From an uncultured virus (IMG/VR IMGVR_UViG_3300024503_000494) (Duplodnaviria; Heunggongvirae; Uroviricota; Caudoviricetes): a stretch of DNA of 64,000 nt. Shown here piece by piece: positions 1-64,000 of the stretch. Location: the IMG/VR virus record IMGVR_UViG_3300024503_000494, positions 1-64,000 of that record. One strand, given 5' to 3'. The position numbers were made by a program, and so were the translations under genes. Below the pieces are notes generated by a model. That model was given only the letters and a program-made list of their open reading frames with translations. It had not been told where the DNA came from and searched no databases. Within the stretch, counting starts at the first letter, position 1; the number at the start of each line of letters is the position of its first letter.

Positions 1-1
1 C

Positions 2-205
2 TGGAGATCAACAGCGTTCTGTACCTGCTATGAGCACCACGCTTGTATGAATTATATGCCATATGGTATGCCAGGTACTGCTGCTACTCCTTGTCCAGAT
101 GTTAGAGATTCTGGTCGTCGAGGCGGTCACGGTGCAATTCGTATCACATATAGAGGCACTAACGTTAACGAAGATCAAATTCACGTAAAATTGGGAGAAT
201 TTTAA
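2..205 (+). CDS. 3' end of a Cys/Gly-rich fibre-like protein (third paralog, truncated by window edge)
   Basis: Not in ORF track; frame 2 reads WRSTAFCTCYEHHACMNYMPYGMPGTAATPCPDVRDSGRRGGHGAIRITY...GEF*, matching the C-termini of the next two ORFs; TAA overlaps next ATG. Confidence 0.85.
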   Translation, partial: WRSTAFCTCYEHHACMNYMPYGMPGTAATPCPDVRDSGRRGGHGAIRITYRGTNVNEDQIHVKLGEF

Positions 206-1404
206 TGGCCCTATTGAGTCAATTATTAGGCAACAGAGAACTAGCCTGGGAAGATCAGCTAGAAAAGGGCCGTATTTGGGTATACGGAGACGGAAACGAA
301 TACACAGGTCTGTGTAACGGTTTCTGTTGGAAGCCACCGGGCTGCGGACTGGCAGTTATTGAAATTTGGGGTGCTGGTGGTAGTATGGGACGTGGCTGTT
401 GCTGCGGTATGTCAGTACCACCAAACCCTGGTGCATATGCAAAAAAATGTATCTGCGTATGCCCATCAAATTATGTCTGTGGATTTATTGGAAGAGCCTG
501 CGGTGATACACCTGCTTACTGTAGAGGTTATTCAGAAGCTGTATGTATTTGCTGGTTTGGATGTTCTCCAACACCTATATACAACGGTGGAATGAATCCA
601 ACAATGTCTTCAGCATCTTGGAAAGGTAACAATCCTTGGGGCTGGGGCAACGGAGAAAACTGGGGAAATATTTGTCAAAATGATTCTAAGGCATCCAACT
701 GGGCTCCAAGATCTAGTGACTGTACACATAACATTTGTTGCCCTGCTGGTTCAACTAGAGGTTGTATGTGCGCTCAAGGCGGTAAGTCTGGAGTGTTCTG
801 GTGTATTGACGGTGGTATGAGTGTTATGCAATGTTTTGCTAGAACAAGATTTTGTCAAAAAACAATCGGCGGCAAAGAAATTTGCGGTTGGTGGATCTGT
901 GCTAGAGTATGTAACTATTGCAGCGATTTCTATCAGCCTTATAACACAGGTGGCCCAGTATGTGCTTTTGGTGGCGACATAAACTGTTGCGGCACAATTT
1001 CTTGTACATCAAACTTTGACTGCGCAGCAAACAATAACAACTGTAGACTATTGTATCATTATAACACTCCAGCTATGCAGTACTCCACAGAAGGCGGAGT
1101 ATATACATTCCCAATGGATACAGATTCCCCAAGCGGAAGAGTTTCAGGAAACGGTTTAATGGCACAGATTGCAGGCGTACAAACATTAAGTCGTCATCCA
1201 AGCCATAATGCAGTAGCGCATTGCTGGGACGGATCAGTGGCCTGCGGATGCTATGAAGCATTCGGTTGTATTCCAATGGCGCCTATGGGACAAGGGGGCT
1301 ATCCTACAAACGTGTGCGGTGACGTTCGAGACCACGGTGGACGTGGTGGTATGGGTGCCGTAAGAATTCGTTACATCCCAACAGATGGAGGCAATACGTA
1401 CTAA
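205..1404 (+). CDS. Cys/Gly-rich putative tail-fibre/virion protein
   Basis: 39 Cys in 399 aa; IEIWGAGG and GGxGxVRIxY motifs of phage glycine-rich domains. Confidence 0.65.
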   Translation: MALLSQLLGNRELAWEDQLEKGRIWVYGDGNEYTGLCNGFCWKPPGCGLAVIEIWGAGGSMGRGCCCGMSVPPNPGAYAKKCICVCPSNYVCGFIGRACGDTPAYCRGYSEAVCICWFGCSPTPIYNGGMNPTMSSASWKGNNPWGWGNGENWGNICQNDSKASNWAPRSSDCTHNICCPAGSTRGCMCAQGGKSGVFWCIDGGMSVMQCFARTRFCQKTIGGKEICGWWICARVCNYCSDFYQPYNTGGPVCAFGGDINCCGTISCTSNFDCAANNNNCRLLYHYNTPAMQYSTEGGVYTFPMDTDSPSGRVSGNGLMAQIAGVQTLSRHPSHNAVAHCWDGSVACGCYEAFGCIPMAPMGQGGYPTNVCGDVRDHGGRGGMGAVRIRYIPTDGGNTY

Positions 1405-1405
1405 T

Positions 1406-2410
1406 ATGGCAACTTTAAGAACTTTAGTCGAAAATAAAATAAATCAAATCGACACCGACGAAATTGGCCTAGAAAAAGGACAAGTTTTTACCTATTCCAA
1501 TACAAGCAATAATGGAATGCAATTTACCCCTAGCAACTACTTTTGTTGGGTTGCACCTGGTACAGGCCGTGTAATTATTGATGTTTGGGGAGCTGGCGGC
1601 TCTTCAGCAGGTATTAGATGCTGCGGAGTTGGTCTTCCTGGAAACCCGGGAGCTTGGGCTCGTAAATGCATCTGCGTAGTAGCTGGATGTACAATCTGCG
1701 GTATTGCTGGAATTAGCTGTGGTAACCCAGAAACATTCTGTTTTAAAGGATGTTCTGATCCAACACAGGTTTGTTGGACAGGTATTAACCAATATACCGG
1801 AGCATCAACAAACGGATGTATATGTGCTCAAGGTGGCCGAGGAGGCACAGCGTATTGTGCTCCTGGATCGGCAGCGGTATTGTGCTGTTTCCAGAGTGGC
1901 GGATTCTGCTTTACAAACTATTCAAACGGAACCTGCGGTATTGTATGTAACTATGGTACAGCAACAGGCGCTGCTGGATGTGCTCAGGCCTGGGGCGGCG
2001 ACATTAATAAATTTGGTGGATTTAGTTGTGCTACTTTCTGGACCTGCTACAGTAATTGCCCTTGTTCAACACAGGCTCACGTGGCTATTCCGCCAGGTTT
2101 GTTTGCCTGTGACGGTGCTGTGGTAACACACGGTTTTGAAACAGACTCTGATTTCTCTCAATGGAACGGGTCAGGTTTCCACCAATTCCAATTTATGGTA
2201 AATGCTCTTTCTAGAACACCACATAGAGGTATTCCAAGAACATCTTGCTGGTCATCAGATAAAAGCTGCGGCTGCTATCAGTTCCAGGCTTGTCAAGTAA
2301 TGATGCCTACAGGTACAGGCGGTACAATGCCAACACCTTGCGGCGACCACTGTAACTTTGGATGGAGAGGCGGTTACGGTCTAGTAAGAATTAACTATAT
2401 TCCGAGGTAA
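1406..2410 (+). CDS. Cys/Gly-rich putative tail-fibre/virion protein, paralog
   Basis: Colinear with 205..1404 (LEKG, WGAGG, CC, NPGA, CxCAQGG, GGDIN, LSR, CW, CGCY, VRIxYIP); start moved to ATG 1406. Confidence 0.65.
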   Translation: MATLRTLVENKINQIDTDEIGLEKGQVFTYSNTSNNGMQFTPSNYFCWVAPGTGRVIIDVWGAGGSSAGIRCCGVGLPGNPGAWARKCICVVAGCTICGIAGISCGNPETFCFKGCSDPTQVCWTGINQYTGASTNGCICAQGGRGGTAYCAPGSAAVLCCFQSGGFCFTNYSNGTCGIVCNYGTATGAAGCAQAWGGDINKFGGFSCATFWTCYSNCPCSTQAHVAIPPGLFACDGAVVTHGFETDSDFSQWNGSGFHQFQFMVNALSRTPHRGIPRTSCWSSDKSCGCYQFQACQVMMPTGTGGTMPTPCGDHCNFGWRGGYGLVRINYIPR

Positions 2411-2416
2411 TAAAAT

Positions 2417-3073
2417 ATGATCAATGTAAAATTTACTCATCAACTACCAGATGAGCCATATAAGCAAACAACTGCTAAAAAGAAAACAGTTGAATGCGTA
2501 TATAACGGACCAGAATTTCTATTGGTAAGACAATGGGAACAAACTGGTGTTTGTCTAAATGTTGAAAGGATGAGCAATAATAAAGAAGAATTGGAAGCAT
2601 CGATTGTTGACGACGGTCCAACTTACGATTTCTTTGTATTTTCAGCAAAAGACCATCCTTGGGAAGCTGCATATTTCACAGGATTTTACACACACGGCGA
2701 TGTTGACAATTATGAAGAAATGTTGCCTACGGGTGAGAAGTGGGTCTATGAATACAAAAACGGAGACGGAATCGTTGAACATTGCCACGCTTTGAACGAA
2801 TTAAAATATGACAAAAATCTTAAGGTGTTTACTCAGCCAAAGTTTATAGGTCATCCAATTAATTCTGCAGATTTCTGGAACGGTATTTCATTGCAGGTTG
2901 AATACTATGATCGTGTACTAAGCGGTGATCTTTCTAGATTATCAGACGAGACCATTGCCGAAGCTCGAGAATATCAAACATTTTTGCGTGATCTTCCAAC
3001 AAAATACAAGGGAGTTGATCACTGGAAAATTGCGTTTCCAAAGCATCCAGATTTAGGTAATATTCAAATCTAA
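2417..3073 (+). CDS. Putative tail-fibre assembly chaperone
   Basis: C-terminal EYQTFLRDLP...WKIAFPKHP resembles the YRQxLRDLP...WPxxP chaperone motif; follows fibre-like genes. Confidence 0.55.
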   Translation: MINVKFTHQLPDEPYKQTTAKKKTVECVYNGPEFLLVRQWEQTGVCLNVERMSNNKEELEASIVDDGPTYDFFVFSAKDHPWEAAYFTGFYTHGDVDNYEEMLPTGEKWVYEYKNGDGIVEHCHALNELKYDKNLKVFTQPKFIGHPINSADFWNGISLQVEYYDRVLSGDLSRLSDETIAEAREYQTFLRDLPTKYKGVDHWKIAFPKHPDLGNIQI

Positions 3074-3090
3074 ATTAATTTAAAGCCAGA

Positions 3091-3141
3091 AAAGGCCTTG
3101 TGAATGTATCCGTAAGGATATATAATCAACACAAGGCCTTT
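3091..3141 (+). other. Long intergenic stem-loop
   Basis: AAAGGCCTTGTG/CACAAGGCCTTT outer stem; inner TATCC-GTAA-GGATA. Confidence 0.7.
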
Positions 3142-3157
3142 CTTATTGGAGTTTAAA

Positions 3158-4093
3158 TTGACAAGATCAAAAGCATTTTTTATCAACGGCGGCGCGGGCC
3201 GTATGATTTGCTCTATTCCTGCTTTCGAAAAATACGAAGAGGAATCCGGAGACAAAGATTTCATTATTGTATGTGAAGGTGGAACAGATGTGTTTAAAGG
3301 CCATCCAACATTAGATCACCGAGTATACGATGTTTGGCACAAGAACCTATTCCAAGACAAACTAAAAGATATGGATGTTGCTACTCCGGAACCTTATAGA
3401 ATTTGGGAATACTACAATCAAAAATGCTCTATTGCACAGGCGTTTGATATTGAATTGAACGGCAAGGGAGTTAGAGACCTTCCTAAGCCTACGTTAAATT
3501 TATCTAAAGACGAACTATTGCAGGGCAGGTATGTAGTAAATGAAGTTAAGAAAAAACTCAAAAAAGAAAAATTAGTTGTATTCCAGCCATTTGGTCGCAG
3601 TATTGAATACGTCGACGAAACATTAATTGATAAAACTGGCCGTAGTTTTGAACTTAAAGATGTTAAACAGATTATTAAAAAATTACAGACTAATGGATAT
3701 GCTGTAATTTTGATGAGTGAGTTTAAAGTTGATTTTTCTGATGCAAAATTAAAAGATGAAGTTGCAACACCGGAAAATACTAATATTAGAGTATGGGCTT
3801 CAATTATCAAGTATGCAGATTCGTTTTTAGGCTGCGACAGTCTAGGACAACATTTAGCATATTCAGTAGGAACACAGGCAGTTGTTGTAACTGGCGCTAC
3901 CTATCCAATAAATGTTAGTTATCCAAATGTTGAAGGAATAGATATTCTAGATATGGGAGAAGTCGAAAGAGAATACAGCCCTATTAGAATTACCTTAGAC
4001 GAAAGAATTGATAGAAAAAATGAAAGACTAATGACTATGACTGATGATATTACTACGCTAGTAGTTAACCACGTAATGGGGAATAAAGAATGA
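3158..4093 (+). CDS. GT9-like (heptosyltransferase-like, GT-B) glycosyltransferase
   Basis: FLGCDSLGQHLAYSVGTQAVVV matches the GT9 GxDSGxxHLA motif; N-terminal GGAG; TTG start after GGAG. Confidence 0.65.
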   Translation: MTRSKAFFINGGAGRMICSIPAFEKYEEESGDKDFIIVCEGGTDVFKGHPTLDHRVYDVWHKNLFQDKLKDMDVATPEPYRIWEYYNQKCSIAQAFDIELNGKGVRDLPKPTLNLSKDELLQGRYVVNEVKKKLKKEKLVVFQPFGRSIEYVDETLIDKTGRSFELKDVKQIIKKLQTNGYAVILMSEFKVDFSDAKLKDEVATPENTNIRVWASIIKYADSFLGCDSLGQHLAYSVGTQAVVVTGATYPINVSYPNVEGIDILDMGEVEREYSPIRITLDERIDRKNERLMTMTDDITTLVVNHVMGNKE

Positions 4094-5916
4094 GTGTTAC
4101 ATCTGTAAAAAAATCAAATAAAAAACCAGTATGGATTGCCGGTATTACCAGAGGACATAATGCTGGTATATGTTTACTAAAAGATGGTGAGATTGTATTT
4201 GCAGTCGAAGAAGAAAGACTAACACGCCAAAAGTATGACGGCGGCCCTCTTGCTTCGATGGTAAAAATTCTAGAGTATACTGATAAACTAGATTATCTTA
4301 TTGTTGCTCATACACAGAATTTGTATGAAACTGCTGGTAAAATTGATTACTCCGGTGACGACATTTACACAGGTATGGCTCGTAAGTTAGGTTTAATTGA
4401 TAGAAAAACCAGTACTCCCTTGCGCCACCCTCAGGTAATTGATTTCAGCCATATGCATCATAAGCTTCACGCTGCCTGTGCTTTTTATAGAAGCGGATTT
4501 AAAGATGCTGTATCCTTAATCGTCGACGGTGCTGGAACATTCTTTCCATTTAGCTACGATAATCAACAACTATGGTTTTGGGAAGTTGAATCTATTGTTG
4601 ACTGCGAATATCCTGCAGAATTTAAAACTTTAAGAAAACACTACGGTACTAGAGAACCAATTCCTGCTTCTTATATTCCAGATTTTGATTCAGCACCGCT
4701 AGGAGAAAACAATCAAACTCACGAGGCATTACTCACTGATCGTGCAGGCATTGTTAAGGTCTATGAAGGTGTAACTGAATACTGCGGTTTCTCTGCTATC
4801 GAAGCAGGTAAGACCATGGGATTGTTCCCCTACGGTAAACCCAACGATCAAATCCCCCCATTGTTTGATGAAAGTGGAAGTTTCCCACTATCAAATAGGA
4901 ATTTAATTGTTCCCAAATATCCAATGAGCAGTATTGTTAATATGAACTTGTTCAGCTCATTAGAAGACCTTCCGCAAGAAGGACAAGATGTTACTGAAAT
5001 GCAAAGTCGTAGAGACCTAGCATATGCTATTCAAACACAAAGTCAGGAACAAGTTTTAAAATTAATTCGATTGGCTGTTGAAAAAAGCGGTAAGAAACAG
5101 GTTGTATTGTCAGGCGGTTACGGATTAAACTGTGTTGCAAACTACTATTATCTGCAATATCTAAAAGACGAAGGTATTGAATTTTATGTAGAACCTATTT
5201 CAAATGACGCAGGTACAGCCATTGGTGCAGCATTAATGTTCTGGCACGGAATGTATAACGATTTTACCGTTAGAAAATACGACACTCTGTATCTTGGACC
5301 TGCGTATTCTTATACCAACGAAGAAATTGAAACTAAAGTTTCTTCTGTAGGCGGAACAGTTACTGATGCTACTTACAAAGATGTTGTTAAACTCTTAAGA
5401 GAGAAAAACATTGTTACAATGTTCCAAGGCCGCTCAGAAAACGGTCCACGTGCTCTAGGTAATCGTTCGGTTTTATTTGACCCTACGTTCAAAGACGGTA
5501 AAGATTTTGTGAATACAGTTAAGCATCGTGAATATTTCCGTCCATTTGCCGGAAGTATTTTGCAAGACGATGTACACGAGTGGTTTGATCTACGAGGAAT
5601 GGAAGATAGCCCATTTATGATGTACGCTGTAAATTGTCAACCCGGAATTGAGGAAAAGATTCCGTCAATTATCCACGAAGATCATACTTGTCGTATTCAA
5701 ACTGTTACTAAAGAACAGAACGAACACTACTATAATTTGATCAGTGCATTTAAAGAAGAAACAGGAGTTCCTATCTTGTTTAATACCAGCTTTAATTTAG
5801 GTGGAGAACCGTTAGTTGAAACCCTAGACGATGCTGTGTGGACACTTCAAAATTCGGATATTGAATATCTATTTCTTCCAGAATACGGAAAATTAGTTCA
5901 TATTCCGAATAACTAA
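4090..5916 (+). CDS. Carbamoyltransferase, NodU/CmcH family, full length
   Basis: EEERLTRQK, HHKLHAACAF, VDGAG, GKTMGL, SGGYGLNC, DAGTAIGAA, ENGPRALGNRS, KHREYFRPFA, NTSFNLGGEP. Confidence 0.95.
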   Translation: MSVTSVKKSNKKPVWIAGITRGHNAGICLLKDGEIVFAVEEERLTRQKYDGGPLASMVKILEYTDKLDYLIVAHTQNLYETAGKIDYSGDDIYTGMARKLGLIDRKTSTPLRHPQVIDFSHMHHKLHAACAFYRSGFKDAVSLIVDGAGTFFPFSYDNQQLWFWEVESIVDCEYPAEFKTLRKHYGTREPIPASYIPDFDSAPLGENNQTHEALLTDRAGIVKVYEGVTEYCGFSAIEAGKTMGLFPYGKPNDQIPPLFDESGSFPLSNRNLIVPKYPMSSIVNMNLFSSLEDLPQEGQDVTEMQSRRDLAYAIQTQSQEQVLKLIRLAVEKSGKKQVVLSGGYGLNCVANYYYLQYLKDEGIEFYVEPISNDAGTAIGAALMFWHGMYNDFTVRKYDTLYLGPAYSYTNEEIETKVSSVGGTVTDATYKDVVKLLREKNIVTMFQGRSENGPRALGNRSVLFDPTFKDGKDFVNTVKHREYFRPFAGSILQDDVHEWFDLRGMEDSPFMMYAVNCQPGIEEKIPSIIHEDHTCRIQTVTKEQNEHYYNLISAFKEETGVPILFNTSFNLGGEPLVETLDDAVWTLQNSDIEYLFLPEYGKLVHIPNN

Positions 5917-5938
5917 AAAAGCCCGAAAGGGCTTTTTT
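5915..5938. terminator. Intrinsic terminator
   Basis: AAAAAAGCCC-GAAA-GGGCTTTTTT. Confidence 0.85.
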
Positions 5939-5960
5939 GTTTTCCGATAAATACTAAACT

Positions 5961-6398
5961 ATGATCAATTTTGCAAAATACTTTTTCCAAGGAATTAAGA
6001 ATACCCTGCGTATTCAAAACGGCGTGAATTTTGCCTATAAAGGCCCGTGGATGTCTGTTTTTCCAGGTACTGTTCTTGACGAATGGTATGTGGGAGATTT
6101 TATGGCAGCAGAATACACGATAGTTGTAGATGTGGGAAATTTTAGAAAAGAAATTGTAAAAGCATTAGTTGTAGCAGGACCAGAGACAGCCAGCGTTACA
6201 GTATATGGAAAAACTAATTTAGGTGAAAACTTAATAGAATTATCCACTGCGGTTAACGAAGCAAAAGTACAGGTGTTAATAAATCCAGCAAACAGCCCAG
6301 AAGATAGCACCTATGACAATTCTACATTGTTAGAAGGCGCCAAAGTAATACACAGCGTAACTTACTATCACACTATTAATGATCTTGTTAGCTATTAA
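5961..6398 (+). CDS. Hypothetical, probably virion protein
   Basis: 145 aa ORF, TAAATA 7 nt upstream. Confidence 0.6.
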   Translation: MINFAKYFFQGIKNTLRIQNGVNFAYKGPWMSVFPGTVLDEWYVGDFMAAEYTIVVDVGNFRKEIVKALVVAGPETASVTVYGKTNLGENLIELSTAVNEAKVQVLINPANSPEDSTYDNSTLLEGAKVIHSVTYYHTINDLVSY

Positions 6399-6466
6399 CT
6401 TTTCAGCCCGTATAAATACACATAGTCTTTGTAGAAGGTGAAGTTGGAGTGATAGCGGAGATCTAA

Positions 6467-7063
6467 ATGACAGTATCTTATATTCCTTTTGAGTCAAAAA
6501 GCGGTTTTAAAAGCCCCGGTTTCTACGTCAACGAAGTTGGCGACCTGCGTGTAAACGGCGCAGTTTTATTCACAAGTCAGTTAGATGTCGCACCAACATT
6601 TACAGTTAATGGTGTATTAATTATTGATAACACTGACTCTGTAGTCAGCCTTGGCGATCAAATTAAACACAGCTCACTAACACAGTTAGGAGTATTAGAT
6701 GGTTTAGAAATTGATGGCGATTTTACCATTGCTCAAGGATCATCTCCATACATTCAAATTGTAAACGGAGTTGTTACTATCAATTCAGTGGCCGCAGTTG
6801 GCACCATTGATAATATTGATATAGGTTTGAAAGACCCAGGCGACGCAAATTTTAAATCAGTAAACATTGGTCCAGGTGATAGTTCTGGAGAATTATCAGT
6901 TCAAGGAAATGTTAGCGTTACACAAAATGTAGATGTTACTGGAAGTATTGACGTGTTAGGAAGTGTAAATTTAAGTGAAATACCTACTCAACCAAACCAC
7001 GCTACAAGAAAAGATTATGTTGATTCAAGAATTTCAGCATTTGCTATTGCGTTTGGCGCATAA
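6467..7063 (+). CDS. Putative tail-fibre-associated structural protein
   Basis: Beta-rich; HATRKDYVD and C-terminal AFAIAFG motifs typical of fibre proteins. Confidence 0.55.
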   Translation: MTVSYIPFESKSGFKSPGFYVNEVGDLRVNGAVLFTSQLDVAPTFTVNGVLIIDNTDSVVSLGDQIKHSSLTQLGVLDGLEIDGDFTIAQGSSPYIQIVNGVVTINSVAAVGTIDNIDIGLKDPGDANFKSVNIGPGDSSGELSVQGNVSVTQNVDVTGSIDVLGSVNLSEIPTQPNHATRKDYVDSRISAFAIAFGA

Positions 7064-7075
7064 GGAAAAAAATAA

Positions 7076-10000
7076 ATGGCAAAGAAACAGATAAAACAAT
7101 ATGTATTTGAACCAGGTGTAGGTAAGGATGATAACTTATTTCCAAATGCTGTGGCATTATTGACAGCTAACAAAGCATTTTTACAAGCACAGGTAGTTGC
7201 GTTTATTAACGATCAGATAGCCAACGATGTTGCACCGTATGTAGATTACACATATGCTTCAGCAAAATGTACACGAGATGTTGGATATTTTTTAGATGCT
7301 ATCATTCACGATTTAAGATACGGTGGAAACGTTAAATGTCGTCAAGTAGCAGATTATTTTTGGATTGACGGTGAGCCACAGATTCGTGGAGATGTTAGTC
7401 CTGAGATTACTGGACAAGCGTACCTAAGAGATGTTATTAACAATTTTATTTTTACTAACTTAACAGTAACTCCTTCATACGGCAACGGACTAACACAAAC
7501 AAAATATGTAGGCTCTAATGCAGAATCCGGTGCGGCTGCAAGAAATACTTCTTTGTGGTCGGTGTTCAGCACAGTTATCAGTGACGGCATACCTAGTATG
7601 CCTGCAAAACTTCCCGGTGTAAGTTCTATTAGATTATTAGGAAAATATGAACCTAATGAAATATTATTAATCACAAATACTGATACAGGAGAAATCCTTT
7701 ACAACTTTGCAGATCCTGGAAATACAATCACTTGTACATTTAAACAAGGTAGATCAAGCGGTGACGGACAACTATTAAGTGATGTTGATTTTAAAACTTG
7801 GTGGATGATCACTGACACTATTACAACCATTGAATTATCTGTAGATACAAGTCAAACCAGCAGTTCTGCAAGTTTACAGATATTTGTTGAAGAACCAAGT
7901 CAACAGATCCGTCCTTGGGAATTTGGTACTGATGCTATTGAGCGTATGCGTGTTGCTGCACCGCAGGCCATGCTCGACGCTGACTTTGAATATGGACTAC
8001 AACCTACTAAGTGGCAGGCCCTGGGGTTGATTCGAGGATATCCTTCGGTGTACGAAATTCCAGGAACTGATCTTTCGGTTGTGGCTATCACCACTGACGC
8101 TTCATCAAATACAGGATATTTCGGATCTTCATTGATCACTGTCACAACTTCAGGAACACACGGATTTACCGTTGGACAACCGATTACAGTCAAAGGTACA
8201 AATCCTTCAGTAAATGGGTTTGGAAGAGCAGAAGGATCGTTTTTAATTTATAGTATTCCAAGTTCAGTTTCGTTTACATATTATTCTTCTGCTAAAGTGG
8301 GAACAGTAAACGGAGAAAGTTTATATACATCCTTTATTCAAATAAGACAAGCTGGTTTTTATACTGGAGCAAGTATTGGGCAACCAACATTTTCTGTTTA
8401 CAGTAACGGAAACAATTTAACCGTAATTTCAAAATTTAATACACCGGCTTCATCGACACAGATAGCATTTGATGGTACTAGTCCAACTATTGGATCACCA
8501 ATTTCTGGATCTCCATATATTAGTCAAGGAACATCAGTTGCAGGTGTTGTTGGTTCTGGAACTATAGTAGCAACAATTAAAGATACAACTGCTGCTGACG
8601 ACATAAATTTCACAGTAACTAATCCTGTAGGAATTCAACAGGGGATGGCAATTTCCAACGCTGGGGATTCTGTATTTGTAACATCTTTAGATGGTTCTTT
8701 AATAAATTTAAACGGGACAGTTGGCGCAGTACTGGTTGGTGCTAATGCGGTAATTACAAATCAAACCGGGTCAAATGTTGCCCAGGTTGGTACTAGTGCA
8801 ACATTTGATGTGTCTAGATCTGCTGGAACATACCTTATCGTTACTGTCAACAATGCCGGGTCTGGTTATGCAATTGGTGATAGATTATTAATTAGCGGTA
8901 GCAGCTTAGGCGGAGACTCAACCAATGATATTACTATTGTTGTAGACACATTAACTGGTGATGCAATTGCTACATTTAGTTTTTCTGGTACAGCAATTTC
9001 CGGTGGAGCAACATATACGAGTGTACTTCAATCTACTACAACAGGCGCTGGAACAGGTGCTAGAATTACTGTAGTAAGAACCGGCGGTACCGGAGCATAC
9101 AACATAACATTAGCCGATGGTGGAGCAAGTTTTGCCCCGGGCGATACTGTAACTTGGGCCGGAACTTCATTTGGTGGTGCATCACCTGCAAATGATATTA
9201 CTCTTCAAGTTGACGGAGTTACTGCTGGAGCAATTGTAGATTACACAATCAGCGGATCTCCAGTAGGTGATTCGGGCGATGCTGCCTATACAGGCATTAG
9301 TTCTTCTAACATTGCAGTTATCGGATCAGGCGCAGTATTTGATGTCACAAGAACCGACGGAGTCTATTCTGCAACCATTGTAAGTGGATCCGAAGGAACT
9401 GATTATGCAATTGGAAATAGAATAATAATTGCTGGAAATAATCTAGACGGAATCACACCAGACAACGACTGTACACTATTAGTCACAGGAATATCTAGCG
9501 GTGCAATTACAACAGTAACAGCATCAGGAACTCCGTTTGCCGGCGATACTATTTCAATATATCCAACATTAACCGTTAGTGAACCTATCACAGGCGAAAT
9601 TACTGACGGAACATCTTTAAACGTTGGTGCTATTGCAACTATTCAAATTGATTTTACAAGTAACCACGGACTAGTACCAGGAACAACAGTTTTAACTAGC
9701 ATTTCTTCTCAACCAGCTCCGGGATTTGCGGCCACAGCAAGATCGTTGCCAACAAGCCTTACCGGATGGAATTCTGTTGCAGGACTCAATGGTAGATTTG
9801 TTGCTGTAGGCGGTGCCGGCACAGCATCTGCATATTCTATTGATGGACAAACTTGGTTGGCAGGAGGCACCCTACCTACATCAACTACCTGGGTTGGCAT
9901 TGCTGCAGGAACTATTGGATCGGTTGATTATTTCCTTGCAATTGGAAACTCTGGAACTACTTCTGCATATTCAACAAACGGAGGCGGAACTTGGACATCT

Positions 10001-13000
10001 ACAACACTACCAAGTTCCGGAACTTGGCAGAGTATAACATTCTCTAATGGTGTGTTTGTTGCACACGTATCAGGAGGAACTGCTACAGCTTATTCTCTAG
10101 ATGGACAAACTTGGGTCGCCGGTGGAGCACTTCCATCGTCTACCACTTGGTCAAAGATTGCTGCTGGACTCATTGGTTCATCAACATATTTTGTTGTTGT
10201 TGCCACTGGCGGAACAGCAGCAGCATATTCTGCAGACAATGGAATAAGCTGGACGGCTACAGGAGCATTGCCAAGTTCTGGTACTTGGAATACCTTAGCC
10301 TATGGTTACAATCGATTCCTTGCTGTGGCAAGCGGTGGCACAGCAGCAGCATACTCGACTAATGGTACTTCTTGGACTTCTGTAACATTACCAGCTACTG
10401 CAACCTGGACCAATATGGTCTTCGGTGACGATAACTTTGTTCTCCAGGCTTCTGGATCTACAACGATTCTTACTTCATTCACAGGCGAAACTGGATCGTG
10501 GACATCTAGAACAGCATCGGCCTCAGCAACCTGGGCAGGAATGGCATATCTGTCTTACCAAGGTTTAGGAATATTTGTTTCAACAGCCAACGGAACAACG
10601 GCTCAGAGTATTGTGTTAACTTCAGCAAACCATCAAATTGCCACAGGACCTCACGTTATTGTTTCTGTTCCAACACCAACTTCTGTAAGACTACCAGCAA
10701 GAACTACAGGAACGATTGATACTTCGTCTGTTCCTTTGGCAGGTGTTGTATATGCAAGACCTGATGCATATTTTACTCATAGACCATTTGACGGCGGCGT
10801 TCAGCTAGGTACTGGTAATCCAAGTCACGGTGCACAGGCAATTCGTCAAAGTAAAAAATACATTCGTTACCAATCTGGTAAAGGCATTATGTACACCACC
10901 GGCGGCCTATTTGCTCCAAGTTATAACTTATCAAGTGCAACTGCCGACGGTACTACAGAAAATAGTTTAATTACATTTACCTGCGATGATACAGATCATG
11001 GATTACAAGCAGGCGCAGAAATTGAAATTATTGGAATGGTATCTTTTGAATACAATGGCGATTATATTGTAGAAAGTATCATTGATGCAAGAAGATTCCG
11101 TGTTCGAGCAGGTGCCGTACTAAGTTCTACAACAGGATCACTAGGCCCAGAAGCCAAGGTTATTATGAAACGCTGGCACGGCAGTACTGTTAGAATTGGT
11201 GCATTTGATGAGCAGAATGGACTATTTTATCAATACGATGGTCGAGAAATGGCAGTTGTACGTAGATCAAGTACTAATCAATTAACAGGAACTGTAGGGA
11301 TTAGTGTAGACAGTAACTTAATAACTGGAACCGGTACTAGATTCCAGGATCAGTTAAAAGTTGGGGATAAAGTTGTATTGAGGGGTATGAGTCATATTGT
11401 TACATCTATCGCTAGCCAAACTTCTATGACTGTATCACCAGATTGGCGAGGCGCCACAACTATAACTGGTGCAAAATTATGCGTGACGCAAGATTTATAT
11501 ATTCCTCAAAGTGAATGGAATATAGATCGATTAGACGGAACAGGTCCTAGCGGATATAACATTTTACCTTGGCGTATGCAGATGTTAGGTATGCAATACT
11601 CTTGGTATGCTGCTGGTTTTGCTGAATTTATGCTTAGAGGATCAGATGGTAAATTTATATTTTTACACAGAATGAGAAACTCTAACGTAAACACAGAAGC
11701 ATATATGCGTACTGCTAACTTGCCTGTGCGTTACGAAGTTGAAAATAGATCAGCGGTTAATAAATTAGCTGCCGCTATAACATCAACTGCTCAGACAATA
11801 CCTCTAACTGATGCCAGCAGATTTCCTAATTCTGGAACAATCTATATCGACAATGAAGTAATTTCATATTCTGGTAAAAGTGGTAATTCATTGGTTGGCT
11901 GTACCAGAGCTGCTTCGTTCTTAACATTTATTGCAGGTGTAAACAGAACAATGAGTGGCGGGCCAAATCAGGCACACCCAGCCAATTCCGGTGTTCAGTT
12001 AATTAGTTGCACAACAACACCAACTATTAGTCACTGGGGTTCTGCTCTGTTAACCGACGGTATGTTTGACAGTGATCGAGGCTATATCTTTAACTATGCA
12101 GCAACTGGTCTGAGTATTTCTACAGCCAAACAGACTGCATTTGCTATTAGACTAGCACCATCGGTATCAAATGCTATTGTAGGAGACCTTGGAGAAAGAG
12201 ACCTTCTAAATAGAGCACAATTATTATTAAATCAGATTGCTATTACTGCCGACTCAGGATCTGGAGCTATTGTTGTTGAAGGAGTATTAAATCCTAAAAA
12301 TTATCCTACAGATCCTGCTAAGATTACCTGGACTGGACTATCATCAGGTGCATCTGGCGGACAACCAAGTTTTGCACAAATTGCACTTGGTGGTTCTATT
12401 AATTGGGGAGGTGTTGCACCGTATACAACTACCGCTACTGTTCAAGGAGCATTGACTACAACAGTCGCTGCTAGAAGTTTTTCAACTGTACAAAACACTA
12501 TTGCTGCTATTGCTCAACCAACTGGTCTAACAGGGCAGACTTCTGGTATAGCTCTAAGCATCAGCAGAACAGATTTTTATATTACCAATACACAATATGA
12601 TACATTATTAACAACTACACCGTTAAGGGTTGGTGATACATTAGCAGCAGCACCTAATTTTATCACTGGCGGACAATCAATAACTTCTATTACAAGAGCA
12701 TATTTAGGTTCTGCATATACTCGAATTATAATGAGTGCCCCTGCTAATAATTCAAGTACACTTAATACTAATGTAAACGTTACAGTTACTAGCAGCATTT
12801 CTACAGCCTACGCCAGTGCAGTTTCAACAACAAGAAATGATTTCTTAATAACTAACGCAGATTACGATGTATCTTATATGCAGTCGAGTGATATATTAAG
12901 TGCAAGTACTTACGTTACAGTAAATCAAACTATATCATCTATTACTAGATCATACGCTACAGTTAGCGGAGTGTCTTATACTAGAATTGTTATGAGTTCA

Positions 13001-13531
13001 AACGGAAATTCTATTAGCCCAGCAGGAACTGGTAATAACGTTACAATAACTATTACCGCAGCTGGTTCGGCAGCTTCGTATGCAGGCACCAACTATTTGT
13101 TCTTTACAAGTCCATCCTGGAACGCATCGAGCGGAACAGTTGGTACTCGTGTAGCAACTAGTTTTACACAATTTCCAGCAGGTACTTCTGTATCAGCTGT
13201 GTCCCCAAGACGATTAGGTTCAACTACTATACAGCGTGTTACTTTTACTCAAACTTCTAGTGCAACTATTAGTGCAGCAGGTACGGTTACATTCCAGTTT
13301 GGTGATCCACAGTATGCTATTCCCGGAGAGCAGGTATTTTCATTCTTGTGTCAACCTGGTAGTTTAAATGCACTAGACTTATCAGAACTTAAAGAACTGA
13401 CAACAACCGCGGTTGGTGGAAGAGGAGCTTTCCCAAATGGACCCGACGTATTGGCCATTAACATTTATAAGACCACAGGTACAGCAGTACCTGGCGGTAT
13501 TATTTTACGTTGGGGAGAGGCGCAGGCATAA
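7076..13531 (+). CDS. Giant (2151 aa) S/T/G-rich virion/tail-fibre protein
   Basis: KCTRDVGY..DLRYGGN repeat, DADFEYGLQPTKW, RYQSGKG lectin-like block, AYSxDGxTW propeller-like repeats. Confidence 0.75.
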   Translation: MAKKQIKQYVFEPGVGKDDNLFPNAVALLTANKAFLQAQVVAFINDQIANDVAPYVDYTYASAKCTRDVGYFLDAIIHDLRYGGNVKCRQVADYFWIDGEPQIRGDVSPEITGQAYLRDVINNFIFTNLTVTPSYGNGLTQTKYVGSNAESGAAARNTSLWSVFSTVISDGIPSMPAKLPGVSSIRLLGKYEPNEILLITNTDTGEILYNFADPGNTITCTFKQGRSSGDGQLLSDVDFKTWWMITDTITTIELSVDTSQTSSSASLQIFVEEPSQQIRPWEFGTDAIERMRVAAPQAMLDADFEYGLQPTKWQALGLIRGYPSVYEIPGTDLSVVAITTDASSNTGYFGSSLITVTTSGTHGFTVGQPITVKGTNPSVNGFGRAEGSFLIYSIPSSVSFTYYSSAKVGTVNGESLYTSFIQIRQAGFYTGASIGQPTFSVYSNGNNLTVISKFNTPASSTQIAFDGTSPTIGSPISGSPYISQGTSVAGVVGSGTIVATIKDTTAADDINFTVTNPVGIQQGMAISNAGDSVFVTSLDGSLINLNGTVGAVLVGANAVITNQTGSNVAQVGTSATFDVSRSAGTYLIVTVNNAGSGYAIGDRLLISGSSLGGDSTNDITIVVDTLTGDAIATFSFSGTAISGGATYTSVLQSTTTGAGTGARITVVRTGGTGAYNITLADGGASFAPGDTVTWAGTSFGGASPANDITLQVDGVTAGAIVDYTISGSPVGDSGDAAYTGISSSNIAVIGSGAVFDVTRTDGVYSATIVSGSEGTDYAIGNRIIIAGNNLDGITPDNDCTLLVTGISSGAITTVTASGTPFAGDTISIYPTLTVSEPITGEITDGTSLNVGAIATIQIDFTSNHGLVPGTTVLTSISSQPAPGFAATARSLPTSLTGWNSVAGLNGRFVAVGGAGTASAYSIDGQTWLAGGTLPTSTTWVGIAAGTIGSVDYFLAIGNSGTTSAYSTNGGGTWTSTTLPSSGTWQSITFSNGVFVAHVSGGTATAYSLDGQTWVAGGALPSSTTWSKIAAGLIGSSTYFVVVATGGTAAAYSADNGISWTATGALPSSGTWNTLAYGYNRFLAVASGGTAAAYSTNGTSWTSVTLPATATWTNMVFGDDNFVLQASGSTTILTSFTGETGSWTSRTASASATWAGMAYLSYQGLGIFVSTANGTTAQSIVLTSANHQIATGPHVIVSVPTPTSVRLPARTTGTIDTSSVPLAGVVYARPDAYFTHRPFDGGVQLGTGNPSHGAQAIRQSKKYIRYQSGKGIMYTTGGLFAPSYNLSSATADGTTENSLITFTCDDTDHGLQAGAEIEIIGMVSFEYNGDYIVESIIDARRFRVRAGAVLSSTTGSLGPEAKVIMKRWHGSTVRIGAFDEQNGLFYQYDGREMAVVRRSSTNQLTGTVGISVDSNLITGTGTRFQDQLKVGDKVVLRGMSHIVTSIASQTSMTVSPDWRGATTITGAKLCVTQDLYIPQSEWNIDRLDGTGPSGYNILPWRMQMLGMQYSWYAAGFAEFMLRGSDGKFIFLHRMRNSNVNTEAYMRTANLPVRYEVENRSAVNKLAAAITSTAQTIPLTDASRFPNSGTIYIDNEVISYSGKSGNSLVGCTRAASFLTFIAGVNRTMSGGPNQAHPANSGVQLISCTTTPTISHWGSALLTDGMFDSDRGYIFNYAATGLSISTAKQTAFAIRLAPSVSNAIVGDLGERDLLNRAQLLLNQIAITADSGSGAIVVEGVLNPKNYPTDPAKITWTGLSSGASGGQPSFAQIALGGSINWGGVAPYTTTATVQGALTTTVAARSFSTVQNTIAAIAQPTGLTGQTSGIALSISRTDFYITNTQYDTLLTTTPLRVGDTLAAAPNFITGGQSITSITRAYLGSAYTRIIMSAPANNSSTLNTNVNVTVTSSISTAYASAVSTTRNDFLITNADYDVSYMQSSDILSASTYVTVNQTISSITRSYATVSGVSYTRIVMSSNGNSISPAGTGNNVTITITAAGSAASYAGTNYLFFTSPSWNASSGTVGTRVATSFTQFPAGTSVSAVSPRRLGSTTIQRVTFTQTSSATISAAGTVTFQFGDPQYAIPGEQVFSFLCQPGSLNALDLSELKELTTTAVGGRGAFPNGPDVLAINIYKTTGTAVPGGIILRWGEAQA

Positions 13532-13805
13532 CGTTATTAGATCTATTCCAAGCGTCAATTTTAAAATCCAATGATTTTTTAATTGACGCTATGTTAGATC
13601 TAATTTCGCTGATCTCTGTTGGGATTCTTCCAGAAATTATCAGCTGTTCGTGATTTCGGTCTATGTGACCTACCTGCTCTTTAAGACGTTTAAGCAACTT
13701 ACTCAATTCTTCTTTGAGCGGTTCGTTGGTTATTCTATCAATAGAGTCTTGATATTTTTTAAAATCTTCTAAAATTCTTTTATCAGTTCGTAATGTTGGA
13801 AGCAT
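13500..13805 (-). CDS. Hypothetical coiled-coil protein
   Basis: 101 aa, coupled to the upstream minus-strand genes. Confidence 0.6.
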   Translation of the reverse strand: MLPTLRTDKRILEDFKKYQDSIDRITNEPLKEELSKLLKRLKEQVGHIDRNHEQLIISGRIPTEISEIRSNIASIKKSLDFKIDAWNRSNNVMPAPLPNVK

Positions 13806-14175
13806 TTTCTATCACCATTATAGTTTCAATTTTCGCTCGTATTAGTCCATTATTTAATGTAGTTTTTAAACCGGTGTGTAAATTTTTTGGAAGATTATCT
13901 ATGTTGGACCAGCATATTGTTTCTTCATTGGATCCAAAAAATTCTGTTTCTACAACACAGACATAGGTACCGTATTCGAAGCCTTTATCCTCGCTGAGAT
14001 AAAGTTCTATAGGAAGTACTCGACCTTCGCTATACCTGTTTAATAATGGATTGGCATCAGCTAAAAGAGGACCTGTTCGCAAAAATGTTGGAACAGTCCA
14101 TTTTGAGTCTTCCAATAATAGAAATATTCTACCTGTTATTTTTGATAGAAAAAGTAATCCGGCACGCTGTTGCAT
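13783..14175 (-). CDS. Degenerate Nudix-fold protein
   Basis: AGLLF..GRIFLLL..W, PIELYLSED..FEY.TY, LPKNLHTGL resemble phage Nudix proteins but the Nudix box is absent; TAAGTA-N5-ATG fixes start. Confidence 0.45.
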   Translation of the reverse strand: MQQRAGLLFLSKITGRIFLLLEDSKWTVPTFLRTGPLLADANPLLNRYSEGRVLPIELYLSEDKGFEYGTYVCVVETEFFGSNEETICWSNIDNLPKNLHTGLKTTLNNGLIRAKIETIMVIENASNITN

Positions 14176-14186
14176 ACCTTTACTTA

Positions 14187-15686
14187 TCAAGAGATAAGTT
14201 TGAAGTTCCAGTCTCCTGGCCCGTATTCACCTTCAAATGCTTTGAGCCATTGTACTCCGTCCCACTTATACTTAACGCCGGTTCGAATATTTTGAATATA
14301 GAAATTTTCAGATGCTAGATCTGGATCCCAAATTGTTGTCCAAGTTTCTCCATCCCATTCTATTACAGAATTAGCCTTAACTACTGGATCAGAACCGTGA
14401 ACATCTTTCCATCCATCTGGGCCGTCATACGGGTCTTTAGAACTATCAGACCCTTCGTACAATCTATTAAAGTCTCCTCTATTGGTACTGTTATTAATAT
14501 CGTCTAACATCAAATATCTAATACCAAGAGGAATATTTTCTAAAGATCCAAAAACTTCTAACGGATTAAATTTGTAAGGATCAATAATAGCATCTACAGT
14601 TCCTCTGGTTTCTCCTCCAGGAATTGAACTTGCTATATCATCATTGCTAGGATATGTATCTTGATCTAGTGTTACTGTTAAGATTGTAGGATCTAAAGGA
14701 TTAATAACAAATGTGCCTAGAATTTCTGATCCATCAGGCTTTTTAAACCAAATATCACTGCCTGGAATGTATCCGCCCTGAACTTCTAAAATTTTAGCCC
14801 ACTCTAAAGGCGCACCATTAGCATATTCTTTTTGATCCAATCCTAATGCCAGTACAGCGTGTGTAGGATTAACTAGAGTTAGGTCGTACTGATGATCATT
14901 TAAGTTACCTGTATTAGATTTAAACAATAATACTCTATATCTATTAGTAGTAGTACCAAATGCTCCAATTCTTTGATTGTATATTAAATCATCTAAGTTA
15001 ATAATATCGCCACTGTCCATAAACACATTAGATATGACACTCTGCACAATGCCTAGTTTCTTAACCTTAGCAGGAGGAGTTAACCATATAGGCATTTCAA
15101 ATTCTAATGATGAAATATCAATTTCACTTTCGGCTCCTGCTGGAATAGATCGTGAAGTCCAAGTAGGAGTTGTAAGATATAACGCACTTAAACTAGTCCA
15201 ATCAATATAGTTGTCGGTGGTTTGTAATTCAAGGGACGGATTAAACAAAACCAGTATTTGTTCTAACAATTGCAATTTTTGATCAGTACTCGAAGTCCAT
15301 ATATCTGCTTTCATTGTTAATTTAAATGGTGTAGGCATTAGACGTTCTACTGTATAATTACCGCCTTGTGTATTTTGATATTCTCTAGTCCCACCTGCAT
15401 CTGTAAATCTTCGTTCTCTAATATGAACTTTACTAACAAACGTAGGGTCAGATAACCTTGTAGTATCCATTTCTAACCCTGTAATATAACAGGCAATCTT
15501 TGGAACTGAAGGCATTTTGTTTTCGCTATTTTCTTTAATTATATTTGCTACTTGTCTACTCATATCCCCGTACATTACAGGTACAGTTTGTTGAGTTCCA
15601 TCGCCAGCTTGCCATTTAAATCCAATAAACACACGCATAAACTGTGTTACATAGCGTCTTATTTGCCCGTCGTAAAAGTAATCCAT
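14187..15686 (-). CDS. gp15: Tail sheath stabiliser/terminator, T4 gp15-like, with C-terminal extension
   Basis: YFYDGQIRRY, VPVMYG, MPTPFKL, QLLEQILVLFNP. Confidence 0.8.
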   Translation of the reverse strand: MDYFYDGQIRRYVTQFMRVFIGFKWQAGDGTQQTVPVMYGDMSRQVANIIKENSENKMPSVPKIACYITGLEMDTTRLSDPTFVSKVHIRERRFTDAGGTREYQNTQGGNYTVERLMPTPFKLTMKADIWTSSTDQKLQLLEQILVLFNPSLELQTTDNYIDWTSLSALYLTTPTWTSRSIPAGAESEIDISSLEFEMPIWLTPPAKVKKLGIVQSVISNVFMDSGDIINLDDLIYNQRIGAFGTTTNRYRVLLFKSNTGNLNDHQYDLTLVNPTHAVLALGLDQKEYANGAPLEWAKILEVQGGYIPGSDIWFKKPDGSEILGTFVINPLDPTILTVTLDQDTYPSNDDIASSIPGGETRGTVDAIIDPYKFNPLEVFGSLENIPLGIRYLMLDDINNSTNRGDFNRLYEGSDSSKDPYDGPDGWKDVHGSDPVVKANSVIEWDGETWTTIWDPDLASENFYIQNIRTGVKYKWDGVQWLKAFEGEYGPGDWNFKLIS

Positions 15687-17080
15687 TATTCGTCCGCCTG
15701 TGGTCTAAGAGCCTTAGATAGGCTTTGTTTCTGTTTGATTGTATGTCCATCAATATTTGCAACTGATGTATTGTTAATAAACGATGTTTTTTGTGTTTGT
15801 CTAACATCCTTACCTTCAAACAATGCACTGGTAACAACATCACTAGCACCTAGGTTATCCATAGTCATACGAACGTTGTCTTCAAATTTCATCCAGCGTG
15901 TTCCGTTAAATCTAAACAATCTGTTAGGAAGATAATCTGTTCTAAGATGAAACTGACCTTCAACTGGATTGTACGGGAAAGAATAGCCTACAGAGACTGG
16001 AGCACCATTAGGTGCTATACCATCTTTAGTTAGATATCCTACATAACCTTTTCCATCTACAGACGGATAAGTTGAAGCAGCGTTAACGGCAGATACTTCA
16101 TTGCCCTCAGCGTCTAATATAGGATTTCCATTTTTATCCGTTACAATATCAGTGTCGGCAGAATATTGATTAATTTGATCAGAGTCTACTGTAATCAAAG
16201 AAGCAGTACCGTCGTCCGATCTTTGAAGAGTCCAAAATTTAGAAGTGTCGTACCCACTTTTTGGAGCATCGGCTTCAGCTTGATTAAGGATAGCTTGAGT
16301 AATCTCCATTTCTTTATTGTATGTACTCATTAAATCTCTTAACGTACCTGCTATTTGATAATATTCAGTATTAGGAGGATCAATACCAGTAACTTCTTTT
16401 ATTACTTCATACTTTACACCGTCCGGGCCAGTAATAATATCTCCAGGATAATAAGTAATCGATGAATTGTAATTACCTTTATCAGCGTCGCTGTTGGCTA
16501 TTCCGTCAAGGATCTGTTTATATTCTTGACTATTAACTAGTGGTTTACATTTTGCACGATATAAATGGGGATACCAAGTTACTGAAAATCCTTCTGCTGC
16601 GCGATTAACTTCTTCAACAACATAAAATCTTTTCAATGCAAAACTTAGATCATTAAGAGCATATTCATCTTTTAAATGAGGCAGCTCTATAACATCTCCT
16701 GCAATAATTTTTCTGCCAAGTTTTTCTACTGTATCGTTGATATGAAATGTAATAAAAATTGTATCGTTTTGCAAGAAGAGCCCGAATTGACTTAGATTAA
16801 AGTCAATGTCTTGCATATTATAAACACCTCGCAATACATAAACATCTGGGTCATATTTTCGATCGCGATTTTCTAAAAATAACATATCCTGTATTTGAAA
16901 AGGATTATCAGAGTCGTAAGCAGGAGTGCTAGGAGTGTTTCCTTGGACAGAAATATCTGGTCCTAGGTACCTGTGTACACATACATCTGTACCCCCAACC
17001 TGGAACATTTCCCATACGGTTTTATCGATGAATTTATAGTCGTTGCCCTTTTGCGGGCGATATAACGAAAGTCTTGGCAT
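15686..17080 (-). CDS. gp14: Neck/head-closure protein, T4 gp14-like
   Basis: LSQFGLFLQND, GDVIELPH, FYVVEEV; adjacent to gp13 and gp15; start MPRLSL. Confidence 0.65.
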   Translation of the reverse strand: MPRLSLYRPQKGNDYKFIDKTVWEMFQVGGTDVCVHRYLGPDISVQGNTPSTPAYDSDNPFQIQDMLFLENRDRKYDPDVYVLRGVYNMQDIDFNLSQFGLFLQNDTIFITFHINDTVEKLGRKIIAGDVIELPHLKDEYALNDLSFALKRFYVVEEVNRAAEGFSVTWYPHLYRAKCKPLVNSQEYKQILDGIANSDADKGNYNSSITYYPGDIITGPDGVKYEVIKEVTGIDPPNTEYYQIAGTLRDLMSTYNKEMEITQAILNQAEADAPKSGYDTSKFWTLQRSDDGTASLITVDSDQINQYSADTDIVTDKNGNPILDAEGNEVSAVNAASTYPSVDGKGYVGYLTKDGIAPNGAPVSVGYSFPYNPVEGQFHLRTDYLPNRLFRFNGTRWMKFEDNVRMTMDNLGASDVVTSALFEGKDVRQTQKTSFINNTSVANIDGHTIKQKQSLSKALRPQADE

Positions 17081-17087
17081 AGTCATA

Positions 17088-17108
17088 TATTTACCGCTAC
17101 GATAAATA
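17088..17108. promoter_or_regulatory. Back-to-back late-type TAAATA promoters
   Basis: TATTTA 17088-17093 (minus) and TAAATA 17103-17108 (plus) in a 33-nt gap. Confidence 0.7.
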
Positions 17109-17113
17109 GTATT

Positions 17114-17872
17114 ATGAGTACAAACGACGAATCCCGCCAAAGCGTTTATAATTATTGCCGCACTATGCTAGGTGACGGTATGATTGATGTTGAGTTAGAT
17201 CCAACTCACTACGAAACAGCTCTAAATAGAGCCCTTGCAGTTTTTAGGCAAAGAAGCGATAATGCTGTAGAGGAATCTTACGTGTTTTTAACACTGGTAC
17301 AAGATCAAAACGAATATATTTTACCAAAAGAAATACAACAAGTCCGTCAAATTTTTAGACGAAGTGTTGGATCAAGGACTGGTAACGGCACGGGCGGAAC
17401 AGTTTTTGAACCATTCAATTTAGCATACACAAACACATATTTGTTAAGCTCTACAAATATGGGAGGATTGCTAACATATGAATTATTTGCACAGTATCAA
17501 GAATTAGTTGGTAAAATGTTTGGTAGTTTTATTAACTTTACTTGGCATCCACAGAGTCACAAACTCATTATTCAGCAAAGACCACGAGGCGAAGAAAGTG
17601 TAATGCTTATGGTTTATAACAGTAAACCTGACTTTGCTATTATCGACGATATCTATTCAGGACAATGGGTTAAGGATTATGCACTGGCAAACTGCAAGAT
17701 GATGCTAGGTCAAGCCCGCGAGAAGTTTGCTCAAATCGCAGGCCCACAGGGCGGTTCTAGCCTAAACGGCGCAGCACTTAAAACTGAAGCTCAAGCCGAA
17801 ATGGACAAGCTCATTGATGATTTGATGAAACTTGTACCAGGCGGTATGGGCTATGGTTGGATTATAGGTTGA
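17114..17872 (+). CDS. gp13: Neck protein, T4 gp13-like
   Basis: LGDGMIDVELD, WVKDYALANCKMMLG, KF..GPQGG..LNG. Confidence 0.85.
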   Translation: MSTNDESRQSVYNYCRTMLGDGMIDVELDPTHYETALNRALAVFRQRSDNAVEESYVFLTLVQDQNEYILPKEIQQVRQIFRRSVGSRTGNGTGGTVFEPFNLAYTNTYLLSSTNMGGLLTYELFAQYQELVGKMFGSFINFTWHPQSHKLIIQQRPRGEESVMLMVYNSKPDFAIIDDIYSGQWVKDYALANCKMMLGQAREKFAQIAGPQGGSSLNGAALKTEAQAEMDKLIDDLMKLVPGGMGYGWIIG

Positions 17873-17897
17873 CCTTAATATTTTAGTATAGTATAAT
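17869..17897 (+). promoter_or_regulatory. Sigma70-type promoter
   Basis: TTGACC-N17-TATAAT, then GGAGG RBS. Confidence 0.8.
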
Positions 17898-17917
17898 AGT
17901 CTTAATTGGAGGCTATT

Positions 17918-18604
17918 ATGATTATAGGTATTTGTGGGTTTATCGGGTCAGGCAAGGATACAATTGCTGACTATCTAGTTAATTTTCACGAGTTTAGAAG
18001 AGAGTCTTTTGCTAATACACTAAAAGACGCAGTAAGTTCTGTGTTTGGCTGGGACAGGACGATGCTAGAAGGGCGAACTAAAGAAGCCCGGGAGTGGCGC
18101 GAACAAGTCGATCCGTGGTGGGCAGAACGTTTAGATATGCCCACGCTCACACCTCGTTGGGTTCTACAGTATTGGGGCACAGAAGTATGCCGCAAAGGCT
18201 TCCACGATGACATTTGGATTGCTAGCCTAGAAAATAAACTTCGTAATTCCAAAGACAATGTTGTTATTTCAGATTGCCGGTTTCCTAATGAAATTGAAAG
18301 CATCCGTAAAGCTGGTGGACAGATTGTATGGGTACAGCGAGGAGAGTTACCGGATTGGTACGATGTAGCAGTGGCCGCAAATCAAGGACATAATTGGGCT
18401 GTTCAAGAATTAAAGATGCGAAAAATTCACGCTAGTGAAACTGCTTGGGTAGGAACTGAATTTGATCACGTCGTAGATAATAACAGCACTATCGATAATC
18501 TGTATCAACAGGCAAGATCAATAGTCAGCGACCAAGTCCCCTTGACGCCAAGTGATGCCCTCCTTGTGAAGCACCTGAGCACAATTGGCACAGATTGTTT
18601 TTAA
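17918..18604 (+). CDS. Deoxynucleoside monophosphate kinase (T4 gp1-like)
   Basis: GFIGSGKDT P-loop, TPRWVLQYWGTE, ISDCRFPNE. Confidence 0.9.
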   Translation: MIIGICGFIGSGKDTIADYLVNFHEFRRESFANTLKDAVSSVFGWDRTMLEGRTKEAREWREQVDPWWAERLDMPTLTPRWVLQYWGTEVCRKGFHDDIWIASLENKLRNSKDNVVISDCRFPNEIESIRKAGGQIVWVQRGELPDWYDVAVAANQGHNWAVQELKMRKIHASETAWVGTEFDHVVDNNSTIDNLYQQARSIVSDQVPLTPSDALLVKHLSTIGTDCF

Positions 18605-18856
18605 GTTACTAGGGCGGCAGTTGTCTAAATTGCCGTCTATGTGAAATACCCTAAATACCTCCATGTGCGGGCTACGATGTCCGCACTTTTCACATTGTGA
18701 CTTTATTTTATAACCAGAACGTTTCCAACGTGGTATATGTGCCTTAGGTCCGTGAGCTAGACACGCTTCGCAGAGCGTTCTATAATAAGGTTTTTTACCT
18801 TTATAATAATTTAATGCTCTAGGCCGTTCATTACAGGCCTTACAAAGTGGTCTCAT
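18518..18856 (-). CDS. HNH endonuclease-like Zn-binding protein
   Basis: CxxC pairs; HIDGNLDN...NLKTICANC. Confidence 0.75.
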   Translation of the reverse strand: MRPLCKACNERPRALNYYKGKKPYYRTLCEACLAHGPKAHIPRWKRSGYKIKSQCEKCGHRSPHMEVFRVFHIDGNLDNCRPSNLKTICANCAQVLHKEGITWRQGDLVADY

Positions 18857-18961
18857 ATCAATATTTACACCTTTTCTTCCCCTTTTTCAGGTTGTATAAC
18901 TACCCATTTTTATAATAGTACGCTAAATATTATGAGCAACTATTACCAGGAGAAATAGGGA

Positions 18962-21900
18962 ATGGCAACATTACAATCACCGGGCGTAGCGGTTACAGTT
19001 ATCGACGAGAGTTTTTATACACCAGCAGAACCTGGTACTACTCCTCTTATCGTAGTAGCTACAGCGCAAGATAAAGCAAACGGATCGGGAACAGGTACCG
19101 CGTCCGCAACAACAAAAGCCAATGCTGGTAAGGCATTTAAATTAACCAGTCAGAGAGATCTAACAGATTTCTTCGGTGTTCCTTTCTTTGAACAGACAGC
19201 GAGTTCGACTCCTGTACACGGTTCAGAAAGAAACGAATACGGATTATTAGCAGCATATAGTTTATTGGGTGTTAGCAACGCGGCATTTATCGTTCGTGCT
19301 GATATTAACTTAGACGAACTAGAGGCTCAAGTAGACGCCCCGGGAGCGAACCCAACAAACGGTCAATGGTGGATTGACACTCAAGCAACAACTTGGGGTA
19401 TTCAAGAATGGAATGGATCTGCACCAACAGTAGTTGGCGGGCAGAAATTTACAAACAAAGTTCCATTAGTATTAACCGACGCAGATACAGCAAAAATTTC
19501 TAACAATGCTCCAAAAACATCAGTTGGTGCAATTGGTGACTACGCTGTAGTTTTCCAAACCGTTACAGGTGATGGATCATTTGGTGCAAACGAAGAGTTT
19601 GCAAGAGTTTACTTTAAATCAGCTGGTGCTCCAGCTTCGACTGGCGGAGTTGACGCTGTTGATGCAGGTCAGTGGGTACTAGTAGGTTCTACAGACTGGA
19701 AAGCAAGTTGGCCAGTAGCATCTGGTTCAGCATATTCAGGTTCGATAAGTGGTAACTTATATGTTAACAACAGTTTAATTGCTGGCGGAACAGTAGCTAC
19801 TATTGCTTCAAACATTAATGCAGCAGCAATTACTGGTGTAAGTGCTCAAGCAATTAACAACAGATTGTACATTTATTCTAACGGCACATCAGCTGCTGAC
19901 GGTGATGCAGGCGATTCAACTGGTGCTGACGGTGCAGTTAAATTAGAAAATGGTACAGCAAACTGGAGCACATTGGGTATCACAGCTGGTACTTATTTGA
20001 GCCCAGCATTACAACAAACTCCACATACTTCTGTTCCAGCATTTAAGATTTCTGACAACGTTGGCACAGTCGGCGGAAACCCAACTGGTTCTGTATGGAT
20101 TAAAACAACTGAACCAAACAACGGCGCTCGTTGGAGAGTTAAGCGTTGGAGCGCAGGAACACTTTCTTGGGCATCATACGAAGCTCCAATCCACACATCA
20201 ACTGGTGCAGCAAACTATTATCTAGATCGTAGTGGCGGTGGTGCAAATATTTCCAAAGATTCTTTATTTGTACAATCAAATGCTACAGAAGCTGCTGGAT
20301 TTGATGCAACTCCAGAAACTGCTGAATTTAGAGTATGGAAAAGAAACGTTTCTGCAAATGCTGTAACAAGCATTACATCAGCAGTTATTAAAGACAGCAC
20401 ACTAGCTGCCGGCCCATACAGTTTTGATCTAGCAGAATCATTAAAAGGACAAGCAACTTTAGACACAGCAGTTACAATTAATTTCTCAGCAGCTGGCAAC
20501 AGCGAAGATGCTGATGCAATTGCAACAGCAATTAACGCAGCAGGATTTACCAACATTGTAGCTTCTGTAACAACAGTAAGTTCAACCTCAGCTAAGTTGG
20601 TTATTTCACACAAACTAGGCGGAGATTTCAGTCTAACAGACGGAACAGGTAGCCCAATTGGTGGATTGTTTACACCTTATAGTATCAACACATTATCTGG
20701 AACTGAAAACTTATATGAAGCTCAATCAGCCGCAGGATATGATTATCTAGCTTCTGGTTGGATGCCATTGGCAGCAAGCAATCCAAGATTTGCAGCAAGC
20801 GGTGATGCTCCATTAAATGAGCCACAAGATGGACAAATGTGGTACAACCCTAACTTCTCAGAAGTTGACGTTATGGTACACAATGGCGCAACTTGGGTTG
20901 GTTATAGACACGCTTCTGCTCAGTACGCAGAAAGCGCGACATCAACAAGAATTGGTTATGCTCCACTAGTTTCAGCTAGCAATCCATATCAAGCAGGCAG
21001 CACACAAACAGGTGACCTATGGATCAGCACAGCCGATATGGAAAACTTCCCAACTATCTACAGATTTAATAATAATCTAACTGATATTGCGGATGTTTCT
21101 CAACGTTGGGAATTAGTTGATAAAACTGATCAAACAACAGAAGAGGGTATCTTGTTTGCTGATGCACGTTGGAACACAACAGGCACAACAAATGCAATGT
21201 CTACTATCGAAGACCTATTGCAGAATAACTTCTTAGATCCAGACGCTCCAGATCCAGCACTATATCCAAAAGGTATGTTGCTATGGAATCTACGCAGAAG
21301 CGGCGGAAACGTTAAGAAATATATGAACGGTTACATTGATACAGCTAGCGATAACCCAAGAACAAGTACAGCTACCCTAGCAGGTAGTGCATTTGTAAGC
21401 GGTTCTGGTTTGTCAATGGAAGCGTATTGGACAGATCGTTGGGTGACAGCATCTGGTAATAACGAAGACGGTTCTGGTACATTTGGTCGTCACGCACAAC
21501 GTAAGGTTGTTACACAAGCTCTTAAGAGTGTTGTTGATACAAGCAGCGAAATCCGTGATACAGAACGTCGCAACTTTAACTTGATTGCTTGCCCAGGATA
21601 TCCTGAGCTAATGAGCAACCTAGTTAACTTAAACATTGACCGTGGAATTACAGCTTTTGTAATTGGTGACACACCATTGCGTTTAGCAGCAGATGCAACA
21701 AGCCTAACAACTTGGGGTACTAACGCTAACCTAGTAACAGACAACGGTGATGATGGTATTGTTACATATGACGAATATCTAGCAACTTACTATCCAAACG
21801 GTTACACAACAGACCTAAGCGGTGCAGGCGCAGTTGTTCCAGCATCACATATGATGTTGAAAACAATCGCACTAAGTGACAACGTAAGTTATCCTTGGTT

Positions 21901-22420
21901 TGCTCCAGCAGGTACAAGACGCGGTGGTATTACTAACGCAACAGCAGTTGGTTATATTGACGCAATGACAGGTGAATTCCAGACCGTAGCTCTAAACGAA
22001 GGTCAACGTGATACACTATATGATCTAAAGATTAACCCAATTCCATTCTTTAATGGTGTAGGTTTAGTTGCATATGGTCAAAAGACTCGTGCAAGAAATG
22101 CTTCTGCATTAGACAGAATCAACGTAGCACGTTTAGTTGTATACCTACGCAGCCAGTTGAACAAACTAGCTCGTCCATACATTTTTGAACCAAATGACAA
22201 GATCACACGTGATGAGATCAAACAGGCAGCAGAAAGTTTGTTATTAGAGTTGGTAGGTTTGAGAGCAATTTATGACTTCGCAGTTGTTTGTGATGAAAGC
22301 AACAACACTCCTAGCAGAATCGATCGTAATGAACTATATGTTGACATTGCAATTGAACCAGTTAAGGCTGTTGAATTCATTTACATCCCATTACGTGTCA
22401 AGAACACAGGAGAGATTTAA
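18962..22420 (+). CDS. gp18: Tail sheath protein with large insertions
   Basis: LQSPGVAVTVIDES, PWFAPAGTRRG, INPI, DRINVARL, FEPND, CDESNNTP, IEPVKAVEFIYIP. Confidence 0.95.
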   Translation: MATLQSPGVAVTVIDESFYTPAEPGTTPLIVVATAQDKANGSGTGTASATTKANAGKAFKLTSQRDLTDFFGVPFFEQTASSTPVHGSERNEYGLLAAYSLLGVSNAAFIVRADINLDELEAQVDAPGANPTNGQWWIDTQATTWGIQEWNGSAPTVVGGQKFTNKVPLVLTDADTAKISNNAPKTSVGAIGDYAVVFQTVTGDGSFGANEEFARVYFKSAGAPASTGGVDAVDAGQWVLVGSTDWKASWPVASGSAYSGSISGNLYVNNSLIAGGTVATIASNINAAAITGVSAQAINNRLYIYSNGTSAADGDAGDSTGADGAVKLENGTANWSTLGITAGTYLSPALQQTPHTSVPAFKISDNVGTVGGNPTGSVWIKTTEPNNGARWRVKRWSAGTLSWASYEAPIHTSTGAANYYLDRSGGGANISKDSLFVQSNATEAAGFDATPETAEFRVWKRNVSANAVTSITSAVIKDSTLAAGPYSFDLAESLKGQATLDTAVTINFSAAGNSEDADAIATAINAAGFTNIVASVTTVSSTSAKLVISHKLGGDFSLTDGTGSPIGGLFTPYSINTLSGTENLYEAQSAAGYDYLASGWMPLAASNPRFAASGDAPLNEPQDGQMWYNPNFSEVDVMVHNGATWVGYRHASAQYAESATSTRIGYAPLVSASNPYQAGSTQTGDLWISTADMENFPTIYRFNNNLTDIADVSQRWELVDKTDQTTEEGILFADARWNTTGTTNAMSTIEDLLQNNFLDPDAPDPALYPKGMLLWNLRRSGGNVKKYMNGYIDTASDNPRTSTATLAGSAFVSGSGLSMEAYWTDRWVTASGNNEDGSGTFGRHAQRKVVTQALKSVVDTSSEIRDTERRNFNLIACPGYPELMSNLVNLNIDRGITAFVIGDTPLRLAADATSLTTWGTNANLVTDNGDDGIVTYDEYLATYYPNGYTTDLSGAGAVVPASHMMLKTIALSDNVSYPWFAPAGTRRGGITNATAVGYIDAMTGEFQTVALNEGQRDTLYDLKINPIPFFNGVGLVAYGQKTRARNASALDRINVARLVVYLRSQLNKLARPYIFEPNDKITRDEIKQAAESLLLELVGLRAIYDFAVVCDESNNTPSRIDRNELYVDIAIEPVKAVEFIYIPLRVKNTGEI

Positions 22421-22422
22421 AA

Positions 22423-23070
22423 ATGTCAATTACATCACTAAACAATTTTGGTATTCCAACAACTAATCAGGCAGGAAGCACTCAGGTGCTTCTAATGCCT
22501 AAGTTGAAATATCGATTCCGTGTTACATTGCTAGGATTTGGTGTTGCAGCAGCAACTGAATTGACAAAGCAAGTTCAAGACGTTACTAGACCAAAAGTTT
22601 CATTTGAAGAAATGACACTAGACATCTATAACTCAAAGGTGAAACTTGCAGGCAAGCATACATTAGAAAACGTAACATTAACATTACGTGATGATGCTAG
22701 CGGTCAAGTTCAGAAATTAGTTGGTCAACAAATCCAGAAACAATATGACTTTATGGAACAGGCATCCGCTCGTTCAGGTATTGACTATAAATTTACAACA
22801 CGTATCGAAGTGTTAGATGGTGGTAATGGTACATTAACTCCAGAAACATTAGAAACTTTTGAAATGTATGGTTGCTTCCTACAAAACGTAGACTACGGCG
22901 ATGCTAACTACTCTACTAACGAACATATGACAGTTGCTTTAACAATTGCCTACGATAACTTAGTACAGTTTGCAGCAGGTGCAGCAGCAACAAGCCCAAT
23001 CGGTGGTATTGGTGCAGCAGTAGGACGTACAATTGGAAACGCTGTAACAGGCGCAACAGGCGGCGCTTAA
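22423..23070 (+). CDS. gp19: Tail tube protein
   Basis: PKLKYRFRV, AGKHT, GCF, TIAYDN; immediately after sheath. Confidence 0.85.
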   Translation: MSITSLNNFGIPTTNQAGSTQVLLMPKLKYRFRVTLLGFGVAAATELTKQVQDVTRPKVSFEEMTLDIYNSKVKLAGKHTLENVTLTLRDDASGQVQKLVGQQIQKQYDFMEQASARSGIDYKFTTRIEVLDGGNGTLTPETLETFEMYGCFLQNVDYGDANYSTNEHMTVALTIAYDNLVQFAAGAAATSPIGGIGAAVGRTIGNAVTGATGGA

Positions 23071-23083
23071 TTAACGTTAGTTC

Positions 23084-23114
23084 AAAAAGAGCTCGGTTAA
23101 ACCGGGCTTTTTTT
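23084..23114 (+). terminator. Intrinsic terminator
   Basis: GAGCTCGGTT..ACCGGGCT followed by T run. Confidence 0.75.
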
Positions 23115-23131
23115 GTGGCATAAATATTAAT

Positions 23132-24208
23132 ATGGCCAACTACTTTACTAGATTCCTTACCGGTGTATCTGAAGGATTATTAAATCCCAAAGGACAACAA
23201 GCCAATTGGCAACACGCCACACGACTATTCATTGATAATTCTTTTAGATTATCACCCAAGACTAAATTTTTATACTATGTTAGATTTGATTTAAACAAAC
23301 ATACAATTAGGTCTCCTGGATGGTCAAATGAAAATTCTCAAGAAGTTGGGATGTTGGTAAAGTCTTGCGATTTACCAAAATTTAATTTTGATTCTATTGT
23401 TAAAAATCAATATAATAGAAAAAAACTTGTATACAAAGGCATTAACTACGAGCCAATTAATATATCCTTACACGACGACAGTGACGGAGTAGTTAATGCG
23501 TTATGGGCAATATACTATGGCTATTATATTGCTGATAGATTGAATCCTAATGCAGCATATTCAGCTACACATCTTCGACCTGCAAACACTAATTTAGATC
23601 TATTCCGATACGGTTTAGATAACGATGTATCCGATCCATTTTTTAATTCAGTGAGTATATACACAATGAGTCGACGACGATTCATCGGATATACACTAGT
23701 GAATCCAAGAATCAAATCTTGGCAACACGGTGCTATGGACTATTCTGCATCAGAATTTAATGAAAGTCAAATGACATTAGAATACGAAGCTGTAAAATAT
23801 TCAGCAGGAACTGTGTCATACAATAATCCTAAAGGTTTTGCAAATCTTCATTACGATACAACACCAAGTCCTATCTCAGTTGCCGGCGGAGGCGTGGCCA
23901 CACTAACAGGTGAAGGCGGTGTACTAGACGGACTAGAATCAGTGTTCGGTGCAGTAGGTGACGGAACAGCATTTGATAGTTGGGGTGGATTTATGAGTAC
24001 TGCTATCAAAGCAGTTAACACATACAAAAATGTTAAACAATTATCTACAGCACAATTAAAATCTGAAGCAATTAATATTCTAAGTAATCCTGGAAATATT
24101 TCATCAGCAGTATCCACAGTTGGAGGTGTTGTTGGCGCAATATTTCCAAAGAGTGCATCAACAGAAAATACAACTACTGCATCACAAAGAAATCTAACAG
24201 GAAATTAA
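23132..24208 (+). CDS. Tube-like baseplate/tail tube initiator (gp54/gp48-like)
   Basis: DLPKF, NQYNRK, YEPINISLHDD, LVNP.I.SW.H, MTLEYE. Confidence 0.6.
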   Translation: MANYFTRFLTGVSEGLLNPKGQQANWQHATRLFIDNSFRLSPKTKFLYYVRFDLNKHTIRSPGWSNENSQEVGMLVKSCDLPKFNFDSIVKNQYNRKKLVYKGINYEPINISLHDDSDGVVNALWAIYYGYYIADRLNPNAAYSATHLRPANTNLDLFRYGLDNDVSDPFFNSVSIYTMSRRRFIGYTLVNPRIKSWQHGAMDYSASEFNESQMTLEYEAVKYSAGTVSYNNPKGFANLHYDTTPSPISVAGGGVATLTGEGGVLDGLESVFGAVGDGTAFDSWGGFMSTAIKAVNTYKNVKQLSTAQLKSEAINILSNPGNISSAVSTVGGVVGAIFPKSASTENTTTASQRNLTGN

Positions 24209-24209
24209 T

Positions 24210-24575
24210 ATGGCAACAAATTTACCCAGTCAAGTTGTAGAAGATAGTGCTGCCGGAACAAAACTATTTTTTGAAAGATATGGCGAAGCTCCGATGGAAT
24301 TTTCGTCAATGGAAATTGACCTAGCACATTCATTTTTTCAATCTGCGGGATTTTCAAAAGATGCTGCCGATGTAGTTGCAATGACTTTGTTAAGGCAGGC
24401 CAAAATAGATTCGATTCCTGTGGGTCAATTATTAGATACTTTAAAAAATTTTAATTATTTAGAATTAAATCAAATAGTAGGTGAAGTTTTAAACAACAAT
24501 CGAGTACCAACTTCTATACTAGGATTTAGAACAACTGACGTCAAACCTATTCAGATAAGAAACATAGCAGCATAA
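24210..24575 (+). CDS. Hypothetical protein
   Basis: 121 aa, coupled within tail operon. Confidence 0.6.
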   Translation: MATNLPSQVVEDSAAGTKLFFERYGEAPMEFSSMEIDLAHSFFQSAGFSKDAADVVAMTLLRQAKIDSIPVGQLLDTLKNFNYLELNQIVGEVLNNNRVPTSILGFRTTDVKPIQIRNIAA

Positions 24576-25015
24576 TGGCAAAATTTGCACAGGGAAGATT
24601 TGAAATGAAAAATCCTGACAAGTATGTTGGGAAAAAAACTCCTTTGGCACGTAGTAGTTGGGAATTTGTTTTTATGCGAATGCTTGACGAACATCCTGGC
24701 GTACAAAATTGGGCCAGTGAAAGTATACAAATACCTTATAGAGATCCCTTAACAGGAAAAAGCACAATCTATGTCCCAGACTTCTTTATTGTCTATGTTG
24801 ACAAGAATGGCAGTAAACACGCCGAAGTAGTAGAAGTTAAACCTAGCAATCATACTATTTTAGAAAAAGTTGGCAAGAGCTTGTACAACCAAGAACAGTA
24901 TGTTAAGAATATGGCCAAATGGGAAGCAGCAAATAAATGGTGCAAACAACAGGGTGTTAGATTTCGAGTAGTTAGTGAAAATGATATTTTTCACCAAGGC
25001 GGCAAACGGAAATAA
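24575..25015 (+). CDS. gp4: Head completion nuclease, T4 gp4-like (TnsA-like)
   Basis: NPDKYVG, RSSWE, WASE, YVPDF, EVKP, KWEAA..WC. Confidence 0.9.
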   Translation: MAKFAQGRFEMKNPDKYVGKKTPLARSSWEFVFMRMLDEHPGVQNWASESIQIPYRDPLTGKSTIYVPDFFIVYVDKNGSKHAEVVEVKPSNHTILEKVGKSLYNQEQYVKNMAKWEAANKWCKQQGVRFRVVSENDIFHQGGKRK

Positions 25016-25022
25016 GTAAAGT

Positions 25023-25505
25023 ATGACCAAGAAACTTGAAGAACTCTTTAACTTAGATTCAGCTGAGGCTGTAAAGGCTGCTGAAGATACTACTCCTGTT
25101 CCAACCCACGAGCAGGTTAAAAGTTTAGATGATAGTTATGCTGAAGTAGCTAAAATTACCAGCACGTTGCCGCAGATACAAGAATTAGAAAATCTAGACG
25201 AAAACGAGCTAGATAACCTAGCTAAAAAAGCAGAGCAGGCCTACGACGATCTTATGGATTTAGGTATGAACGTAGAAGTACGTTATGCTAGTCGTATTTT
25301 TGAAGTAGCTAGTTCTATGATGGGCAACGCTATTACTGCTAAAACTAACAAAATTGAAAAGAAATTAAAAGCTGTTGACCTACAACTTAAAAAATTAAAA
25401 ATTGATAACGATGCGGGTAACGATCCAAACGATGTTATCAACGGCCAAGGGTATGTGATCACAGACCGCAATGAGCTACTGAAAAAATTAGGCGGAAAAG
25501 CATAA
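25023..25505 (+). CDS. Probable terminase small subunit (gp16-like)
   Basis: RIFEVA (cf. RAYEVA), helical, DLQLKK, C-terminal RNELLK; upstream of terminase large subunit. Confidence 0.55.
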   Translation: MTKKLEELFNLDSAEAVKAAEDTTPVPTHEQVKSLDDSYAEVAKITSTLPQIQELENLDENELDNLAKKAEQAYDDLMDLGMNVEVRYASRIFEVASSMMGNAITAKTNKIEKKLKAVDLQLKKLKIDNDAGNDPNDVINGQGYVITDRNELLKKLGGKA

Positions 25506-25513
25506 ATACTACT

Positions 25514-26062
25514 ATGAAAACTTTTAAAGAATATCTTGCCGAAAGCAAAAAGAGCTACCCTTTTAGATTAAAGGTAGCAGGCGAATTGCCTGAAAATTTT
25601 GTTAAAGAACTCAAAGATTGCATCGGAAAAGCAAATCCAGCAATCATTGAAAAATCTAAAACACCTATTCAAGCAACTCCACTAGATTTTCCGGAACTAA
25701 GCAATGTTGAAGTTCACACATTTGAAGTAGTATGCGAATATCCAATTACTGCTCCTGAGCTTGCAGAACACGTAAAATACTTTGTTCCAGAATCTAATTT
25801 TAGAGTCAGAAACGGTGGTGATGCAGGCGAAGTAGAACACAATACAGCGGATATGGAACCAAGTGGTGAATCAGTATTAGCAGAGCCTTACAACGATAAG
25901 GTAAAGCACAAAGACTACTTCGGCGATGATTTTAATAAAAGTTTCTTGAAAGATTTAGCAAAGGCCGCCAAGGAACGCAAAAAAGACGGTGTGCAGACAG
26001 AATACAAGCTGCCTAAGGCCAAACAAGACAAAGCAGGCGTTAAGAGCGCCTTAGGGAGTTAA
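25514..26062 (+). CDS. Hypothetical, candidate internal head protein
   Basis: N-terminus MKTFKEYLAES resembles T4 capsid targeting sequence MKTYQEFIAE. Confidence 0.55.
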   Translation: MKTFKEYLAESKKSYPFRLKVAGELPENFVKELKDCIGKANPAIIEKSKTPIQATPLDFPELSNVEVHTFEVVCEYPITAPELAEHVKYFVPESNFRVRNGGDAGEVEHNTADMEPSGESVLAEPYNDKVKHKDYFGDDFNKSFLKDLAKAAKERKKDGVQTEYKLPKAKQDKAGVKSALGS

Positions 26063-26063
26063 T

Positions 26064-26711
26064 ATGAATTTTAATGATTTAATGGCAAGAATGAGAGAGC
26101 TTGATCAACCAGCAGTTGAGGCAGCTCCAGTTGTAACAGACGAGTGTGGAGAAATGCCTCCTAGCCCAATGGGCAATATGGGTAAACCAGATGCTCCTCC
26201 TCCAAGTATGAGCGTTAACTTAAATGCACAAGGTTTAGATAATATTGAAGAACTATTATCTTTAATCAAGGCAGTTAACCCAGGTATGGATAAGCCTGCT
26301 GCTCCAATGGGCGGTATGCCACACATTGAAATTGAACCAATGGACAAGCCAGAAGGCGGTATGCCTAAGCTAGGCGGTCTAGGCGATCTAGACAAAGGCC
26401 CATTGAAAATGCTTCCTGATATGGATGCTGACAACGATGAAAAAGTAGGCGGCGAAGAAGGTCCTGAAGAAAAAGGCGAAGAAGATAAAGAAGACGAAGC
26501 ATTTGGAAATTCAGTTCCAGGTTCTGAGCCAGAAGTTAAAGATGTTAGCGCAGCTATTCCGGACGGTAATGATTTAAACAAACCTAAACAAATGGTTAAA
26601 CACAGCTATCGTCAAGGCGACAATCCAATGGCCATGGAAGGCGAAGAATTACGTGCTTCTATTAGAGCAGAATTACTGCGTAGATTAGAAGAAGCTAAAG
26701 GAGCGAAATAA
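26064..26711 (+). CDS. Acidic Pro/Met-rich hypothetical protein (possible scaffold/core)
   Basis: 215 aa, low complexity, E/D/P/M-rich. Confidence 0.55.
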   Translation: MNFNDLMARMRELDQPAVEAAPVVTDECGEMPPSPMGNMGKPDAPPPSMSVNLNAQGLDNIEELLSLIKAVNPGMDKPAAPMGGMPHIEIEPMDKPEGGMPKLGGLGDLDKGPLKMLPDMDADNDEKVGGEEGPEEKGEEDKEDEAFGNSVPGSEPEVKDVSAAIPDGNDLNKPKQMVKHSYRQGDNPMAMEGEELRASIRAELLRRLEEAKGAK

Positions 26712-27160
26712 TGGCAGATTTATACGGCGACGCATTAGGTGGCGGTTTAACAGGTAACGTCGACAGTAATGCAAGAAAATTATTAGGTGACGGCGCATCA
26801 GGCGTTGGACCATATACTAGTTTTGGTACTCCAAAATTACAAGCAATTAAAGTTGTTTCTGCAACAATTGACTTTACAACAACTCCCGCAGCAGCTAACA
26901 GTAATTTAGCTAAAGCAGTTTTTGCCCTACAGTCTTTATCTGAAATTTATTATGTTGGTAAACCAACAGCATCTGGTGCTAACCAATTTGTTGCATTAGT
27001 TAATATTAACAAAACAGATGCAGGAAATGGATATGCAGCATCGGGAAGCGCAGACGGTTCTTACGAAAACCTAGAAGATGTCATCGGTGCAGCGTTAGGT
27101 GTTGCCGAAAACGACATCACAATTACAGACGTAGCGTTAACTGGTTTAACATTCGCTTAA
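26711..27160 (+). CDS. Hypothetical small virion protein
   Basis: 149 aa A/G/T-rich; followed by terminator. Confidence 0.55.
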   Translation: MADLYGDALGGGLTGNVDSNARKLLGDGASGVGPYTSFGTPKLQAIKVVSATIDFTTTPAAANSNLAKAVFALQSLSEIYYVGKPTASGANQFVALVNINKTDAGNGYAASGSADGSYENLEDVIGAALGVAENDITITDVALTGLTFA

Positions 27161-27174
27161 TTGTATAAACACTC

Positions 27175-27202
27175 AAATAGGGCCTCCGGGCCCTATTTTT
27201 TT
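27175..27202 (+). terminator. Intrinsic terminator
   Basis: AAATAGGGCC-loop-GGCCCTATTTTTTT. Confidence 0.8.
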
Positions 27203-27216
27203 CATTAAATAATAGT

Positions 27217-28803
27217 ATGGCAAAATCATTAGACGGTAATTTAGTTAAGAAAGCTCACGCTCAAACCAGGTATACACTTGAGGAAGTAGAACATCTTGAA
27301 AAGTGTATGGATCCTGTAAACGGGCCGTTGTACTTTGCTAGAAACTTTATTAAAATTCAACACCCGGTTAGAGGTAGCATACCTTTTGAACCTTATGAAT
27401 ATCAGGTTAGACTAATACAGGCCTATCACGAAAACAAGCAATGTATTGCAATGTTACCGCGTCAGATGGGTAAAACAACCTGTGCAGTTGCTTACCTGCT
27501 GTGGTACACAATGTTTGTTCCAGACTGCCAAGTTCTTATTGCCGCACACAAATATGAAGGTGCTAAAGACATTATGGATCGTTACCGTTTTGGTTACGAA
27601 AACTTACCTGACTTTATTCGTGCTGGTGTTTATTCATACAATAGAAACACAATCGAATACGATAACGGAGCACGTATTCAAGCTACCACAACAACAGAAA
27701 ACACCGGTCGTGGTAAGTCTTTATCATTAATATACTGTGACGAGTTTGCATTTGTTCAACCACCTGAAAAGGCCAAAGAGTTTTGGACTGCCCTATCTCC
27801 TACATTGGCTACAGGTGGTAAAGCACTGATTACATCAACACCAAACTCGGACGAAGATCAGTTTGCTCTTATCTGGACTGAAGCTAATAAACGTTTTGAC
27901 GAGTACGGCAACGAGACAAAATTAGGACCTAACGGATTCTTTCCATTCTTTGCTCACTGGCGTGAAAACCCGTTACGCGACGATGCCTGGGCCTCTGTCG
28001 AACGTGCTAAAATTGGTGAAGAACGTTTCCGCCGAGAGTTTGAATGTGAGTTCTTGATCTTCGACGAAACACTAATCAATTCAGTTAAACTTGCAGCATT
28101 AGAGGGAATTGATCCAACTATGACCATGGGTCAAACACGTTGGTATAAAGATATAGATTCTAGATGCACATATCTTGTTGCTCTAGATCCTAGTCTAGGT
28201 ACAGGCGGTGACTACGGTGCTATACAGGTTTTTGAAATGCCCTCAATGACTCAGGTAGCGGAATGGCATCATAATACTACTCCAGTACAGCAACAGGTCA
28301 AACATATGCGTGAAATATTGAAATACATTCAATCACGCGGAGAAGAAAAAGGCGGTGTTCCGCAAATTTATTATTCTGTTGAAAATAATTCTCTAGGTGA
28401 AGCCGCTCTTATTGTTATTAACGACATAGGAGAAGAAAACTTTCCTGGTTTATTCTTAAGTGAGCCTATACGTAAAGGACACGTTCGTAAATTCCGTAAA
28501 GGATTTAATACTACACATCGCAGTAAAGTTACTGCTTGTTCTCAGTTTAAAAATTTACTAGAAACTAATAAGATGACAATTACATCTAAACCGCTGATTT
28601 CTGAGTTAAAAACGTATGTTGCCAGCGGACTTGGTTTTAAGGCCAAAACAGGAGAACACGACGACCTAGTGAGCTCTACGTTACTGATCATACGTATGGC
28701 AGACGTACTAGCAGATTGGGATCCTACAGTTTACGAAAAAATGACTGAAAAAATTACAGAGGAATCTATGCCGCTGCCTATCTTTGTAAGCAGCGGGTTT
28801 TGA
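27217..28803 (+). CDS. gp17: Terminase large subunit
   Basis: PRQMGKTT Walker A, YCDEFAF Walker B, ITSTPN, ALDPSLGTGGDY, GEHDDLV. Confidence 0.97.
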   Translation: MAKSLDGNLVKKAHAQTRYTLEEVEHLEKCMDPVNGPLYFARNFIKIQHPVRGSIPFEPYEYQVRLIQAYHENKQCIAMLPRQMGKTTCAVAYLLWYTMFVPDCQVLIAAHKYEGAKDIMDRYRFGYENLPDFIRAGVYSYNRNTIEYDNGARIQATTTTENTGRGKSLSLIYCDEFAFVQPPEKAKEFWTALSPTLATGGKALITSTPNSDEDQFALIWTEANKRFDEYGNETKLGPNGFFPFFAHWRENPLRDDAWASVERAKIGEERFRREFECEFLIFDETLINSVKLAALEGIDPTMTMGQTRWYKDIDSRCTYLVALDPSLGTGGDYGAIQVFEMPSMTQVAEWHHNTTPVQQQVKHMREILKYIQSRGEEKGGVPQIYYSVENNSLGEAALIVINDIGEENFPGLFLSEPIRKGHVRKFRKGFNTTHRSKVTACSQFKNLLETNKMTITSKPLISELKTYVASGLGFKAKTGEHDDLVSSTLLIIRMADVLADWDPTVYEKMTEKITEESMPLPIFVSSGF

Positions 28804-28814
28804 TAAATATAACT

Positions 28815-30569
28815 ATGGACGCAAGAAACAATATCGCTACAGATTTATTCTATAAAATTAGAAGCCGTTTTAAGAACCTAAAATTAGGTGCTGAAACAGG
28901 CCAAATTACCATCAATCCTGAAGAAGCTAGATTCTTTGATTTTGATTATATGGAAGGTCAAACACCGATGGGTCACGTTAGTGTTAGCCTAGCAGAACCA
29001 AATTCTATGAAGGTATACTTCAGTCACGGAATTGCCGAAGGTATGGATGATCATCAGAAAGGTAATTGGTATAAGTTTTTGCGAGAATTACGTGAATTTG
29101 CTAAACGCAGACTATTAGCATTTGACACAAGAGATATTGCTAAGGATAATTTAGATCGTAGAGATTATGAATTTTTAGCTGCAAATGCGCAACCTAAGCA
29201 AACACAACCAAACACAATACAGAAACCAGTCGGAGAAAGCATTATGGCAGAAAGCTCAATGTACGGTAGCAGATTAATGAGTTACCAGAATTTAATGGAT
29301 ACTAAATTGATTATCAAACATAGTCAAGCAGTAATGGATGATCAACAACCTGGCGCACGAACAAGACACATTGCAGCACTTTTTGTAGAAAATCAAGACG
29401 GTGAAAGATTTAAATATCCTTTCATCCACCTAGCTGGTGCTCGTGCTATGCAACGCCACGTGGCCAACGGTGGTGTACCCTATGACGACATTGGTAAAAG
29501 TATTATTCAAATGAGTGAAGAAATTGCTCAATTAAAGAGCTTTGGTGGTTATGTTGTTCGTAACGATCTAATGAATTCAGAAACAAATTCAGTGGTTGAA
29601 CGTTCTACACAATACCTAAATAGCCTACGCGAGCAAATTAAGGCCCTAGCAAAACAAAGTCACTACGAAGCATATAGAGAAAATTTCCAGGCATATGACA
29701 GCGAAGAAGTACCGCAGGATGTAGTTGAAGATTTCAAAGAAAAATTTACAGTACGATCATTTAAAGAAGACATTGCATCAGTATTTCCGGTCTTATATAG
29801 ACTAATGAAAGAAGGAAACACTATAGGCTACGACGACATAGTCGCTTTAACACAAGAAGATATGCAAGAAGACATCGAAGTTGAGCAGACACAAGATGAT
29901 CCATTTGCCAAGTTTGAAAACTGGGTAATGGGTCTTGGAGAAGAGTCTGCTATAACTTCTGAAGATCCAGAAGAACAACAATCAGCCTTACAAAAATTAC
30001 AAGAATTAGTTGGACAAGAATTTCCTGCAGGTACAGATGGCACAAACGCAATTGAAAGTTTAAAAGGCCTAATTGAAGATCCAGAATTATACAAACGAAT
30101 TAAGGCAACAGCGGCGGAAGATGCAAATGCAGACGTCCGCCCTCAAATCCAAGGTTGGTTAGAATTAAATGCACCAGAGGCACTAGAGTCATTAGACTTT
30201 GGCGATATGGGAGCAGCCGCAGCTGAAGAACCAGCAGCAGCAGAAGTTCCTGCAGAAGAACCGGCAGAAGTTCCAGCAGCAGCACCTGCAGAAGAACCAC
30301 AAATGGCCAGCGATGATCCAGAAGAAAGACACGAGGGCAAGATGGGCGTTAAAGAATTAGCTGAATTCATTCATTCATTTTACGACCAAGAATCAGGTAC
30401 ATTCCCCAAAGGCCCAGAAGGTGTTTGCACAATGGTAGGCAAGAAGTTTGGTGAGCAGGCAGAGCAGGTTGCTCGCAAATTTGTTGAAAGAATGGCTCCT
30501 GAGCAGACTACAGAACAAAATCCTGAATTGGCTGAACTAGCAAGAGTCAGAGAACTAGCAGGCCTGTAA
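28815..30569 (+). CDS. Acidic hypothetical protein (possible head-internal protein)
   Basis: TAAATA-N5-ATG at 28815; GERFKYPF..LAGARAM.RHV; E/A-rich tail. Confidence 0.6.
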   Translation: MDARNNIATDLFYKIRSRFKNLKLGAETGQITINPEEARFFDFDYMEGQTPMGHVSVSLAEPNSMKVYFSHGIAEGMDDHQKGNWYKFLRELREFAKRRLLAFDTRDIAKDNLDRRDYEFLAANAQPKQTQPNTIQKPVGESIMAESSMYGSRLMSYQNLMDTKLIIKHSQAVMDDQQPGARTRHIAALFVENQDGERFKYPFIHLAGARAMQRHVANGGVPYDDIGKSIIQMSEEIAQLKSFGGYVVRNDLMNSETNSVVERSTQYLNSLREQIKALAKQSHYEAYRENFQAYDSEEVPQDVVEDFKEKFTVRSFKEDIASVFPVLYRLMKEGNTIGYDDIVALTQEDMQEDIEVEQTQDDPFAKFENWVMGLGEESAITSEDPEEQQSALQKLQELVGQEFPAGTDGTNAIESLKGLIEDPELYKRIKATAAEDANADVRPQIQGWLELNAPEALESLDFGDMGAAAAEEPAAAEVPAEEPAEVPAAAPAEEPQMASDDPEERHEGKMGVKELAEFIHSFYDQESGTFPKGPEGVCTMVGKKFGEQAEQVARKFVERMAPEQTTEQNPELAELARVRELAGL

Positions 30570-30583
30570 TAGAAGGATAATCA

Positions 30584-31999
30584 ATGAACGGTATTTTAGG
30601 AACTTGGACCTTACTTCCAAATATTAATCAGGCAATTTACACAAATGCCTACGATACTCCTAGTGTCGTTATTATCAATTTGTGTAATAGAGGAAGCACC
30701 ATAGCCAACGTAAGAGTTGCTATTAGCACAAGTGCAACCTCACCAGCCGCCGGTGAATTTATTGTTTATGACCAACCAATAGATCCAAAAACTACTTTAG
30801 AAAAACAAAGTATAATGGTATCACCTGGCAAAAGCGTGGTCGTTAGATCGTCATCTAGTGATGTAAATGCTGTTATCTATGGAGTTACAAATAGAACCAC
30901 TGCACCCCCAGGGATAGCAACAAACTACGGAACTGCACCTATGTGGGTAACGAACCCTACATTGCCTACATTTTATGCAGCGGATTCTTCTACGTCTATT
31001 CAATTAAGTGCTACTGACAGCGAAGGAGAAGCAGTTACTTATGCAGTGACTTCTGGATCTTTGCCAACAGGAACTAGTTTATCGTCATCTGGATTAATCA
31101 CAGGCACACCAACGGCCACAGGATATTCTTTTGGATTACCAGATACAAATAGTACTGTTCAGATAACTGCAACTGATTCTAGAAGCAACGGAACTCCTCA
31201 AACTTTTAATATTGTTAAACGTTGGGCAGACGGTTCATCACAGGCGCTGGCAGCAACCAACGCACAAACAATTTATAATCTTAGTGCTACTTATCAAGGT
31301 GCTGGTGCATCTAATTGGTACTGGATTAAAGGCAACACCACAGATACTAGCCAGGCAAGAAGAATGTACTGTAGTATGAACGGTGCAGGCTATATGCTTT
31401 GGTATCATTACAGAGATCCTATGAGTGGTAGCTTAACCATTTCAGATCCAGGCAACTCTGGTACAACCTATACATTAACCAGCACAACAGCTATGTTTAT
31501 GTATGCATTACCGGCTGCGATTGTTAATAACGTAACGTACCTATATTTAAATTCAGATAATGATGCTAGCTATACAACTCCAGCATTTGCTAATTTTAAA
31601 TATGCAGTTGGATTAAATTCTGAATTACGAGCATGGTTAAGAGCAACCAAAGATCGAGGTAATTATTGGGGAGTTGATCTCAACCTTGTAAACAATATAC
31701 GTACTCAAAATGATGTAAACTATCCAAACTATAGATTCGGTACACTAATTGGCGAAATGCAGTACGGACACAATAACGGTGGCTCAGACGAAGTAGACGG
31801 ATACACATTTAGAAATAGTTATAATACCGGAGGATTTAAGTGGACATCTTCTAGCGATATTTGGAACTACGCTGGATGGGGACCAATCGATGCTTCAAGC
31901 CCAACTAGCGTAAACACAGGTTGGGGTTCTACAGGTCTTGACGAAGGTACATGGGGCGGTACTAACCGACAATATCACTTATATGCCTGGATAAAATAA
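30584..31999 (+). CDS. Virion decoration/receptor-binding protein with putative Ig domain
   Basis: SGSLPTGTSLSSSGLITGTPT Ig-like motif; YWIK..MYCSM..GYML fibrinogen-like C-terminal start. Confidence 0.65.
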   Translation: MNGILGTWTLLPNINQAIYTNAYDTPSVVIINLCNRGSTIANVRVAISTSATSPAAGEFIVYDQPIDPKTTLEKQSIMVSPGKSVVVRSSSSDVNAVIYGVTNRTTAPPGIATNYGTAPMWVTNPTLPTFYAADSSTSIQLSATDSEGEAVTYAVTSGSLPTGTSLSSSGLITGTPTATGYSFGLPDTNSTVQITATDSRSNGTPQTFNIVKRWADGSSQALAATNAQTIYNLSATYQGAGASNWYWIKGNTTDTSQARRMYCSMNGAGYMLWYHYRDPMSGSLTISDPGNSGTTYTLTSTTAMFMYALPAAIVNNVTYLYLNSDNDASYTTPAFANFKYAVGLNSELRAWLRATKDRGNYWGVDLNLVNNIRTQNDVNYPNYRFGTLIGEMQYGHNNGGSDEVDGYTFRNSYNTGGFKWTSSSDIWNYAGWGPIDASSPTSVNTGWGSTGLDEGTWGGTNRQYHLYAWIK

Positions 32000-32005
32000 T
32001 AATTC

Positions 32006-32034
32006 AAAAAAGGCTCTTAGGAGCCTTTTTTTTT
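32006..32034. terminator. Intrinsic terminator
   Basis: AAAAAAGGCTC-TTAG-GAGCCTTTTTT. Confidence 0.85.
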
Positions 32035-32129
32035 GGATAAAATATTTGTCAACTTTTTTGTATGCTAGAACGTTAATATAATACACAGGGAAGGTTTTTC
32101 TGTGTTTAACCTAAAAAAAGGAAATTACT

Positions 32130-32303
32130 ATGAAACTAGTAGCAACTTTAGTAGCATCATTATTTGCAGTATCCGCTTTCGCTGCTGATGCACCTAAGAA
32201 AGAAGAAAAGAAAGCAGAAGCCAAACCAGCTGCATCTGCGCCAGCACCTGCTGCTAAGGAAGCTCCAAAAGCTCCTGCTAAGAAAGAAGAAGCTAAGAAG
32301 TAA
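32130..32303 (+). CDS. 57-aa secreted K/A/P-rich peptide (not in ORF track)
   Basis: MKLVATLVASLFAVSAFA-ADAPKKEEKKAEAKPAASAPAPAAKEAPKAPAKKEEAKK*; AAGGA RBS. Confidence 0.8.
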   Translation: MKLVATLVASLFAVSAFAADAPKKEEKKAEAKPAASAPAPAAKEAPKAPAKKEEAKK

Positions 32304-32368
32304 TTTTAATTGCCCCTTGTCAACGAAAGTTGGCACTGGGGCGTTATTATAATATCAAGGAGGGTTTT

Positions 32369-32665
32369 ATGAAAAAACTCTTAATTGCAGGTTTAATTGG
32401 TTTATCTGCTTTTGGTGCGCAAGCAGGTCCATACCACGGACATCATGGTGGACACCATATGCATCATAGGGGTAGTTGGAATTGGGTAGTTCCAGCTGTT
32501 GTTGGAGGTGCTGTAGTATATGCCGCAACTCGCCCTGTAGTTGTTCAACAACCGCCAACGGTTATTCAACAACCGCCCGTTTATACGCAACAACAAGTAT
32601 GTGGTCCTTGGACTGAAATACGCAATCCAGACGGTAGCGTGACAATTACAAGGACTTGTCAATAA
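32369..32665 (+). CDS. Secreted His-rich, Pro/Val-repeat small protein
   Basis: Signal peptide MKKLLIAGLIGLSAFGAQA; HGHHGGHHMHH; VVVQQPP repeats; AGGAG RBS. Confidence 0.75.
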   Translation: MKKLLIAGLIGLSAFGAQAGPYHGHHGGHHMHHRGSWNWVVPAVVGGAVVYAATRPVVVQQPPTVIQQPPVYTQQQVCGPWTEIRNPDGSVTITRTCQ

Positions 32666-32683
32666 TGTTAATGAGGACTAGAA

Positions 32684-33082
32684 ATGAAAAGGTTAGCAGT
32701 GATTCTTACTGCGATGATTACAATTGGGATAAGCCAAGTAAGTATGGCTCAGAAAAACCTCTTTGGGAATCATACCATTACAGAATCGTCAGCGAAGACT
32801 GCGACCAAAAAAGGACCAGTCCTTGTAAAATCCCTAAGATTACCCAAGAATAAAATTTTTACAGGTAATCCTCATAAAATTACTTTATTTGCAGACGATA
32901 AAGAATATGATATTATAGAAGTTGACGATATTATTACATCTTATCGTCGACGCGATCTTCAAAGAATTCAAACAGACCCAACACCAGATGATCCGGACGG
33001 GTTAATTACTGAAGAAATACGGTGGAAACTATTTTTAGCAAGAACAGCGGCTATGATTCGTTATCACCAAATCCACTCATAG
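32684..33082 (+). CDS. Hypothetical protein with signal peptide
   Basis: MKRLAVILTAMITIGISQVSMA. Confidence 0.6.
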   Translation: MKRLAVILTAMITIGISQVSMAQKNLFGNHTITESSAKTATKKGPVLVKSLRLPKNKIFTGNPHKITLFADDKEYDIIEVDDIITSYRRRDLQRIQTDPTPDDPDGLITEEIRWKLFLARTAAMIRYHQIHS

Positions 33083-33096
33083 AGTGGATTTTTTTT
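33069..33096 (+). terminator. Intrinsic terminator
   Basis: AAATCCACTC-ATA-GAGTGGATTTTTTTT. Confidence 0.8.
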
Positions 33097-33121
33097 GGTG
33101 AAATAAAATCTTAAAAACCCT

Positions 33122-33150
33122 TTGACTTTGCTAAATAAAAAGCGCATAAT
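33122..33150 (+). promoter_or_regulatory. Sigma70-type promoter with nested TAAATA
   Basis: TTGACT-N17-CATAAT; TAAATA within the spacer. Confidence 0.65.
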
Positions 33151-33207
33151 AGTTGTTATGCGATAGGCATAAAGTCATTTACATTAAAGGCATAAGGAGG
33201 CTATAAA

Positions 33208-34218
33208 ATGGCAACATTAGCAGAAATTCGTGCAAAACTTCAAGAAGCACAAGGCAAGTCCACAGGACAATCAACAGGCGGCGGCGATAACGCAATTTAC
33301 CCACACTGGAATATGCAGGAAGGTAAAGAAGCCGTAGTACGTTTTCTACCAGACGGTAACCCAAACAACACTTTCTTTTGGGTAGAGCGTGCAATGATCA
33401 AACTCCCATTTGCAGGTATTAAAGGTGAAACAGATTCACGTCCAGTTCAAGTACAGGTTCCCTGTGTTGAAATGTACAACGATGGTTCAGTTTGTCCTAT
33501 TCTATCTGAAGTGCGTGGTTGGTTTAAAGACAAATCACTAGAAGAAATGGGTCGTAAATATTGGAAGAAGCGTTCATACATTTTCCAAGGCTTTGTAGTT
33601 GAAGATGCACTCAAAGAAGATAATACACCAGACAATCCGATTCGTAGATTCATTATCGGTCCTCAGATTTTCCAAACTATTAAATCTGCTCTTATGGACC
33701 CTGAGTTGGAAGAATTGCCAACTGACTACCTCCGTGGTGTAGATTTCCGTATTGCTAAAACCAGCAAAGGCGGATTTGCTGACTACTCTACTTCAAAGTG
33801 GAGCCGTCGTGAACGTTCAATTTCTGATGCAGATAAGGCAGCGATTGAACAATTTGGTTTGTTTAATCTATCAGACTTCCTACCTAAGAAGCCGACAGAC
33901 GTTGAACTCAAGGTTATGAAAGAAATGTTTGAAGCGTCAGTTGACGGTGAAGCATATGATATGGACCGTTGGGGACAATACTTCAAACCAGCAGGTATGG
34001 GTCAAGCAACTGGTGATCCTAACAAAGCAGCCGCTCCGGCAGCTCGCGTTAGCGCACCTGCTCCTCAAACATCTAGTGAAGAAGATCTTCCTTGGGAAGA
34101 TTCTGCTCCTGCAGAAGCACCTGCTCCAAAGGCAGCACCTGCTCCAGCAGCCGGCGGTGAAAACGCATCACGTGCTCAAGACATCTTGGCAATGATTCGT
34201 AATCGTCAAAAGCAATAA
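33208..34218 (+). CDS. gp32: Single-stranded DNA-binding protein, T4 gp32-like
   Basis: VRFLPD, C..CPI, YWKKRSY, GGFADYSTSKW, flexible acidic/Ala tail; AGGAGG RBS. Confidence 0.9.
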   Translation: MATLAEIRAKLQEAQGKSTGQSTGGGDNAIYPHWNMQEGKEAVVRFLPDGNPNNTFFWVERAMIKLPFAGIKGETDSRPVQVQVPCVEMYNDGSVCPILSEVRGWFKDKSLEEMGRKYWKKRSYIFQGFVVEDALKEDNTPDNPIRRFIIGPQIFQTIKSALMDPELEELPTDYLRGVDFRIAKTSKGGFADYSTSKWSRRERSISDADKAAIEQFGLFNLSDFLPKKPTDVELKVMKEMFEASVDGEAYDMDRWGQYFKPAGMGQATGDPNKAAAPAARVSAPAPQTSSEEDLPWEDSAPAEAPAPKAAPAPAAGGENASRAQDILAMIRNRQKQ

Positions 34219-34286
34219 TCAACACGGCTCGGGCCACTGTGACTTAGTCATACGCCCGGGCTCTCTTCACTATTTAGGAGATAATA

Positions 34287-34475
34287 ATGAAACTAGACAA
34301 ACTAACAAAAGTAAATGAGTCAATTACTATCAATCGTTACGACAACGGTTGGATGGTTGAAATTGGCGGCAGAAATAAAAAAGAAGATTGGGCAAATACC
34401 AAGACCCTTTGCAACACAGAAGAAGAAGTAATCACTCTAATTAAAGAGTGGAATAAACTACCATTGGATCAATAA
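34287..34475 (+). CDS. Hypothetical protein
   Basis: 62 aa, AGGAG RBS. Confidence 0.7.
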   Translation: MKLDKLTKVNESITINRYDNGWMVEIGGRNKKEDWANTKTLCNTEEEVITLIKEWNKLPLDQ

Positions 34476-34477
34476 TT

Positions 34478-35554
34478 ATGGCAAAAGCATTTGATATTTC
34501 TAAATTTAGAAAGTCAATTACTAAGTCTATTGACGGTCTTAGTATTGGCTTTAACGACCCTACTGATTGGGTCAGCACAGGCAATTTTGCCTTAAACTAT
34601 TTGATCAGCGGCGATTTCCATAAAGGGGTTCCGTTGGGAAAAGTGACTGTATTTGCCGGTGAATCAGGTGCAGGTAAATCATATATCTGTTCCGGTAACC
34701 TTATCAAGGCAGCACAGGCACAGGGAATTTATCCTATCTTGATCGATACAGAAAATGCTCTTGACGAAGATTGGCTCAAGGCATTAGGCGTCGATACTTC
34801 AGAAGATAAGTTGCTAAAACTTAATATGGCAATGATCGATGATGTAGCAAAGACCATTACAGAATTTGTTGCTGAATATAAAACAATGCCAGAGGATACT
34901 CGTCCTAAAGTATTGTTTATCCTTGACTCTTTAGGTATGTTGCTTACTCCAACAGATGTTAATCAGTTTGAAGCAGGTGATTTGAAAGGCGATATGGGTC
35001 GTAAGCCTAAGGCATTGACAGCACTTGTTCGTAACTGTGTTAATATGTTTGGATCACTTAACATTGGCCTGGTTGCAACTAATCACACATACGCTTCACA
35101 AGATATGTTTGATCCAGATGACAAGATTTCAGGTGGTCAGGGCTTTATCTACGCTAGCTCTATTGTAGTTGCTATGCGTAAGTTAAAGTTAAAAGAAGAT
35201 GAAGATGGTAACAAGATTTCAGAAGTTAAGGGTATTCGTGCCGCTTGTAAGATTATGAAAACTCGTTATGCTAAACCATTTGAAAGTGTACAAGTGAAGA
35301 TTCCTTATGAAACAGGTATGAATCCATATAGTGGACTGGTAGATCTGGCAGAAGAAAAAGGTCTTCTAAAGAAAGAAGGTAACAGTCTTGTTTACACAAC
35401 TAAAGATGGTGAAATCATCAAACAGTTCCGCAAAGCCTGGGAAAGAAATGAAAATGGTGGCTTAGATGCTATTATGTCTGACATTTCAAAACATGGTGAA
35501 AATTCCGTTTCTGAGATAACTACTAATGTCGAACCTGAAACGGAGAGCGTATAA
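34478..35554 (+). CDS. uvsX: RecA-like recombinase
   Basis: AGESGAGKS, IDTENALD, LDSLGML, TNHTY, SGGQG. Confidence 0.95.
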   Translation: MAKAFDISKFRKSITKSIDGLSIGFNDPTDWVSTGNFALNYLISGDFHKGVPLGKVTVFAGESGAGKSYICSGNLIKAAQAQGIYPILIDTENALDEDWLKALGVDTSEDKLLKLNMAMIDDVAKTITEFVAEYKTMPEDTRPKVLFILDSLGMLLTPTDVNQFEAGDLKGDMGRKPKALTALVRNCVNMFGSLNIGLVATNHTYASQDMFDPDDKISGGQGFIYASSIVVAMRKLKLKEDEDGNKISEVKGIRAACKIMKTRYAKPFESVQVKIPYETGMNPYSGLVDLAEEKGLLKKEGNSLVYTTKDGEIIKQFRKAWERNENGGLDAIMSDISKHGENSVSEITTNVEPETESV

Positions 35555-35799
35555 TGAAAGAAGACTTAATTGCAGATCTTTGGTCTGTTGTTGTTGAGGT
35601 AATTCCAGAAAAACAACGTGCCAATGTGGCAGCAGACTTTGTCAACACTTTAATGGACTATGGTATTAAAGAATCAACTTTAGATAGTCTATTAGGGGTT
35701 GACCCTTACCTAGATAATGCTATAGAATATGTTATCGATGGTGAGGAGATTGAAAGTGATGAGGAAGAAAATTACGGTTACGATGACGACGAGGAATAA
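35554..35799 (+). CDS. Small acidic hypothetical protein
   Basis: 81 aa between uvsX and uvsY. Confidence 0.65.
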   Translation: MKEDLIADLWSVVVEVIPEKQRANVAADFVNTLMDYGIKESTLDSLLGVDPYLDNAIEYVIDGEEIESDEEENYGYDDDEE

Positions 35800-36255
35800 A
35801 TGAATTGGTATGATCGAGTTTCAAAGGATATTTCAAATATTCCAGATGCTGTGGCTTATTATGAAGCCCAATTAACTGAGGCAAAACAAGATGCCCGTAT
35901 AGCGGGGAACATCGAGAAAGCGTCTGCGCAGATGCCCGGCATTGTTGAAAATCGATTTAATCAACTTCAAGAAATTGAAGCAATTTTAGAATACCTAAAC
36001 ATTGAACTTCGTCGGCTTCGTAGTCAACATTTTCGTAAGTATCTTGAAAACTATCAACGTAGCCTCTCCTCTAGAGATTGTGAAAAATTTGTAGAGGGCG
36101 AGGCCGACGTTGTAGACTTTGAAAAAATTATCAATGACTTTGCCCTACTTAGAAATAAGTGGTTGGGTATTATCAAAGCATTAGATCAAAAACAATGGCA
36201 TCTAAGCAACATTGTTAAACTACGTGTAGCTGGTTTAGAAGACGCTACTCTTTAA
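35800..36255 (+). CDS. uvsY: Recombination mediator UvsY-like
   Basis: Helical; K.VEGE.D, LD.KQW...NIVKLRVAGLED; position after uvsX. Confidence 0.8.
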   Translation: MNWYDRVSKDISNIPDAVAYYEAQLTEAKQDARIAGNIEKASAQMPGIVENRFNQLQEIEAILEYLNIELRRLRSQHFRKYLENYQRSLSSRDCEKFVEGEADVVDFEKIINDFALLRNKWLGIIKALDQKQWHLSNIVKLRVAGLEDATL

Positions 36256-37046
36256 AACCTCATACCAGGAAATACAGTTTTCTTAACCTGGTTATTATCG
36301 TGATCCATAGTTTTAAATAAATCAAATGGTAGATCTAATTGTTTGCATAGGTCTGCCATTGCTTTTGTGTCTTTAGGCAAACACATTCCTCCATACCCTC
36401 GCATTTCTGGTCCGCAGCTAAGATAATCAGGACTTGATGTTTTTCTTAATAAAAAAGTTTCTAATACTTTGTCGTAGTCTGAATTTAGTTTATCACAGAC
36501 TTCGTACATAACGTTTGCAAATACTACTCGCAAAGCATTAAAAGTGTTTGAATAATACTTTAATATCTCTGCTTCAGTGGGCGTCATTCTAACTGTATTC
36601 TTAGGAAGCCAAGAATGTGCTTCACAGACCTTGTGCCAGGACCTGTCTGTATAACATCCTACTGCTAGTACATCGTGATTTCTTACAAAATCTTCTAGGG
36701 CAGATCGTTCTCTTAAAAATTCAGGAACAAAGCAAATATCTTTATCATTATATTTTTCAATTATAGATTGTGTGGTTCCTGGCACCGATGTTGATTTAAG
36801 AGCGATCACACCCTGATATTTTAAATTTTTTAAATTAGATATTGTTTGATGCACAATTGACAAATCGCATTCGCCATTTTCACCCGACGGTGTTGGCACA
36901 CAAACAAATACAATTTCAGTATCCAATACACTATCGATAGTTGTATTAAATTTAGGATCGTGTTTAGTTACATCGTGTCCTAACATCTTAAATCCTTCAC
37001 CAACAGCACTACCTACTGCTCCCCAACCAATAATTCCTATTTTCAT
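36252..37046 (-). CDS. UDP-glucose/GDP-mannose dehydrogenase family protein (short form)
   Basis: GWGAVG, FVCVPTP, KSTSVPGT, PEFLRE, AEILKY..N, GYGGMCLPKD. Confidence 0.9.
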   Translation of the reverse strand: MKIGIIGWGAVGSAVGEGFKMLGHDVTKHDPKFNTTIDSVLDTEIVFVCVPTPSGENGECDLSIVHQTISNLKNLKYQGVIALKSTSVPGTTQSIIEKYNDKDICFVPEFLRERSALEDFVRNHDVLAVGCYTDRSWHKVCEAHSWLPKNTVRMTPTEAEILKYYSNTFNALRVVFANVMYEVCDKLNSDYDKVLETFLLRKTSSPDYLSCGPEMRGYGGMCLPKDTKAMADLCKQLDLPFDLFKTMDHDNNQVKKTVFPGMRF

Positions 37047-37900
37047 ATTAAGCTCTCAACAGTTTTCTTTAATCCGTCTTTCAATGATGTATATTCTGTA
37101 AATCCGGTTAATTTTTTCATCAGGGTAGTATCGGGGCAACGTCTTTTTGCACTACCTTTTGGACCTGGAAGTATTTCTAATTTCTCCGGATCTACTCCCA
37201 TTATGTCTAAAATAATTCTTGCTACTTCAGCAATTTCATTTTCTTCTTGTCTGCCTACGTTAACTATATAATTTTTATTATTTGTCACTAGTCTATGAGT
37301 TATTTCAACAGCATCGTCGATATAACAAAAACTTCTTGTATCATTGCCTTTGATATAATACTCACCTTTGGCAACACGTTCAACAAATTCGCTGATGAAA
37401 TGATCTACCTGACCAGGACCGTAGATATTAAAGTATCTAATAATTAACCAATCTAATCCAGAATTAGCAACTAAGTTTTCTCCTAGTGCTTTTGGTAAAC
37501 TATAGCTCCAGCGAGGATTGATCACATCTTCAAACATCACAGGAACTGATTCATCAGTGGGAACTGGATATAGTCCTTTATCAATAGCACCATTAAAAAT
37601 TTCACAAGTGCTTGTAAAAACAAATTTAGTATCTGTACCTTTATATCTATTAATTAAATTAAATGTTGGTAAAGTATTATTAAATGCAACTTCAGTTGGT
37701 TTTTCGTAGAACAGTTTGGTTCCATTGGTCGCGGCCATATGAACAACGACATCACAATTTGGAGAAGAATTTGTTATGTCTGGTAAACAAAGGTCTTGGC
37801 CTTCTCTTTTATCAAATACTACGGTTTCGTGTTTATCTTTAATTAAATTATAATAATGGCTACCAATAAATCCTCTATGGCCTGTAAGTAATATTTTCAT
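37043..37900 (-). CDS. NAD-dependent epimerase/decarboxylase (UDP-GlcA decarboxylase/ArnA-like SDR)
   Basis: TGHRGFIGS, HMAA, FTSTCE, PRWSYSLPK, RYFNIYGP, TRSFCYIDD, RRCPD. Confidence 0.85.
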   Translation of the reverse strand: MKILLTGHRGFIGSHYYNLIKDKHETVVFDKREGQDLCLPDITNSSPNCDVVVHMAATNGTKLFYEKPTEVAFNNTLPTFNLINRYKGTDTKFVFTSTCEIFNGAIDKGLYPVPTDESVPVMFEDVINPRWSYSLPKALGENLVANSGLDWLIIRYFNIYGPGQVDHFISEFVERVAKGEYYIKGNDTRSFCYIDDAVEITHRLVTNNKNYIVNVGRQEENEIAEVARIILDIMGVDPEKLEILPGPKGSAKRRCPDTTLMKKLTGFTEYTSLKDGLKKTVESLI

Positions 37901-37948
37901 AGAAATATTTATCGACTAAATATGAGCAGTTAATAGAATTGGACTACA

Positions 37949-38689
37949 ATGCGATCTTTTAGAGTAGTGACTACACAACATAAACCTTACTATGACCTTA
38001 TCGGTAAGGAATGTATTCAATCCTTTTTGAAATATTGGCCTAAAGAGGTTTCAATCGAATTATGGGCAGAAAATTTTGAACCCGACATAACAGACCCTAG
38101 ATTAATAATTAAAGATTTTAATAAAATAAATCCTAGATTTGAAAACTTTAAACAATTAATGTTTTCGTCAACAACAAATGACAAAGTATTATCTAAGAAA
38201 ACATTTTGGCTAAAAGGACACGTAGTTTTAACAGCTCTTGAAACTTTTGATTCCGATGTGTTTATATGGTTAGACAGTGATGTAATAACTCATAATTATG
38301 TTACCATTGAATATTTGAATTCTTTAATTCCAGAAGACACATTAGCTGTTGATGTTCCTGCAGGAGGAAAAGGTCGTGATAAAGAAGCAGAAACAGGATT
38401 TTTTGGATTAAATCTAAAAATGAAAGAATCAAAATCTGTTATCGATTACTATAGAGAATATCATACAACACTAAAAATGTTAGATACACCTAGATATATG
38501 GAAACATCCGTATGGTGGTCGGCTATAAAAAATTCAGGTGCAAAAGCTAATCATTTAAAAACATCTAAGGATCATTTGATGCCGTTTATGTATACTGAAT
38601 TAGCTCAATATATGCGTCATTGGGTAGCACAAAAAAATAAGGCTAATTATTCTAAAGGCAGCAGAGAAAAAACTCAGGAAGAACAATGA
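37949..38689 (+). CDS. Putative GT-A glycosyltransferase, paralog A1
   Basis: VVTT..YY...GK..I.SFLKYWP; FWLK; IWLDSDV DxD motif; ETGF. Confidence 0.65.
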   Translation: MRSFRVVTTQHKPYYDLIGKECIQSFLKYWPKEVSIELWAENFEPDITDPRLIIKDFNKINPRFENFKQLMFSSTTNDKVLSKKTFWLKGHVVLTALETFDSDVFIWLDSDVITHNYVTIEYLNSLIPEDTLAVDVPAGGKGRDKEAETGFFGLNLKMKESKSVIDYYREYHTTLKMLDTPRYMETSVWWSAIKNSGAKANHLKTSKDHLMPFMYTELAQYMRHWVAQKNKANYSKGSREKTQEEQ

Positions 38690-39264
38690 AATCAACAGCC
38701 CAAGCATATCAAGATTTATTCGTATATTCTTTATTCGGTAATAATGGAACATACATTGAAGTTGGTGCTCATAAACCAATAAAAAACAGTAACACTTATA
38801 ATTTAGAAGTAACGTGCGGCTGGAAAGGATTTGGCATAGAATTCAATGATTCTTTAAAAGAGTTTTGGGAAAAATCTCCTGAAAGAAAAAATAAAATTTA
38901 TTGGGAAGATGCATTGACATTTAATTACATCAATGCATTAACAGAAAATCTTTTACCAACACACATAAATTATTTGTCTTGTGATATAGAACCTCCAGAA
39001 AATACATTTAATGCTCTTAAGAATATTGTTGGTCAAGGAATTACTTTTGATATAATTACATTTGAACACGATTTATATAATTCAACAGTTGACTATAATT
39101 TAATTGCTACTGAGTTTTTATTAAACAACGGGTATAAAGTAGCAGTTACCGATGTATATTATAAAAAAGAAGAAAATTTATTCGAAACATGGTTTTTAAA
39201 AGACAACATAGAATTTAAAACTTGTTCGTTTAATGAATGGAAAGAAAGAACAAATTTGTTATGA
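38686..39264 (+). CDS. FkbM-like SAM methyltransferase
   Basis: AQAYQD.FV, YIEVGA, SNT..LE, W.G.GIE, YLSCDIE, ITFEHD. Confidence 0.75.
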   Translation: MKSTAQAYQDLFVYSLFGNNGTYIEVGAHKPIKNSNTYNLEVTCGWKGFGIEFNDSLKEFWEKSPERKNKIYWEDALTFNYINALTENLLPTHINYLSCDIEPPENTFNALKNIVGQGITFDIITFEHDLYNSTVDYNLIATEFLLNNGYKVAVTDVYYKKEENLFETWFLKDNIEFKTCSFNEWKERTNLL

Positions 39265-40022
39265 AAAAAATTGTTTTAATTACCGGAGGCTTTGATCCTC
39301 TACATTCTGGTCATATTGCTTATTTTAAAGCAGCAAAGGCATTGGGTGATATTTTAGTTGTAGGCGTAAATTCTGACGCTTGGCTAACACGCAAAAAAGG
39401 TGCTCCTTTTATGCCTTATATGGAACGTGCATCAATTGTACGGAATATAGTTGGTGTAGATTTTGTTATAGACTTTAATGACAGTGACGGTAGTGCTAAA
39501 CACGCCATACAAATGGTGCGTCAAAGTTATCCTCAAGAACGTATTATTTTTGCCAACGGTGGAGATAGAACCAAAGAAAATATTCCCGAAATGGACATCA
39601 AAGACGACAACCTAGAATTTGTGTTTGGTGTTGGCGGAGAAGATAAAAAGAATTCTAGTTCTTGGATTTTACAGGAATGGAAAGCACCTAAGACTGAACG
39701 TCAATGGGGTTACTATCGTGTTCTGCACGAAGTTCCTGGAATGAAAGTTAAGGAACTAACAGTTAATCCAGGTTGCAAATTATCAATGCAAAGACATAAG
39801 TATCGTTCAGAATATTGGATAGTGAGTGAAGGTAGAGCCGATGTTAACAAAATGATGGACAGCGGTTACTCGTTGCCGACTGCTAGATTAGAATTGCACG
39901 ACGAAGAAGATATTCCAGTCGGACAATGGCACCAATTAACAAACCCTTACGATGTGCCTTGTAGAATTGTAGAAATTCAATACGGTGAGCGTTGCGAAGA
40001 AGAGGACATAGAAAGAAAATGA
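39261..40022 (+). CDS. Cytidylyltransferase (HxGH) fused to mannose-6-phosphate-isomerase-type cupin
   Basis: GGFDPLHSGH, GVNSD, FANGGDR, KNSSS; R.WG.Y, LSMQRH..RSE.W, EIQYG..C.E.DIER. Confidence 0.85.
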   Translation: MKKIVLITGGFDPLHSGHIAYFKAAKALGDILVVGVNSDAWLTRKKGAPFMPYMERASIVRNIVGVDFVIDFNDSDGSAKHAIQMVRQSYPQERIIFANGGDRTKENIPEMDIKDDNLEFVFGVGGEDKKNSSSWILQEWKAPKTERQWGYYRVLHEVPGMKVKELTVNPGCKLSMQRHKYRSEYWIVSEGRADVNKMMDSGYSLPTARLELHDEEDIPVGQWHQLTNPYDVPCRIVEIQYGERCEEEDIERK

Positions 40023-40699
40023 TTAGAATATTCATTGGGTACGATCCTCGTGAAGCCGTGGCGTTTCACGTGTGTTCGAACAGTATTATTAGACAGGCTA
40101 GTTGCCCTGTTAGTATTACTCCCCTGGCGTTGAATACATTCAATGAGTACAAAGAAACACACAGCGATGGTAGTAATCAATTTATCTACTCTAGATTCTT
40201 AACACCTGCCCTATCGGACTTTATGGGCTGGGCTATATTTGTCGACGGCGATATGATTTTAAGAGATGATATTTTAAAATTATGGAATCTAAGAGACGAG
40301 TCAAAGGCAGTAATGGTAGTCAAACACGACTATAAAACTAAGATGACAGAAAAATATCTAGGCAGTAAGAACGAAGACTATCCTAGAAAAAATTGGTCTA
40401 GTGTTATCTTATGGAATTGCAGCCATCCTAAAAATAGAATCTTAACACCTAACTTCATTGAAAAATCTACAGGTGCACAGCTACATAGATTTACTTGGTT
40501 AGAAGACAATGACATTGGCGAATTGCCTAAAGAATGGAACTGGCTGGATGTCGAATATGATTATAACCCAGATGCAAAATTAGTTCATTATACGTTAGGT
40601 ACACCTTGCTTCCACGAATTTGCACATCAAGGAAGTTTTTCAGGCGAATGGCATCTTGAAAGAATTTATGCAGATTGGTGTCAACAAAGGAATCTATGA
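40019..40699 (+). CDS. GT8-like glycosyltransferase
   Basis: IFIGYDPRE, FIYSRFL, FVDGDM, YPRKNWSS, LPKEWNWL, HYTLGTP. Confidence 0.8.
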   Translation: MIRIFIGYDPREAVAFHVCSNSIIRQASCPVSITPLALNTFNEYKETHSDGSNQFIYSRFLTPALSDFMGWAIFVDGDMILRDDILKLWNLRDESKAVMVVKHDYKTKMTEKYLGSKNEDYPRKNWSSVILWNCSHPKNRILTPNFIEKSTGAQLHRFTWLEDNDIGELPKEWNWLDVEYDYNPDAKLVHYTLGTPCFHEFAHQGSFSGEWHLERIYADWCQQRNL

Positions 40700-41526
40700 A
40701 CAATTGGTTATTTTTAAGCAAAGACGGCCAGGACGAATATATTAATATGTTTGCTATCGGCACCGGAGGAAGAGTGGTGTCGACTGAAGATTTTATCTTT
40801 GAAGATTCCGAAGATCCTATTGTGATGAGAGGAATATTAAAAAAGAAAATAATTCAACAATGCTGGCGTGAACAACGAGATTTTTATTTTATTGACACTG
40901 GATATTTAGGAAATCAAAAAAGTCCTGTAAATCCAATGGGTTGGAAATACTATCATAGAATTGTAAAAAACGATTTGCAATACGAAGGAGATATAATTCC
41001 TAGACCTAATGATAGATTTAAACAGTTAGCTATTCCGATTAGCGATTGGAAAAAAGGCGGAAGAAAAGTTTTAATTGCTGCACCCGATGAAAAACCTATG
41101 AGGTTCTACGGATTAGATCGAGAACAATGGTTGGAAGAAACTATAGAAACAATTAAGAAATATACCGATAGACCGATTGTTGTTAGGGATAGAGTTAAGA
41201 GTAGATTAGATCGTGTAATTCATAATACACTAAAAGAAGCACTCGATGACGATGTTCATTGCCTAGTTACTTTTAATAGTAATTCTGCAACTGAGTCAGT
41301 CCTACACGGAATACCAGCATTTATACTTGCTCCAAGCCATGCGGCTAGTCCAGTAACATTAAGAGACTTAAGCAAGATTGAAAATCCGTATTATGCAGAC
41401 AAGGATAAAGTTTATGCTTGGGCTTGTCATCTAGCATATCTGCAATATCATAACAACGAACTTAGAGATGGTTCTGCAAAAAAGATGTTAGAAGAAACAT
41501 ATGAGTTAATAAAGGAACATAGATGA
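40696..41526 (+). CDS. KpsS/KpsC-like (capsule synthesis) GT-B protein, paralog B1
   Basis: IDTGY, RPIVVR, CLVTFNSNSATESVLHGIP. Confidence 0.6.
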   Translation: MNNWLFLSKDGQDEYINMFAIGTGGRVVSTEDFIFEDSEDPIVMRGILKKKIIQQCWREQRDFYFIDTGYLGNQKSPVNPMGWKYYHRIVKNDLQYEGDIIPRPNDRFKQLAIPISDWKKGGRKVLIAAPDEKPMRFYGLDREQWLEETIETIKKYTDRPIVVRDRVKSRLDRVIHNTLKEALDDDVHCLVTFNSNSATESVLHGIPAFILAPSHAASPVTLRDLSKIENPYYADKDKVYAWACHLAYLQYHNNELRDGSAKKMLEETYELIKEHR

Positions 41527-42206
41527 ACTTAAATTTTATTACCAGTCTTTCTAAAGAATATTGGGAAGGAACAGGAAAATTTTGTCTAAAGACTTGGAAA
41601 AATTTTCCAGGCACAGTGACAGTTTATATCGATCAACAAGAAGGTGACATAGCCTGGATCAATGAACTACCATCATCCTTTGTTAAAAAATTAGTTCGTG
41701 TTCCTAATCTAAATTTAGAAGATAGAGATTCTACAAAAATTAGAAAATTCTGGGGTAAAGCCTGCGCCCAGATATCTGCAATGAGAGAACGAGGTAAAGA
41801 TGAAAGAATAGTTTGGATAGATGCTGACGTTGAACAAACAGCATCCACTTTACCAGAATCTATTTTTTCTTTTAGTTTTATGGAACCAATTGCAATGTTA
41901 AACTCCGGTGACGGCGAAGACTGTTGGGAATCCGGCATAGTTGTTTTTAATCAAACTGCCGATAAGATCGATTTGGTTGTTAGAAAATATGAAAATATGT
42001 ATCTAAATCAAGATAACTTGTTTAGTCTATGGAAACCTTACGATGCACAGGCATTAGGTGCTGTGGCAATGGAAAGAGGATTTTTAAATTTATGCAAGAA
42101 AAAATGTCCTAATGCAGAAGCATTAGCTAATAGTCACTTTGCTCCATATTTTAAACATTGGATTAATAAAGATAATAAAAAATTATTAATTGAAAAGAAT
42201 AAATGA
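41523..42206 (+). CDS. Putative GT-A glycosyltransferase, paralog A2
   Basis: FITS..YW...GK; KFWGK; IVWIDADV; ESG. Confidence 0.6.
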   Translation: MNLNFITSLSKEYWEGTGKFCLKTWKNFPGTVTVYIDQQEGDIAWINELPSSFVKKLVRVPNLNLEDRDSTKIRKFWGKACAQISAMRERGKDERIVWIDADVEQTASTLPESIFSFSFMEPIAMLNSGDGEDCWESGIVVFNQTADKIDLVVRKYENMYLNQDNLFSLWKPYDAQALGAVAMERGFLNLCKKKCPNAEALANSHFAPYFKHWINKDNKKLLIEKNK

Positions 42207-43135
42207 CAACAGTAGCGGTATACCACGGTTCTGTACCAAACAAAAAGAGCCAAGAAAAAATTGATCTTTTAAGATACTTCTCTGAAGGTGCTAGAAGAAC
42301 AGGATCAATAGTCTACGACTATCTTGATCACTCTTATCGACCATCGGATGTGGCCATTATACAAGGTTGGGTCGCTCCCGGTCGGCCAACTGGTAAGCAT
42401 TTACTCTTAAGAAATACTGTTATTCAACAACAACTTAAAAATAAAAGACACGTAATAGGTGTTGACAGCAATTTATTTCTTTATAAAAATAAAGAAAATC
42501 CTTTGCATTATCTCAGATACAGTTTTGATGGAATATTTCCTAATACAGGAATTTATTGTGATACGGAAATTGATCCATTTCGATGGAAAAAAATTAGTCA
42601 TAATTTAAAAATTCAACCTAAAGAGTGGAGAACTAACGGAGACCATATTTTGTTGTTGCTACAAAGAAACGGCGGATGGAGTATGGGAAATCTTGATGTA
42701 CAAGACTGGGCTAACGATGTTATAGCTCAGGTAAGACAATATTCCGATCGACACATAATTATACGACCACATCCTGGAGATAAAGATGCTATAAATTATC
42801 TTAATCCTAGACTAGGTAGATGTAAAATTAAATTTTCTAAAAGAATCACTCTTAGCTATAATAAAAATTTAGAAGATGATTTAGTAGATTGTTGGGCAGC
42901 AATTAATTATAATTCAAGTCCTGCTGTAGGAGCAGCGATTGAAGGTGTTCCTATTTTTGTAATGGATCCTGCCCGTAGTCAGTGCGCAGAAATTGCTAAT
43001 ACTGATTTATCTCAAATTGAAAATCCACAAATGCCCTATAGAGACAGATGGCTTGAACGATTAGCCATGTTTCATTGGAATTTTGACGAACTAAGATCCG
43101 GCGAATGCTGGAGCCATATGAAAAAATTTATATGA
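42203..43135 (+). CDS. KpsS/KpsC-like GT-B protein, paralog B2
   Basis: IIIRPHPGD, INYNSSPAVGAAIEGVP. Confidence 0.6.
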   Translation: MTTVAVYHGSVPNKKSQEKIDLLRYFSEGARRTGSIVYDYLDHSYRPSDVAIIQGWVAPGRPTGKHLLLRNTVIQQQLKNKRHVIGVDSNLFLYKNKENPLHYLRYSFDGIFPNTGIYCDTEIDPFRWKKISHNLKIQPKEWRTNGDHILLLLQRNGGWSMGNLDVQDWANDVIAQVRQYSDRHIIIRPHPGDKDAINYLNPRLGRCKIKFSKRITLSYNKNLEDDLVDCWAAINYNSSPAVGAAIEGVPIFVMDPARSQCAEIANTDLSQIENPQMPYRDRWLERLAMFHWNFDELRSGECWSHMKKFI

Positions 43136-43881
43136 AAAAGATTTCTGTTATTACAAGTTTTAACGAAAAATATTATGAGTTAATTGGCAAATATTGTGTT
43201 GCTACATTTTTAAAAAATTGGCCAACTGACATTAATTTAACCTGTTACGTGGAAGAAATGTCATTAACTCCCGATCCACGTATTATACAAATTCCTTTTA
43301 CAGAACTTCCTGTTGAATATTTTGATTTGCAAAAAACAAAATTTAAACAAAGAGTAAAAACTTTTTCTAAAAAAGGTTATTCTGTAATTCACGCTATGGA
43401 AAACATAGATTGCGATCTATTAATATGGATTGATTCTGATGTATTAACACATACAGCGGTTCCTAGAGAATTTTTAGAAAATTTATGTTCGTCTAAAGAT
43501 CTAACTACGTTTATGGGTGTATGGCACGAAGCAAATGACAAAGAATATTTCAGTTGTGAATCAAGTTTTTTTGTTGTAAACAAAACTCATCAAAATTTTT
43601 CATTATTTTCAAAGAGATATCGTGAATATTATGATAATCGATTAACTGAGAATTTAAGAAGATTCTATGACGGTGAAGTCCTTGGAGCAACTATTAAAGA
43701 TTTAGAAAAATTAGGAGGTATGAATGAAATTAATCCTAACTTTCACAAAACTCCGATGCCAAGAACCATACTAAAAGATTATTTTACTCATTTTAAGGCA
43801 GGACTAAAAGAAGATGATGACCTTGATACGAGTATTGAAGAATTAATTGGCAATATTCAAACTGTTCCAGTTTGCCAATAA
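43132..43881 (+). CDS. Putative GT-A glycosyltransferase, paralog A3
   Basis: VITSF..YY...GK....FLKNWP; FSKK; IWIDSDV; ESSF; HFKA. Confidence 0.65.
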   Translation: MKKISVITSFNEKYYELIGKYCVATFLKNWPTDINLTCYVEEMSLTPDPRIIQIPFTELPVEYFDLQKTKFKQRVKTFSKKGYSVIHAMENIDCDLLIWIDSDVLTHTAVPREFLENLCSSKDLTTFMGVWHEANDKEYFSCESSFFVVNKTHQNFSLFSKRYREYYDNRLTENLRRFYDGEVLGATIKDLEKLGGMNEINPNFHKTPMPRTILKDYFTHFKAGLKEDDDLDTSIEELIGNIQTVPVCQ

Positions 43882-44672
43882 CTTTCTTTTCTTCTAACCT
43901 TTAGATCTTGAGGCTTACTACGGCCTAGATCTTTTCTACCGCCTTTCAAATGGTCAAGATATGCTCCCCATTCACTGTTAATCAGCGGATGACCTTCTCC
44001 AGTGATAAGATGGCTGCTCCAATCTAATTCATTTAAGGTTGAATTTCGTCGTACGACATCAAATACAAAACTATCATGCCATTCTTCTAAGGTAAAAATT
44101 CCTAATTCTGCACAATCGTACATCCATTGAAATTTTTCTAAGAATTTTTGAACAGCAGGTGAACGCAAATTCATTGCGTAAAGGCCACATTCACTAAATT
44201 TTCCTTTTCTTCCAAGAAAACACAAATCTTTGTCTGCCGGAATTAGACGTTGAATTGTTTCCATGGTAATTGGACTATGACAAATGGTATCTGCGTCCAT
44301 CCAAACTAAAATATCTGCGTCAGTTTCCTTAGCACAGTGAAAAATTGCATAGACTTTGTGGGCAAATCTAACAGCATCCCATTTAAAACCTTTGCCAGCA
44401 TCTTTTCTTCGACTTCGAATAGGATCTGCTGATACATCGCCGTTAGCCTTGGGAACATTTTTCCACTTTTCTTTAAATTTCATAAGCTCTTCAACTTCTT
44501 CAAGGCGTTTTAATGTCACGTGATTGTGATTTCGTATTGCAGGATTACAAAGTTCTGGATAAATGTGAAGGGTGACCTCTTCTGGCCACTTTTCACAAAA
44601 ACTATCTATCATTTTTTGGCCGTATTTTGCACGACCCGCATCATTAAAAGTTGTTACCACTGCATATTTCAT
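43857..44672 (-). CDS. Putative GT-A glycosyltransferase, paralog A4
   Basis: VVTTF....YG..MI.SF..WP; RFAHKV; VWMDADT; ECG; WHDS; HLKG. Confidence 0.7.
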   Translation of the reverse strand: MKYAVVTTFNDAGRAKYGQKMIDSFCEKWPEEVTLHIYPELCNPAIRNHNHVTLKRLEEVEELMKFKEKWKNVPKANGDVSADPIRSRRKDAGKGFKWDAVRFAHKVYAIFHCAKETDADILVWMDADTICHSPITMETIQRLIPADKDLCFLGRKGKFSECGLYAMNLRSPAVQKFLEKFQWMYDCAELGIFTLEEWHDSFVFDVVRRNSTLNELDWSSHLITGEGHPLINSEWGAYLDHLKGGRKDLGRSKPQDLKVRRKESYWQTGTV

Positions 44673-45067
44673 TTTCTTTTTTCCCAAACGTGAAATTTTT
44701 TATCAACCGAGGTGCATACCCAGCCTGTATTGTATAGAGCCTTCATTGTTTTTTTGTCTACTATAGAATTTCCTTCGACTATTACAACAGATTTAAATCT
44801 TGTCCAAAAATTATTCAATTTTTCCAGCCTATCTATTTTATCTAGGTTAAAGTATATGGCCTTTATTTCATATAATGTTTCAATATAGTCAAAATTTTCT
44901 CTATAAATTAATTTTTTTGATTTTAAAGATCTATCTTCTGCTTCTATTATAAAAGTTGTGTTATGTAAAGACACTATGTCCTGCAACATTCCAAAACCGT
45001 CACCAATTACCAAAGCATTTTCTGCTCTGCCAATAATTTTTTTGATCTTTTTTTCAAACGAGGCCAT
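44669..45067 (-). CDS. Hypothetical (possible degenerate methyltransferase fold)
   Basis: NALVIGDGFG; ATGA-coupled to paralog A4. Confidence 0.5.
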   Translation of the reverse strand: MASFEKKIKKIIGRAENALVIGDGFGMLQDIVSLHNTTFIIEAEDRSLKSKKLIYRENFDYIETLYEIKAIYFNLDKIDRLEKLNNFWTRFKSVVIVEGNSIVDKKTMKALYNTGWVCTSVDKKFHVWEKRK

Positions 45068-45101
45068 AAATTAATTAAATACTCTGATATTTATTACTCC
45101 T

Positions 45102-45926
45102 ATGCGCTTCAAACTTTATCGTGAATACGGTGCCTTAAACAGCGCACCAATTTTTAATGCAGTCGAACAAGGACTGCGTTCACTTGGCCACGAAATTGTT
45201 AATAAAGACGAAGACATACCGGTAATTTGGTCAGTTTTATGGTCAGGCAGGATGAAAAACAATCAAGCCATATATCATAATGCTATAAAAAATAAAAAAT
45301 CTGTTTTAATTATAGAAGTTGGAAATTTAAAAAGGAACGAGACCTGGAGAATTTCTTTAAACCATATAAACGGATTAGGCGTTTTTAATAATCTTACAAA
45401 TTTAGACTCCTCGAGACCAGGAAAATTAGGTATAGAATTAAAATCTCCTCCTAACAAAACAAGAGGAGAGATACTAGTGGCTTGCCAACATCAAGAAAGT
45501 CTTCAATGGGAAGGTATGCCAACTATGGCAGAATGGTGTAAGGATACGATTTCTAAAATTAGACGGCACTCACAGCGCAGGATTATAGTTAGACCACATC
45601 CAAGGTCTCCATTTCCGTTTAGTGTGCCTAATGTAATATTAGAGAGGCCTAGACATATTCCAAACACCTATGATAATTTTGATATTTTTTACAACTATCA
45701 TTGCGTGATTAATTATAATGCAGGACCGTCTGTTCAAGCTCCTATAAATGGGATTCCCGTGCTCTGTGATTCTTCTAGCCTAGCTGGCGAATTAAGCATT
45801 AAATGGGAAAATCTTGAAAATCCCACATTGCCAGATAGAGAAGAATGGTTTCTCAAACTCTGCCATACCGAATGGACTGTTGACGAAATAAGTCAAGGTA
45901 TTCCTTTGGCAAGATTGTTCGGTTGA
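45102..45926 (+). CDS. KpsS/KpsC-like GT-B protein, paralog B3
   Basis: IEVG, IIVRPHPR, CVINYNAGPSVQAPINGIP. Confidence 0.6.
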   Translation: MRFKLYREYGALNSAPIFNAVEQGLRSLGHEIVNKDEDIPVIWSVLWSGRMKNNQAIYHNAIKNKKSVLIIEVGNLKRNETWRISLNHINGLGVFNNLTNLDSSRPGKLGIELKSPPNKTRGEILVACQHQESLQWEGMPTMAEWCKDTISKIRRHSQRRIIVRPHPRSPFPFSVPNVILERPRHIPNTYDNFDIFYNYHCVINYNAGPSVQAPINGIPVLCDSSSLAGELSIKWENLENPTLPDREEWFLKLCHTEWTVDEISQGIPLARLFG

Positions 45927-45951
45927 CTTTCATATCTGCCTGTTATATAAT
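45923..45951 (+). promoter_or_regulatory. Sigma70-type promoter
   Basis: TTGACT-N17-TATAAT, ATG 6 nt later. Confidence 0.8.
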
Positions 45952-45957
45952 AATTAA

Positions 45958-47145
45958 ATGTTAAGCTCTGTGTATGCCGAAGACATTTTTCTTCGTTTTT
46001 ATACTCTTGTTCAATCTGGTCAACTACACGTTCAGCACCAGGACTTCTCGCCTATTCTTAGTTTTCACGAGAAAATTTCCAATGACAGCGAACTAACAAA
46101 AAATCAAGCTAACTACATTTTAAAAATATTAGAAAAATACAAAAATGTATCGGCATTATTGGGTTTTGATTACAAAGACGCATTGTTAACAGCGCAATGG
46201 CAAAGACCTTTTAGAGTACTAGATCTTACAAAAAAAATCTATGTAGAAAACAAAGATGGATCTTTAGAAATTTGTCTAAAATTTCCATATCAATTGAAAA
46301 AAGAGTTTGACGATGAAATAAATGTTAACTTGCCTAATTCAACTAGAGTCAGTCATTGGGATCAAGAAGACAAAGTTCGACGTTTAAAATTTTACGAATA
46401 CAACTTGATCAGTCTATATGAATTTGCTAATAAACACAACTTTGTAATTGACGACAGTTTTATGAGTGTGTTGTCAGATGTTGAAGAAATATGGCAAAAT
46501 TCAGACAACATTATTCCCTGTTCGGAAATAATTAATTCAAAAGTTGAATTAGTAAATGCTGATCCAGAAACCGAAGAATGGTGGTCAAATACTCGCACCG
46601 AATCATTAAACAATGATTTATTACTGGCTAAGAGTATGGGATTTCCATTGAAAAAAAATCCGGTAAGTTTAGTAGAAAAAATAGCATCTTCGTCTGAAAA
46701 TTTATTCTGGATTAAAAATGTTCAAGATTTCTTTAACATTAGCACTACCGTTAAAGGCAGAGTCTGTATAATTTTAGATAGAACATCTGACACACTAAAA
46801 TGGTTACAAGAATTTGTAAAAGCAGCTGATCAAAATAGTGTTCCTAGAGAAGAAATTAAGGTATGTTTTAGAGATACTAAAGATTCAAAGACCGGTCTTA
46901 ATGACTGGATTAAACTAGCAGGTGTTGGCGGCAAAGTGGATACTGGAAAATTTTTAATATTTGAATCTAAGCCAGCTAAATGGTTGTTTAAAGATAACCT
47001 TGATGTTAAAATGTTAGTAACAAATAACATTTATCCGCCAACAAGTGTTATTACAAAAGATTGGTTTGATTCTCATCCTTGTGTAATTTATCTAGGTGCA
47101 GCAAAACCAAGCACTCATAAAGGAAGAAAGATTGTCGAATTGTAA
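45958..47145 (+). CDS. Hypothetical protein
   Basis: 395 aa ORF upstream of helicase. Confidence 0.7.
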   Translation: MLSSVYAEDIFLRFYTLVQSGQLHVQHQDFSPILSFHEKISNDSELTKNQANYILKILEKYKNVSALLGFDYKDALLTAQWQRPFRVLDLTKKIYVENKDGSLEICLKFPYQLKKEFDDEINVNLPNSTRVSHWDQEDKVRRLKFYEYNLISLYEFANKHNFVIDDSFMSVLSDVEEIWQNSDNIIPCSEIINSKVELVNADPETEEWWSNTRTESLNNDLLLAKSMGFPLKKNPVSLVEKIASSSENLFWIKNVQDFFNISTTVKGRVCIILDRTSDTLKWLQEFVKAADQNSVPREEIKVCFRDTKDSKTGLNDWIKLAGVGGKVDTGKFLIFESKPAKWLFKDNLDVKMLVTNNIYPPTSVITKDWFDSHPCVIYLGAAKPSTHKGRKIVEL

Positions 47146-48586
47146 ACTTACAATTAGAGATGAAGTTAACATTAAAGTCGATGGACTTAGTGTTGAAACA
47201 CGAAGAAAAATTGTCAACAAATTAAAATTTGACCTTCCCTATGCAAGGCATATGCCAGCCTACAAACTAGGTCGCTGGGACGGAACTAAAACATATTTTA
47301 GCATTGGTGGCAACGGTTATCTTGCACACTTAGATGTTATTCTTCCTATAATAGATGAAGCAGGATACGACATTGAAGTTGAAGATTTAAGATCTTCTCA
47401 TGATTTTAAATTCGATCCAGTAACTGAAAACTATTGGGCAGACAAAGGAAAAACTTGGCCTAAAGGTCATCCTGCCGAAGGACAGCCAATTGTTTTACGT
47501 GATTATCAATATGACGTTGTTAATAAATTTTTAGAAAATCCACAAGCTCTACAGGAGGTAGCAACAGGTGCCGGCAAGACAATTACTACTGCGACGTTAT
47601 CGCATCTTTGTGAACCGTATGGCCGTACGATGGTTATTGTTCCGAACAAATCGCTTGTTGTCCAAACTGAAGAAGACTACAAAAATTTAGGATTAGATGT
47701 AGGAGTTTATTTTGGTGATAGAAAAGAACTTAACAGAACGCACACTATCTGTACTTGGCAAAGTCTTAACGTCTTGGATAAAAAGAGTTATGACGAAGAG
47801 AGTCTTTCGTTAGCAGAGTTTTGTGAAGGAGTAGTAGCAATCATTGTTGACGAAGTCCATCAGGCTAAGGCAGATGTATTAACAAAACTTCTTACACAAA
47901 ACTTTAGAAATTGTGCCATTCGTTGGGGATTAACTGGAACTGTCCCTAAGGAAAATTGGGAATTTCAAGGTATCCTTGCTAGCATTGGTCCAGTTATTAA
48001 TAACGTATCTGCACACGATCTACAACAAAAAGGAGTGTTGGCAAATCTTAATATTAATATTGTTCAAACTAACGATGTTGAGGTGTTTAGAAGTTATCAA
48101 GAAGAGTATACTTGGTTAGTAACTGATCCAAAAAGATTAACTTGGATAGCAAATAAAATTAAAGAATTAAGTCAATCAGGCAACACCCTAGTCCTCATCA
48201 ATCGCATTGATACTGGAAATAAACTAATGGAGCAATTGCCAGATGCGGTGTTTATCAACGGTAGCGTTAAGTTAGATGATCGAAAGGAAGAATACGATGA
48301 AGTACGGACTAGCAATGAAAAGATTATTGTGGCGACTTATGGTGTGGCCGCTGTGGGTATTAATATCCCTAGGATTTTTAATTTGGTTCTTTTGGAACCC
48401 GGAAAGAGCTTTGTTAGGGTTATACAATCTATTGGGCGAGGTATTAGAAAAGCAGAAGACAAAGACCACGTTGAAATCTGGGATATAACTAGTACCTGCA
48501 AATATGCAAAACGACATTTAACAGAACGTAAAAAATACTATAAGGAGGCGAAATACCCCTTTACAATTATTAAGGTGAATACATGA
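47132..48586 (+). CDS. uvsW: SF2 helicase UvsW-like
   Basis: RWDG, LRDYQ, ATGAGKT, VDEVH, GLTGT, GINIP, QSIGRG.R; probable TTG start. Confidence 0.92.
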   Translation: MSNCKLTIRDEVNIKVDGLSVETRRKIVNKLKFDLPYARHMPAYKLGRWDGTKTYFSIGGNGYLAHLDVILPIIDEAGYDIEVEDLRSSHDFKFDPVTENYWADKGKTWPKGHPAEGQPIVLRDYQYDVVNKFLENPQALQEVATGAGKTITTATLSHLCEPYGRTMVIVPNKSLVVQTEEDYKNLGLDVGVYFGDRKELNRTHTICTWQSLNVLDKKSYDEESLSLAEFCEGVVAIIVDEVHQAKADVLTKLLTQNFRNCAIRWGLTGTVPKENWEFQGILASIGPVINNVSAHDLQQKGVLANLNINIVQTNDVEVFRSYQEEYTWLVTDPKRLTWIANKIKELSQSGNTLVLINRIDTGNKLMEQLPDAVFINGSVKLDDRKEEYDEVRTSNEKIIVATYGVAAVGINIPRIFNLVLLEPGKSFVRVIQSIGRGIRKAEDKDHVEIWDITSTCKYAKRHLTERKKYYKEAKYPFTIIKVNT

Positions 48587-49089
48587 AAATTTTAACATTA
48601 AACAATCAGGCATTTGATTTAAATGACCTGCCCGACGAAGTAGATGAAGACACTAGGTTTAGTGTATTAGATAACAGTAATCCGCAAGAACCTGATTTCT
48701 TTTTTATGCCGTTGATATTCTTAGAATCATTTAACAGTCCTGCTATTTTATTGAATATAGGAGGACACGAAATTCAAATGCCGTTGGATTGGTGTATGGT
48801 AGTAGGAGATAAAGATTGCGGTATGGATCCCGAAGTTCTTCCGTTAACAAGTATTAATGAACGAGGATTTGACGCATTAGTATTCAATCCTATTAAAGGG
48901 TTTAGAGCAGAATTTATGCCAATTGAAATTGTTAATATCTTTCAAGATGTTCGATGGTATTTTCCAAAAATGAAAAACGGACAGTTATTAACAGTTCCGT
49001 TAACTGACGGTGTTAATCCTCCTTGTGTATATTTTGTAAAAGAAGTTAGCCGTCAAAGTGAAGTGTTACAACTACATAAGTTATTATGA
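48583..49089 (+). CDS. Hypothetical beta-rich protein (possible Hint-like fold)
   Basis: 168 aa coupled to uvsW. Confidence 0.6.
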   Translation: MKILTLNNQAFDLNDLPDEVDEDTRFSVLDNSNPQEPDFFFMPLIFLESFNSPAILLNIGGHEIQMPLDWCMVVGDKDCGMDPEVLPLTSINERGFDALVFNPIKGFRAEFMPIEIVNIFQDVRWYFPKMKNGQLLTVPLTDGVNPPCVYFVKEVSRQSEVLQLHKLL

Positions 49090-49304
49090 TGTGGGACGAC
49101 GAGGCGTTTAAGCGGAGATGTATTGGCTGGGTTGATAAGTTTGTTATAATCCCTCGCAAGTGTCACTACACAAGTAAATATTTGTGGTTGAAACGTGCTT
49201 ATCTTGGCACAGCAATGATAACAGGTCCGGGTGAACCTGTATTTGAATATAGATGGTGTGATAAAGATCAATATCTATTTCTTAAAATTAAAGGTATCGT
49301 ATGA
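49086..49304 (+). CDS. Hypothetical protein
   Basis: 72 aa, ATGA-coupled. Confidence 0.6.
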   Translation: MMWDDEAFKRRCIGWVDKFVIIPRKCHYTSKYLWLKRAYLGTAMITGPGEPVFEYRWCDKDQYLFLKIKGIV

Positions 49305-49654
49305 AAGCTGGAAAAGTTTGGGGTGTTACAGAATTATTAGAAGCCAACGGTGTATTAGAGTTTCATCGCATTGAAGCCAAAGCAGGCGGAGTCTGTTCTA
49401 AACATAAACACAAATATAAGTGGAACGGATTCTTTGTTGAAAAAGGAAAGATGATTATTCGTGTATGGAAGAATAATTATGATCTAGTAGATGAAACGCT
49501 ATTAGAGGCTGGACAATATACTAAAGTTGCTCCTGGCGAATATCATCAGTTTGAAGCAATTGAAGACTGTGTTGCTTTTGAATTATATTGGGCAGAATTT
49601 GATCACGACGACATTGAAAGAGAAACTGTGGGGTACAATAATGGGATCGCTTAA
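49301..49654 (+). CDS. Cupin protein
   Basis: KVWG, CSKHKH..KWNGFFV..G, PGEYHQF. Confidence 0.8.
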   Translation: MKAGKVWGVTELLEANGVLEFHRIEAKAGGVCSKHKHKYKWNGFFVEKGKMIIRVWKNNYDLVDETLLEAGQYTKVAPGEYHQFEAIEDCVAFELYWAEFDHDDIERETVGYNNGIA

Positions 49655-49937
49655 ACCAGGAGCAGAATATATCTATGAGCGCCAAGGCGGCACAGTTTAT
49701 GCACGTGAGTTTGGTTCAGACCCGTCAACAAGAGTTGCCATAGGTTGGGATTATGAGCAGGAAACTAATCCGGCAAGGGTCAGAGGATTAGATCAAAAAA
49801 CAGGAAAAGCCGAACTCGACGATCATAATGAATGGATTAAGATCAGGTTAGCCGGAAAAAAGAATCCTACTTTACAAGAGGCTATTGATCGTGTTAAAAT
49901 AATATATCATTTGAGTAAAGACGATGGGCAAAAATAA
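49641..49937 (+). CDS. Hypothetical protein
   Basis: MGSLKPGAEYIYER..GTVYARE; start ATG 49641. Confidence 0.65.
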   Translation: MGSLKPGAEYIYERQGGTVYAREFGSDPSTRVAIGWDYEQETNPARVRGLDQKTGKAELDDHNEWIKIRLAGKKNPTLQEAIDRVKIIYHLSKDDGQK

Positions 49938-50403
49938 ACACGTAGACCTTTTTAAAGATATGATTCCTGCTGTGGATATGGGCTTAAAAGAGCTTTGGGA
50001 TGCCGCCACTGAAGAAGGTCGTAAAGAGATCAAAGGCGACCTGTGGAATCTTAATCGCTATATTAGTAATGTAAAAAGTAACAATTCAGAGTTACAAGAA
50101 CATTACCTAATGACAGTGAATGAATTTTACAATAAGAATTGGGCAGACATTAGTAAGCATCCAAAACTGCAATGGCTTACTCTCGCAATGTGCAGCCATG
50201 AAAGTAAGAAAACACAATTCCACGAGTGGTTACCGTTAAAACGTGAAAAGAATAAGAAAGAAGAATTTTTAGCAGAACTATTTCCTAATATGAAGAGAGC
50301 AGACATTGAAACACTTGCAGCCATTACCTCAGACAAAGAAATCAAACAATATTGCGAGTCTCTTGGTTGGGATAAAAAAGAAGTCAATGGAATTAAATTA
50401 TAA
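49924..50403 (+). CDS. Putative clamp-loader small subunit (gp62-like)
   Basis: W.LNRY.S, NE..N, HPKLQW, FHEW pattern; replication context. Confidence 0.45.
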   Translation: MGKNKHVDLFKDMIPAVDMGLKELWDAATEEGRKEIKGDLWNLNRYISNVKSNNSELQEHYLMTVNEFYNKNWADISKHPKLQWLTLAMCSHESKKTQFHEWLPLKREKNKKEEFLAELFPNMKRADIETLAAITSDKEIKQYCESLGWDKKEVNGIKL

Positions 50404-51068
50404 ATGTGAATATTGCGGTAAGTTATTTGCCAAAGAAAAAACTTTGGTAGTTCATATTTGCGAACAAAAACGTCGACATCTTAGCAAAAATGAGAAGCAC
50501 GTTCAGATGGGTCTAATGACCTATCAAAAATTCTACGAGATCGCACAAAAAGGGAAAAGTCAAAAATCATTTGACGAATTTGCATCTAGCCCGTACTACA
50601 CCGCTTTTATCAAGTTTGGTAGTTTTATGGTTAATACTGCACCAATACATCCAGACAAATTTATTGAATTTGTAATCAAGAGCGGCGTGAAACTTGATCA
50701 CTGGTGTAGACGAACTCTACGAAACATATGTAAAAGAATTAATTAAAATAGAACCAGCAGACGGAGCCATACAGCGTACAATACAGACTATGATGGACTG
50801 GGGTGAGAAAAACAATTCGTCTTGGGAACATTATTTTGCCTACGTGAATCTTAATCGTGCAACTCACGATATTAAAGAAGGATTGATTAGTCCTTGGGTA
50901 ATTTTAAATACTAAAGAAGGCAAAACAATGCTTCAAAAAATGAACGACGAACAATTAGAAATCGTTGGACAATATATCGATCCTCAGTTTTGGATGCGTA
51001 GATTTAAGTCATTGCCAGCAGACACAGAACTAGTAAAAGATGTTATTAAAGAGGCAAAAATATTATGA
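50387..51068 (+). pseudogene. Zn-finger protein gene interrupted by a frameshift near 50709
   Basis: MELNYKCEYCGK..H.C...H...KLDHWCR continues as DELYETYV... in another frame; second half lacks a good start. Confidence 0.65.
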
Positions 51069-51253
51069 AAGACAATGAAGAATATATTTCAAGAGATGAT
51101 CTTGATATTGAAGTTATGAGCACCTCTGATGAAGAGCCCTGCGTTTATGTTAAATTTTCAAATTTTGCAGACGCTGAAGATGCAGAAGAATATGCAGATT
51201 TTTTAGCAGAAACATTACCTCTATTGTTATTTGAAACTACTAGGATGCAATAA
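51065..51253 (+). CDS. Small acidic hypothetical protein
   Basis: 62 aa, ATGA-coupled. Confidence 0.6.
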   Translation: MKDNEEYISRDDLDIEVMSTSDEEPCVYVKFSNFADAEDAEEYADFLAETLPLLLFETTRMQ

Positions 51254-51254
51254 T

Positions 51255-51833
51255 ATGCCTGATATCGATATTGACTTTGTTGATAGAGACAATGCCTTAA
51301 AACACTTTAAACACGTTAAGGCAAGTCGTATTGACGACGGAAAATTAGTCAAGCACAATACGGGCGTGTATATGCACGAAGTACCTATGAGTTCCCTCGA
51401 AGCAGTATGTGCGGTACCTTACGACAAAGCAGAAGAACAGGGTTATTTTAAAATTGACTTTTTGAATGTAGGTTTATACAAAGGTGTTCGAGACGAAGAA
51501 CATCTTGTACAATTAATGAACACGGAGCCACTATGGGATCTTCTAGAGCAAGACGATTTCGTCAACTTACTCTTTCACGTAAACGGGCATGGTTCTATAT
51601 TAAGGCAAATGAAGCCGACGAGTGTGGAACAACTGGCGGCCATTCTAGCAATGATACGCCCAGCGAAACGTTATCTGATTGGCAAAGATTGGACTACGGT
51701 GATGACGGAAGTTTGGACGAAACCGGAGAATGACGAATACTATTTTAAAAAATCACACGCTACAGCGTATGCGGTAGCTATTGTGGTTCAGATGAATTTA
51801 ATCTGCGAAGGTATTAGTTACGGATTTAGTTAA
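51255..51833 (+). CDS. dnaE: Miniature DNA polymerase III alpha (C-family) catalytic fragment
   Basis: MPDIDIDF, KHNTGVY, YFKIDFLNV, LAMIRP, YYFKKSHATAYA; 192 aa. Confidence 0.85.
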   Translation: MPDIDIDFVDRDNALKHFKHVKASRIDDGKLVKHNTGVYMHEVPMSSLEAVCAVPYDKAEEQGYFKIDFLNVGLYKGVRDEEHLVQLMNTEPLWDLLEQDDFVNLLFHVNGHGSILRQMKPTSVEQLAAILAMIRPAKRYLIGKDWTTVMTEVWTKPENDEYYFKKSHATAYAVAIVVQMNLICEGISYGFS

Positions 51834-52201
51834 GAACTTTTTCTGACCAAAGTAATAGATTTTCTTTTAATTCTTTTAACAATGATATCATTTAAACTGG
51901 TACAGGGTCCAAGAATTATTTTAACATCTTTTGTACTAAAGTTTTTAATGACATATTTGAATACAGCAATTTCTTTAAGTAAGAAAATGTTAATAGGAAT
52001 CTGCCTATTAGATTCCCACCACCAGGCTTCGCCCAGTTCTAGAAATCGTTGTTTTTCTGTTTCTGTACGTATTGCAGAGTAGTCGTAAAAGCTAGTTACT
52101 TGTGCATCCTGGTTGATAATGATTCCTACGTACTCTTGATTAACGTGGGTTATAACGCTGATGAACGGAAAGTTTTCTTGTAAGTTAGTTGTTATTCTCA
52201 T
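51830..52201 (-). CDS. Hypothetical protein
   Basis: 123 aa; FPF, EYVGII.N, WWWESNR.IPI. Confidence 0.7.
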   Translation of the reverse strand: MRITTNLQENFPFISVITHVNQEYVGIIINQDAQVTSFYDYSAIRTETEKQRFLELGEAWWWESNRQIPINIFLLKEIAVFKYVIKNFSTKDVKIILGPCTSLNDIIVKRIKRKSITLVRKSS

Positions 52202-52229
52202 TCGATAAATATGCTAAAGGTCCGTAAAA

Positions 52230-53309
52230 ATGCAATTTAATCCAGTTTATTTATACACAAATAAGTTAGACGTATTTACAAGTCCCTCGGACGCTTGGTC
52301 ATCAGAGAGGTATCGTAAAGTGTACAATCGCAATTTAAAAATATATCGTGGTGTTGATAATCGCATTGACATCCAAGTTCGTAATCCCGATCAAAAAGCC
52401 AGTAACATAACTGGTTCTACTTTGGTATTTAATCTAATTTCTAAAGTGACAAAAGATTTAGTATTACAGAAAGATTTTGACACAATGGATTTATCTACAG
52501 GAAAAGTAACAGTAATTTTAACTGACAACGAATTGTTAAACGTTGATAACGGATTCTACGAATATAGTATTGTTAAAGAAATTAGAGAAACAGTTGATTC
52601 AACAGATTACCGAGTAACTTCTAAGATGCCATTGTATGTTGACAGTCAATACGGACCAACTGGGGTTTTAGAAATCCTAGGTGATGTTTATGGAACTGTA
52701 GAAAGCAGTAAGATAATCAATACCTTTAATTACGTCAATCCATTTACACAAGGAGATACTACTCCTGCTTGGTTTGAAAGCGAAATTATAGATGCAAGAC
52801 CGAAAATAAAAACAGGAAATGCCCTACACACATTTCAATTTTACTCTACTAACTACGACGGATCAGTAATCATACAAGGAAGTCTAGACGATCAAGGAGC
52901 ATCGCCTAGGCACGATAAATGGGTCAATATCGATTCTGTAGATCTAACTGTTGAAAGCTATAAAAACATAATTGGTAATTGGAGTTGGTTTAGAATTAAA
53001 CATATTCCTTCGAGGTCATCTAACACAGCTCAATTTGTTATTAGCCAAACAATGTTATTGAATTATCAGGCATCTGTTTACAGCCCAGGTCAAGGATACC
53101 AAATTGGAGACACAATTACTATACCAGGAAATCAATTAGGCGGTGAACTAGGTACTAATGATCTAGTTATTACAGTCACAGGCGTAAGTCCCGGTGGTGC
53201 AATTGTATCTATAGATTGGACAGGTCTTTCTTATAACGGCGTCAAAACTTTTGTTCTTTCTGGCACAACTTCCGGCATTGGAAGTCTTGACAAAGTTCTC
53301 TATAGATAA
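52230..53309 (+). CDS. Putative virion/baseplate protein
   Basis: KIYRGVDN N-terminus; carries one GQGY..GD...G..LGG....ND module; TAAATA upstream. Confidence 0.55.
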   Translation: MQFNPVYLYTNKLDVFTSPSDAWSSERYRKVYNRNLKIYRGVDNRIDIQVRNPDQKASNITGSTLVFNLISKVTKDLVLQKDFDTMDLSTGKVTVILTDNELLNVDNGFYEYSIVKEIRETVDSTDYRVTSKMPLYVDSQYGPTGVLEILGDVYGTVESSKIINTFNYVNPFTQGDTTPAWFESEIIDARPKIKTGNALHTFQFYSTNYDGSVIIQGSLDDQGASPRHDKWVNIDSVDLTVESYKNIIGNWSWFRIKHIPSRSSNTAQFVISQTMLLNYQASVYSPGQGYQIGDTITIPGNQLGGELGTNDLVITVTGVSPGGAIVSIDWTGLSYNGVKTFVLSGTTSGIGSLDKVLYR

Positions 53310-53315
53310 TATACT
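53287..53315 (+). promoter_or_regulatory. Sigma70-type promoter
   Basis: TTGACA-N17-TATACT, ATG 6 nt later. Confidence 0.8.
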
Positions 53316-53321
53316 ATATCT

Positions 53322-54371
53322 ATGACACTAGTCGTAGATAAATTTCGAACGTTACTTCCTCCGCGAGCCAAACACTCGCCGTCTGGTTGGACATCGTTTA
53401 ACGCCCCTTGTTGCCAGCATCGTGGCCATAGTCCCGATACTCGCAAACGTGGTGGTATTAGGTTTGACGGAAATAGTGTAGTTTATAATTGCTTTAACTG
53501 CAAGTTTTCTACAGGCTGGCAACCAGGGGCACCCTTTGGTGAAAAAATGAAAACACTGGCGCGATGGATGGGCGCCAGTGAAGACCTTATAAAAGATCTA
53601 GTGTTTGAAGCTCTTAAAACAGAAGGTCCCGATTATCACGAATATCATTCAGAAGATAACACCCCAATAAATTTTACAGATAAAGCATTACCAGAAGGTG
53701 CGATGCCTTTGGCAGAATGGGGGAATTTAATAGAAGGCGAAGTTGAAGAACAGATTGGTGAAGACTATTCAAACGTATTAAGATATCTAATCAGCAGAGG
53801 ATATAACAATCCATTTGAATATGATTTTTATTGGAGCCCGGCTCCTGGATATATTGATAGAGTTATTGTTCCTTTTAGATGGGAAGGAAGAATAGTAGGA
53901 AATACAGCTAGAAAAGTTAGAGACGGAAAACCAAAATATCTTTCAGATCAACATCCACATTTTGTATTCAACTTTGACCGTCAAAAAGAAAATCAGAAGT
54001 ATATATTTGTCTGCGAAGGTCCATTTGATGCATTGGCAATAGACGGTGTTGCTCTTCTTACTAACGATATAGCTGAACAACAATCTAGGATAATTAATAG
54101 TCTAGGTGCTGAAGTTATTGTAATTCCGGATCAAGATCAAGCAGGACTAGTATTATTTGACAGAGCTGCCGAATTAAATTGGTCAGTGGCTATGCCTAAC
54201 TGGGACGACGATGTAAAAGACGTTGCAGATGCTGTAAAATCCTACGGAAAATTATTTGTTATTGTTGATGCAATAAAGACAGCACAAAAAGGATCGATTA
54301 AAATTAATATGGCTAAGAAGCAACAAGAACACAAATTGGAGAGACTCGAATATGCTAAAGAAAATACTTAA
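53322..54371 (+). CDS. DNA primase (T4 gp61/DnaG-like)
   Basis: Zn finger PCC...CFNC; YL..RG, PKY; TOPRIM VCEGPFDA and PDQD. Confidence 0.9.
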   Translation: MTLVVDKFRTLLPPRAKHSPSGWTSFNAPCCQHRGHSPDTRKRGGIRFDGNSVVYNCFNCKFSTGWQPGAPFGEKMKTLARWMGASEDLIKDLVFEALKTEGPDYHEYHSEDNTPINFTDKALPEGAMPLAEWGNLIEGEVEEQIGEDYSNVLRYLISRGYNNPFEYDFYWSPAPGYIDRVIVPFRWEGRIVGNTARKVRDGKPKYLSDQHPHFVFNFDRQKENQKYIFVCEGPFDALAIDGVALLTNDIAEQQSRIINSLGAEVIVIPDQDQAGLVLFDRAAELNWSVAMPNWDDDVKDVADAVKSYGKLFVIVDAIKTAQKGSIKINMAKKQQEHKLERLEYAKENT

Positions 54372-54468
54372 TATCATTTTATATCCCTACAGAAAATATC
54401 AAGAACATCAAAGATTTAAAAAACGGATCGCTGAATTAAGAAAACGGGATCCTTTCATTTACAAATGA
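54352..54468 (+). CDS. 38-aa basic micro-ORF (not in ORF track)
   Basis: MLKKILNIILYPYRKYQEHQRFKKRIAELRKRDPFIYK*; GGAG RBS; ATGA-coupled to next gene. Confidence 0.75.
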   Translation: MLKKILNIILYPYRKYQEHQRFKKRIAELRKRDPFIYK

Positions 54469-55409
54469 TAAGCTGGGGAATAAACGCACTTAATCACGGC
54501 TCTAGTCTTGCCGTGTTTAAAGACGGAAAATTTATTTCAAATACCTTTGATAAGACTGACACGTTAGATACTAAGACTATTACAACTGCTCTACATCACG
54601 GAGCACCTTCGGATATATTTTGGTACGAAAGGCCTTGGATTAAAAAAGCAAGACAGGCCTATGCAGGTCAATGGCATAGAGTCTTTGATTTTCAAGCAAT
54701 ACCTAGTGCCTATATTAGAAGTATACGTGCTAATTATGCAAAGATGCATTATACTCCGCATCACGCAAGTCACGCTGCCGCTGGTTACTATACCAGTCCA
54801 TTTAACCATTGTGCCATTGTTGTGCTTGATGCGATTGGCGAATGGGAATGCGCTACAATATGGGAAGGTAAACACGGCGAAATGAAAAAAGTATGGAGTA
54901 AGACATATCCTAACAGTTTAGGATTATTTTATTCCGCTTTCACTGAGTTAATAGGGCATACTCCTATTCAAGATGAATTTCTTTTACAAAAAGATGCAGA
55001 ACTAGGCGATCCTAACAAATATTATTTTGATGTAAAAGAATATATGGGCAGCGTTATTAATGCGCATCAAAATATGCATCAAGGCATTTGGAATTGGCCG
55101 TATGAAATTACCAATGAAGACAAGGTACACATTGCCGCTGCCGTTCAGGAAGTGTTTGAAGAACAAATTGATATGGTAATGAAAATTGCCAAAGATTTAA
55201 CAGGAGCCGATTGTCTAGTATATATGGGTGGCTGTGCTATGAATAGTCGAGCAAACAAAAAGGTAGTAGAACCAAAATTTAATTACATTTGGTCATTGCC
55301 GCAACCTGGCGATCCTAGTAGCAGTATTGGCGCTGTACTGTATCACACTAAGCAAAGAGTTTGGGATGCAAACCTTGGGGTTGTAAAACATATCGAGATT
55401 CGTGTATAA
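54465..55409 (+). CDS. Carbamoyltransferase N-terminal (Kae1-like) domain only
   Basis: HHASHAAAGYYTSPF, VLDAIGE, YP.SLGLFYSAFT, GGCAMNS, PGD.SSSIGA; no C-terminal domain. Confidence 0.85.
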   Translation: MISWGINALNHGSSLAVFKDGKFISNTFDKTDTLDTKTITTALHHGAPSDIFWYERPWIKKARQAYAGQWHRVFDFQAIPSAYIRSIRANYAKMHYTPHHASHAAAGYYTSPFNHCAIVVLDAIGEWECATIWEGKHGEMKKVWSKTYPNSLGLFYSAFTELIGHTPIQDEFLLQKDAELGDPNKYYFDVKEYMGSVINAHQNMHQGIWNWPYEITNEDKVHIAAAVQEVFEEQIDMVMKIAKDLTGADCLVYMGGCAMNSRANKKVVEPKFNYIWSLPQPGDPSSSIGAVLYHTKQRVWDANLGVVKHIEIRV

Positions 55410-55416
55410 TAGTATT

Positions 55417-56034
55417 ATGTTGAGTACAGAAAAAAAATTTACTAGCGGAAATCAATGGATCATCGATTCGGAATATCCTAACTATAAAAATTTGTATAAA
55501 TTTTTATTGCCTAGTAACGAGCAAGAATATAGTTCCGAGACATCGGCGCATTTTGCAAAACAATATCCATTGTGGAGAGATCCTAATCTTTCTGACGAAT
55601 ACTATTCACATAAAAAATTCAATAACGATAATTCTTCAATACCTTGGCAGCAAGAACTCGACAACATTACAAAATGGACTCAGGCAAAATTAATAGAGCA
55701 TCATATCATTAAACAAATCACGCCTGTAATATCTTGGTGGATGGACTATGAGCCAGGTGGCTGGCAGGCGATGCATACGCATAGTGTAAATTGTATTACA
55801 CAGGTAATTTATATGGATGAGCCCAATATTAATGAAAGTACTGCGGCAAAGGATTATACGCCTGGATCAATGTATGCGTTAATGACAGATGGAAAACCAG
55901 TATATATTCCATTTGTTGGATTTCCTGGTAGAAGTATTTTAATGACAGGAGATGTATTTCACGGAGTATATCCTGTTAAGACCACACCAAGAAGATCAAT
56001 TATTATAGATTACATTTACAACAAAAATGATTAA
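55417..56034 (+). CDS. 2OG-Fe(II) oxygenase
   Basis: WWMDYEPGGWQAMHTH...HGVYP....RRS. Confidence 0.7.
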   Translation: MLSTEKKFTSGNQWIIDSEYPNYKNLYKFLLPSNEQEYSSETSAHFAKQYPLWRDPNLSDEYYSHKKFNNDNSSIPWQQELDNITKWTQAKLIEHHIIKQITPVISWWMDYEPGGWQAMHTHSVNCITQVIYMDEPNINESTAAKDYTPGSMYALMTDGKPVYIPFVGFPGRSILMTGDVFHGVYPVKTTPRRSIIIDYIYNKND

Positions 56035-57466
56035 AGACTACGGATACGAACTACAAAAATTATATCTTGAGCTAATGCTAGCAGACGCAGAAGTGTTTGT
56101 ACGTTGCCAAGGTATTTTTGATCACACACTTTTTGACAGAAAATTACAAGATGCAGCAGAGTTTATTAATCTCTATGCAAAAGAATATTCTGTTATGCCT
56201 GACTACGAAATGGTTAATGCATCGTGTAGATCAGATCTTAAAAAGCCAGAAGATATCAAAGAAGGTCACAACGATTGGCTAATGGACGAGTTTGAAAACT
56301 TTACTCGCCATAAGGCATTAGAACGTGCAATTATTAATTCTGCAGATTTACTTGAAAAGAAAGACTACGGTCAAGTAGAATCTATGATTAAAGAAGCAGT
56401 ACAAATTTCTTTAACTAAAGATCTAGGCACTGATTATTTTGAAGATCCTAGACAGCGATTAATGCGTATCAAAGACAAGAATGGTCAAATTAGCACAGGC
56501 TGGCCTACTCTTGATCGTAGACTATTTGGAGGAATGAATCGTGGAGAACTTAACATTTTTGCTGGTGGATCAGGTGCAGGTAAATCCCTCTTTCTTGCTA
56601 ACCTTGGCGTGAATTGGTGTCTACAAGGACTTAATGTTTTATATCTAACATTAGAACTTTCAGAAGACCTAGTAGCTATGCGTATTGATGCAATGACTAC
56701 TGGTATTTCAACAAAAGAGATTTTTAAAGATCTAGAAAACGTTGAAATGAAAGTTCGTGTTATTGGTAAGAAGGCTGGTAAACTACAAATCAAATATATG
56801 CCTAGTGGCAAGACTGCCAATGACCTTAGAGCATATATGAAAGAGTTTGAAATCAAAACAGGTGCTAAGATTGATGTATTACTAGTAGATTACTTAGACT
56901 TGTTAATGCCAGCAAGTCGTAAGATTTCAGCAGAAAACTTGTTTATTAAAGACAAGTATGTTTCTGAAGAATTACGCAACCTAGCAATGGAAAAACAATG
57001 TATTCTAGTTACTGCGGCACAGTTGAACCGTGGTGCTGTTGAAGAAGTTGAATTTGACCACAGTCATATTTCAGGCGGTCTTTCTAAGATTCAAACAGCA
57101 GATAACGTGTTTGGTATCTTTACGTCACGTGCTATGCGTGAGCGTGGACGTTATCAAATACAATTAATGAAAACTCGTTCTAGTTCAGGTGTAGGACAAA
57201 AGGTAGATCTAGAGTTTAATCTAGAAACGCTTAAGATTAGCGATTTGCCCGAAGATGAACAAGAGTCGCATAACGGAGCAAATAGAGGCACAAGCAGTAT
57301 CATTGACAGCATTAAACGTAAAACAGAAATTAATAAAGTAGATCCAGAAACAGGCGAAATAGATCCAACCCAAGGCGCTAGCATAGGCAAAGTTCGAGCA
57401 AATGTAGGTTCGTCAAAACTACGTGAAATCTTGAACAGTATGGGTGGTGATGATGAAGACATCTAA
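56027..57466 (+). CDS. Replicative helicase (T4 gp41/DnaB-like)
   Basis: GGSGAGKS, TLELSE, VDYLDL, TAAQLNR, KIQTAD, MKTR. Confidence 0.93.
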   Translation: MIKDYGYELQKLYLELMLADAEVFVRCQGIFDHTLFDRKLQDAAEFINLYAKEYSVMPDYEMVNASCRSDLKKPEDIKEGHNDWLMDEFENFTRHKALERAIINSADLLEKKDYGQVESMIKEAVQISLTKDLGTDYFEDPRQRLMRIKDKNGQISTGWPTLDRRLFGGMNRGELNIFAGGSGAGKSLFLANLGVNWCLQGLNVLYLTLELSEDLVAMRIDAMTTGISTKEIFKDLENVEMKVRVIGKKAGKLQIKYMPSGKTANDLRAYMKEFEIKTGAKIDVLLVDYLDLLMPASRKISAENLFIKDKYVSEELRNLAMEKQCILVTAAQLNRGAVEEVEFDHSHISGGLSKIQTADNVFGIFTSRAMRERGRYQIQLMKTRSSSGVGQKVDLEFNLETLKISDLPEDEQESHNGANRGTSSIIDSIKRKTEINKVDPETGEIDPTQGASIGKVRANVGSSKLREILNSMGGDDEDI

Positions 57467-57689
57467 GGTAGAGCTGTTAAAGTGGTTACCACACGAGGGC
57501 GAATATATTGAAATCGATTGGCCTAAAGTACACCGTACGATTGGTGTAGATCATACTAAATGGTTGTTAAATCAAAATCATACTAATTGTCAGGTTGTGC
57601 TTGAAAGAAACGATATGTATTGTCGTTTAATAGCAGAATTCTACGATGAACGCACCTTAGCTACTTACTATCTAATGTGGGCTAAATAA
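57450..57689 (+). CDS. Hypothetical protein
   Basis: 79 aa, overlaps helicase stop. Confidence 0.55.
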   Translation: MMKTSKVELLKWLPHEGEYIEIDWPKVHRTIGVDHTKWLLNQNHTNCQVVLERNDMYCRLIAEFYDERTLATYYLMWAK

Positions 57690-57693
57690 TGAT

Positions 57694-58074
57694 ATGCGAG
57701 CCAAAGAATTTATTAACGAAGCTAGAGAAGGCAGTATCCAAGACGATGTTGCTGATGCACTACCATCAACCTTTTCTATTCCATCATTACAGAACCAAGA
57801 TCCGTACAAACAATACAGATTTGGTATGGCCCTAGCTAGAGCAGGTGGAAGTAAGCCTGCAGATCGAGACCAGTTTTCCCCTAACACTCCTTGGGGCGAA
57901 AACGCTATTGTTGTAGCATATGACAACGAAAGCGAAAAAATGGTCAAGCAGGCAGCAAAAGAAGTTCACGCAGGTGCCGTTAAACTAATTAGCACTCCAA
58001 AATCAACCGAAGCTAAAGATGTTAATATAACAAGTTCTGTAGCAAAGCCAAAACGTAACAAATACGGAGTTTAA
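57694..58074 (+). CDS. Hypothetical, candidate internal head protein
   Basis: MRAKEFINEA N-terminus; TAAATA-N5-ATG. Confidence 0.6.
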   Translation: MRAKEFINEAREGSIQDDVADALPSTFSIPSLQNQDPYKQYRFGMALARAGGSKPADRDQFSPNTPWGENAIVVAYDNESEKMVKQAAKEVHAGAVKLISTPKSTEAKDVNITSSVAKPKRNKYGV

Positions 58075-58075
58075 T

Positions 58076-58789
58076 ATGCGTTTACGTGAATTAGATGAAT
58101 CTTCAGATTTTGTTACCGTAAACTCAAAACTAAACCCTAAAATTTGGGCAAGTGACAAACTCAATCCAGAAGTTAGAAATAAATTAATTGAAATTGCACA
58201 CGCCTTTGAAGAATTTGTAGGCATTGATCTAGAAGTAGAAGATTACACAATCACCGGATCTAATGCTAATTATACTTGGACACAGTATTCAGATCTAGAT
58301 TTACACATTATCATCCCAGGCACAGCAACAGACGAACAACGTGAATTATTTTCCGCTAAAAAGGCACTTTGGGCAGAACAACACGACATCACTATCAAAG
58401 GCTTGCCCGTAGAATGCTACGTACAAGGCGCAGATGAACCACATCACTCAACAGGCGTTTTTTCTCTGTTAGATGATAAGTGGCTCGTAGAGCCCAAGAA
58501 GGTAAAACCTCAAGTAGACGATGCTGCAATTGAAGCCAAAAAAGATGCAATACTGCGTCAGATCGAACACGCATTATTGAGCAAGGATATCGATAAGTTA
58601 CGCACAGTAAAAGATAAAGTTACACAGATGCGCAAGAGCGGATTGGAACGTGCGGGCGAGTGGTCAGTAGAAAATCTTGTATTCAAAATACTTCGTAACC
58701 TTGGACTTATCGACGAGCTCACTGACAAAATTAGAGAATTGGAAGATCAAGAACTTTCTCTAGAACAGGCTATACAACCGCTTGACTAA
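58076..58789 (+). CDS. Pol-beta-superfamily nucleotidyltransferase
   Basis: TGSNANY.W..YSDLDLHI (GS + DxD), PVECY third acid. Confidence 0.8.
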   Translation: MRLRELDESSDFVTVNSKLNPKIWASDKLNPEVRNKLIEIAHAFEEFVGIDLEVEDYTITGSNANYTWTQYSDLDLHIIIPGTATDEQRELFSAKKALWAEQHDITIKGLPVECYVQGADEPHHSTGVFSLLDDKWLVEPKKVKPQVDDAAIEAKKDAILRQIEHALLSKDIDKLRTVKDKVTQMRKSGLERAGEWSVENLVFKILRNLGLIDELTDKIRELEDQELSLEQAIQPLD

Positions 58790-58810
58790 TGACATTTTTT
58801 GTCTTATAAT
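58782..58810 (+). promoter_or_regulatory. Sigma70-type promoter followed by TAAATA
   Basis: TTGACT-N17-TATAAT then ATAAATA. Confidence 0.7.
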
Positions 58811-58838
58811 ATAAATACGCATATTATGGGGCACAAAA

Positions 58839-59276
58839 ATGTTACACATCATCCAAGACTTATCAGATAATCTACTTAATTTAATCAAAGACGATCCTGT
58901 TCGTCCTGAAATTCCCGTTGAACAAAGAGTTAATCAAAACTCAAAAATCTTTGTTCTTCGCGACGAAACCACACAAGAACCTCTGGCAGTGACCTGCGTA
59001 AAGTTCTTAGAAAAAATTCCTAGTTCTGTGAACGATCTAGCCGAAGCTGCAATTAACACAAATACCGCAGTATTCTATACTATTTGGTCATATGCTGCTG
59101 GTGCAGGCCGTACTCTAATCGAACAGGCTCAAGAGCACATTAAAAAGGAACACCCTGAAGTGGAAACCTATGTTACTCTAAGTCCTAAGACAGAAATGGC
59201 CAAGAGATTTCACTTGAAAAACGGTGCTGAGATTCATAGAGAAAACGAAGATAGTGTAAACTACCTATACCACTAA
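58839..59276 (+). CDS. GNAT-fold protein resembling malonyl-CoA decarboxylase catalytic domain
   Basis: EPLAV, TAVFYTI, GAGRTLI, YVTLSP, FHLKNGA. Confidence 0.6.
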   Translation: MLHIIQDLSDNLLNLIKDDPVRPEIPVEQRVNQNSKIFVLRDETTQEPLAVTCVKFLEKIPSSVNDLAEAAINTNTAVFYTIWSYAAGAGRTLIEQAQEHIKKEHPEVETYVTLSPKTEMAKRFHLKNGAEIHRENEDSVNYLYH

Positions 59277-60196
59277 CCAGCGTGGTATCCTCTAGACTGC
59301 ATAACTTTTTCTACCCCAGACCGCTTTTTCCAAGGCAGGTTCCATTTTGAAGTCTGTATTTCTTTGATAAAGAATTCTACGGCCTGGGGATTCAATTCAC
59401 CTTCGACAAGATCCTGGTCAGACAGCCAATCTGGACCAATCAGCTCTGTATGAAATCCTGAGGTAAGATCCAAGGGTTGACCTTTGACCAAGGTGTCTAG
59501 AATCTTTTTAACTAGGACATCGTGATTGCACAGGCACATATGATTGTATCTACAGTCTCCGCCCTGGAAATATCCCGAGTGTCCTTGGTCCAGCATTTCA
59601 TCTAGTTTTTTCTTATCCTTGTATTCGCCCCATTGAATAAAAGATAAATTTCCCTGAGCAAACAACAGATGTTCATATTGATCGCAGCCAACTAGGTCCA
59701 TATCAAAGCCCGGAATAACTAGAGCACGATTTAGACCTCTTCTGGCAATTTCGTAGGCAATGAGTCCTAGGCGCGATCGCATTGCTAGACTATCAATGTG
59801 TGGTCTTTGTATGTGCTTGATAAACAGTTCAATGGCCTTGGCCTGTTCTGAAGATATGTGTTGATCAAGATCCATGATATTCCAGTTACTGATCGTAGGT
59901 TCATCTTCAAAGTACCAAAATCTTGCTGGACTGGTTAGAATAAAGATCACAATGTCATTGGGATCTATTAAATGAACAACTTTTAGGAATTCATTTAGGG
60001 CCCAGTCCTGTGCAGAACCTACCAATGAATTATTGCGTAACTGTATTACTTCACCTAGCTCAGTGGCCAAGGCGTGACTCAGTTGACGTGTCCATACGCG
60101 AATAGGATCGCGATCGGGCCACAGCGCAGACCAGCTATCACCAAATATCCATAGTCTGCGAGGATCTTTTTTAGCTTCTGGGTGTGTATGATTCAA
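59273..60196 (-). CDS. SGNH/GDSL-like hydrolase (start uncertain)
   Basis: WIFGDSWS, GSAQD, D.RYNH. Confidence 0.6.
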   Translation of the reverse strand: MNHTHPEAKKDPRRLWIFGDSWSALWPDRDPIRVWTRQLSHALATELGEVIQLRNNSLVGSAQDWALNEFLKVVHLIDPNDIVIFILTSPARFWYFEDEPTISNWNIMDLDQHISSEQAKAIELFIKHIQRPHIDSLAMRSRLGLIAYEIARRGLNRALVIPGFDMDLVGCDQYEHLLFAQGNLSFIQWGEYKDKKKLDEMLDQGHSGYFQGGDCRYNHMCLCNHDVLVKKILDTLVKGQPLDLTSGFHTELIGPDWLSDQDLVEGELNPQAVEFFIKEIQTSKWNLPWKKRSGVEKVMQSRGYHAG

Positions 60197-60344
60197 CTTC
60201 TGCCTTCCATTGATCCAGCGTTCGCTGCTCTTGTTGAACAGCAAAATCTTGGGCCAATCTCCAGGCAAGGTCTTCGTTGGTGATTAGACGGCCGTCGATC
60301 TGCTGTCTTTCTATTCTAATGCGTGTTTTTAAATTTCGGGCCAT
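60171..60344 (-). CDS. Hypothetical protein
   Basis: MARNLKTR..., upstream TAAATA. Confidence 0.5.
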   Translation of the reverse strand: MARNLKTRIRIERQQIDGRLITNEDLAWRLAQDFAVQQEQRTLDQWKAEVESYTPRS

Positions 60345-60386
60345 TACTCTATATGCTATCACGGGTCGTCTCCTGTAATAGTATAT

Positions 60387-60974
60387 TTATACCCTTGTGG
60401 TTGTGTAATTGAAGATCACACAGATACGCTGTTGATGTTCTTGAGGACGTCCAGTCCAGCGCCAGTGTGTGCCGTCAAAGTCGTACCAAGTACCACCACG
60501 GGGTTCTAGACGATGCACAATGTTCTCCAAATTCTGGGGTAATTCCCAGTCCTGCATCCAAGAACGTTCACGAAGAATGTCTGTGGTGCCGTCGGAATCC
60601 ATGGGGAAATAAATGCCAGTTTGATGTGGGCCTGTGATGTCAATGTGCGGTTGGCTATTGCCACGATCTCCGGGTAGAGAATTAACTACTCTTATTTTAA
60701 AAATTCTACTTAGGTTTTTGCCCTGATGATCCAAGGCTCGGAATAGGATCATTTGACAGATGTCCATTAGTTCTTCGTTGATCACGGTGTCGTTGTCATA
60801 GACCACATTGGTATATTGGTGCCAGTCGTATCTGCGAATATCTCGGGCCATTTCTGGAGGAAAAAATCCCCAATTAGTCAATGGGTTGCCGATGCGTTCA
60901 GCTAGCCAGCCCCGGACCTGACCCTCAAAAAGGTCATCAATTTGAGTCAGTTTAGGCAACAGTTCTTCAGTCAT
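60387..60974 (-). CDS. 2OG-Fe(II) oxygenase-like protein
   Basis: PHID...H.TGIY...SDG.T, FDG, R.CVIFN; TAAGTA and AGGAG upstream. Confidence 0.65.
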   Translation of the reverse strand: MTEELLPKLTQIDDLFEGQVRGWLAERIGNPLTNWGFFPPEMARDIRRYDWHQYTNVVYDNDTVINEELMDICQMILFRALDHQGKNLSRIFKIRVVNSLPGDRGNSQPHIDITGPHQTGIYFPMDSDGTTDILRERSWMQDWELPQNLENIVHRLEPRGGTWYDFDGTHWRWTGRPQEHQQRICVIFNYTTTRV

Positions 60975-61030
60975 AGTATCTCCTTGTCACATACTTATCC
61001 CATAAACTGGTCAGTGAATTAAATATTGAT

Positions 61031-61654
61031 ATGCAGACCCTAGGCTTATTTTCCGAACCCGTGACTCGCCAACAGATTTGGCCCGGAACCTGGCAACAGC
61101 AGCTTGATCAGATTCCCTGTGAATATCAGACCAATCACTGTTACTCCCTGTCCCAGAGAGTTTTGGACACAGTTCCAGATCTACACCAAATAATTGAACA
61201 AAGGGTTCAACAGTGGGCTGAACAGGTTCTGGGCATCACGGATACACTCTACATCACAGAAAGTTGGATCAATGTCTATAATACCGGCGACTCCATACAT
61301 CAGCACAGCCACCCTAATTCCATAGTGTCGGGAACTTGGTATTGGTCAACACCCGAAACAGAGATTAGATTTCACAAACAGGGCTTAAACTCATCTACAC
61401 ACTGGACTATGAAACTGGATCAAAGGCCCACAGCCTGGTCACAGACAGAAGTCATACTGCCCGTAGAACAAGGTGATCTACTCCTATGGCCCAGTTATCT
61501 ACAGCACTCAACCACAGCACACACCAGCGAAGAACCAAGAAAAACTCTGAGCTTTAATGCAATGCCTAGATCTTGGGGAAGTAATTTCTATAGAGTCGGC
61601 GAAGCCGCAGCGCAAATTCCTGAGCGCGAAGCGCAGCAGCGCAAGATTTTTTAG
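61031..61654 (+). CDS. 2OG-Fe(II) oxygenase (TIGR02466-like)
   Basis: SWINVY, HSHPNS.VSG.WY, GDLLLWPSYLQH, R.TLSFN. Confidence 0.85.
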   Translation: MQTLGLFSEPVTRQQIWPGTWQQQLDQIPCEYQTNHCYSLSQRVLDTVPDLHQIIEQRVQQWAEQVLGITDTLYITESWINVYNTGDSIHQHSHPNSIVSGTWYWSTPETEIRFHKQGLNSSTHWTMKLDQRPTAWSQTEVILPVEQGDLLLWPSYLQHSTTAHTSEEPRKTLSFNAMPRSWGSNFYRVGEAAAQIPEREAQQRKIF

Positions 61655-61686
61655 AAGAATTATCTGCGCATATATCCGCAGAAGCC

Positions 61687-61950
61687 CTATCTACAAGAGA
61701 ATTTAGTCAGTAAATCTTGATCAAAGTCTTCGAACAGAGTGCGCATTATACGCGAGTGTTCAGGATACTGTAGAAGCCATTGTGTGGCCAATTTTGGCAC
61801 TCCAAAAAGCAGCCAGTAGTCTGTGGGAATAGCAGAGTTATAGGCATCAGTGTGAGCATAACTACGAGGCCAATAGTGTACTGAGTCGCGCCAAGAATTA
61901 AGTAAGGTAATCTGCGACTGGCGAAATGGCTCTAGGTACACAAGTAGCAT
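61687..61950 (-). CDS. Hypothetical protein
   Basis: 87 aa, TAAATA 8 nt upstream. Confidence 0.5.
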   Translation of the reverse strand: MLLVYLEPFRQSQITLLNSWRDSVHYWPRSYAHTDAYNSAIPTDYWLLFGVPKLATQWLLQYPEHSRIMRTLFEDFDQDLLTKFSCR

Positions 61951-62012
61951 TACACTAGTATTTACATCAAACCCTTATATCTATGTGAGATCCCAAGGGC
62001 AGTTTGCGTCGT

Positions 62013-62213
62013 TTAAGCCACTGATGTTGATGAGTTATGAATCTGTGCATTGGCGAGACTGAACTTGTGTATAACAGGATCTATGACAAACTCTAGAGTC
62101 TGCTTATGAGCTAGAATGGGATCCGGTTTAAATGACAGATCTAGAGTGGATACATACTGCGCCGTAAACTCAAAGGTTCGGCGCCAATCGGGGTGGGGAC
62201 TAAATGTCTGCAT
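62013..62213 (-). CDS. Hypothetical protein
   Basis: 66 aa in minus-strand string. Confidence 0.45.
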   Translation of the reverse strand: MQTFSPHPDWRRTFEFTAQYVSTLDLSFKPDPILAHKQTLEFVIDPVIHKFSLANAQIHNSSTSVA

Positions 62214-62216
62214 ACA

Positions 62217-62402
62217 CTATATATCATCTAGAACACGAAACACTGAAGTAAACCGTAGTAAAAACTCAGTTAATATAGGACTGGAATCAATCCATACACG
62301 AGTACGATTTAAGTGGATTTCGTGACGGAGACTGTGTTGCTCTATAAAAGCAAAGAATTCTCTAAGCTGGGGATCAGAGTTTAGGAGTGCGTACTGTGGC
62401 AT
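62217..62402 (-). CDS. Hypothetical protein
   Basis: 61 aa, E.HLNRTR.W. Confidence 0.55.
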   Translation of the reverse strand: MPQYALLNSDPQLREFFAFIEQHSLRHEIHLNRTRVWIDSSPILTEFLLRFTSVFRVLDDI

Positions 62403-62881
62403 ATAACTAGATTGTTAGTAACAGAGCCAAGAGTAAAGTACTGACTAAGCTGACTTAGCCACCATTCTAGGGGTTCTTGTATAAGATGAAGATTTTGTCC
62501 GTTAGGGAATGAACTACGTGCAGGCACTGACGATATGTTAACATAGGCTACTTTTAGAGTCAAAGACTGTAGATGTGCCAAGACTGAGTGAATACACTGA
62601 GGTTCTATGTGCTCTAAGACATCTACGCAGACTACGAGATCTCTAGGTTGTGGCAGAGTAGAATAAGCTGGGATTCCGGGATCATAGTTATCCACAGGGA
62701 CTAGATCGCCGATTTTTTTACTGAGCAGAGCTTGTCCACAGCCGTAGTCCAAGATGTGCGCACAGGAGTATTGATGATAAAGCTCTAAGATATGTTCAGA
62801 GTAACGATGACCAACATCGCCCCAGGGTCTGCGCAGATGTTCTTGAACCAGCATCTGTTGATATTTGGGTGTATAAAGCAT
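62381..62881 (-). CDS. Class I SAM-dependent methyltransferase
   Basis: ILDYGCGQ, YDPG, DLVVCVDVLEHIEP, NLHL. Confidence 0.85.
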   Translation of the reverse strand: MLYTPKYQQMLVQEHLRRPWGDVGHRYSEHILELYHQYSCAHILDYGCGQALLSKKIGDLVPVDNYDPGIPAYSTLPQPRDLVVCVDVLEHIEPQCIHSVLAHLQSLTLKVAYVNISSVPARSSFPNGQNLHLIQEPLEWWLSQLSQYFTLGSVTNNLVICHSTHS

Positions 62882-63043
62882 AGACTAGTATATACTAAGA
62901 AAAGGGTTTTAGAGGTCAAAAATTTGGCCGCGCAAAAAATTTGGGTGGAGTACTTTTCATTTCAGGGTGGTGATTTTAGACCCCATACCGCTAGTAAAAC
63001 TACTACTATAGTATACACACTATACCGGCCACCCCCCACCACC

Positions 63044-63244
63044 TCAGCACCGGTCGGTCATCTCCGGTGTCCTCAGTTCAGGTCTAACCTGACCTCCACA
63101 GCGTCGAAGAGCCTCGCCAGGTTGATTGGGAATCTGATCAAACTTCTGATGATAGGGCCGTGACCAAGCTGCGTCTCTACGATCGTAGGCTGTACAGGCA
63201 GCTAGATTAGCTAGAGCTAAGGCTACGAATAAGCGCACGAACAT
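63044..63244 (-). CDS. Small lipoprotein
   Basis: Hydrophobic leader ending in lipobox LAAC. Confidence 0.65.
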   Translation of the reverse strand: MFVRLFVALALANLAACTAYDRRDAAWSRPYHQKFDQIPNQPGEALRRCGGQVRPELRTPEMTDRC

Positions 63245-63434
63245 CTTCAGTGATCTCCATATGTTGATCCATCACAGCAGCGATCATTAGATCGTGTATG
63301 ACTACAGCATCCTTTTGATATGCGGGGGGCAGGTTCCGTATAAGCCGCTCAACATCTGCTTGCGATTCACAGCTCCAGATCATGTCTGCGATCTGATGTT
63401 GTTGACGATTAAGTCCGTGTAGTTCTATAGTCAT
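63207..63434 (-). CDS. Hypothetical protein
   Basis: 75 aa, coupled. Confidence 0.6.
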   Translation of the reverse strand: MTIELHGLNRQQHQIADMIWSCESQADVERLIRNLPPAYQKDAVVIHDLMIAAVMDQHMEITEDVRALIRSLSSS

Positions 63435-63613
63435 TGCTGAGCCCTCTGGATCATAAGTGTACCTGCATACATTGCACCTAGTCCAGTTACTGCAACAGCT
63501 AGGGCCTGTAGCAGCTCTGTGTTGGTGATGCTATTCTCTACACCACCTGTGCCCAACATAGTGATCACAAGTCCTACTATGACGACAAACATTCCCTGAC
63601 CTTCTGTAACCAT
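63431..63613 (-). CDS. Small two-TM membrane protein
   Basis: Two hydrophobic segments; AGGAG RBS. Confidence 0.65.
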   Translation of the reverse strand: MVTEGQGMFVVIVGLVITMLGTGGVENSITNTELLQALAVAVTGLGAMYAGTLMIQRAQQ

Positions 63614-63645
63614 TTTCAGCTCCTAGTTGTTTAGTGTATGTGTAT

Positions 63646-63674
63646 ATTATACGATCGAACTGGCCGTTTGTCAA
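63646..63674 (-). promoter_or_regulatory. Consensus sigma70 early promoter
   Basis: TTGACA-N17-TATAAT on minus strand. Confidence 0.9.
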
Positions 63675-63679
63675 CCAAT

Positions 63680-63916
63680 TTAGGCCACTTCTTTGAACAC
63701 ACGATAGCCACGGCCCTGAAGCACACGGATCGCGGCCTGTACTTCTTGATAGTTCTTTTCTTCCCAATCCAACATCTCTTTGGCGCCTTTGATGGTGTCT
63801 TCATCGCAGGTGTTACCTGTGGCAAAGTGACGGTAGAAGTAGTAGCGGCCTTCGTCACCCTCGACTGCCTGGATAGAGCCGATGTTCTTGTAGAGTTGAA
63901 CTTCGTTGTGTTTCAT
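63680..63916 (-). CDS. Hypothetical early protein
   Basis: 78 aa, GGGAG RBS. Confidence 0.65.
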   Translation of the reverse strand: MKHNEVQLYKNIGSIQAVEGDEGRYYFYRHFATGNTCDEDTIKGAKEMLDWEEKNYQEVQAAIRVLQGRGYRVFKEVA

Positions 63917-63945
63917 TTGCGCTCCCTATTTGTTAATATGCGTGT

Positions 63946-63974
63946 ATTATACGATCTTTTGGAAGACCTGTCAA
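63946..63974 (-). promoter_or_regulatory. Consensus sigma70 early promoter
   Basis: TTGACA-N17-TATAAT on minus strand. Confidence 0.9.
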
Positions 63975-64000
63975 CCTCTAGGGTTATTGCGCACAAACTG

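Follow-up and report, generated by a model that had tools for sequence, protein, structure and literature searches.

A 192-residue phage protein that is very probably the C-terminal unit of a split, minimal DNA polymerase III alpha

The gene at positions 51255..51833 (+ strand) very probably encodes the C-terminal unit of a split, minimal DNA polymerase III alpha of the group 2.2 (Rak2/121Q/PA5oct/Atu_ph07-like) jumbo myoviruses. The window, that is, the whole stretch of 64,000 nucleotides that we analysed, comprises positions 1 to 64,000 of an IMG/VR record of an uncultured virus (IMGVR_UViG_3300024503_000494) that is 78,913 bases long and rated 22% complete. The unit is 192 aa long and would contain the metal- and template-binding part of the enzyme. 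The assignment draws on the ORF, a PHROG match, a family profile, an AF2 model and a fold match. The finding is already known: in its accessible passages, the paper by Iyer, Anantharaman, Krishnan, Burroughs and Aravind (2021, Viruses 13:63, PMC7824862) describes, from sequence, the split minimal Pol III alpha of group 2.2 jumbo phages. The novelty implied by the initial annotation of this DNA is therefore lost. The same passages propose that the split enzyme cooperates with the family B enzyme, in one-strand synthesis or in repair, and speculate that it reflects an ancestral Pol III core. Beyond them, we report a natural fused form, the metagenome scale of the family and a co-fold with controls.

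As far as these passages go, the system analysed here shows no difference in kind from that of group 2.2. Both have a stand-alone C-unit of ~190 aa with the Mg-binding Asp triad and the template-binding part. The distant gene for the NTP-binding GRGS unit and the accompanying family B polymerase of group 2.2 recur in relatives of the window's phage. Phages 121Q, PBECO4, GAP32, K64-1, CBB, XacN1, Atu_ph07 and PA5oct are common to the passages and our analysis. The copy in the window belongs to an uncultured clade that is less than 60% identical to any isolate phage and was found in runs labelled riverine metagenome. Two other papers touch on the family, as far as their accessible parts go: the Atu_ph07 paper annotates a Pol III alpha subunit and an epsilon subunit (PMC6102473), and Weinheimer and Aylward (2022) found PF07733 in 51.9% of the marine jumbo-phage cluster PGC_A (PMC9123017). 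The main text of the PA5oct omics paper (PMC7318152) contains neither 'DNA polymerase' nor 'polymerase III'.

As initially annotated, the ORF is intact and carries five DnaE motifs in DnaE order. It runs for 192 codons from an ATG at 51255 to a stop ending at 51833 (product P0001). An upstream TTG at 51231 is an alternative start that would yield 200 aa; the ATG at 51255 is supported because relatives of the protein start at MPDIDIDF and measure 191-193 aa. The first motif, PDIDIDF (residues 2-8; 51258..51278, + strand as for all five), provides D3, D5 and D7, which equal E. coli D401, D403 and D405 in a structural alignment that begins at residue 400. KHNTGVY (residues 33-39; 51351..51371) lies on a palm strand (E30-39 in the model). 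KIDFL (residues 66-70; 51450..51464) contains the third catalytic Asp, D68, which is equated with E. coli D555 by counting along the profile alignment. AMIRP (residues 132-136; 51648..51662) corresponds to the E. coli segment ...ALFRPG ending at 641, and FKKSHATAY (residues 164-172; 51744..51770) to F-N-K-S-H-S-A-A-Y within 740-767. Across 89 sequences reaching down to 30% identity, D3, D5, K66, D68 and P136 are invariant, and D7, H34, G37, W94, R135, K165 and H168 are at least 90% conserved.

The protein corresponds by homology, and in the same linear order, to DnaE residues ~400-781. Its full length matched phrog_11778 ('DNA polymerase') at E 1.5e-67 over profile positions 8-193 of 197, and it also matched phrog_405, a DNA polymerase profile of 1190 positions, at E 2e-8. 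Used as a single query against PDB sequences, it gave weak (E 0.3) and collinear DnaE matches. With a profile of the 89-sequence family, all nine PDB matches were DNA Pol III alpha (best E 9.2e-6); here residues 53-139 aligned with E. coli alpha 538-641, and residues 151-177 with 740-767. The AF2 model of the protein alone had a mean pLDDT of 96.0 and a pTM of 0.88. Searched with this model, Foldseek returned C-family polymerases as its best 18 matches. VIA-align likewise placed C-family polymerases in its 15 best chains (Z 9.6-6.0), with the next row at Z 3.1; the best of these matches had Z 9.0-9.6 over 185-188 residues. Against E. coli 2hnh (Z 9.0, rmsd 3.9, 185 aligned), residues 1-189 of the model lay on residues 400-781 of the chain.

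The absence of PHP, GRGS, OB and most of the thumb and fingers, stated in the initial annotation, also holds. The 382 residues of E. coli alpha between 400 and 781 are compressed to 190, and nothing corresponds to the region beyond 781. The thumb and most of the fingers have been cut out, whereas the RP and FxKSH finger motifs and the three catalytic Asp are kept. The 192-aa protein had no Pfam match to PHP (PF02811 at E <= 1), OB or HHH, and it lacks a GRGS motif, its sequence beginning at the DxD motif. No DnaE domain reached the Pfam gathering score in it, the match to PF17657 (DNA_pol3_finger) being sub-threshold (14.4 bits versus a cut-off of 22).

By cellular standards the gene is a fragment, and this, together with the failure to reach the Pfam cut-off, could make it a functionless, decaying remnant of a captured full-length DnaE. 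Selection on the gene leaves that explanation next to no chance. We compared 65 coding sequences (2080 pairs), namely the copy in the window and 64 of 80 IMG/VR loci; the other 16 were dropped for want of an exact 192-codon ORF with the start motif. The median dN/dS was 0.13 (range 0.047-0.35) for the 211 of 2080 pairs with 0.05<dS<1.5, a value that contradicts neutral evolution. Synonymous sites were saturated in another 1843 pairs, which lie outside this median. The family comprises at least 7980 proteins at E <= 0.001, the best 120 of which measure 191-201 aa. An exhaustive search of 50%-identity representatives gave 429 clusters at E <= 0.001; among the 150 representatives listed (of 429), 149 measure 219 aa or less. 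Thus, the gene is under purifying selection and its length is fixed. The invariant catalytic residues also argue against a remnant, and none of the relatives examined (121Q, Phosso, Atu_ph07, PA5oct and uncultured relatives) has a full-length DnaE at this position. The length conservation and the dN/dS, both of which the initial annotation had proposed to check, agree with its reading.

By its genes and synteny, the carrier belongs to the jumbo myoviruses of the Rak2/121Q/PA5oct/Atu_ph07 type. Encoded in the window are tail sheath, tail tube, terminase, a gp32-like SSB, UvsX, UvsY, a UvsW-like helicase, a primase and a DnaB-like helicase. An 11-kb block of ORFs lies between UvsY and the helicase; both of the two ORFs scanned in it matched nucleotide-sugar enzymes. 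Using tblastn with the 192-aa protein, we found 96 isolate-phage records, all below 60% identity. Most of the records listed are jumbo phages, among them Phosso, Atu_ph07, PA5oct, XacN1, K64-1, GAP32, 121Q, PBECO4, CBB, SCTP-2 and RsoM2USA, besides some shorter records. A near-identity DNA search with positions 49000-54500 against isolate phages gave no match. The stretch was found in runs labelled riverine metagenome, and a relative at 82% identity has a Tara source label. A contig of 207,869 bases is recorded with the identical protein. In four runs labelled as metatranscriptomes, contigs that match with 0-3 differences span parts of the gene (51139-51440 and 50941-51395 are two such stretches). 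Since contigs in RNA libraries do not prove transcription, we did not count them as evidence of expression. The PA5oct homologue is entered in GenBank as a 'hypothetical protein' and lacks the MS/MS note borne by its neighbour.

Gene order around the polymerase gene is kept in the window, E. coli phage 121Q, Sinorhizobium phage Phosso, Atu_ph07, PA5oct and an uncultured relative (G004). A UvsW-like helicase is followed by small ORFs and a Zn-finger protein, a small acidic ORF and the polymerase gene, and then by a convergent ORF of ~120 aa, a virion protein, the primase and the DnaB helicase. In the window, the acidic ORF (62 aa; 51065..51253, +) had no PHROG or Pfam match. The convergent ORF (123 aa; 51830..52201, −) matches phrog_11637, of unknown function, and reaches 4 nt into the polymerase gene, over its stop; an ORF with the same position and orientation is present in 121Q, Atu_ph07, Phosso, PA5oct and G004.

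This arrangement bears on the possibility that the 192-aa protein acts alone or with its operon neighbours, the acidic and Zn-finger proteins, and that a distant GRGS protein is irrelevant. A single base separates the stop of the acidic ORF from the ATG of the polymerase gene, a spacing suggestive of translational coupling; in G004 (61 aa) and Phosso (71 aa), an ORF of comparable size fills the same position. The Zn-finger gene (phrog_11058) is just upstream both here and in G004; 121Q and PA5oct have, by annotation only, a similar-sized gene there. The confident AF2 model of the lone protein also fits with action alone. Nevertheless, we consider this explanation very improbable. The protein is devoid of the GRGS loop of its own fold, and the evidence given below places that loop in a second gene. 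The initial annotation had looked to the operon for partners, including a gp62-like neighbour. The 159-aa ORF that is presumably the one meant had phrog_11758 (unknown function) as its sole PHROG match and gave no Pfam match at E <= 0.01. We found no support for either this ORF or the Zn-finger protein as a participant.

The missing loop is encoded elsewhere in relatives of the phage. Five of them (three isolate genomes and two long uncultured contigs) have a separate gene for a protein of 161-180 aa, far away from the polymerase gene. Taken over all five, PF07733 positions ~13-98 match this gene at E 8e-13 to 5e-10; in the three isolates (Phosso, Atu_ph07 and 121Q), the positions matched are ~16-98. 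Among five IMG/VR records, the N-terminal unit was found in two, G004 (364,554 bases, rated 100% complete) and G005 (71%); it was not found in the other three, which are rated 31%, 56% and 79% complete. The units measure 177-180 aa in the isolates, 161 aa in G004 and 168 aa in G005, and those of the isolates end ...GVGRGSSVASY...ELD..EFL*. A separate ORF with the GRGS motif was among the things that the initial annotation had suggested looking for, and its presence supports the proposal of one chain of a split, minimal C-family enzyme. The distance between the two genes is ~31 kb in 121Q and ~180 kb in G004. In 121Q, both genes (16 and 56) bear the annotation 'DNA polymerase'. Because the GRGS-supplying partner is a distant gene in relatives, the guess of a partner within the operon is unsupported. 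In G004, the gene for the N-terminal unit adjoins Cpn10-like and MazG/PRA-PH-like genes.

The N-terminal unit is related to the part of DnaE that precedes the 192-aa protein. Its Pfam match to PF07733 had an E of 4.4e-11. In the model of the unit (pLDDT 77), residues 55-147 equal E. coli alpha 273-379, with a fold match of Z 5.4-5.7 and rmsd 2.7-2.9 over 81 aligned residues. The best seven rows of the fold search were all C-family polymerases, and the next row had Z 2.1. A profile of the unit gave no match to PDB sequences at E <= 0.01, so its DnaE nature rests on PF07733 and the fold match. Among 28 aligned N-terminal units, GxGRGS (G127, G129, R130, G131 and S132) is invariant. All 28 stop at the same point, ...EFL[RNKE], directly before MPDIDIDF in DnaE order.

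Cyanobacterial split-intein DnaE is encoded by two genes at distant loci, and its halves are joined by protein trans-splicing. The phage enzyme likewise comes from two distant genes, but it is split at a different site and has no intein-sized segment: its N-unit ends ...EFL* and its C-unit starts MPDIDIDF. Since the N-unit ends exactly where the C-terminal unit begins, there is no room for an intein. The exact junction in DnaE order also argues against a 192-aa protein that acts without the distant GRGS protein.

The two halves also occur together. At E <= 0.001 the two families are equally abundant, with at least 7940 proteins for the N-unit and at least 7980 for the C-terminal unit. In isolate phages, the genus counts of the two halves nearly coincide: Escherichia 34/34, Pseudomonas 11/11, Erwinia 8/8, Salmonella 8/8, Xanthomonas 4/4 and Klebsiella 11/10. 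The record from which the window was taken contained no PF07733 match and no relative of the N-terminal unit. As the record is a 22%-complete fragment, such absences are uninformative for the phage. With neither an N-unit nor a PolB of its own on the record, the pairing for the protein in the window is inferred from relatives.

One protein unites the halves in nature. P0349 (375 aa) is the sole N+C fusion among the 150 representatives listed (of 429), and PF07733 positions 12-121 run continuously over its junction (E 4.8e-16). This natural fusion is a single observation, a singleton protein on one contig of 2,415 bases. A separate search by word index, aimed at relatives that are longer or fused, gave P0121 (550 aa) alone, in which an exonuclease+PHP N-terminus of the bacterial DnaE type precedes the last 33 residues of the phage protein. 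P0121 is a singleton on one contig; we read it as a chimeric assembly and rejected it as a fused relative.

To model the complex, we co-folded the 192-aa protein with the N-terminal unit of G004. The latter, from another phage, served as a stand-in; the C-unit of G004 is 68% identical to that in the window. Three runs scored 0.91, 0.91 and 0.90, compared with 0.00 for the best of three controls, and passed a calibration mark reached by 116 of 157 solved complexes and 2 of 215 mismatched pairs. At least 97% of the contacts agreed between runs, and the partner had a pLDDT of at least 88. At the modelled interface, N-unit residues 122-135 (the GVGRGS loop) contact residues 2-9 (PDIDIDF) of the 192-aa protein, so that GRGS is set on the DxD strand. 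The co-fold supports binding of the two halves. Because structures of intact DnaE have been solved, the pass may come from resemblance to them instead of from binding between these two copies. The co-occurrence by genus, the natural fusion and the co-fold all speak against a 192-aa protein that works alone or with its operon neighbours.

A family B polymerase, the gp43-type enzyme whose presence the initial annotation had proposed to check, is encoded in all three isolate genomes (Phosso, Atu_ph07 and 121Q) and in three of the five IMG/VR records (G003-G005). It forms an open frame of ~1010 aa in two of the isolates and two frames in Atu_ph07. The 22%-complete record of the window itself gave no match to PF00136 (family B polymerase) or to PF00929. 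121Q and Atu_ph07 encode a DnaQ-like exonuclease, for which Phosso gave a weak match; no DnaQ-type exonuclease was found in G004 (rated 100% complete) or G005. These absences rule it out as a general partner, that is, as an obligate third subunit.

We propose that the two chains associate without covalent joining and build one nucleotidyltransferase palm of the Pol-beta-like type. The N-terminal unit would contribute the triphosphate-binding GRGS loop, and the C-terminal unit the two-metal Asp site as well as the contacts to the template and the incoming nucleotide. Cellular DnaE/Pol III alpha (E. coli 2hnh, Thermus aquaticus 2hpi/3e0d and M. tuberculosis 5lew) and PolC (3f2b) have the same Pol-beta-like palm with three catalytic Asp. 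The GRGS loop, which in the phage lies on the partner chain, and the finger motifs RP(G) and FNKSH are likewise shared, and the order of these elements is unchanged. The two forms differ in size and make-up: cellular DnaE is one chain of 1000-1200 aa, whereas the phage form is two chains of ~350 aa in total, without the PHP domain, thumb, distal fingers, beta-clamp motif, OB and tau-binding domain of the cellular enzyme. It also differs from the DnaE of group 3.2 jumbo phages such as Bacillus phage G, which the accessible passages of PMC7824862 describe as full-length, host-like, equipped with PHP and the sole replicase. Both are C-family enzymes of phages; that of the window's phage would be minimal and split, with a PolB alongside.

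The heterodimer would be a short-patch DNA polymerase that works beside the phage PolB replicase in repair, gap filling or primer handling; its catalysis is predicted from sequence and models. Low processivity would be expected because the heterodimer lacks PHP, clamp-binding, OB and tau-binding parts, thumb and distal fingers. A role in repair, gap filling or primer handling would fit the position of the gene within a module of UvsW helicase, primase and DnaB helicase.

With the thumb and most of the fingers gone, duplex DNA may not be held. The main rival explanation, in line with the repurposed nucleotidyltransferase that the initial annotation had offered as an alternative, is that the heterodimer is a nucleotidyltransferase rather than a templated DNA polymerase, with a Pol-beta-like palm derived from DnaE. 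It could be an end-tailing enzyme or terminal transferase, could synthesise without a primer, or could produce a nucleotide signal. Roughly half of DnaE 400-781 is deleted, including the duplex-gripping thumb and most finger subdomains, and the clamp-binding, OB and PHP parts are absent, all of which is in line with a transferase. The phages already own a complete family B replicase, and the Pol-beta-like fold is host to many non-polymerase transferases. On the other hand, RP and FxKSH are DnaE finger motifs that lie outside the palm and are kept across the family, and in every relative examined the UvsW-like helicase lies on one side of the gene and the primase/DnaB helicase on the other. We regard a non-polymerase transferase as improbable, and a short-patch polymerase remains our preferred reading.

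A bolder version of the polymerase reading is rather unlikely in our opinion. It would have the ~350-aa two-chain enzyme be a self-sufficient template-directed DNA polymerase, the smallest of the C family and a model of the ancestral Pol III core. The location of the halves at separate loci would gate activity by separate expression, and members of the riverine/marine clade would carry an overprinted gene of 66 codons in the +3 frame of the C-unit gene.

In the literature, we found neither biochemical nor genetic tests of family members. The remaining question is one of biochemistry rather than annotation, and it concerns a very large metagenomic family, with the N- and C-terminal proteins each numbering in the thousands at E <= 0.001. 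If active, the pair would be the smallest C-family DNA polymerase and would show how small the catalytic core of the bacterial replicase family can be. It would also offer a tractable system in which the contributions of thumb, fingers, PHP and clamp contacts could be analysed. Finally, if the pair is active, one would have to ask why giant phages retain a second, bacterial-type polymerase in two pieces besides their complete T4-type replisome.

An ORF of 66 codons, running from ATG to stop, lies within the mini-DnaE gene (51255-51833, + strand) in frame +3 at 51533-51733 on the same strand. Several observations count for a real second gene. In 44 of 50 distinct homologous coding sequences, which share 68-100% amino acid identity, the nested frame ran for 60 codons or more without a stop. 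The chance expectation, obtained from 100 synonymous-codon shuffles, was a mean of 1.56 and a maximum of 6 open frames per 50 coding sequences. The position homologous to the nested start encoded Met in 49 of the 50, and the Leu codon of the polymerase that supplies the A of this ATG was TTA in 25, CTA in 24 and TTG in 1. GGAG is present 5 nt upstream of the nested ORF. On the other hand, synonymous diversity did not drop in the overlap (0.537, versus 0.489 and 0.480 in the flanks), and this counts against a second gene. The nested frame is open in the records G004 and G005 of relatives; among the isolate phages 121Q, PA5oct and Atu_ph07 it was open in none.

A 550-residue metagenome protein (P0121), encoded on one 17,492-base contig, carries an exonuclease and PHP N-terminus of the bacterial DnaE type joined directly to the end of the phage mini-DnaE. 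Its C-terminus corresponds to the final 33 residues of the phage protein (85% identity). We rejected P0121 as a natural longer mini-DnaE and read it as a probable chimera that metagenome assembly created at a common ...NDEYYFKK-like stretch.

The other half of the split polymerase, the N-terminal GRGS unit, is encoded by a separate, distant gene in relatives. This gene and those downstream of it were located in L096 of record G004 (531-1983, − strand) and in L012-L014. In G004, Pfam matches place a Cpn10 (GroES)-like gene (PF00166, E = 6.4e-7) downstream of the GRGS unit and a PRA-PH/MazG-like pyrophosphohydrolase gene (PF01503, E = 8e-10) after that. In 121Q, Phosso and Atu_ph07, the GRGS unit is likewise followed by an ORF that resembled the G004 Cpn10-like gene when translations were compared by eye alone.

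Between UvsY and the UvsW-like helicase, the window contains an ORF block of ≈ 11 kb (36252-47145); the corresponding place in 121Q is occupied by a gene for a DnaQ-like "DNA polymerase exonuclease subunit". The family scan covered the ORFs of the block on either side of 39237-45926. One ORF matched a UDP-glucose dehydrogenase family and another a nucleotide-sugar epimerase family, and three further scanned ORFs gave no match. Two carbamoyltransferase-like genes lie outside this block, at 4090-5916 and at 54465-55409, the latter splitting the primase-helicase pair.

Upstream of the polymerase gene, a Zn-finger protein gene (phrog_11058, a 239-position profile) is broken near 50707 into two + strand ORFs that overlap (50306-50746 and 50694-51068). 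In the near-identical record G001 (L015) it is a single ORF of 254 codons, and comparison with that record shows an AGAG repeat to be 2 bases shorter in the window; the gene is also unbroken in L017 and G004. The split reflects a genuine frameshift or else an artefact of assembly.

Between these genes lies an acidic ORF of 62 aa (51065-51253, + strand), whose stop is one base ahead of the polymerase ATG. PHROG and Pfam family searches with this ORF returned no match. In G004, the final base (3001) of the 61-aa counterpart doubles as the A of the polymerase start codon ATG. The acidic ORF might encode a candidate accessory subunit that is translationally coupled to the polymerase.

Follow-up and report, generated by a model that had tools for sequence, protein, structure and literature searches.

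Why a phage should carry a carbamoyltransferase (CT) devoid of its donor-making domain between its primase and its replicative helicase is the question raised by this locus, which lies in a window of 64,000 nucleotides (the whole stretch of DNA that was analysed) from a 78.9-kb record of an uncultured giant phage from a river. Three genes are found between primase and helicase, where the sequence-only reading had placed them (Table 1), and they are joined to their surroundings by overlaps: the micro-ORF overlaps the primase 3' end by 20 nt, the half CT starts within an ATGA stop/start overlap with the micro-ORF (AAATGA), and the 5' end of the helicase overlaps the 2OG gene by 8 nt. The latter encodes 210 aa from the GTG at 55402, and 205 aa from the ATG at 55417 in public gene calls. 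The description of these genes as inserted is borne out by Pseudomonas phage PA5oct and Agrobacterium phage Atu_ph07, whose helicases are 49-52% identical to that of the window and in which the primase directly adjoins the helicase with no micro-ORF between them. A megablast search of isolated phages with the 4.1-kb region gave no match. The promoter match in front of the operon is a weak hint at most, because the promoter and terminator scan of the region found no excess over shuffles (21 sites against a shuffle mean of 23.6). Furthermore, RNA-library contigs (4 runs) cover most of the region, gaps in this cover carrying no meaning, and span both the primase/micro-ORF/CT junction and the 2OG/helicase junction, but as contigs they can show neither strand nor level nor true transcription, and DNA carry-over is possible.

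Table 1. Features of the primase-helicase operon and the separate two-domain CT, in window coordinates
Feature	Coordinates	Strand	Basis
Sigma-70-like promoter match directly 5' of primase	53287..53315	+	TTGACA-17-TATACT, 11/12; weak
DNA primase (gp61-like, Toprim)	53322..54371	+	phrog_47 E 7e-34; PF13155 E 6e-4
Micro-ORF, 38 aa, C-terminal end ...RKRDPFIYK	54352..54468	+	no Pfam or PHROG match
Half CT, 314 aa, Kae1-like domain alone	54465..55409	+	PF02543 E 6e-26 only
2OG-Fe(II)-oxygenase-fold protein, PF13759-like	55402..56034	+	PF13759 below cut-off, phrog_81, fold
DnaB-like replicative helicase (gp41-like)	56027..57466	+	PF03796 E 4e-21; phrog_19 E 4e-72
Full two-domain CT, 608 aa	4090..5916	+	PF02543 and PF16861, E 1e-57

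The 314-aa protein had been read as an N-terminal domain only, and Pfam agrees, since its sole match is Carbam_trans_N (PF02543, profile positions 124-345), with no match to the YrdC-like C-terminal domain (PF16861), and the protein ends about 15 residues past the N-domain. Its AF2 model (pLDDT 96) is matched by Foldseek to the Kae1-like domains of GdmN, NovN, TobZ and VtdB (E 6e-20 to 1e-15, TMq 0.73-0.80). The iron ligands described for GdmN are H133, H137, D156 and D333 (PMC9633730), and a phmmer alignment places H99, H103 and D122 of the half CT directly on the first three, with D283 falling approximately on the fourth in a second stretch of the alignment. Across 26 half-length relatives, with identities as low as 29%, none of these four residues varies, in accordance with the earlier view that the metal ligands are kept, and neither does H11, a candidate general base which sits (in GINALNHGSS) in the N-terminal loop equivalent to that of GdmN H27 and TobZ H14, the equivalence being one of loop position and not of residue-by-residue alignment to a solved structure. 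The MGLA segment is indeed altered, LLQKDAELGDP replacing the KVMGLAPYGDP of NovN, but the same claim for the ERxxR segment was only partly right, since E55-R56 and K60/R63 are kept and invariant. Compared with the class III O-carbamoyltransferases (TobZ, NodU/NolO, GdmN, NovN, VtdB), the half CT thus has in common the PF02543 Kae1-like fold and the 2-His/2-Asp iron site, with H11 as a candidate for the general-base His, but it has a shorter N-terminal subdomain and no YrdC-like domain, and hence cannot make carbamoyl-AMP. PMC9633730 treats the TobZ/NodU class as enzymes of two domains, with carbamoyl-AMP both formed and consumed within a single protein. By its sequence the 314-aa protein is a transfer domain on its own, intact but unable to make its own adenylate.

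A full-length gene at this position in close relatives would have pointed to a recent truncation, and the age of the domain loss was assessed from 102 fetched loci holding 86 distinct CTs, 58 of them flanked by both a primase and a helicase that could be detected (the slot), with the primase 5' of the micro-ORF in all 58. Counting CTs of at most 340 aa as half and of at least 440 aa as full forms, 48 of the 58 slot CTs are half (46-100% identity), so that relatives do keep the half gene, and the remaining 10 are full two-domain proteins of ~490 aa (38-44% identity). Full-length genes are accordingly present at this position, as the truncation view would have it, but in distant relatives, and the loss appears ancient and fixed. 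Indeed, in a tree of the N-domain the window falls within an all-half clade of 17 rows (SH-aLRT 98), itself nested in a larger clade in which 31 rows are half and 9 full (SH-aLRT 97). Compared over the same loci, identity is 60-81% for the half CT, 67-86% for the helicase and 38-88% for the primase, and the best 120 of 3877 homologues are all 311-318 aa long at 64-95% identity. The half gene is by these measures an old, fixed domain loss and recent truncation is ruled out, while the Kae1-like domain, the iron ligands and the candidate general base have been kept under strong purifying selection. We can furthermore conclude that in a clade of giant phages related to PA5oct and Atu_ph07 a peptide and CT unit lies between primase and helicase. 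Alternatively, the half CT might be a remnant in decay or without catalysis, or might have given up transfer for a structural or regulatory role. This notion draws on the missing donor-making domain and on a relative (G002, 71% complete) without any donor-making CT, but it is hardly credible in view of the uniform length of these homologues, a conservation about equal to that of the helicase, the invariance of the candidate general base and four metal ligands, the confident fold prediction, and the age and diversity of the half-only lineages. An identification of the C-terminal KHIEIRV with the last strand of the full enzyme was considered and set aside; its basis was the placing of 4 residues under ...VKVF by MAFFT.

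For an enzyme without an adenylate-forming domain a donor made in trans is logically required, and this element of the sequence-only reading stands. Within the 78.9-kb record the 608-aa CT, whose overlapping upstream gene is phrog_8954, carries the sole Carbam_trans_C, and in the complete relative G006 (364.5 kb) it is likewise a CT of the 608-aa type that holds the sole Carbam_trans_C; relocation of the C-domain to a separate gene is ruled out in that genome, which also has no PF01300. A separate CT of 608-633 aa accompanies the half CT in 7/11 records, including the one complete genome, whereas a second Carbam_trans_C occurs in 1/10 records with a full peptide-linked CT, a contrast that shared ancestry confounds, since essentially one clade is involved, and that comes from records mostly 7-71% complete. 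G002, a contig of 270 kb, has a half CT but no Carbam_trans_C and reaches well beyond the position of the 608-aa gene in the window, so either the link to a trans donor is not universal or the gene lies within the missing 29%. In the t6A pathway a stand-alone Kae1/TsaD/Qri7 uses TC-AMP made by a separate Sua5/TsaC, and small partners, TsaB and Pcc1, are needed. The half CT resembles Kae1/TsaD/Qri7 in fold (TMq 0.53-0.63) but lies outside the TsaD/Peptidase_M22 family by sequence, with Pfam giving Carbam_trans_N alone, and unlike that system it has no accompanying Sua5/YrdC gene (PF01300) in the 5 relatives searched. With t6A transfer as a model, the half enzyme would bind an acyl-adenylate and carbamoylate an acceptor on a hydroxyl or an amine, the donor being most plausibly carbamoyl-AMP from the separate 608-aa CT of the phage, or otherwise from a host enzyme. 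By this analogy the half enzyme has most likely remained active in carbamoyl transfer, with its adenylate donor synthesized in trans.

The micro-ORF in front of the CT ends in …RKRDPFIYK, a motif not found in the literature searched. DP[FY]IY plus one residue ends 63 of the 68 distinct upstream ORFs of related loci, with D, P, I and Y invariant and synonymous codon variation at every invariant residue, a pattern by which the micro-ORF is evidently a real gene. Conservation is concentrated in the last ~16 residues and the N-terminus is variable; in every case 0-2 residues separate DPFIY from the stop, which lies -8 to +8 nt from the next start. A search for the DNA pattern of DPFIYK-TGA gave 80 readable loci, in 51 of which the overlapping downstream gene is a CT, and among 20 examined of the other 29 a CT is present in 18 records, in 17 of them at most 2.6 kb downstream on the same strand (coordinates as read). 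The motif is single-copy in 9/10 large records. It may also be supplied as the tail of a larger protein, since in 74 GatZ/KbaZ-like loci it is fused to the upstream protein (a body of ~320 aa) in 41, forms a separate ORF of 33-67 aa in 22 and is absent from 11, a CT following in 61 of the 74. Besides the CT, the genes directly 3' of the peptide encode DUF6071 (12 genes), MetK, NTP-transferase, Smr and DUF1289, and these followers show that the peptide is not strictly tied to the start of a CT. Some protein-database entries seem to join micro-ORF and CT in one chain (P0310, P0312 and others, in which 'KQ' or 'KW' comes after DPFIY), but they have the look of alternative-code gene calls that run through the stop codon and were not counted as fusions.

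The peptide or tail family comprises at least 140 distinct IMG/VR loci, has 30 unnamed clusters in the ESM Atlas, and heads CT operons in many unrelated phage contexts. A tblastn search of isolated phages with the 38-aa peptide gave no match, possibly because of low-complexity filtering, and the family is on this count known from metagenomes only. In contrast to the half CT with its dedicated micro-ORF, the CTs of RsoM2USA (47% identical to one slot full CT) and C48C1, the nearest annotated ones among isolates, have no DPFIY ORF 5' of them, a comparison that covers the first two of three, the third being marine virus AG-345-D19. The conserved core of the insert is thus, as far as gene content and sequence can tell, two genes, a ~35-aa peptide with an invariant C-terminal DPFIY(K/R) and, directly after it, a compact class-III CT, and this unit is widespread in uncultured aquatic phages and had not been described before.

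The peptide may be a docking partner of the enzyme, a substrate of it or a translational leader. Co-folding with the micro-peptide, proposed earlier as a check, passed the mark in so far as the complex with the half CT reached a median ipSAE of 0.41 against 0.01 for the best control, with partner pLDDT of at least 66 and contact agreement of at least 84%. Of 157 solved complexes 116 reach this mark, against 2 of 215 mismatches; just 18 of the 157, however, do so with a score of 0.60 or below, and in this weak band, into which the present score falls, a passing pair is false more often than true unless its binding was probable to begin with. If the micro-ORF were instead a cis-acting leader with no role as a free peptide, its last ~16 residues would act in the ribosome tunnel at the stop codon to steer termination and reinitiation at the start of the overlapping next gene, perhaps in response to a metabolite, and the confinement of conservation mainly to these residues, the short distance of DPFIY from the stop, the stop overlapping or abutting the next start, the appending of the element to unrelated upstream proteins and the variety of direct followers all agree with such a function. 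We nonetheless consider it unlikely, since the element is single-copy and nearly always part of a CT operon, a restriction that a general coupling device would not require, since stop/start overlaps are common in phage genomes anyway, and since the complex prediction weakly favours binding. We furthermore know of no arrest peptide that it resembles.

In HypF these CTs have a relative that carbamoylates a protein, HypE, on its C-terminal residue. This precedent lends some interest to the peptide as substrate or scaffold, with the CT O-carbamoylating the Tyr of DPFIY, or a Pro hydroxylated by the 2OG protein where one is present, to give a RiPP-like modified peptide or tail. The invariant C-terminal core of a single-copy peptide heading operons of tailoring-type enzymes (CT, DUF6071/GDSL-like, MetK), a radical SAM/SPASM gene upstream in two loci (L059 and L080), the weak pass of the complex prediction and the peptide prolyl hydroxylases as nearest folds of the 2OG protein point the same way. 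Fusion of the tail to GatZ-like bodies is however atypical for precursor peptides, the radical SAM neighbours are exceptional and the predicted complex yields no interface to place the tail at the active site, and we regard a substrate role of this kind as distinctly unlikely.

The third inserted gene had been called a 2OG oxygenase, a call that is upheld by fold and invariant residues and falls short in sequence score, PF13759 being matched at E 6e-4 with 20.6 bits against a cut-off of 27 and phrog_81 at E 2e-4. Its AF2 model (pLDDT 84) has as best PDB matches prolyl-4-hydroxylases, PHD2, PasI/PolD and ALKBH5 (E 3e-7 to 1e-5, TMq ~0.5-0.56), the top Foldseek hits being 2OG oxygenases throughout, and H125, H127, H187 and R197, which from motif reading we take to be the metal and 2OG ligand positions, are invariant in its 15 homologues. 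The 2OG fold and the His/Arg pattern are common to the PF13759 oxygenases of marine and freshwater phages and to bacterial prolyl-4-hydroxylases, but in comparison with the former the protein has these 15 close homologues only, 4 of which bear the PF13759 label (44-50% identity). It has no significant similarity to the other PF13759 gene of the window (61031-61654). The gene lies between CT and helicase in 5/48 distinct half-CT loci and 0/10 full-CT loci, and it is thus an accessory insertion and not the obligate partner of the CT, which speaks against the hydroxylate-then-acylate module that had been proposed for the two.

The target of that module was supposed to be nucleic acid, and a phage CT acting on 5hmC is indeed on record, described as a two-domain protein of 63 kDa and found together with a homologue of thymidylate synthase (Yang et al., eLife 2021, PMC8670742). 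Like the half CT this enzyme is phage-encoded and TobZ-type, and the preference for single-stranded DNA described for it would suit a location at the replisome (PMC8670742). One could thus imagine that the 2OG protein works on nascent DNA or RNA primers, where it hydroxylates a base or makes a hydroxymethyl one, and that the half CT carbamoylates this base at the fork with donor from the 608-aa CT, since the genes lie within the primase-helicase operon and the transfer site appears intact, and the RNA-library contigs spanning the operon junctions are weakly in favour. However, a 5hmC system as described in PMC8670742 has a two-domain CT and a thymidylate-synthase-fold dCMP hydroxymethylase, whereas the window half CT has no C-domain, the complete relative has no PF00303 and the neighbours of the family elsewhere are of the sugar-tailoring kind. 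The search for PF00303, which covered eight other records, gave no match in G006, G001, G003, G004, G005, G007 and G041 (G003 and G041 being contigs of a phage identical over this region) and one match in G002, scoring as thymidylate synthase (E 3e-109); ThyX is present in G006 and G007. In addition, the 2OG gene occurs in few of the half-CT slots (5/48), ALKBH5 ranks below protein prolyl hydroxylases and nucleoside-antibiotic enzymes among its nearest folds, its Pfam search gave no TET/JBP match, and the peptide and CT occur in non-replication contexts in 28 of the 86 distinct loci, some of these merely being without flanks. Modification of bases at the fork is in consequence very unlikely, and the claimed coupling to replication, which had position as its sole basis, is in poor agreement with the portability of the unit.

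Outside the slot, peptide and CT have as neighbours DUF6071/GDSL-like, UDP-glucose dehydrogenase, NTP-transferase, GatZ/KbaZ-like, sulfotransferase-like and radical SAM genes; most of these neighbours belong to sugar tailoring or to unrelated accessory functions. These neighbours, which are those of other family members and not of the window locus, point to a sugar or glycan, or the peptide itself, as the acceptor rather than a DNA base. The explanation that we prefer, at about an even chance of being right, is a unit of peptide and compact CT in which the YrdC-like domain has been lost and the transfer domain kept, the donor is supplied in trans and the 2OG gene is accessory. The peptide, which is still found next to enzymes that have lost the C-domain, would work together with the N-terminal domain, by docking to it or being modified by it, or would serve as a translational leader. 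The 2OG oxygenase would be an independent insertion at a junction tolerant of insertions. A bolder version, possible but rather doubtful, makes the DPFIY tail a portable module that is either an acceptor carbamoylated by the CT (on Tyr or a hydroxylated Pro) or a gate for translation, with donor synthesis and transfer split between proteins in this giant-phage clade and the whole wired there into the replisome operon.

A large natural lineage of half CTs would constitute a natural test of the hand-over of carbamoyl-AMP between proteins. Knowledge of the DPFIY family would improve gene calling, since public protein sets hold false fusions across its stop codon, and its role, once worked out, would explain a recurrent and unannotated gene of aquatic phage genomes. 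If the DPFIY tail is indeed carbamoylated, it would represent a phage RiPP-like or protein-tail carbamoylation system, and if it gates translation of the CT operon instead, a new nascent-chain element.

The half-length carbamoyltransferase (half CT), which comprises only the Kae1-like transfer domain of class III (TobZ/NodU-type) carbamoyltransferases (CT), lies between primase and helicase, and the ORFs of this slot are present where the sequence-only reading had placed them (see table). Primase, micro-ORF, half CT, 2OG-oxygenase-fold (2OG) gene and helicase are linked in a chain by ORF overlaps. In the giant phages PA5oct and Atu_ph07, whose helicases are 49-52% identical to that of the window, the primase directly adjoins the helicase with no gene between, and the micro-ORF, half CT and 2OG gene therefore constitute an insertion. 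Furthermore, the CT-helicase junction tolerates insertions, since different small genes (38-57-aa ORFs, DUF1289, a 78-aa hydrophobic ORF) are found there in other loci. Contigs of four metatranscriptome libraries cross the primase/micro-ORF/CT junction (54234-54536) and the 2OG/helicase junction (55426-56089), which is compatible with co-transcription of the slot genes without demonstrating it. The window starts the parent IMG/VR contig and covers 64 of its 78.9 kb; the contig is estimated to be 22% complete, and the runs containing this stretch carry riverine metagenome labels.

Genes of the window considered here, with their coordinates and matches
Feature	Coordinates	Size	Remarks
315-aa gene and 608-aa CT as a pair	3146-5916		CT overlaps the stop of the upstream gene (phrog_8954, E 5e-141; glycosyltransferase-like by eye only, no Pfam match); pair just before a 2151-aa ORF
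608-aa CT	4090-5916	608 aa	both CT domains (Pfam)
Sugar-nucleotide and glycosyltransferase cluster	36252-44687		UDP-glucose/GDP-mannose dehydrogenase-like, NAD epimerase/dehydratase, cytidylyltransferase + mannose-6-P isomerase cupin, GT8-like and GT2-like genes
Polymerase-like ORF	51231-51833	200 aa	matches 'DNA polymerase' phrog_11778 (E 9e-68) across the whole 197-position profile; resembles a small stand-alone polymerase piece, similar annotation in Atu_ph07 (gp074)
Primase	53322-54371		confirmed by Pfam and PHROGs
Micro-ORF	54352-54468	38 codons
Half CT	54465-55409	314 aa	PF02543 (E 6e-26), N-terminal CT domain only (Pfam)
2OG-oxygenase-fold protein	55402-56034	205/210 aa	fold from model; family assignment by sequence below Pfam threshold
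Helicase	start at 56027		confirmed by Pfam and PHROGs
Nucleotidyltransferase-domain protein	58076-58789	237 aa	PF01909 (E 1e-4), phrog_36119; downstream of helicase, adjoins the 145-aa protein
Malonyl-CoA decarboxylase C-terminal domain match	58839-59276	145 aa	PF05292 (E 7e-12); just downstream of helicase
Second 2OG-Fe(II) oxygenase	61031-61654		PF13759 (E 2.5e-20), far clearer than the slot gene

An AlphaFold2 model of the half CT built on 26 relatives (pLDDT 96) matches the Kae1-like domains of GdmN, NovN, TobZ and VtdB (E 6e-20 to 1e-15, TMq 0.73-0.80), with TsaD, Kae1 and Qri7 ranking next. According to the excerpted text of PMC9633730 the iron ligands of GdmN are H133, H137, D156 and D333, and these align with H99, H103, D122 and, approximately, D283 of the half CT. 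Across 26 half-length relatives, with identities as low as 29%, these four metal ligands and H11, the candidate general base, do not vary; the half CT therefore keeps an intact transfer site and is devoid of the adenylate-forming YrdC-like domain. The earlier notion of a half enzyme that requires its donor in trans stands, given the Pfam match to the N-terminal domain only and the invariance of the transfer-site residues.

The best 120 of 3877 half-CT homologues are all 311-318 aa long (64-95% identity), and among cluster representatives proteins of half length (274-345 aa) are mixed with two-domain ones (about 450-530 aa) at 33-45% identity. In a tree of N-domains (111 rows) the window belongs to a clade of 17 rows that are all half forms (SH-aLRT 98); the clade enclosing it has 31 half rows and 9 full ones (SH-aLRT 97). 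The half/full label changes at least 7 times on well-supported branches, some of the scattered 'half' rows possibly being fragments. The 102 related IMG/VR loci fetched yielded 86 distinct CT proteins, and 58 of these proteins lie in loci with primase and helicase both detected, one on each side; 48 of these slot CTs are half forms 46-100% identical to the half CT of the window, and 10 are full two-domain forms (PF02543 plus the YrdC-like Carbam_trans_C, PF16861) of 484-493 aa and 38-44% identity. Because phages farther from the window carry the full enzyme in this slot, where the clade of the window has the half enzyme, these comparisons point to an old loss of the C-domain rather than a recent truncation. 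Within the same loci the half CT shows a conservation (60-81% identity) similar to that of the helicase (67-86%) and mostly above that of the primase (38-88%).

The 2OG gene is a real oxygenase-fold gene: its protein model (pLDDT 84) best matches bacterial and HIF prolyl hydroxylases, PasI/PolD and ALKBH5 in the PDB, and three histidines and one arginine are invariant among its close homologues, of which there are only 15. It is nonetheless accessory in the slot, since only 5 of the 48 distinct half-CT loci, and no full-CT locus out of 10, have it between CT and helicase, and this distribution speaks against the proposal of the sequence-only reading that the two genes form a hydroxylate-then-acylate pair. 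Comparison of its product with that of the second 2OG oxygenase gene of the window detected no similarity. The nucleic-acid target proposed for the pair is also made unlikely, since its expected companions are missing. The described 5hmC carbamoyltransferase is, in the excerpted text of PMC8670742, a two-domain enzyme linked to a thymidylate-synthase homologue, whereas the slot of the window holds a single-domain half CT, and the complete relative (G006) has ThyX and no thymidylate-synthase-fold gene. In addition, the neighbours of the CT family outside the replication slot are mostly sugar- or small-molecule-tailoring genes, and the window has a sugar-nucleotide and glycosyltransferase cluster of its own. 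On gene content, a DNA-target model would thus be left without the companions expected of it. Of the sequence-only reading, the half enzyme, its intact transfer site and its need for a donor in trans survive; the pairing of hydroxylation with acylation and the targeting of nucleic acid do not.

Of most interest is a previously undescribed peptide or tail, DPFIY, that accompanies this CT family. Among the distinct upstream ORFs of related loci 63 of 68 end in DP[FY]IY plus one residue, and the peptide is under selection, since D, P, I and Y never change although different codons encode them (GAT/GAC; CCT/CCG/CCA/CCC; ATT/ATC/ATA; TAC/TAT). Searching with a DNA pattern that encodes DPFIYK followed by TGA brought up at least 120 more viral stretches; 80 of them were read, and in 51 of these 80 the gene starting in the overlap is a CT. 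Of the other 29 such genes 22 were scanned with Pfam, which gave 12 DUF6071/GDSL-like proteins, the remainder including MetK, NTP-transferase, Smr, DUF1289, zf-CHCC and small ORFs without match. A CT is present in 18 of 20 searched records whose overlap gene is not a CT, by coordinates on the same strand and at most 2.6 kb downstream of the motif in 17 of these 18. DUF6071 proteins, which match GDSL/SGNH-type profiles too, adjoin the CT family in L121, L128, L132, L133, L152, L170, L192 and other loci, often in the order micro-ORF, DUF6071, CT; in RsoM2USA (L001, gp200/201) the CT comes after a pair of DUF6071 genes and one radical SAM gene, and in a 125-kb IMG/VR contig (L187) the gene that begins within the stop/start overlap of the DPFIYK micro-ORF encodes a phage S-adenosylmethionine synthetase and precedes a CT.

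Among longer proteins a profile search gave 70 matches, all with DPFIY and mostly at the extreme C-terminal tail of unrelated proteins, the carriers being GatZ/KbaZ-like, SnoaL-like, methyltransferase, DUF6071 and HAD proteins. Of 74 viral loci with GatZ/KbaZ-like genes, 41 have the tail fused to the protein, 22 encode it as a separate ORF of 33-67 aa and 11 lack it; 61 of the 74 have a CT of about 490 aa next. In the large-phage IMG/VR loci L247-L320, GatZ/KbaZ-like (PF08013) proteins bear a ...RLEELRKRDPFIYR tail ahead of a CT of ~490 aa and sister loci have the tail as a separate small ORF. Since the tail occurs fused or as a separate ORF before the CT, the unit is 'tail, stop, CT start' whatever the carrier. 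Many entries of public protein sets (P0293-P0344, e.g. P0310 and P0312) run past DPFIYK via Q or W into the next gene, two of them into the CT N-terminus, and these look like false fusions in which stop codons were read through by alternative-code gene calling. The peptide has no match to Pfam or PHROG models, falls into unnamed clusters only in Atlas, and the motif was not found in the literature searched.

As to function, 9 of 10 large records contain the motif once, the remaining one having a DPYIY variant, and this together with its constant linkage to CT operons favours either a docking partner of the CT N-domain or an acceptor substrate, which would be modified via the tyrosine or a hydroxylated proline. 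Docking is weakly favoured by complex prediction for half CT and peptide, with a median ipSAE of 0.41 (runs 0.62, 0.40 and 0.41; best control 0.01), a partner pLDDT of at least 66 and a contact agreement of at least 84%; in calibration, however, scores of 0.60 or below comprised only 18 of 157 solved complexes and both passing mismatches. The micro-ORF may instead be a cis-acting leader at the stop/start overlap, since conservation is limited to the last ~16 residues, the distance to the stop is fixed and any N-terminal body is tolerated, but a C-terminal docking motif would suit these same features.

With regard to the donor, a separate CT of 608-633 aa is found in 7 of 11 records with a half CT and a second Carbam_trans_C in 1 of the 10 records whose peptide-linked CT is full, a contrast that is confounded by ancestry and incomplete records and that fits a carbamoyl donor which would be made in trans by the separate CT. 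In the complete genome with a half CT (364.5 kb) this separate CT is the only Carbam_trans_C. No Carbam_trans_C was found in G002, a half-CT record that is 71% complete, and no Sua5/YrdC gene in the 5 relatives searched. In the half CT, an enzyme that normally carries out both of its steps within one protein occurs naturally in split form.
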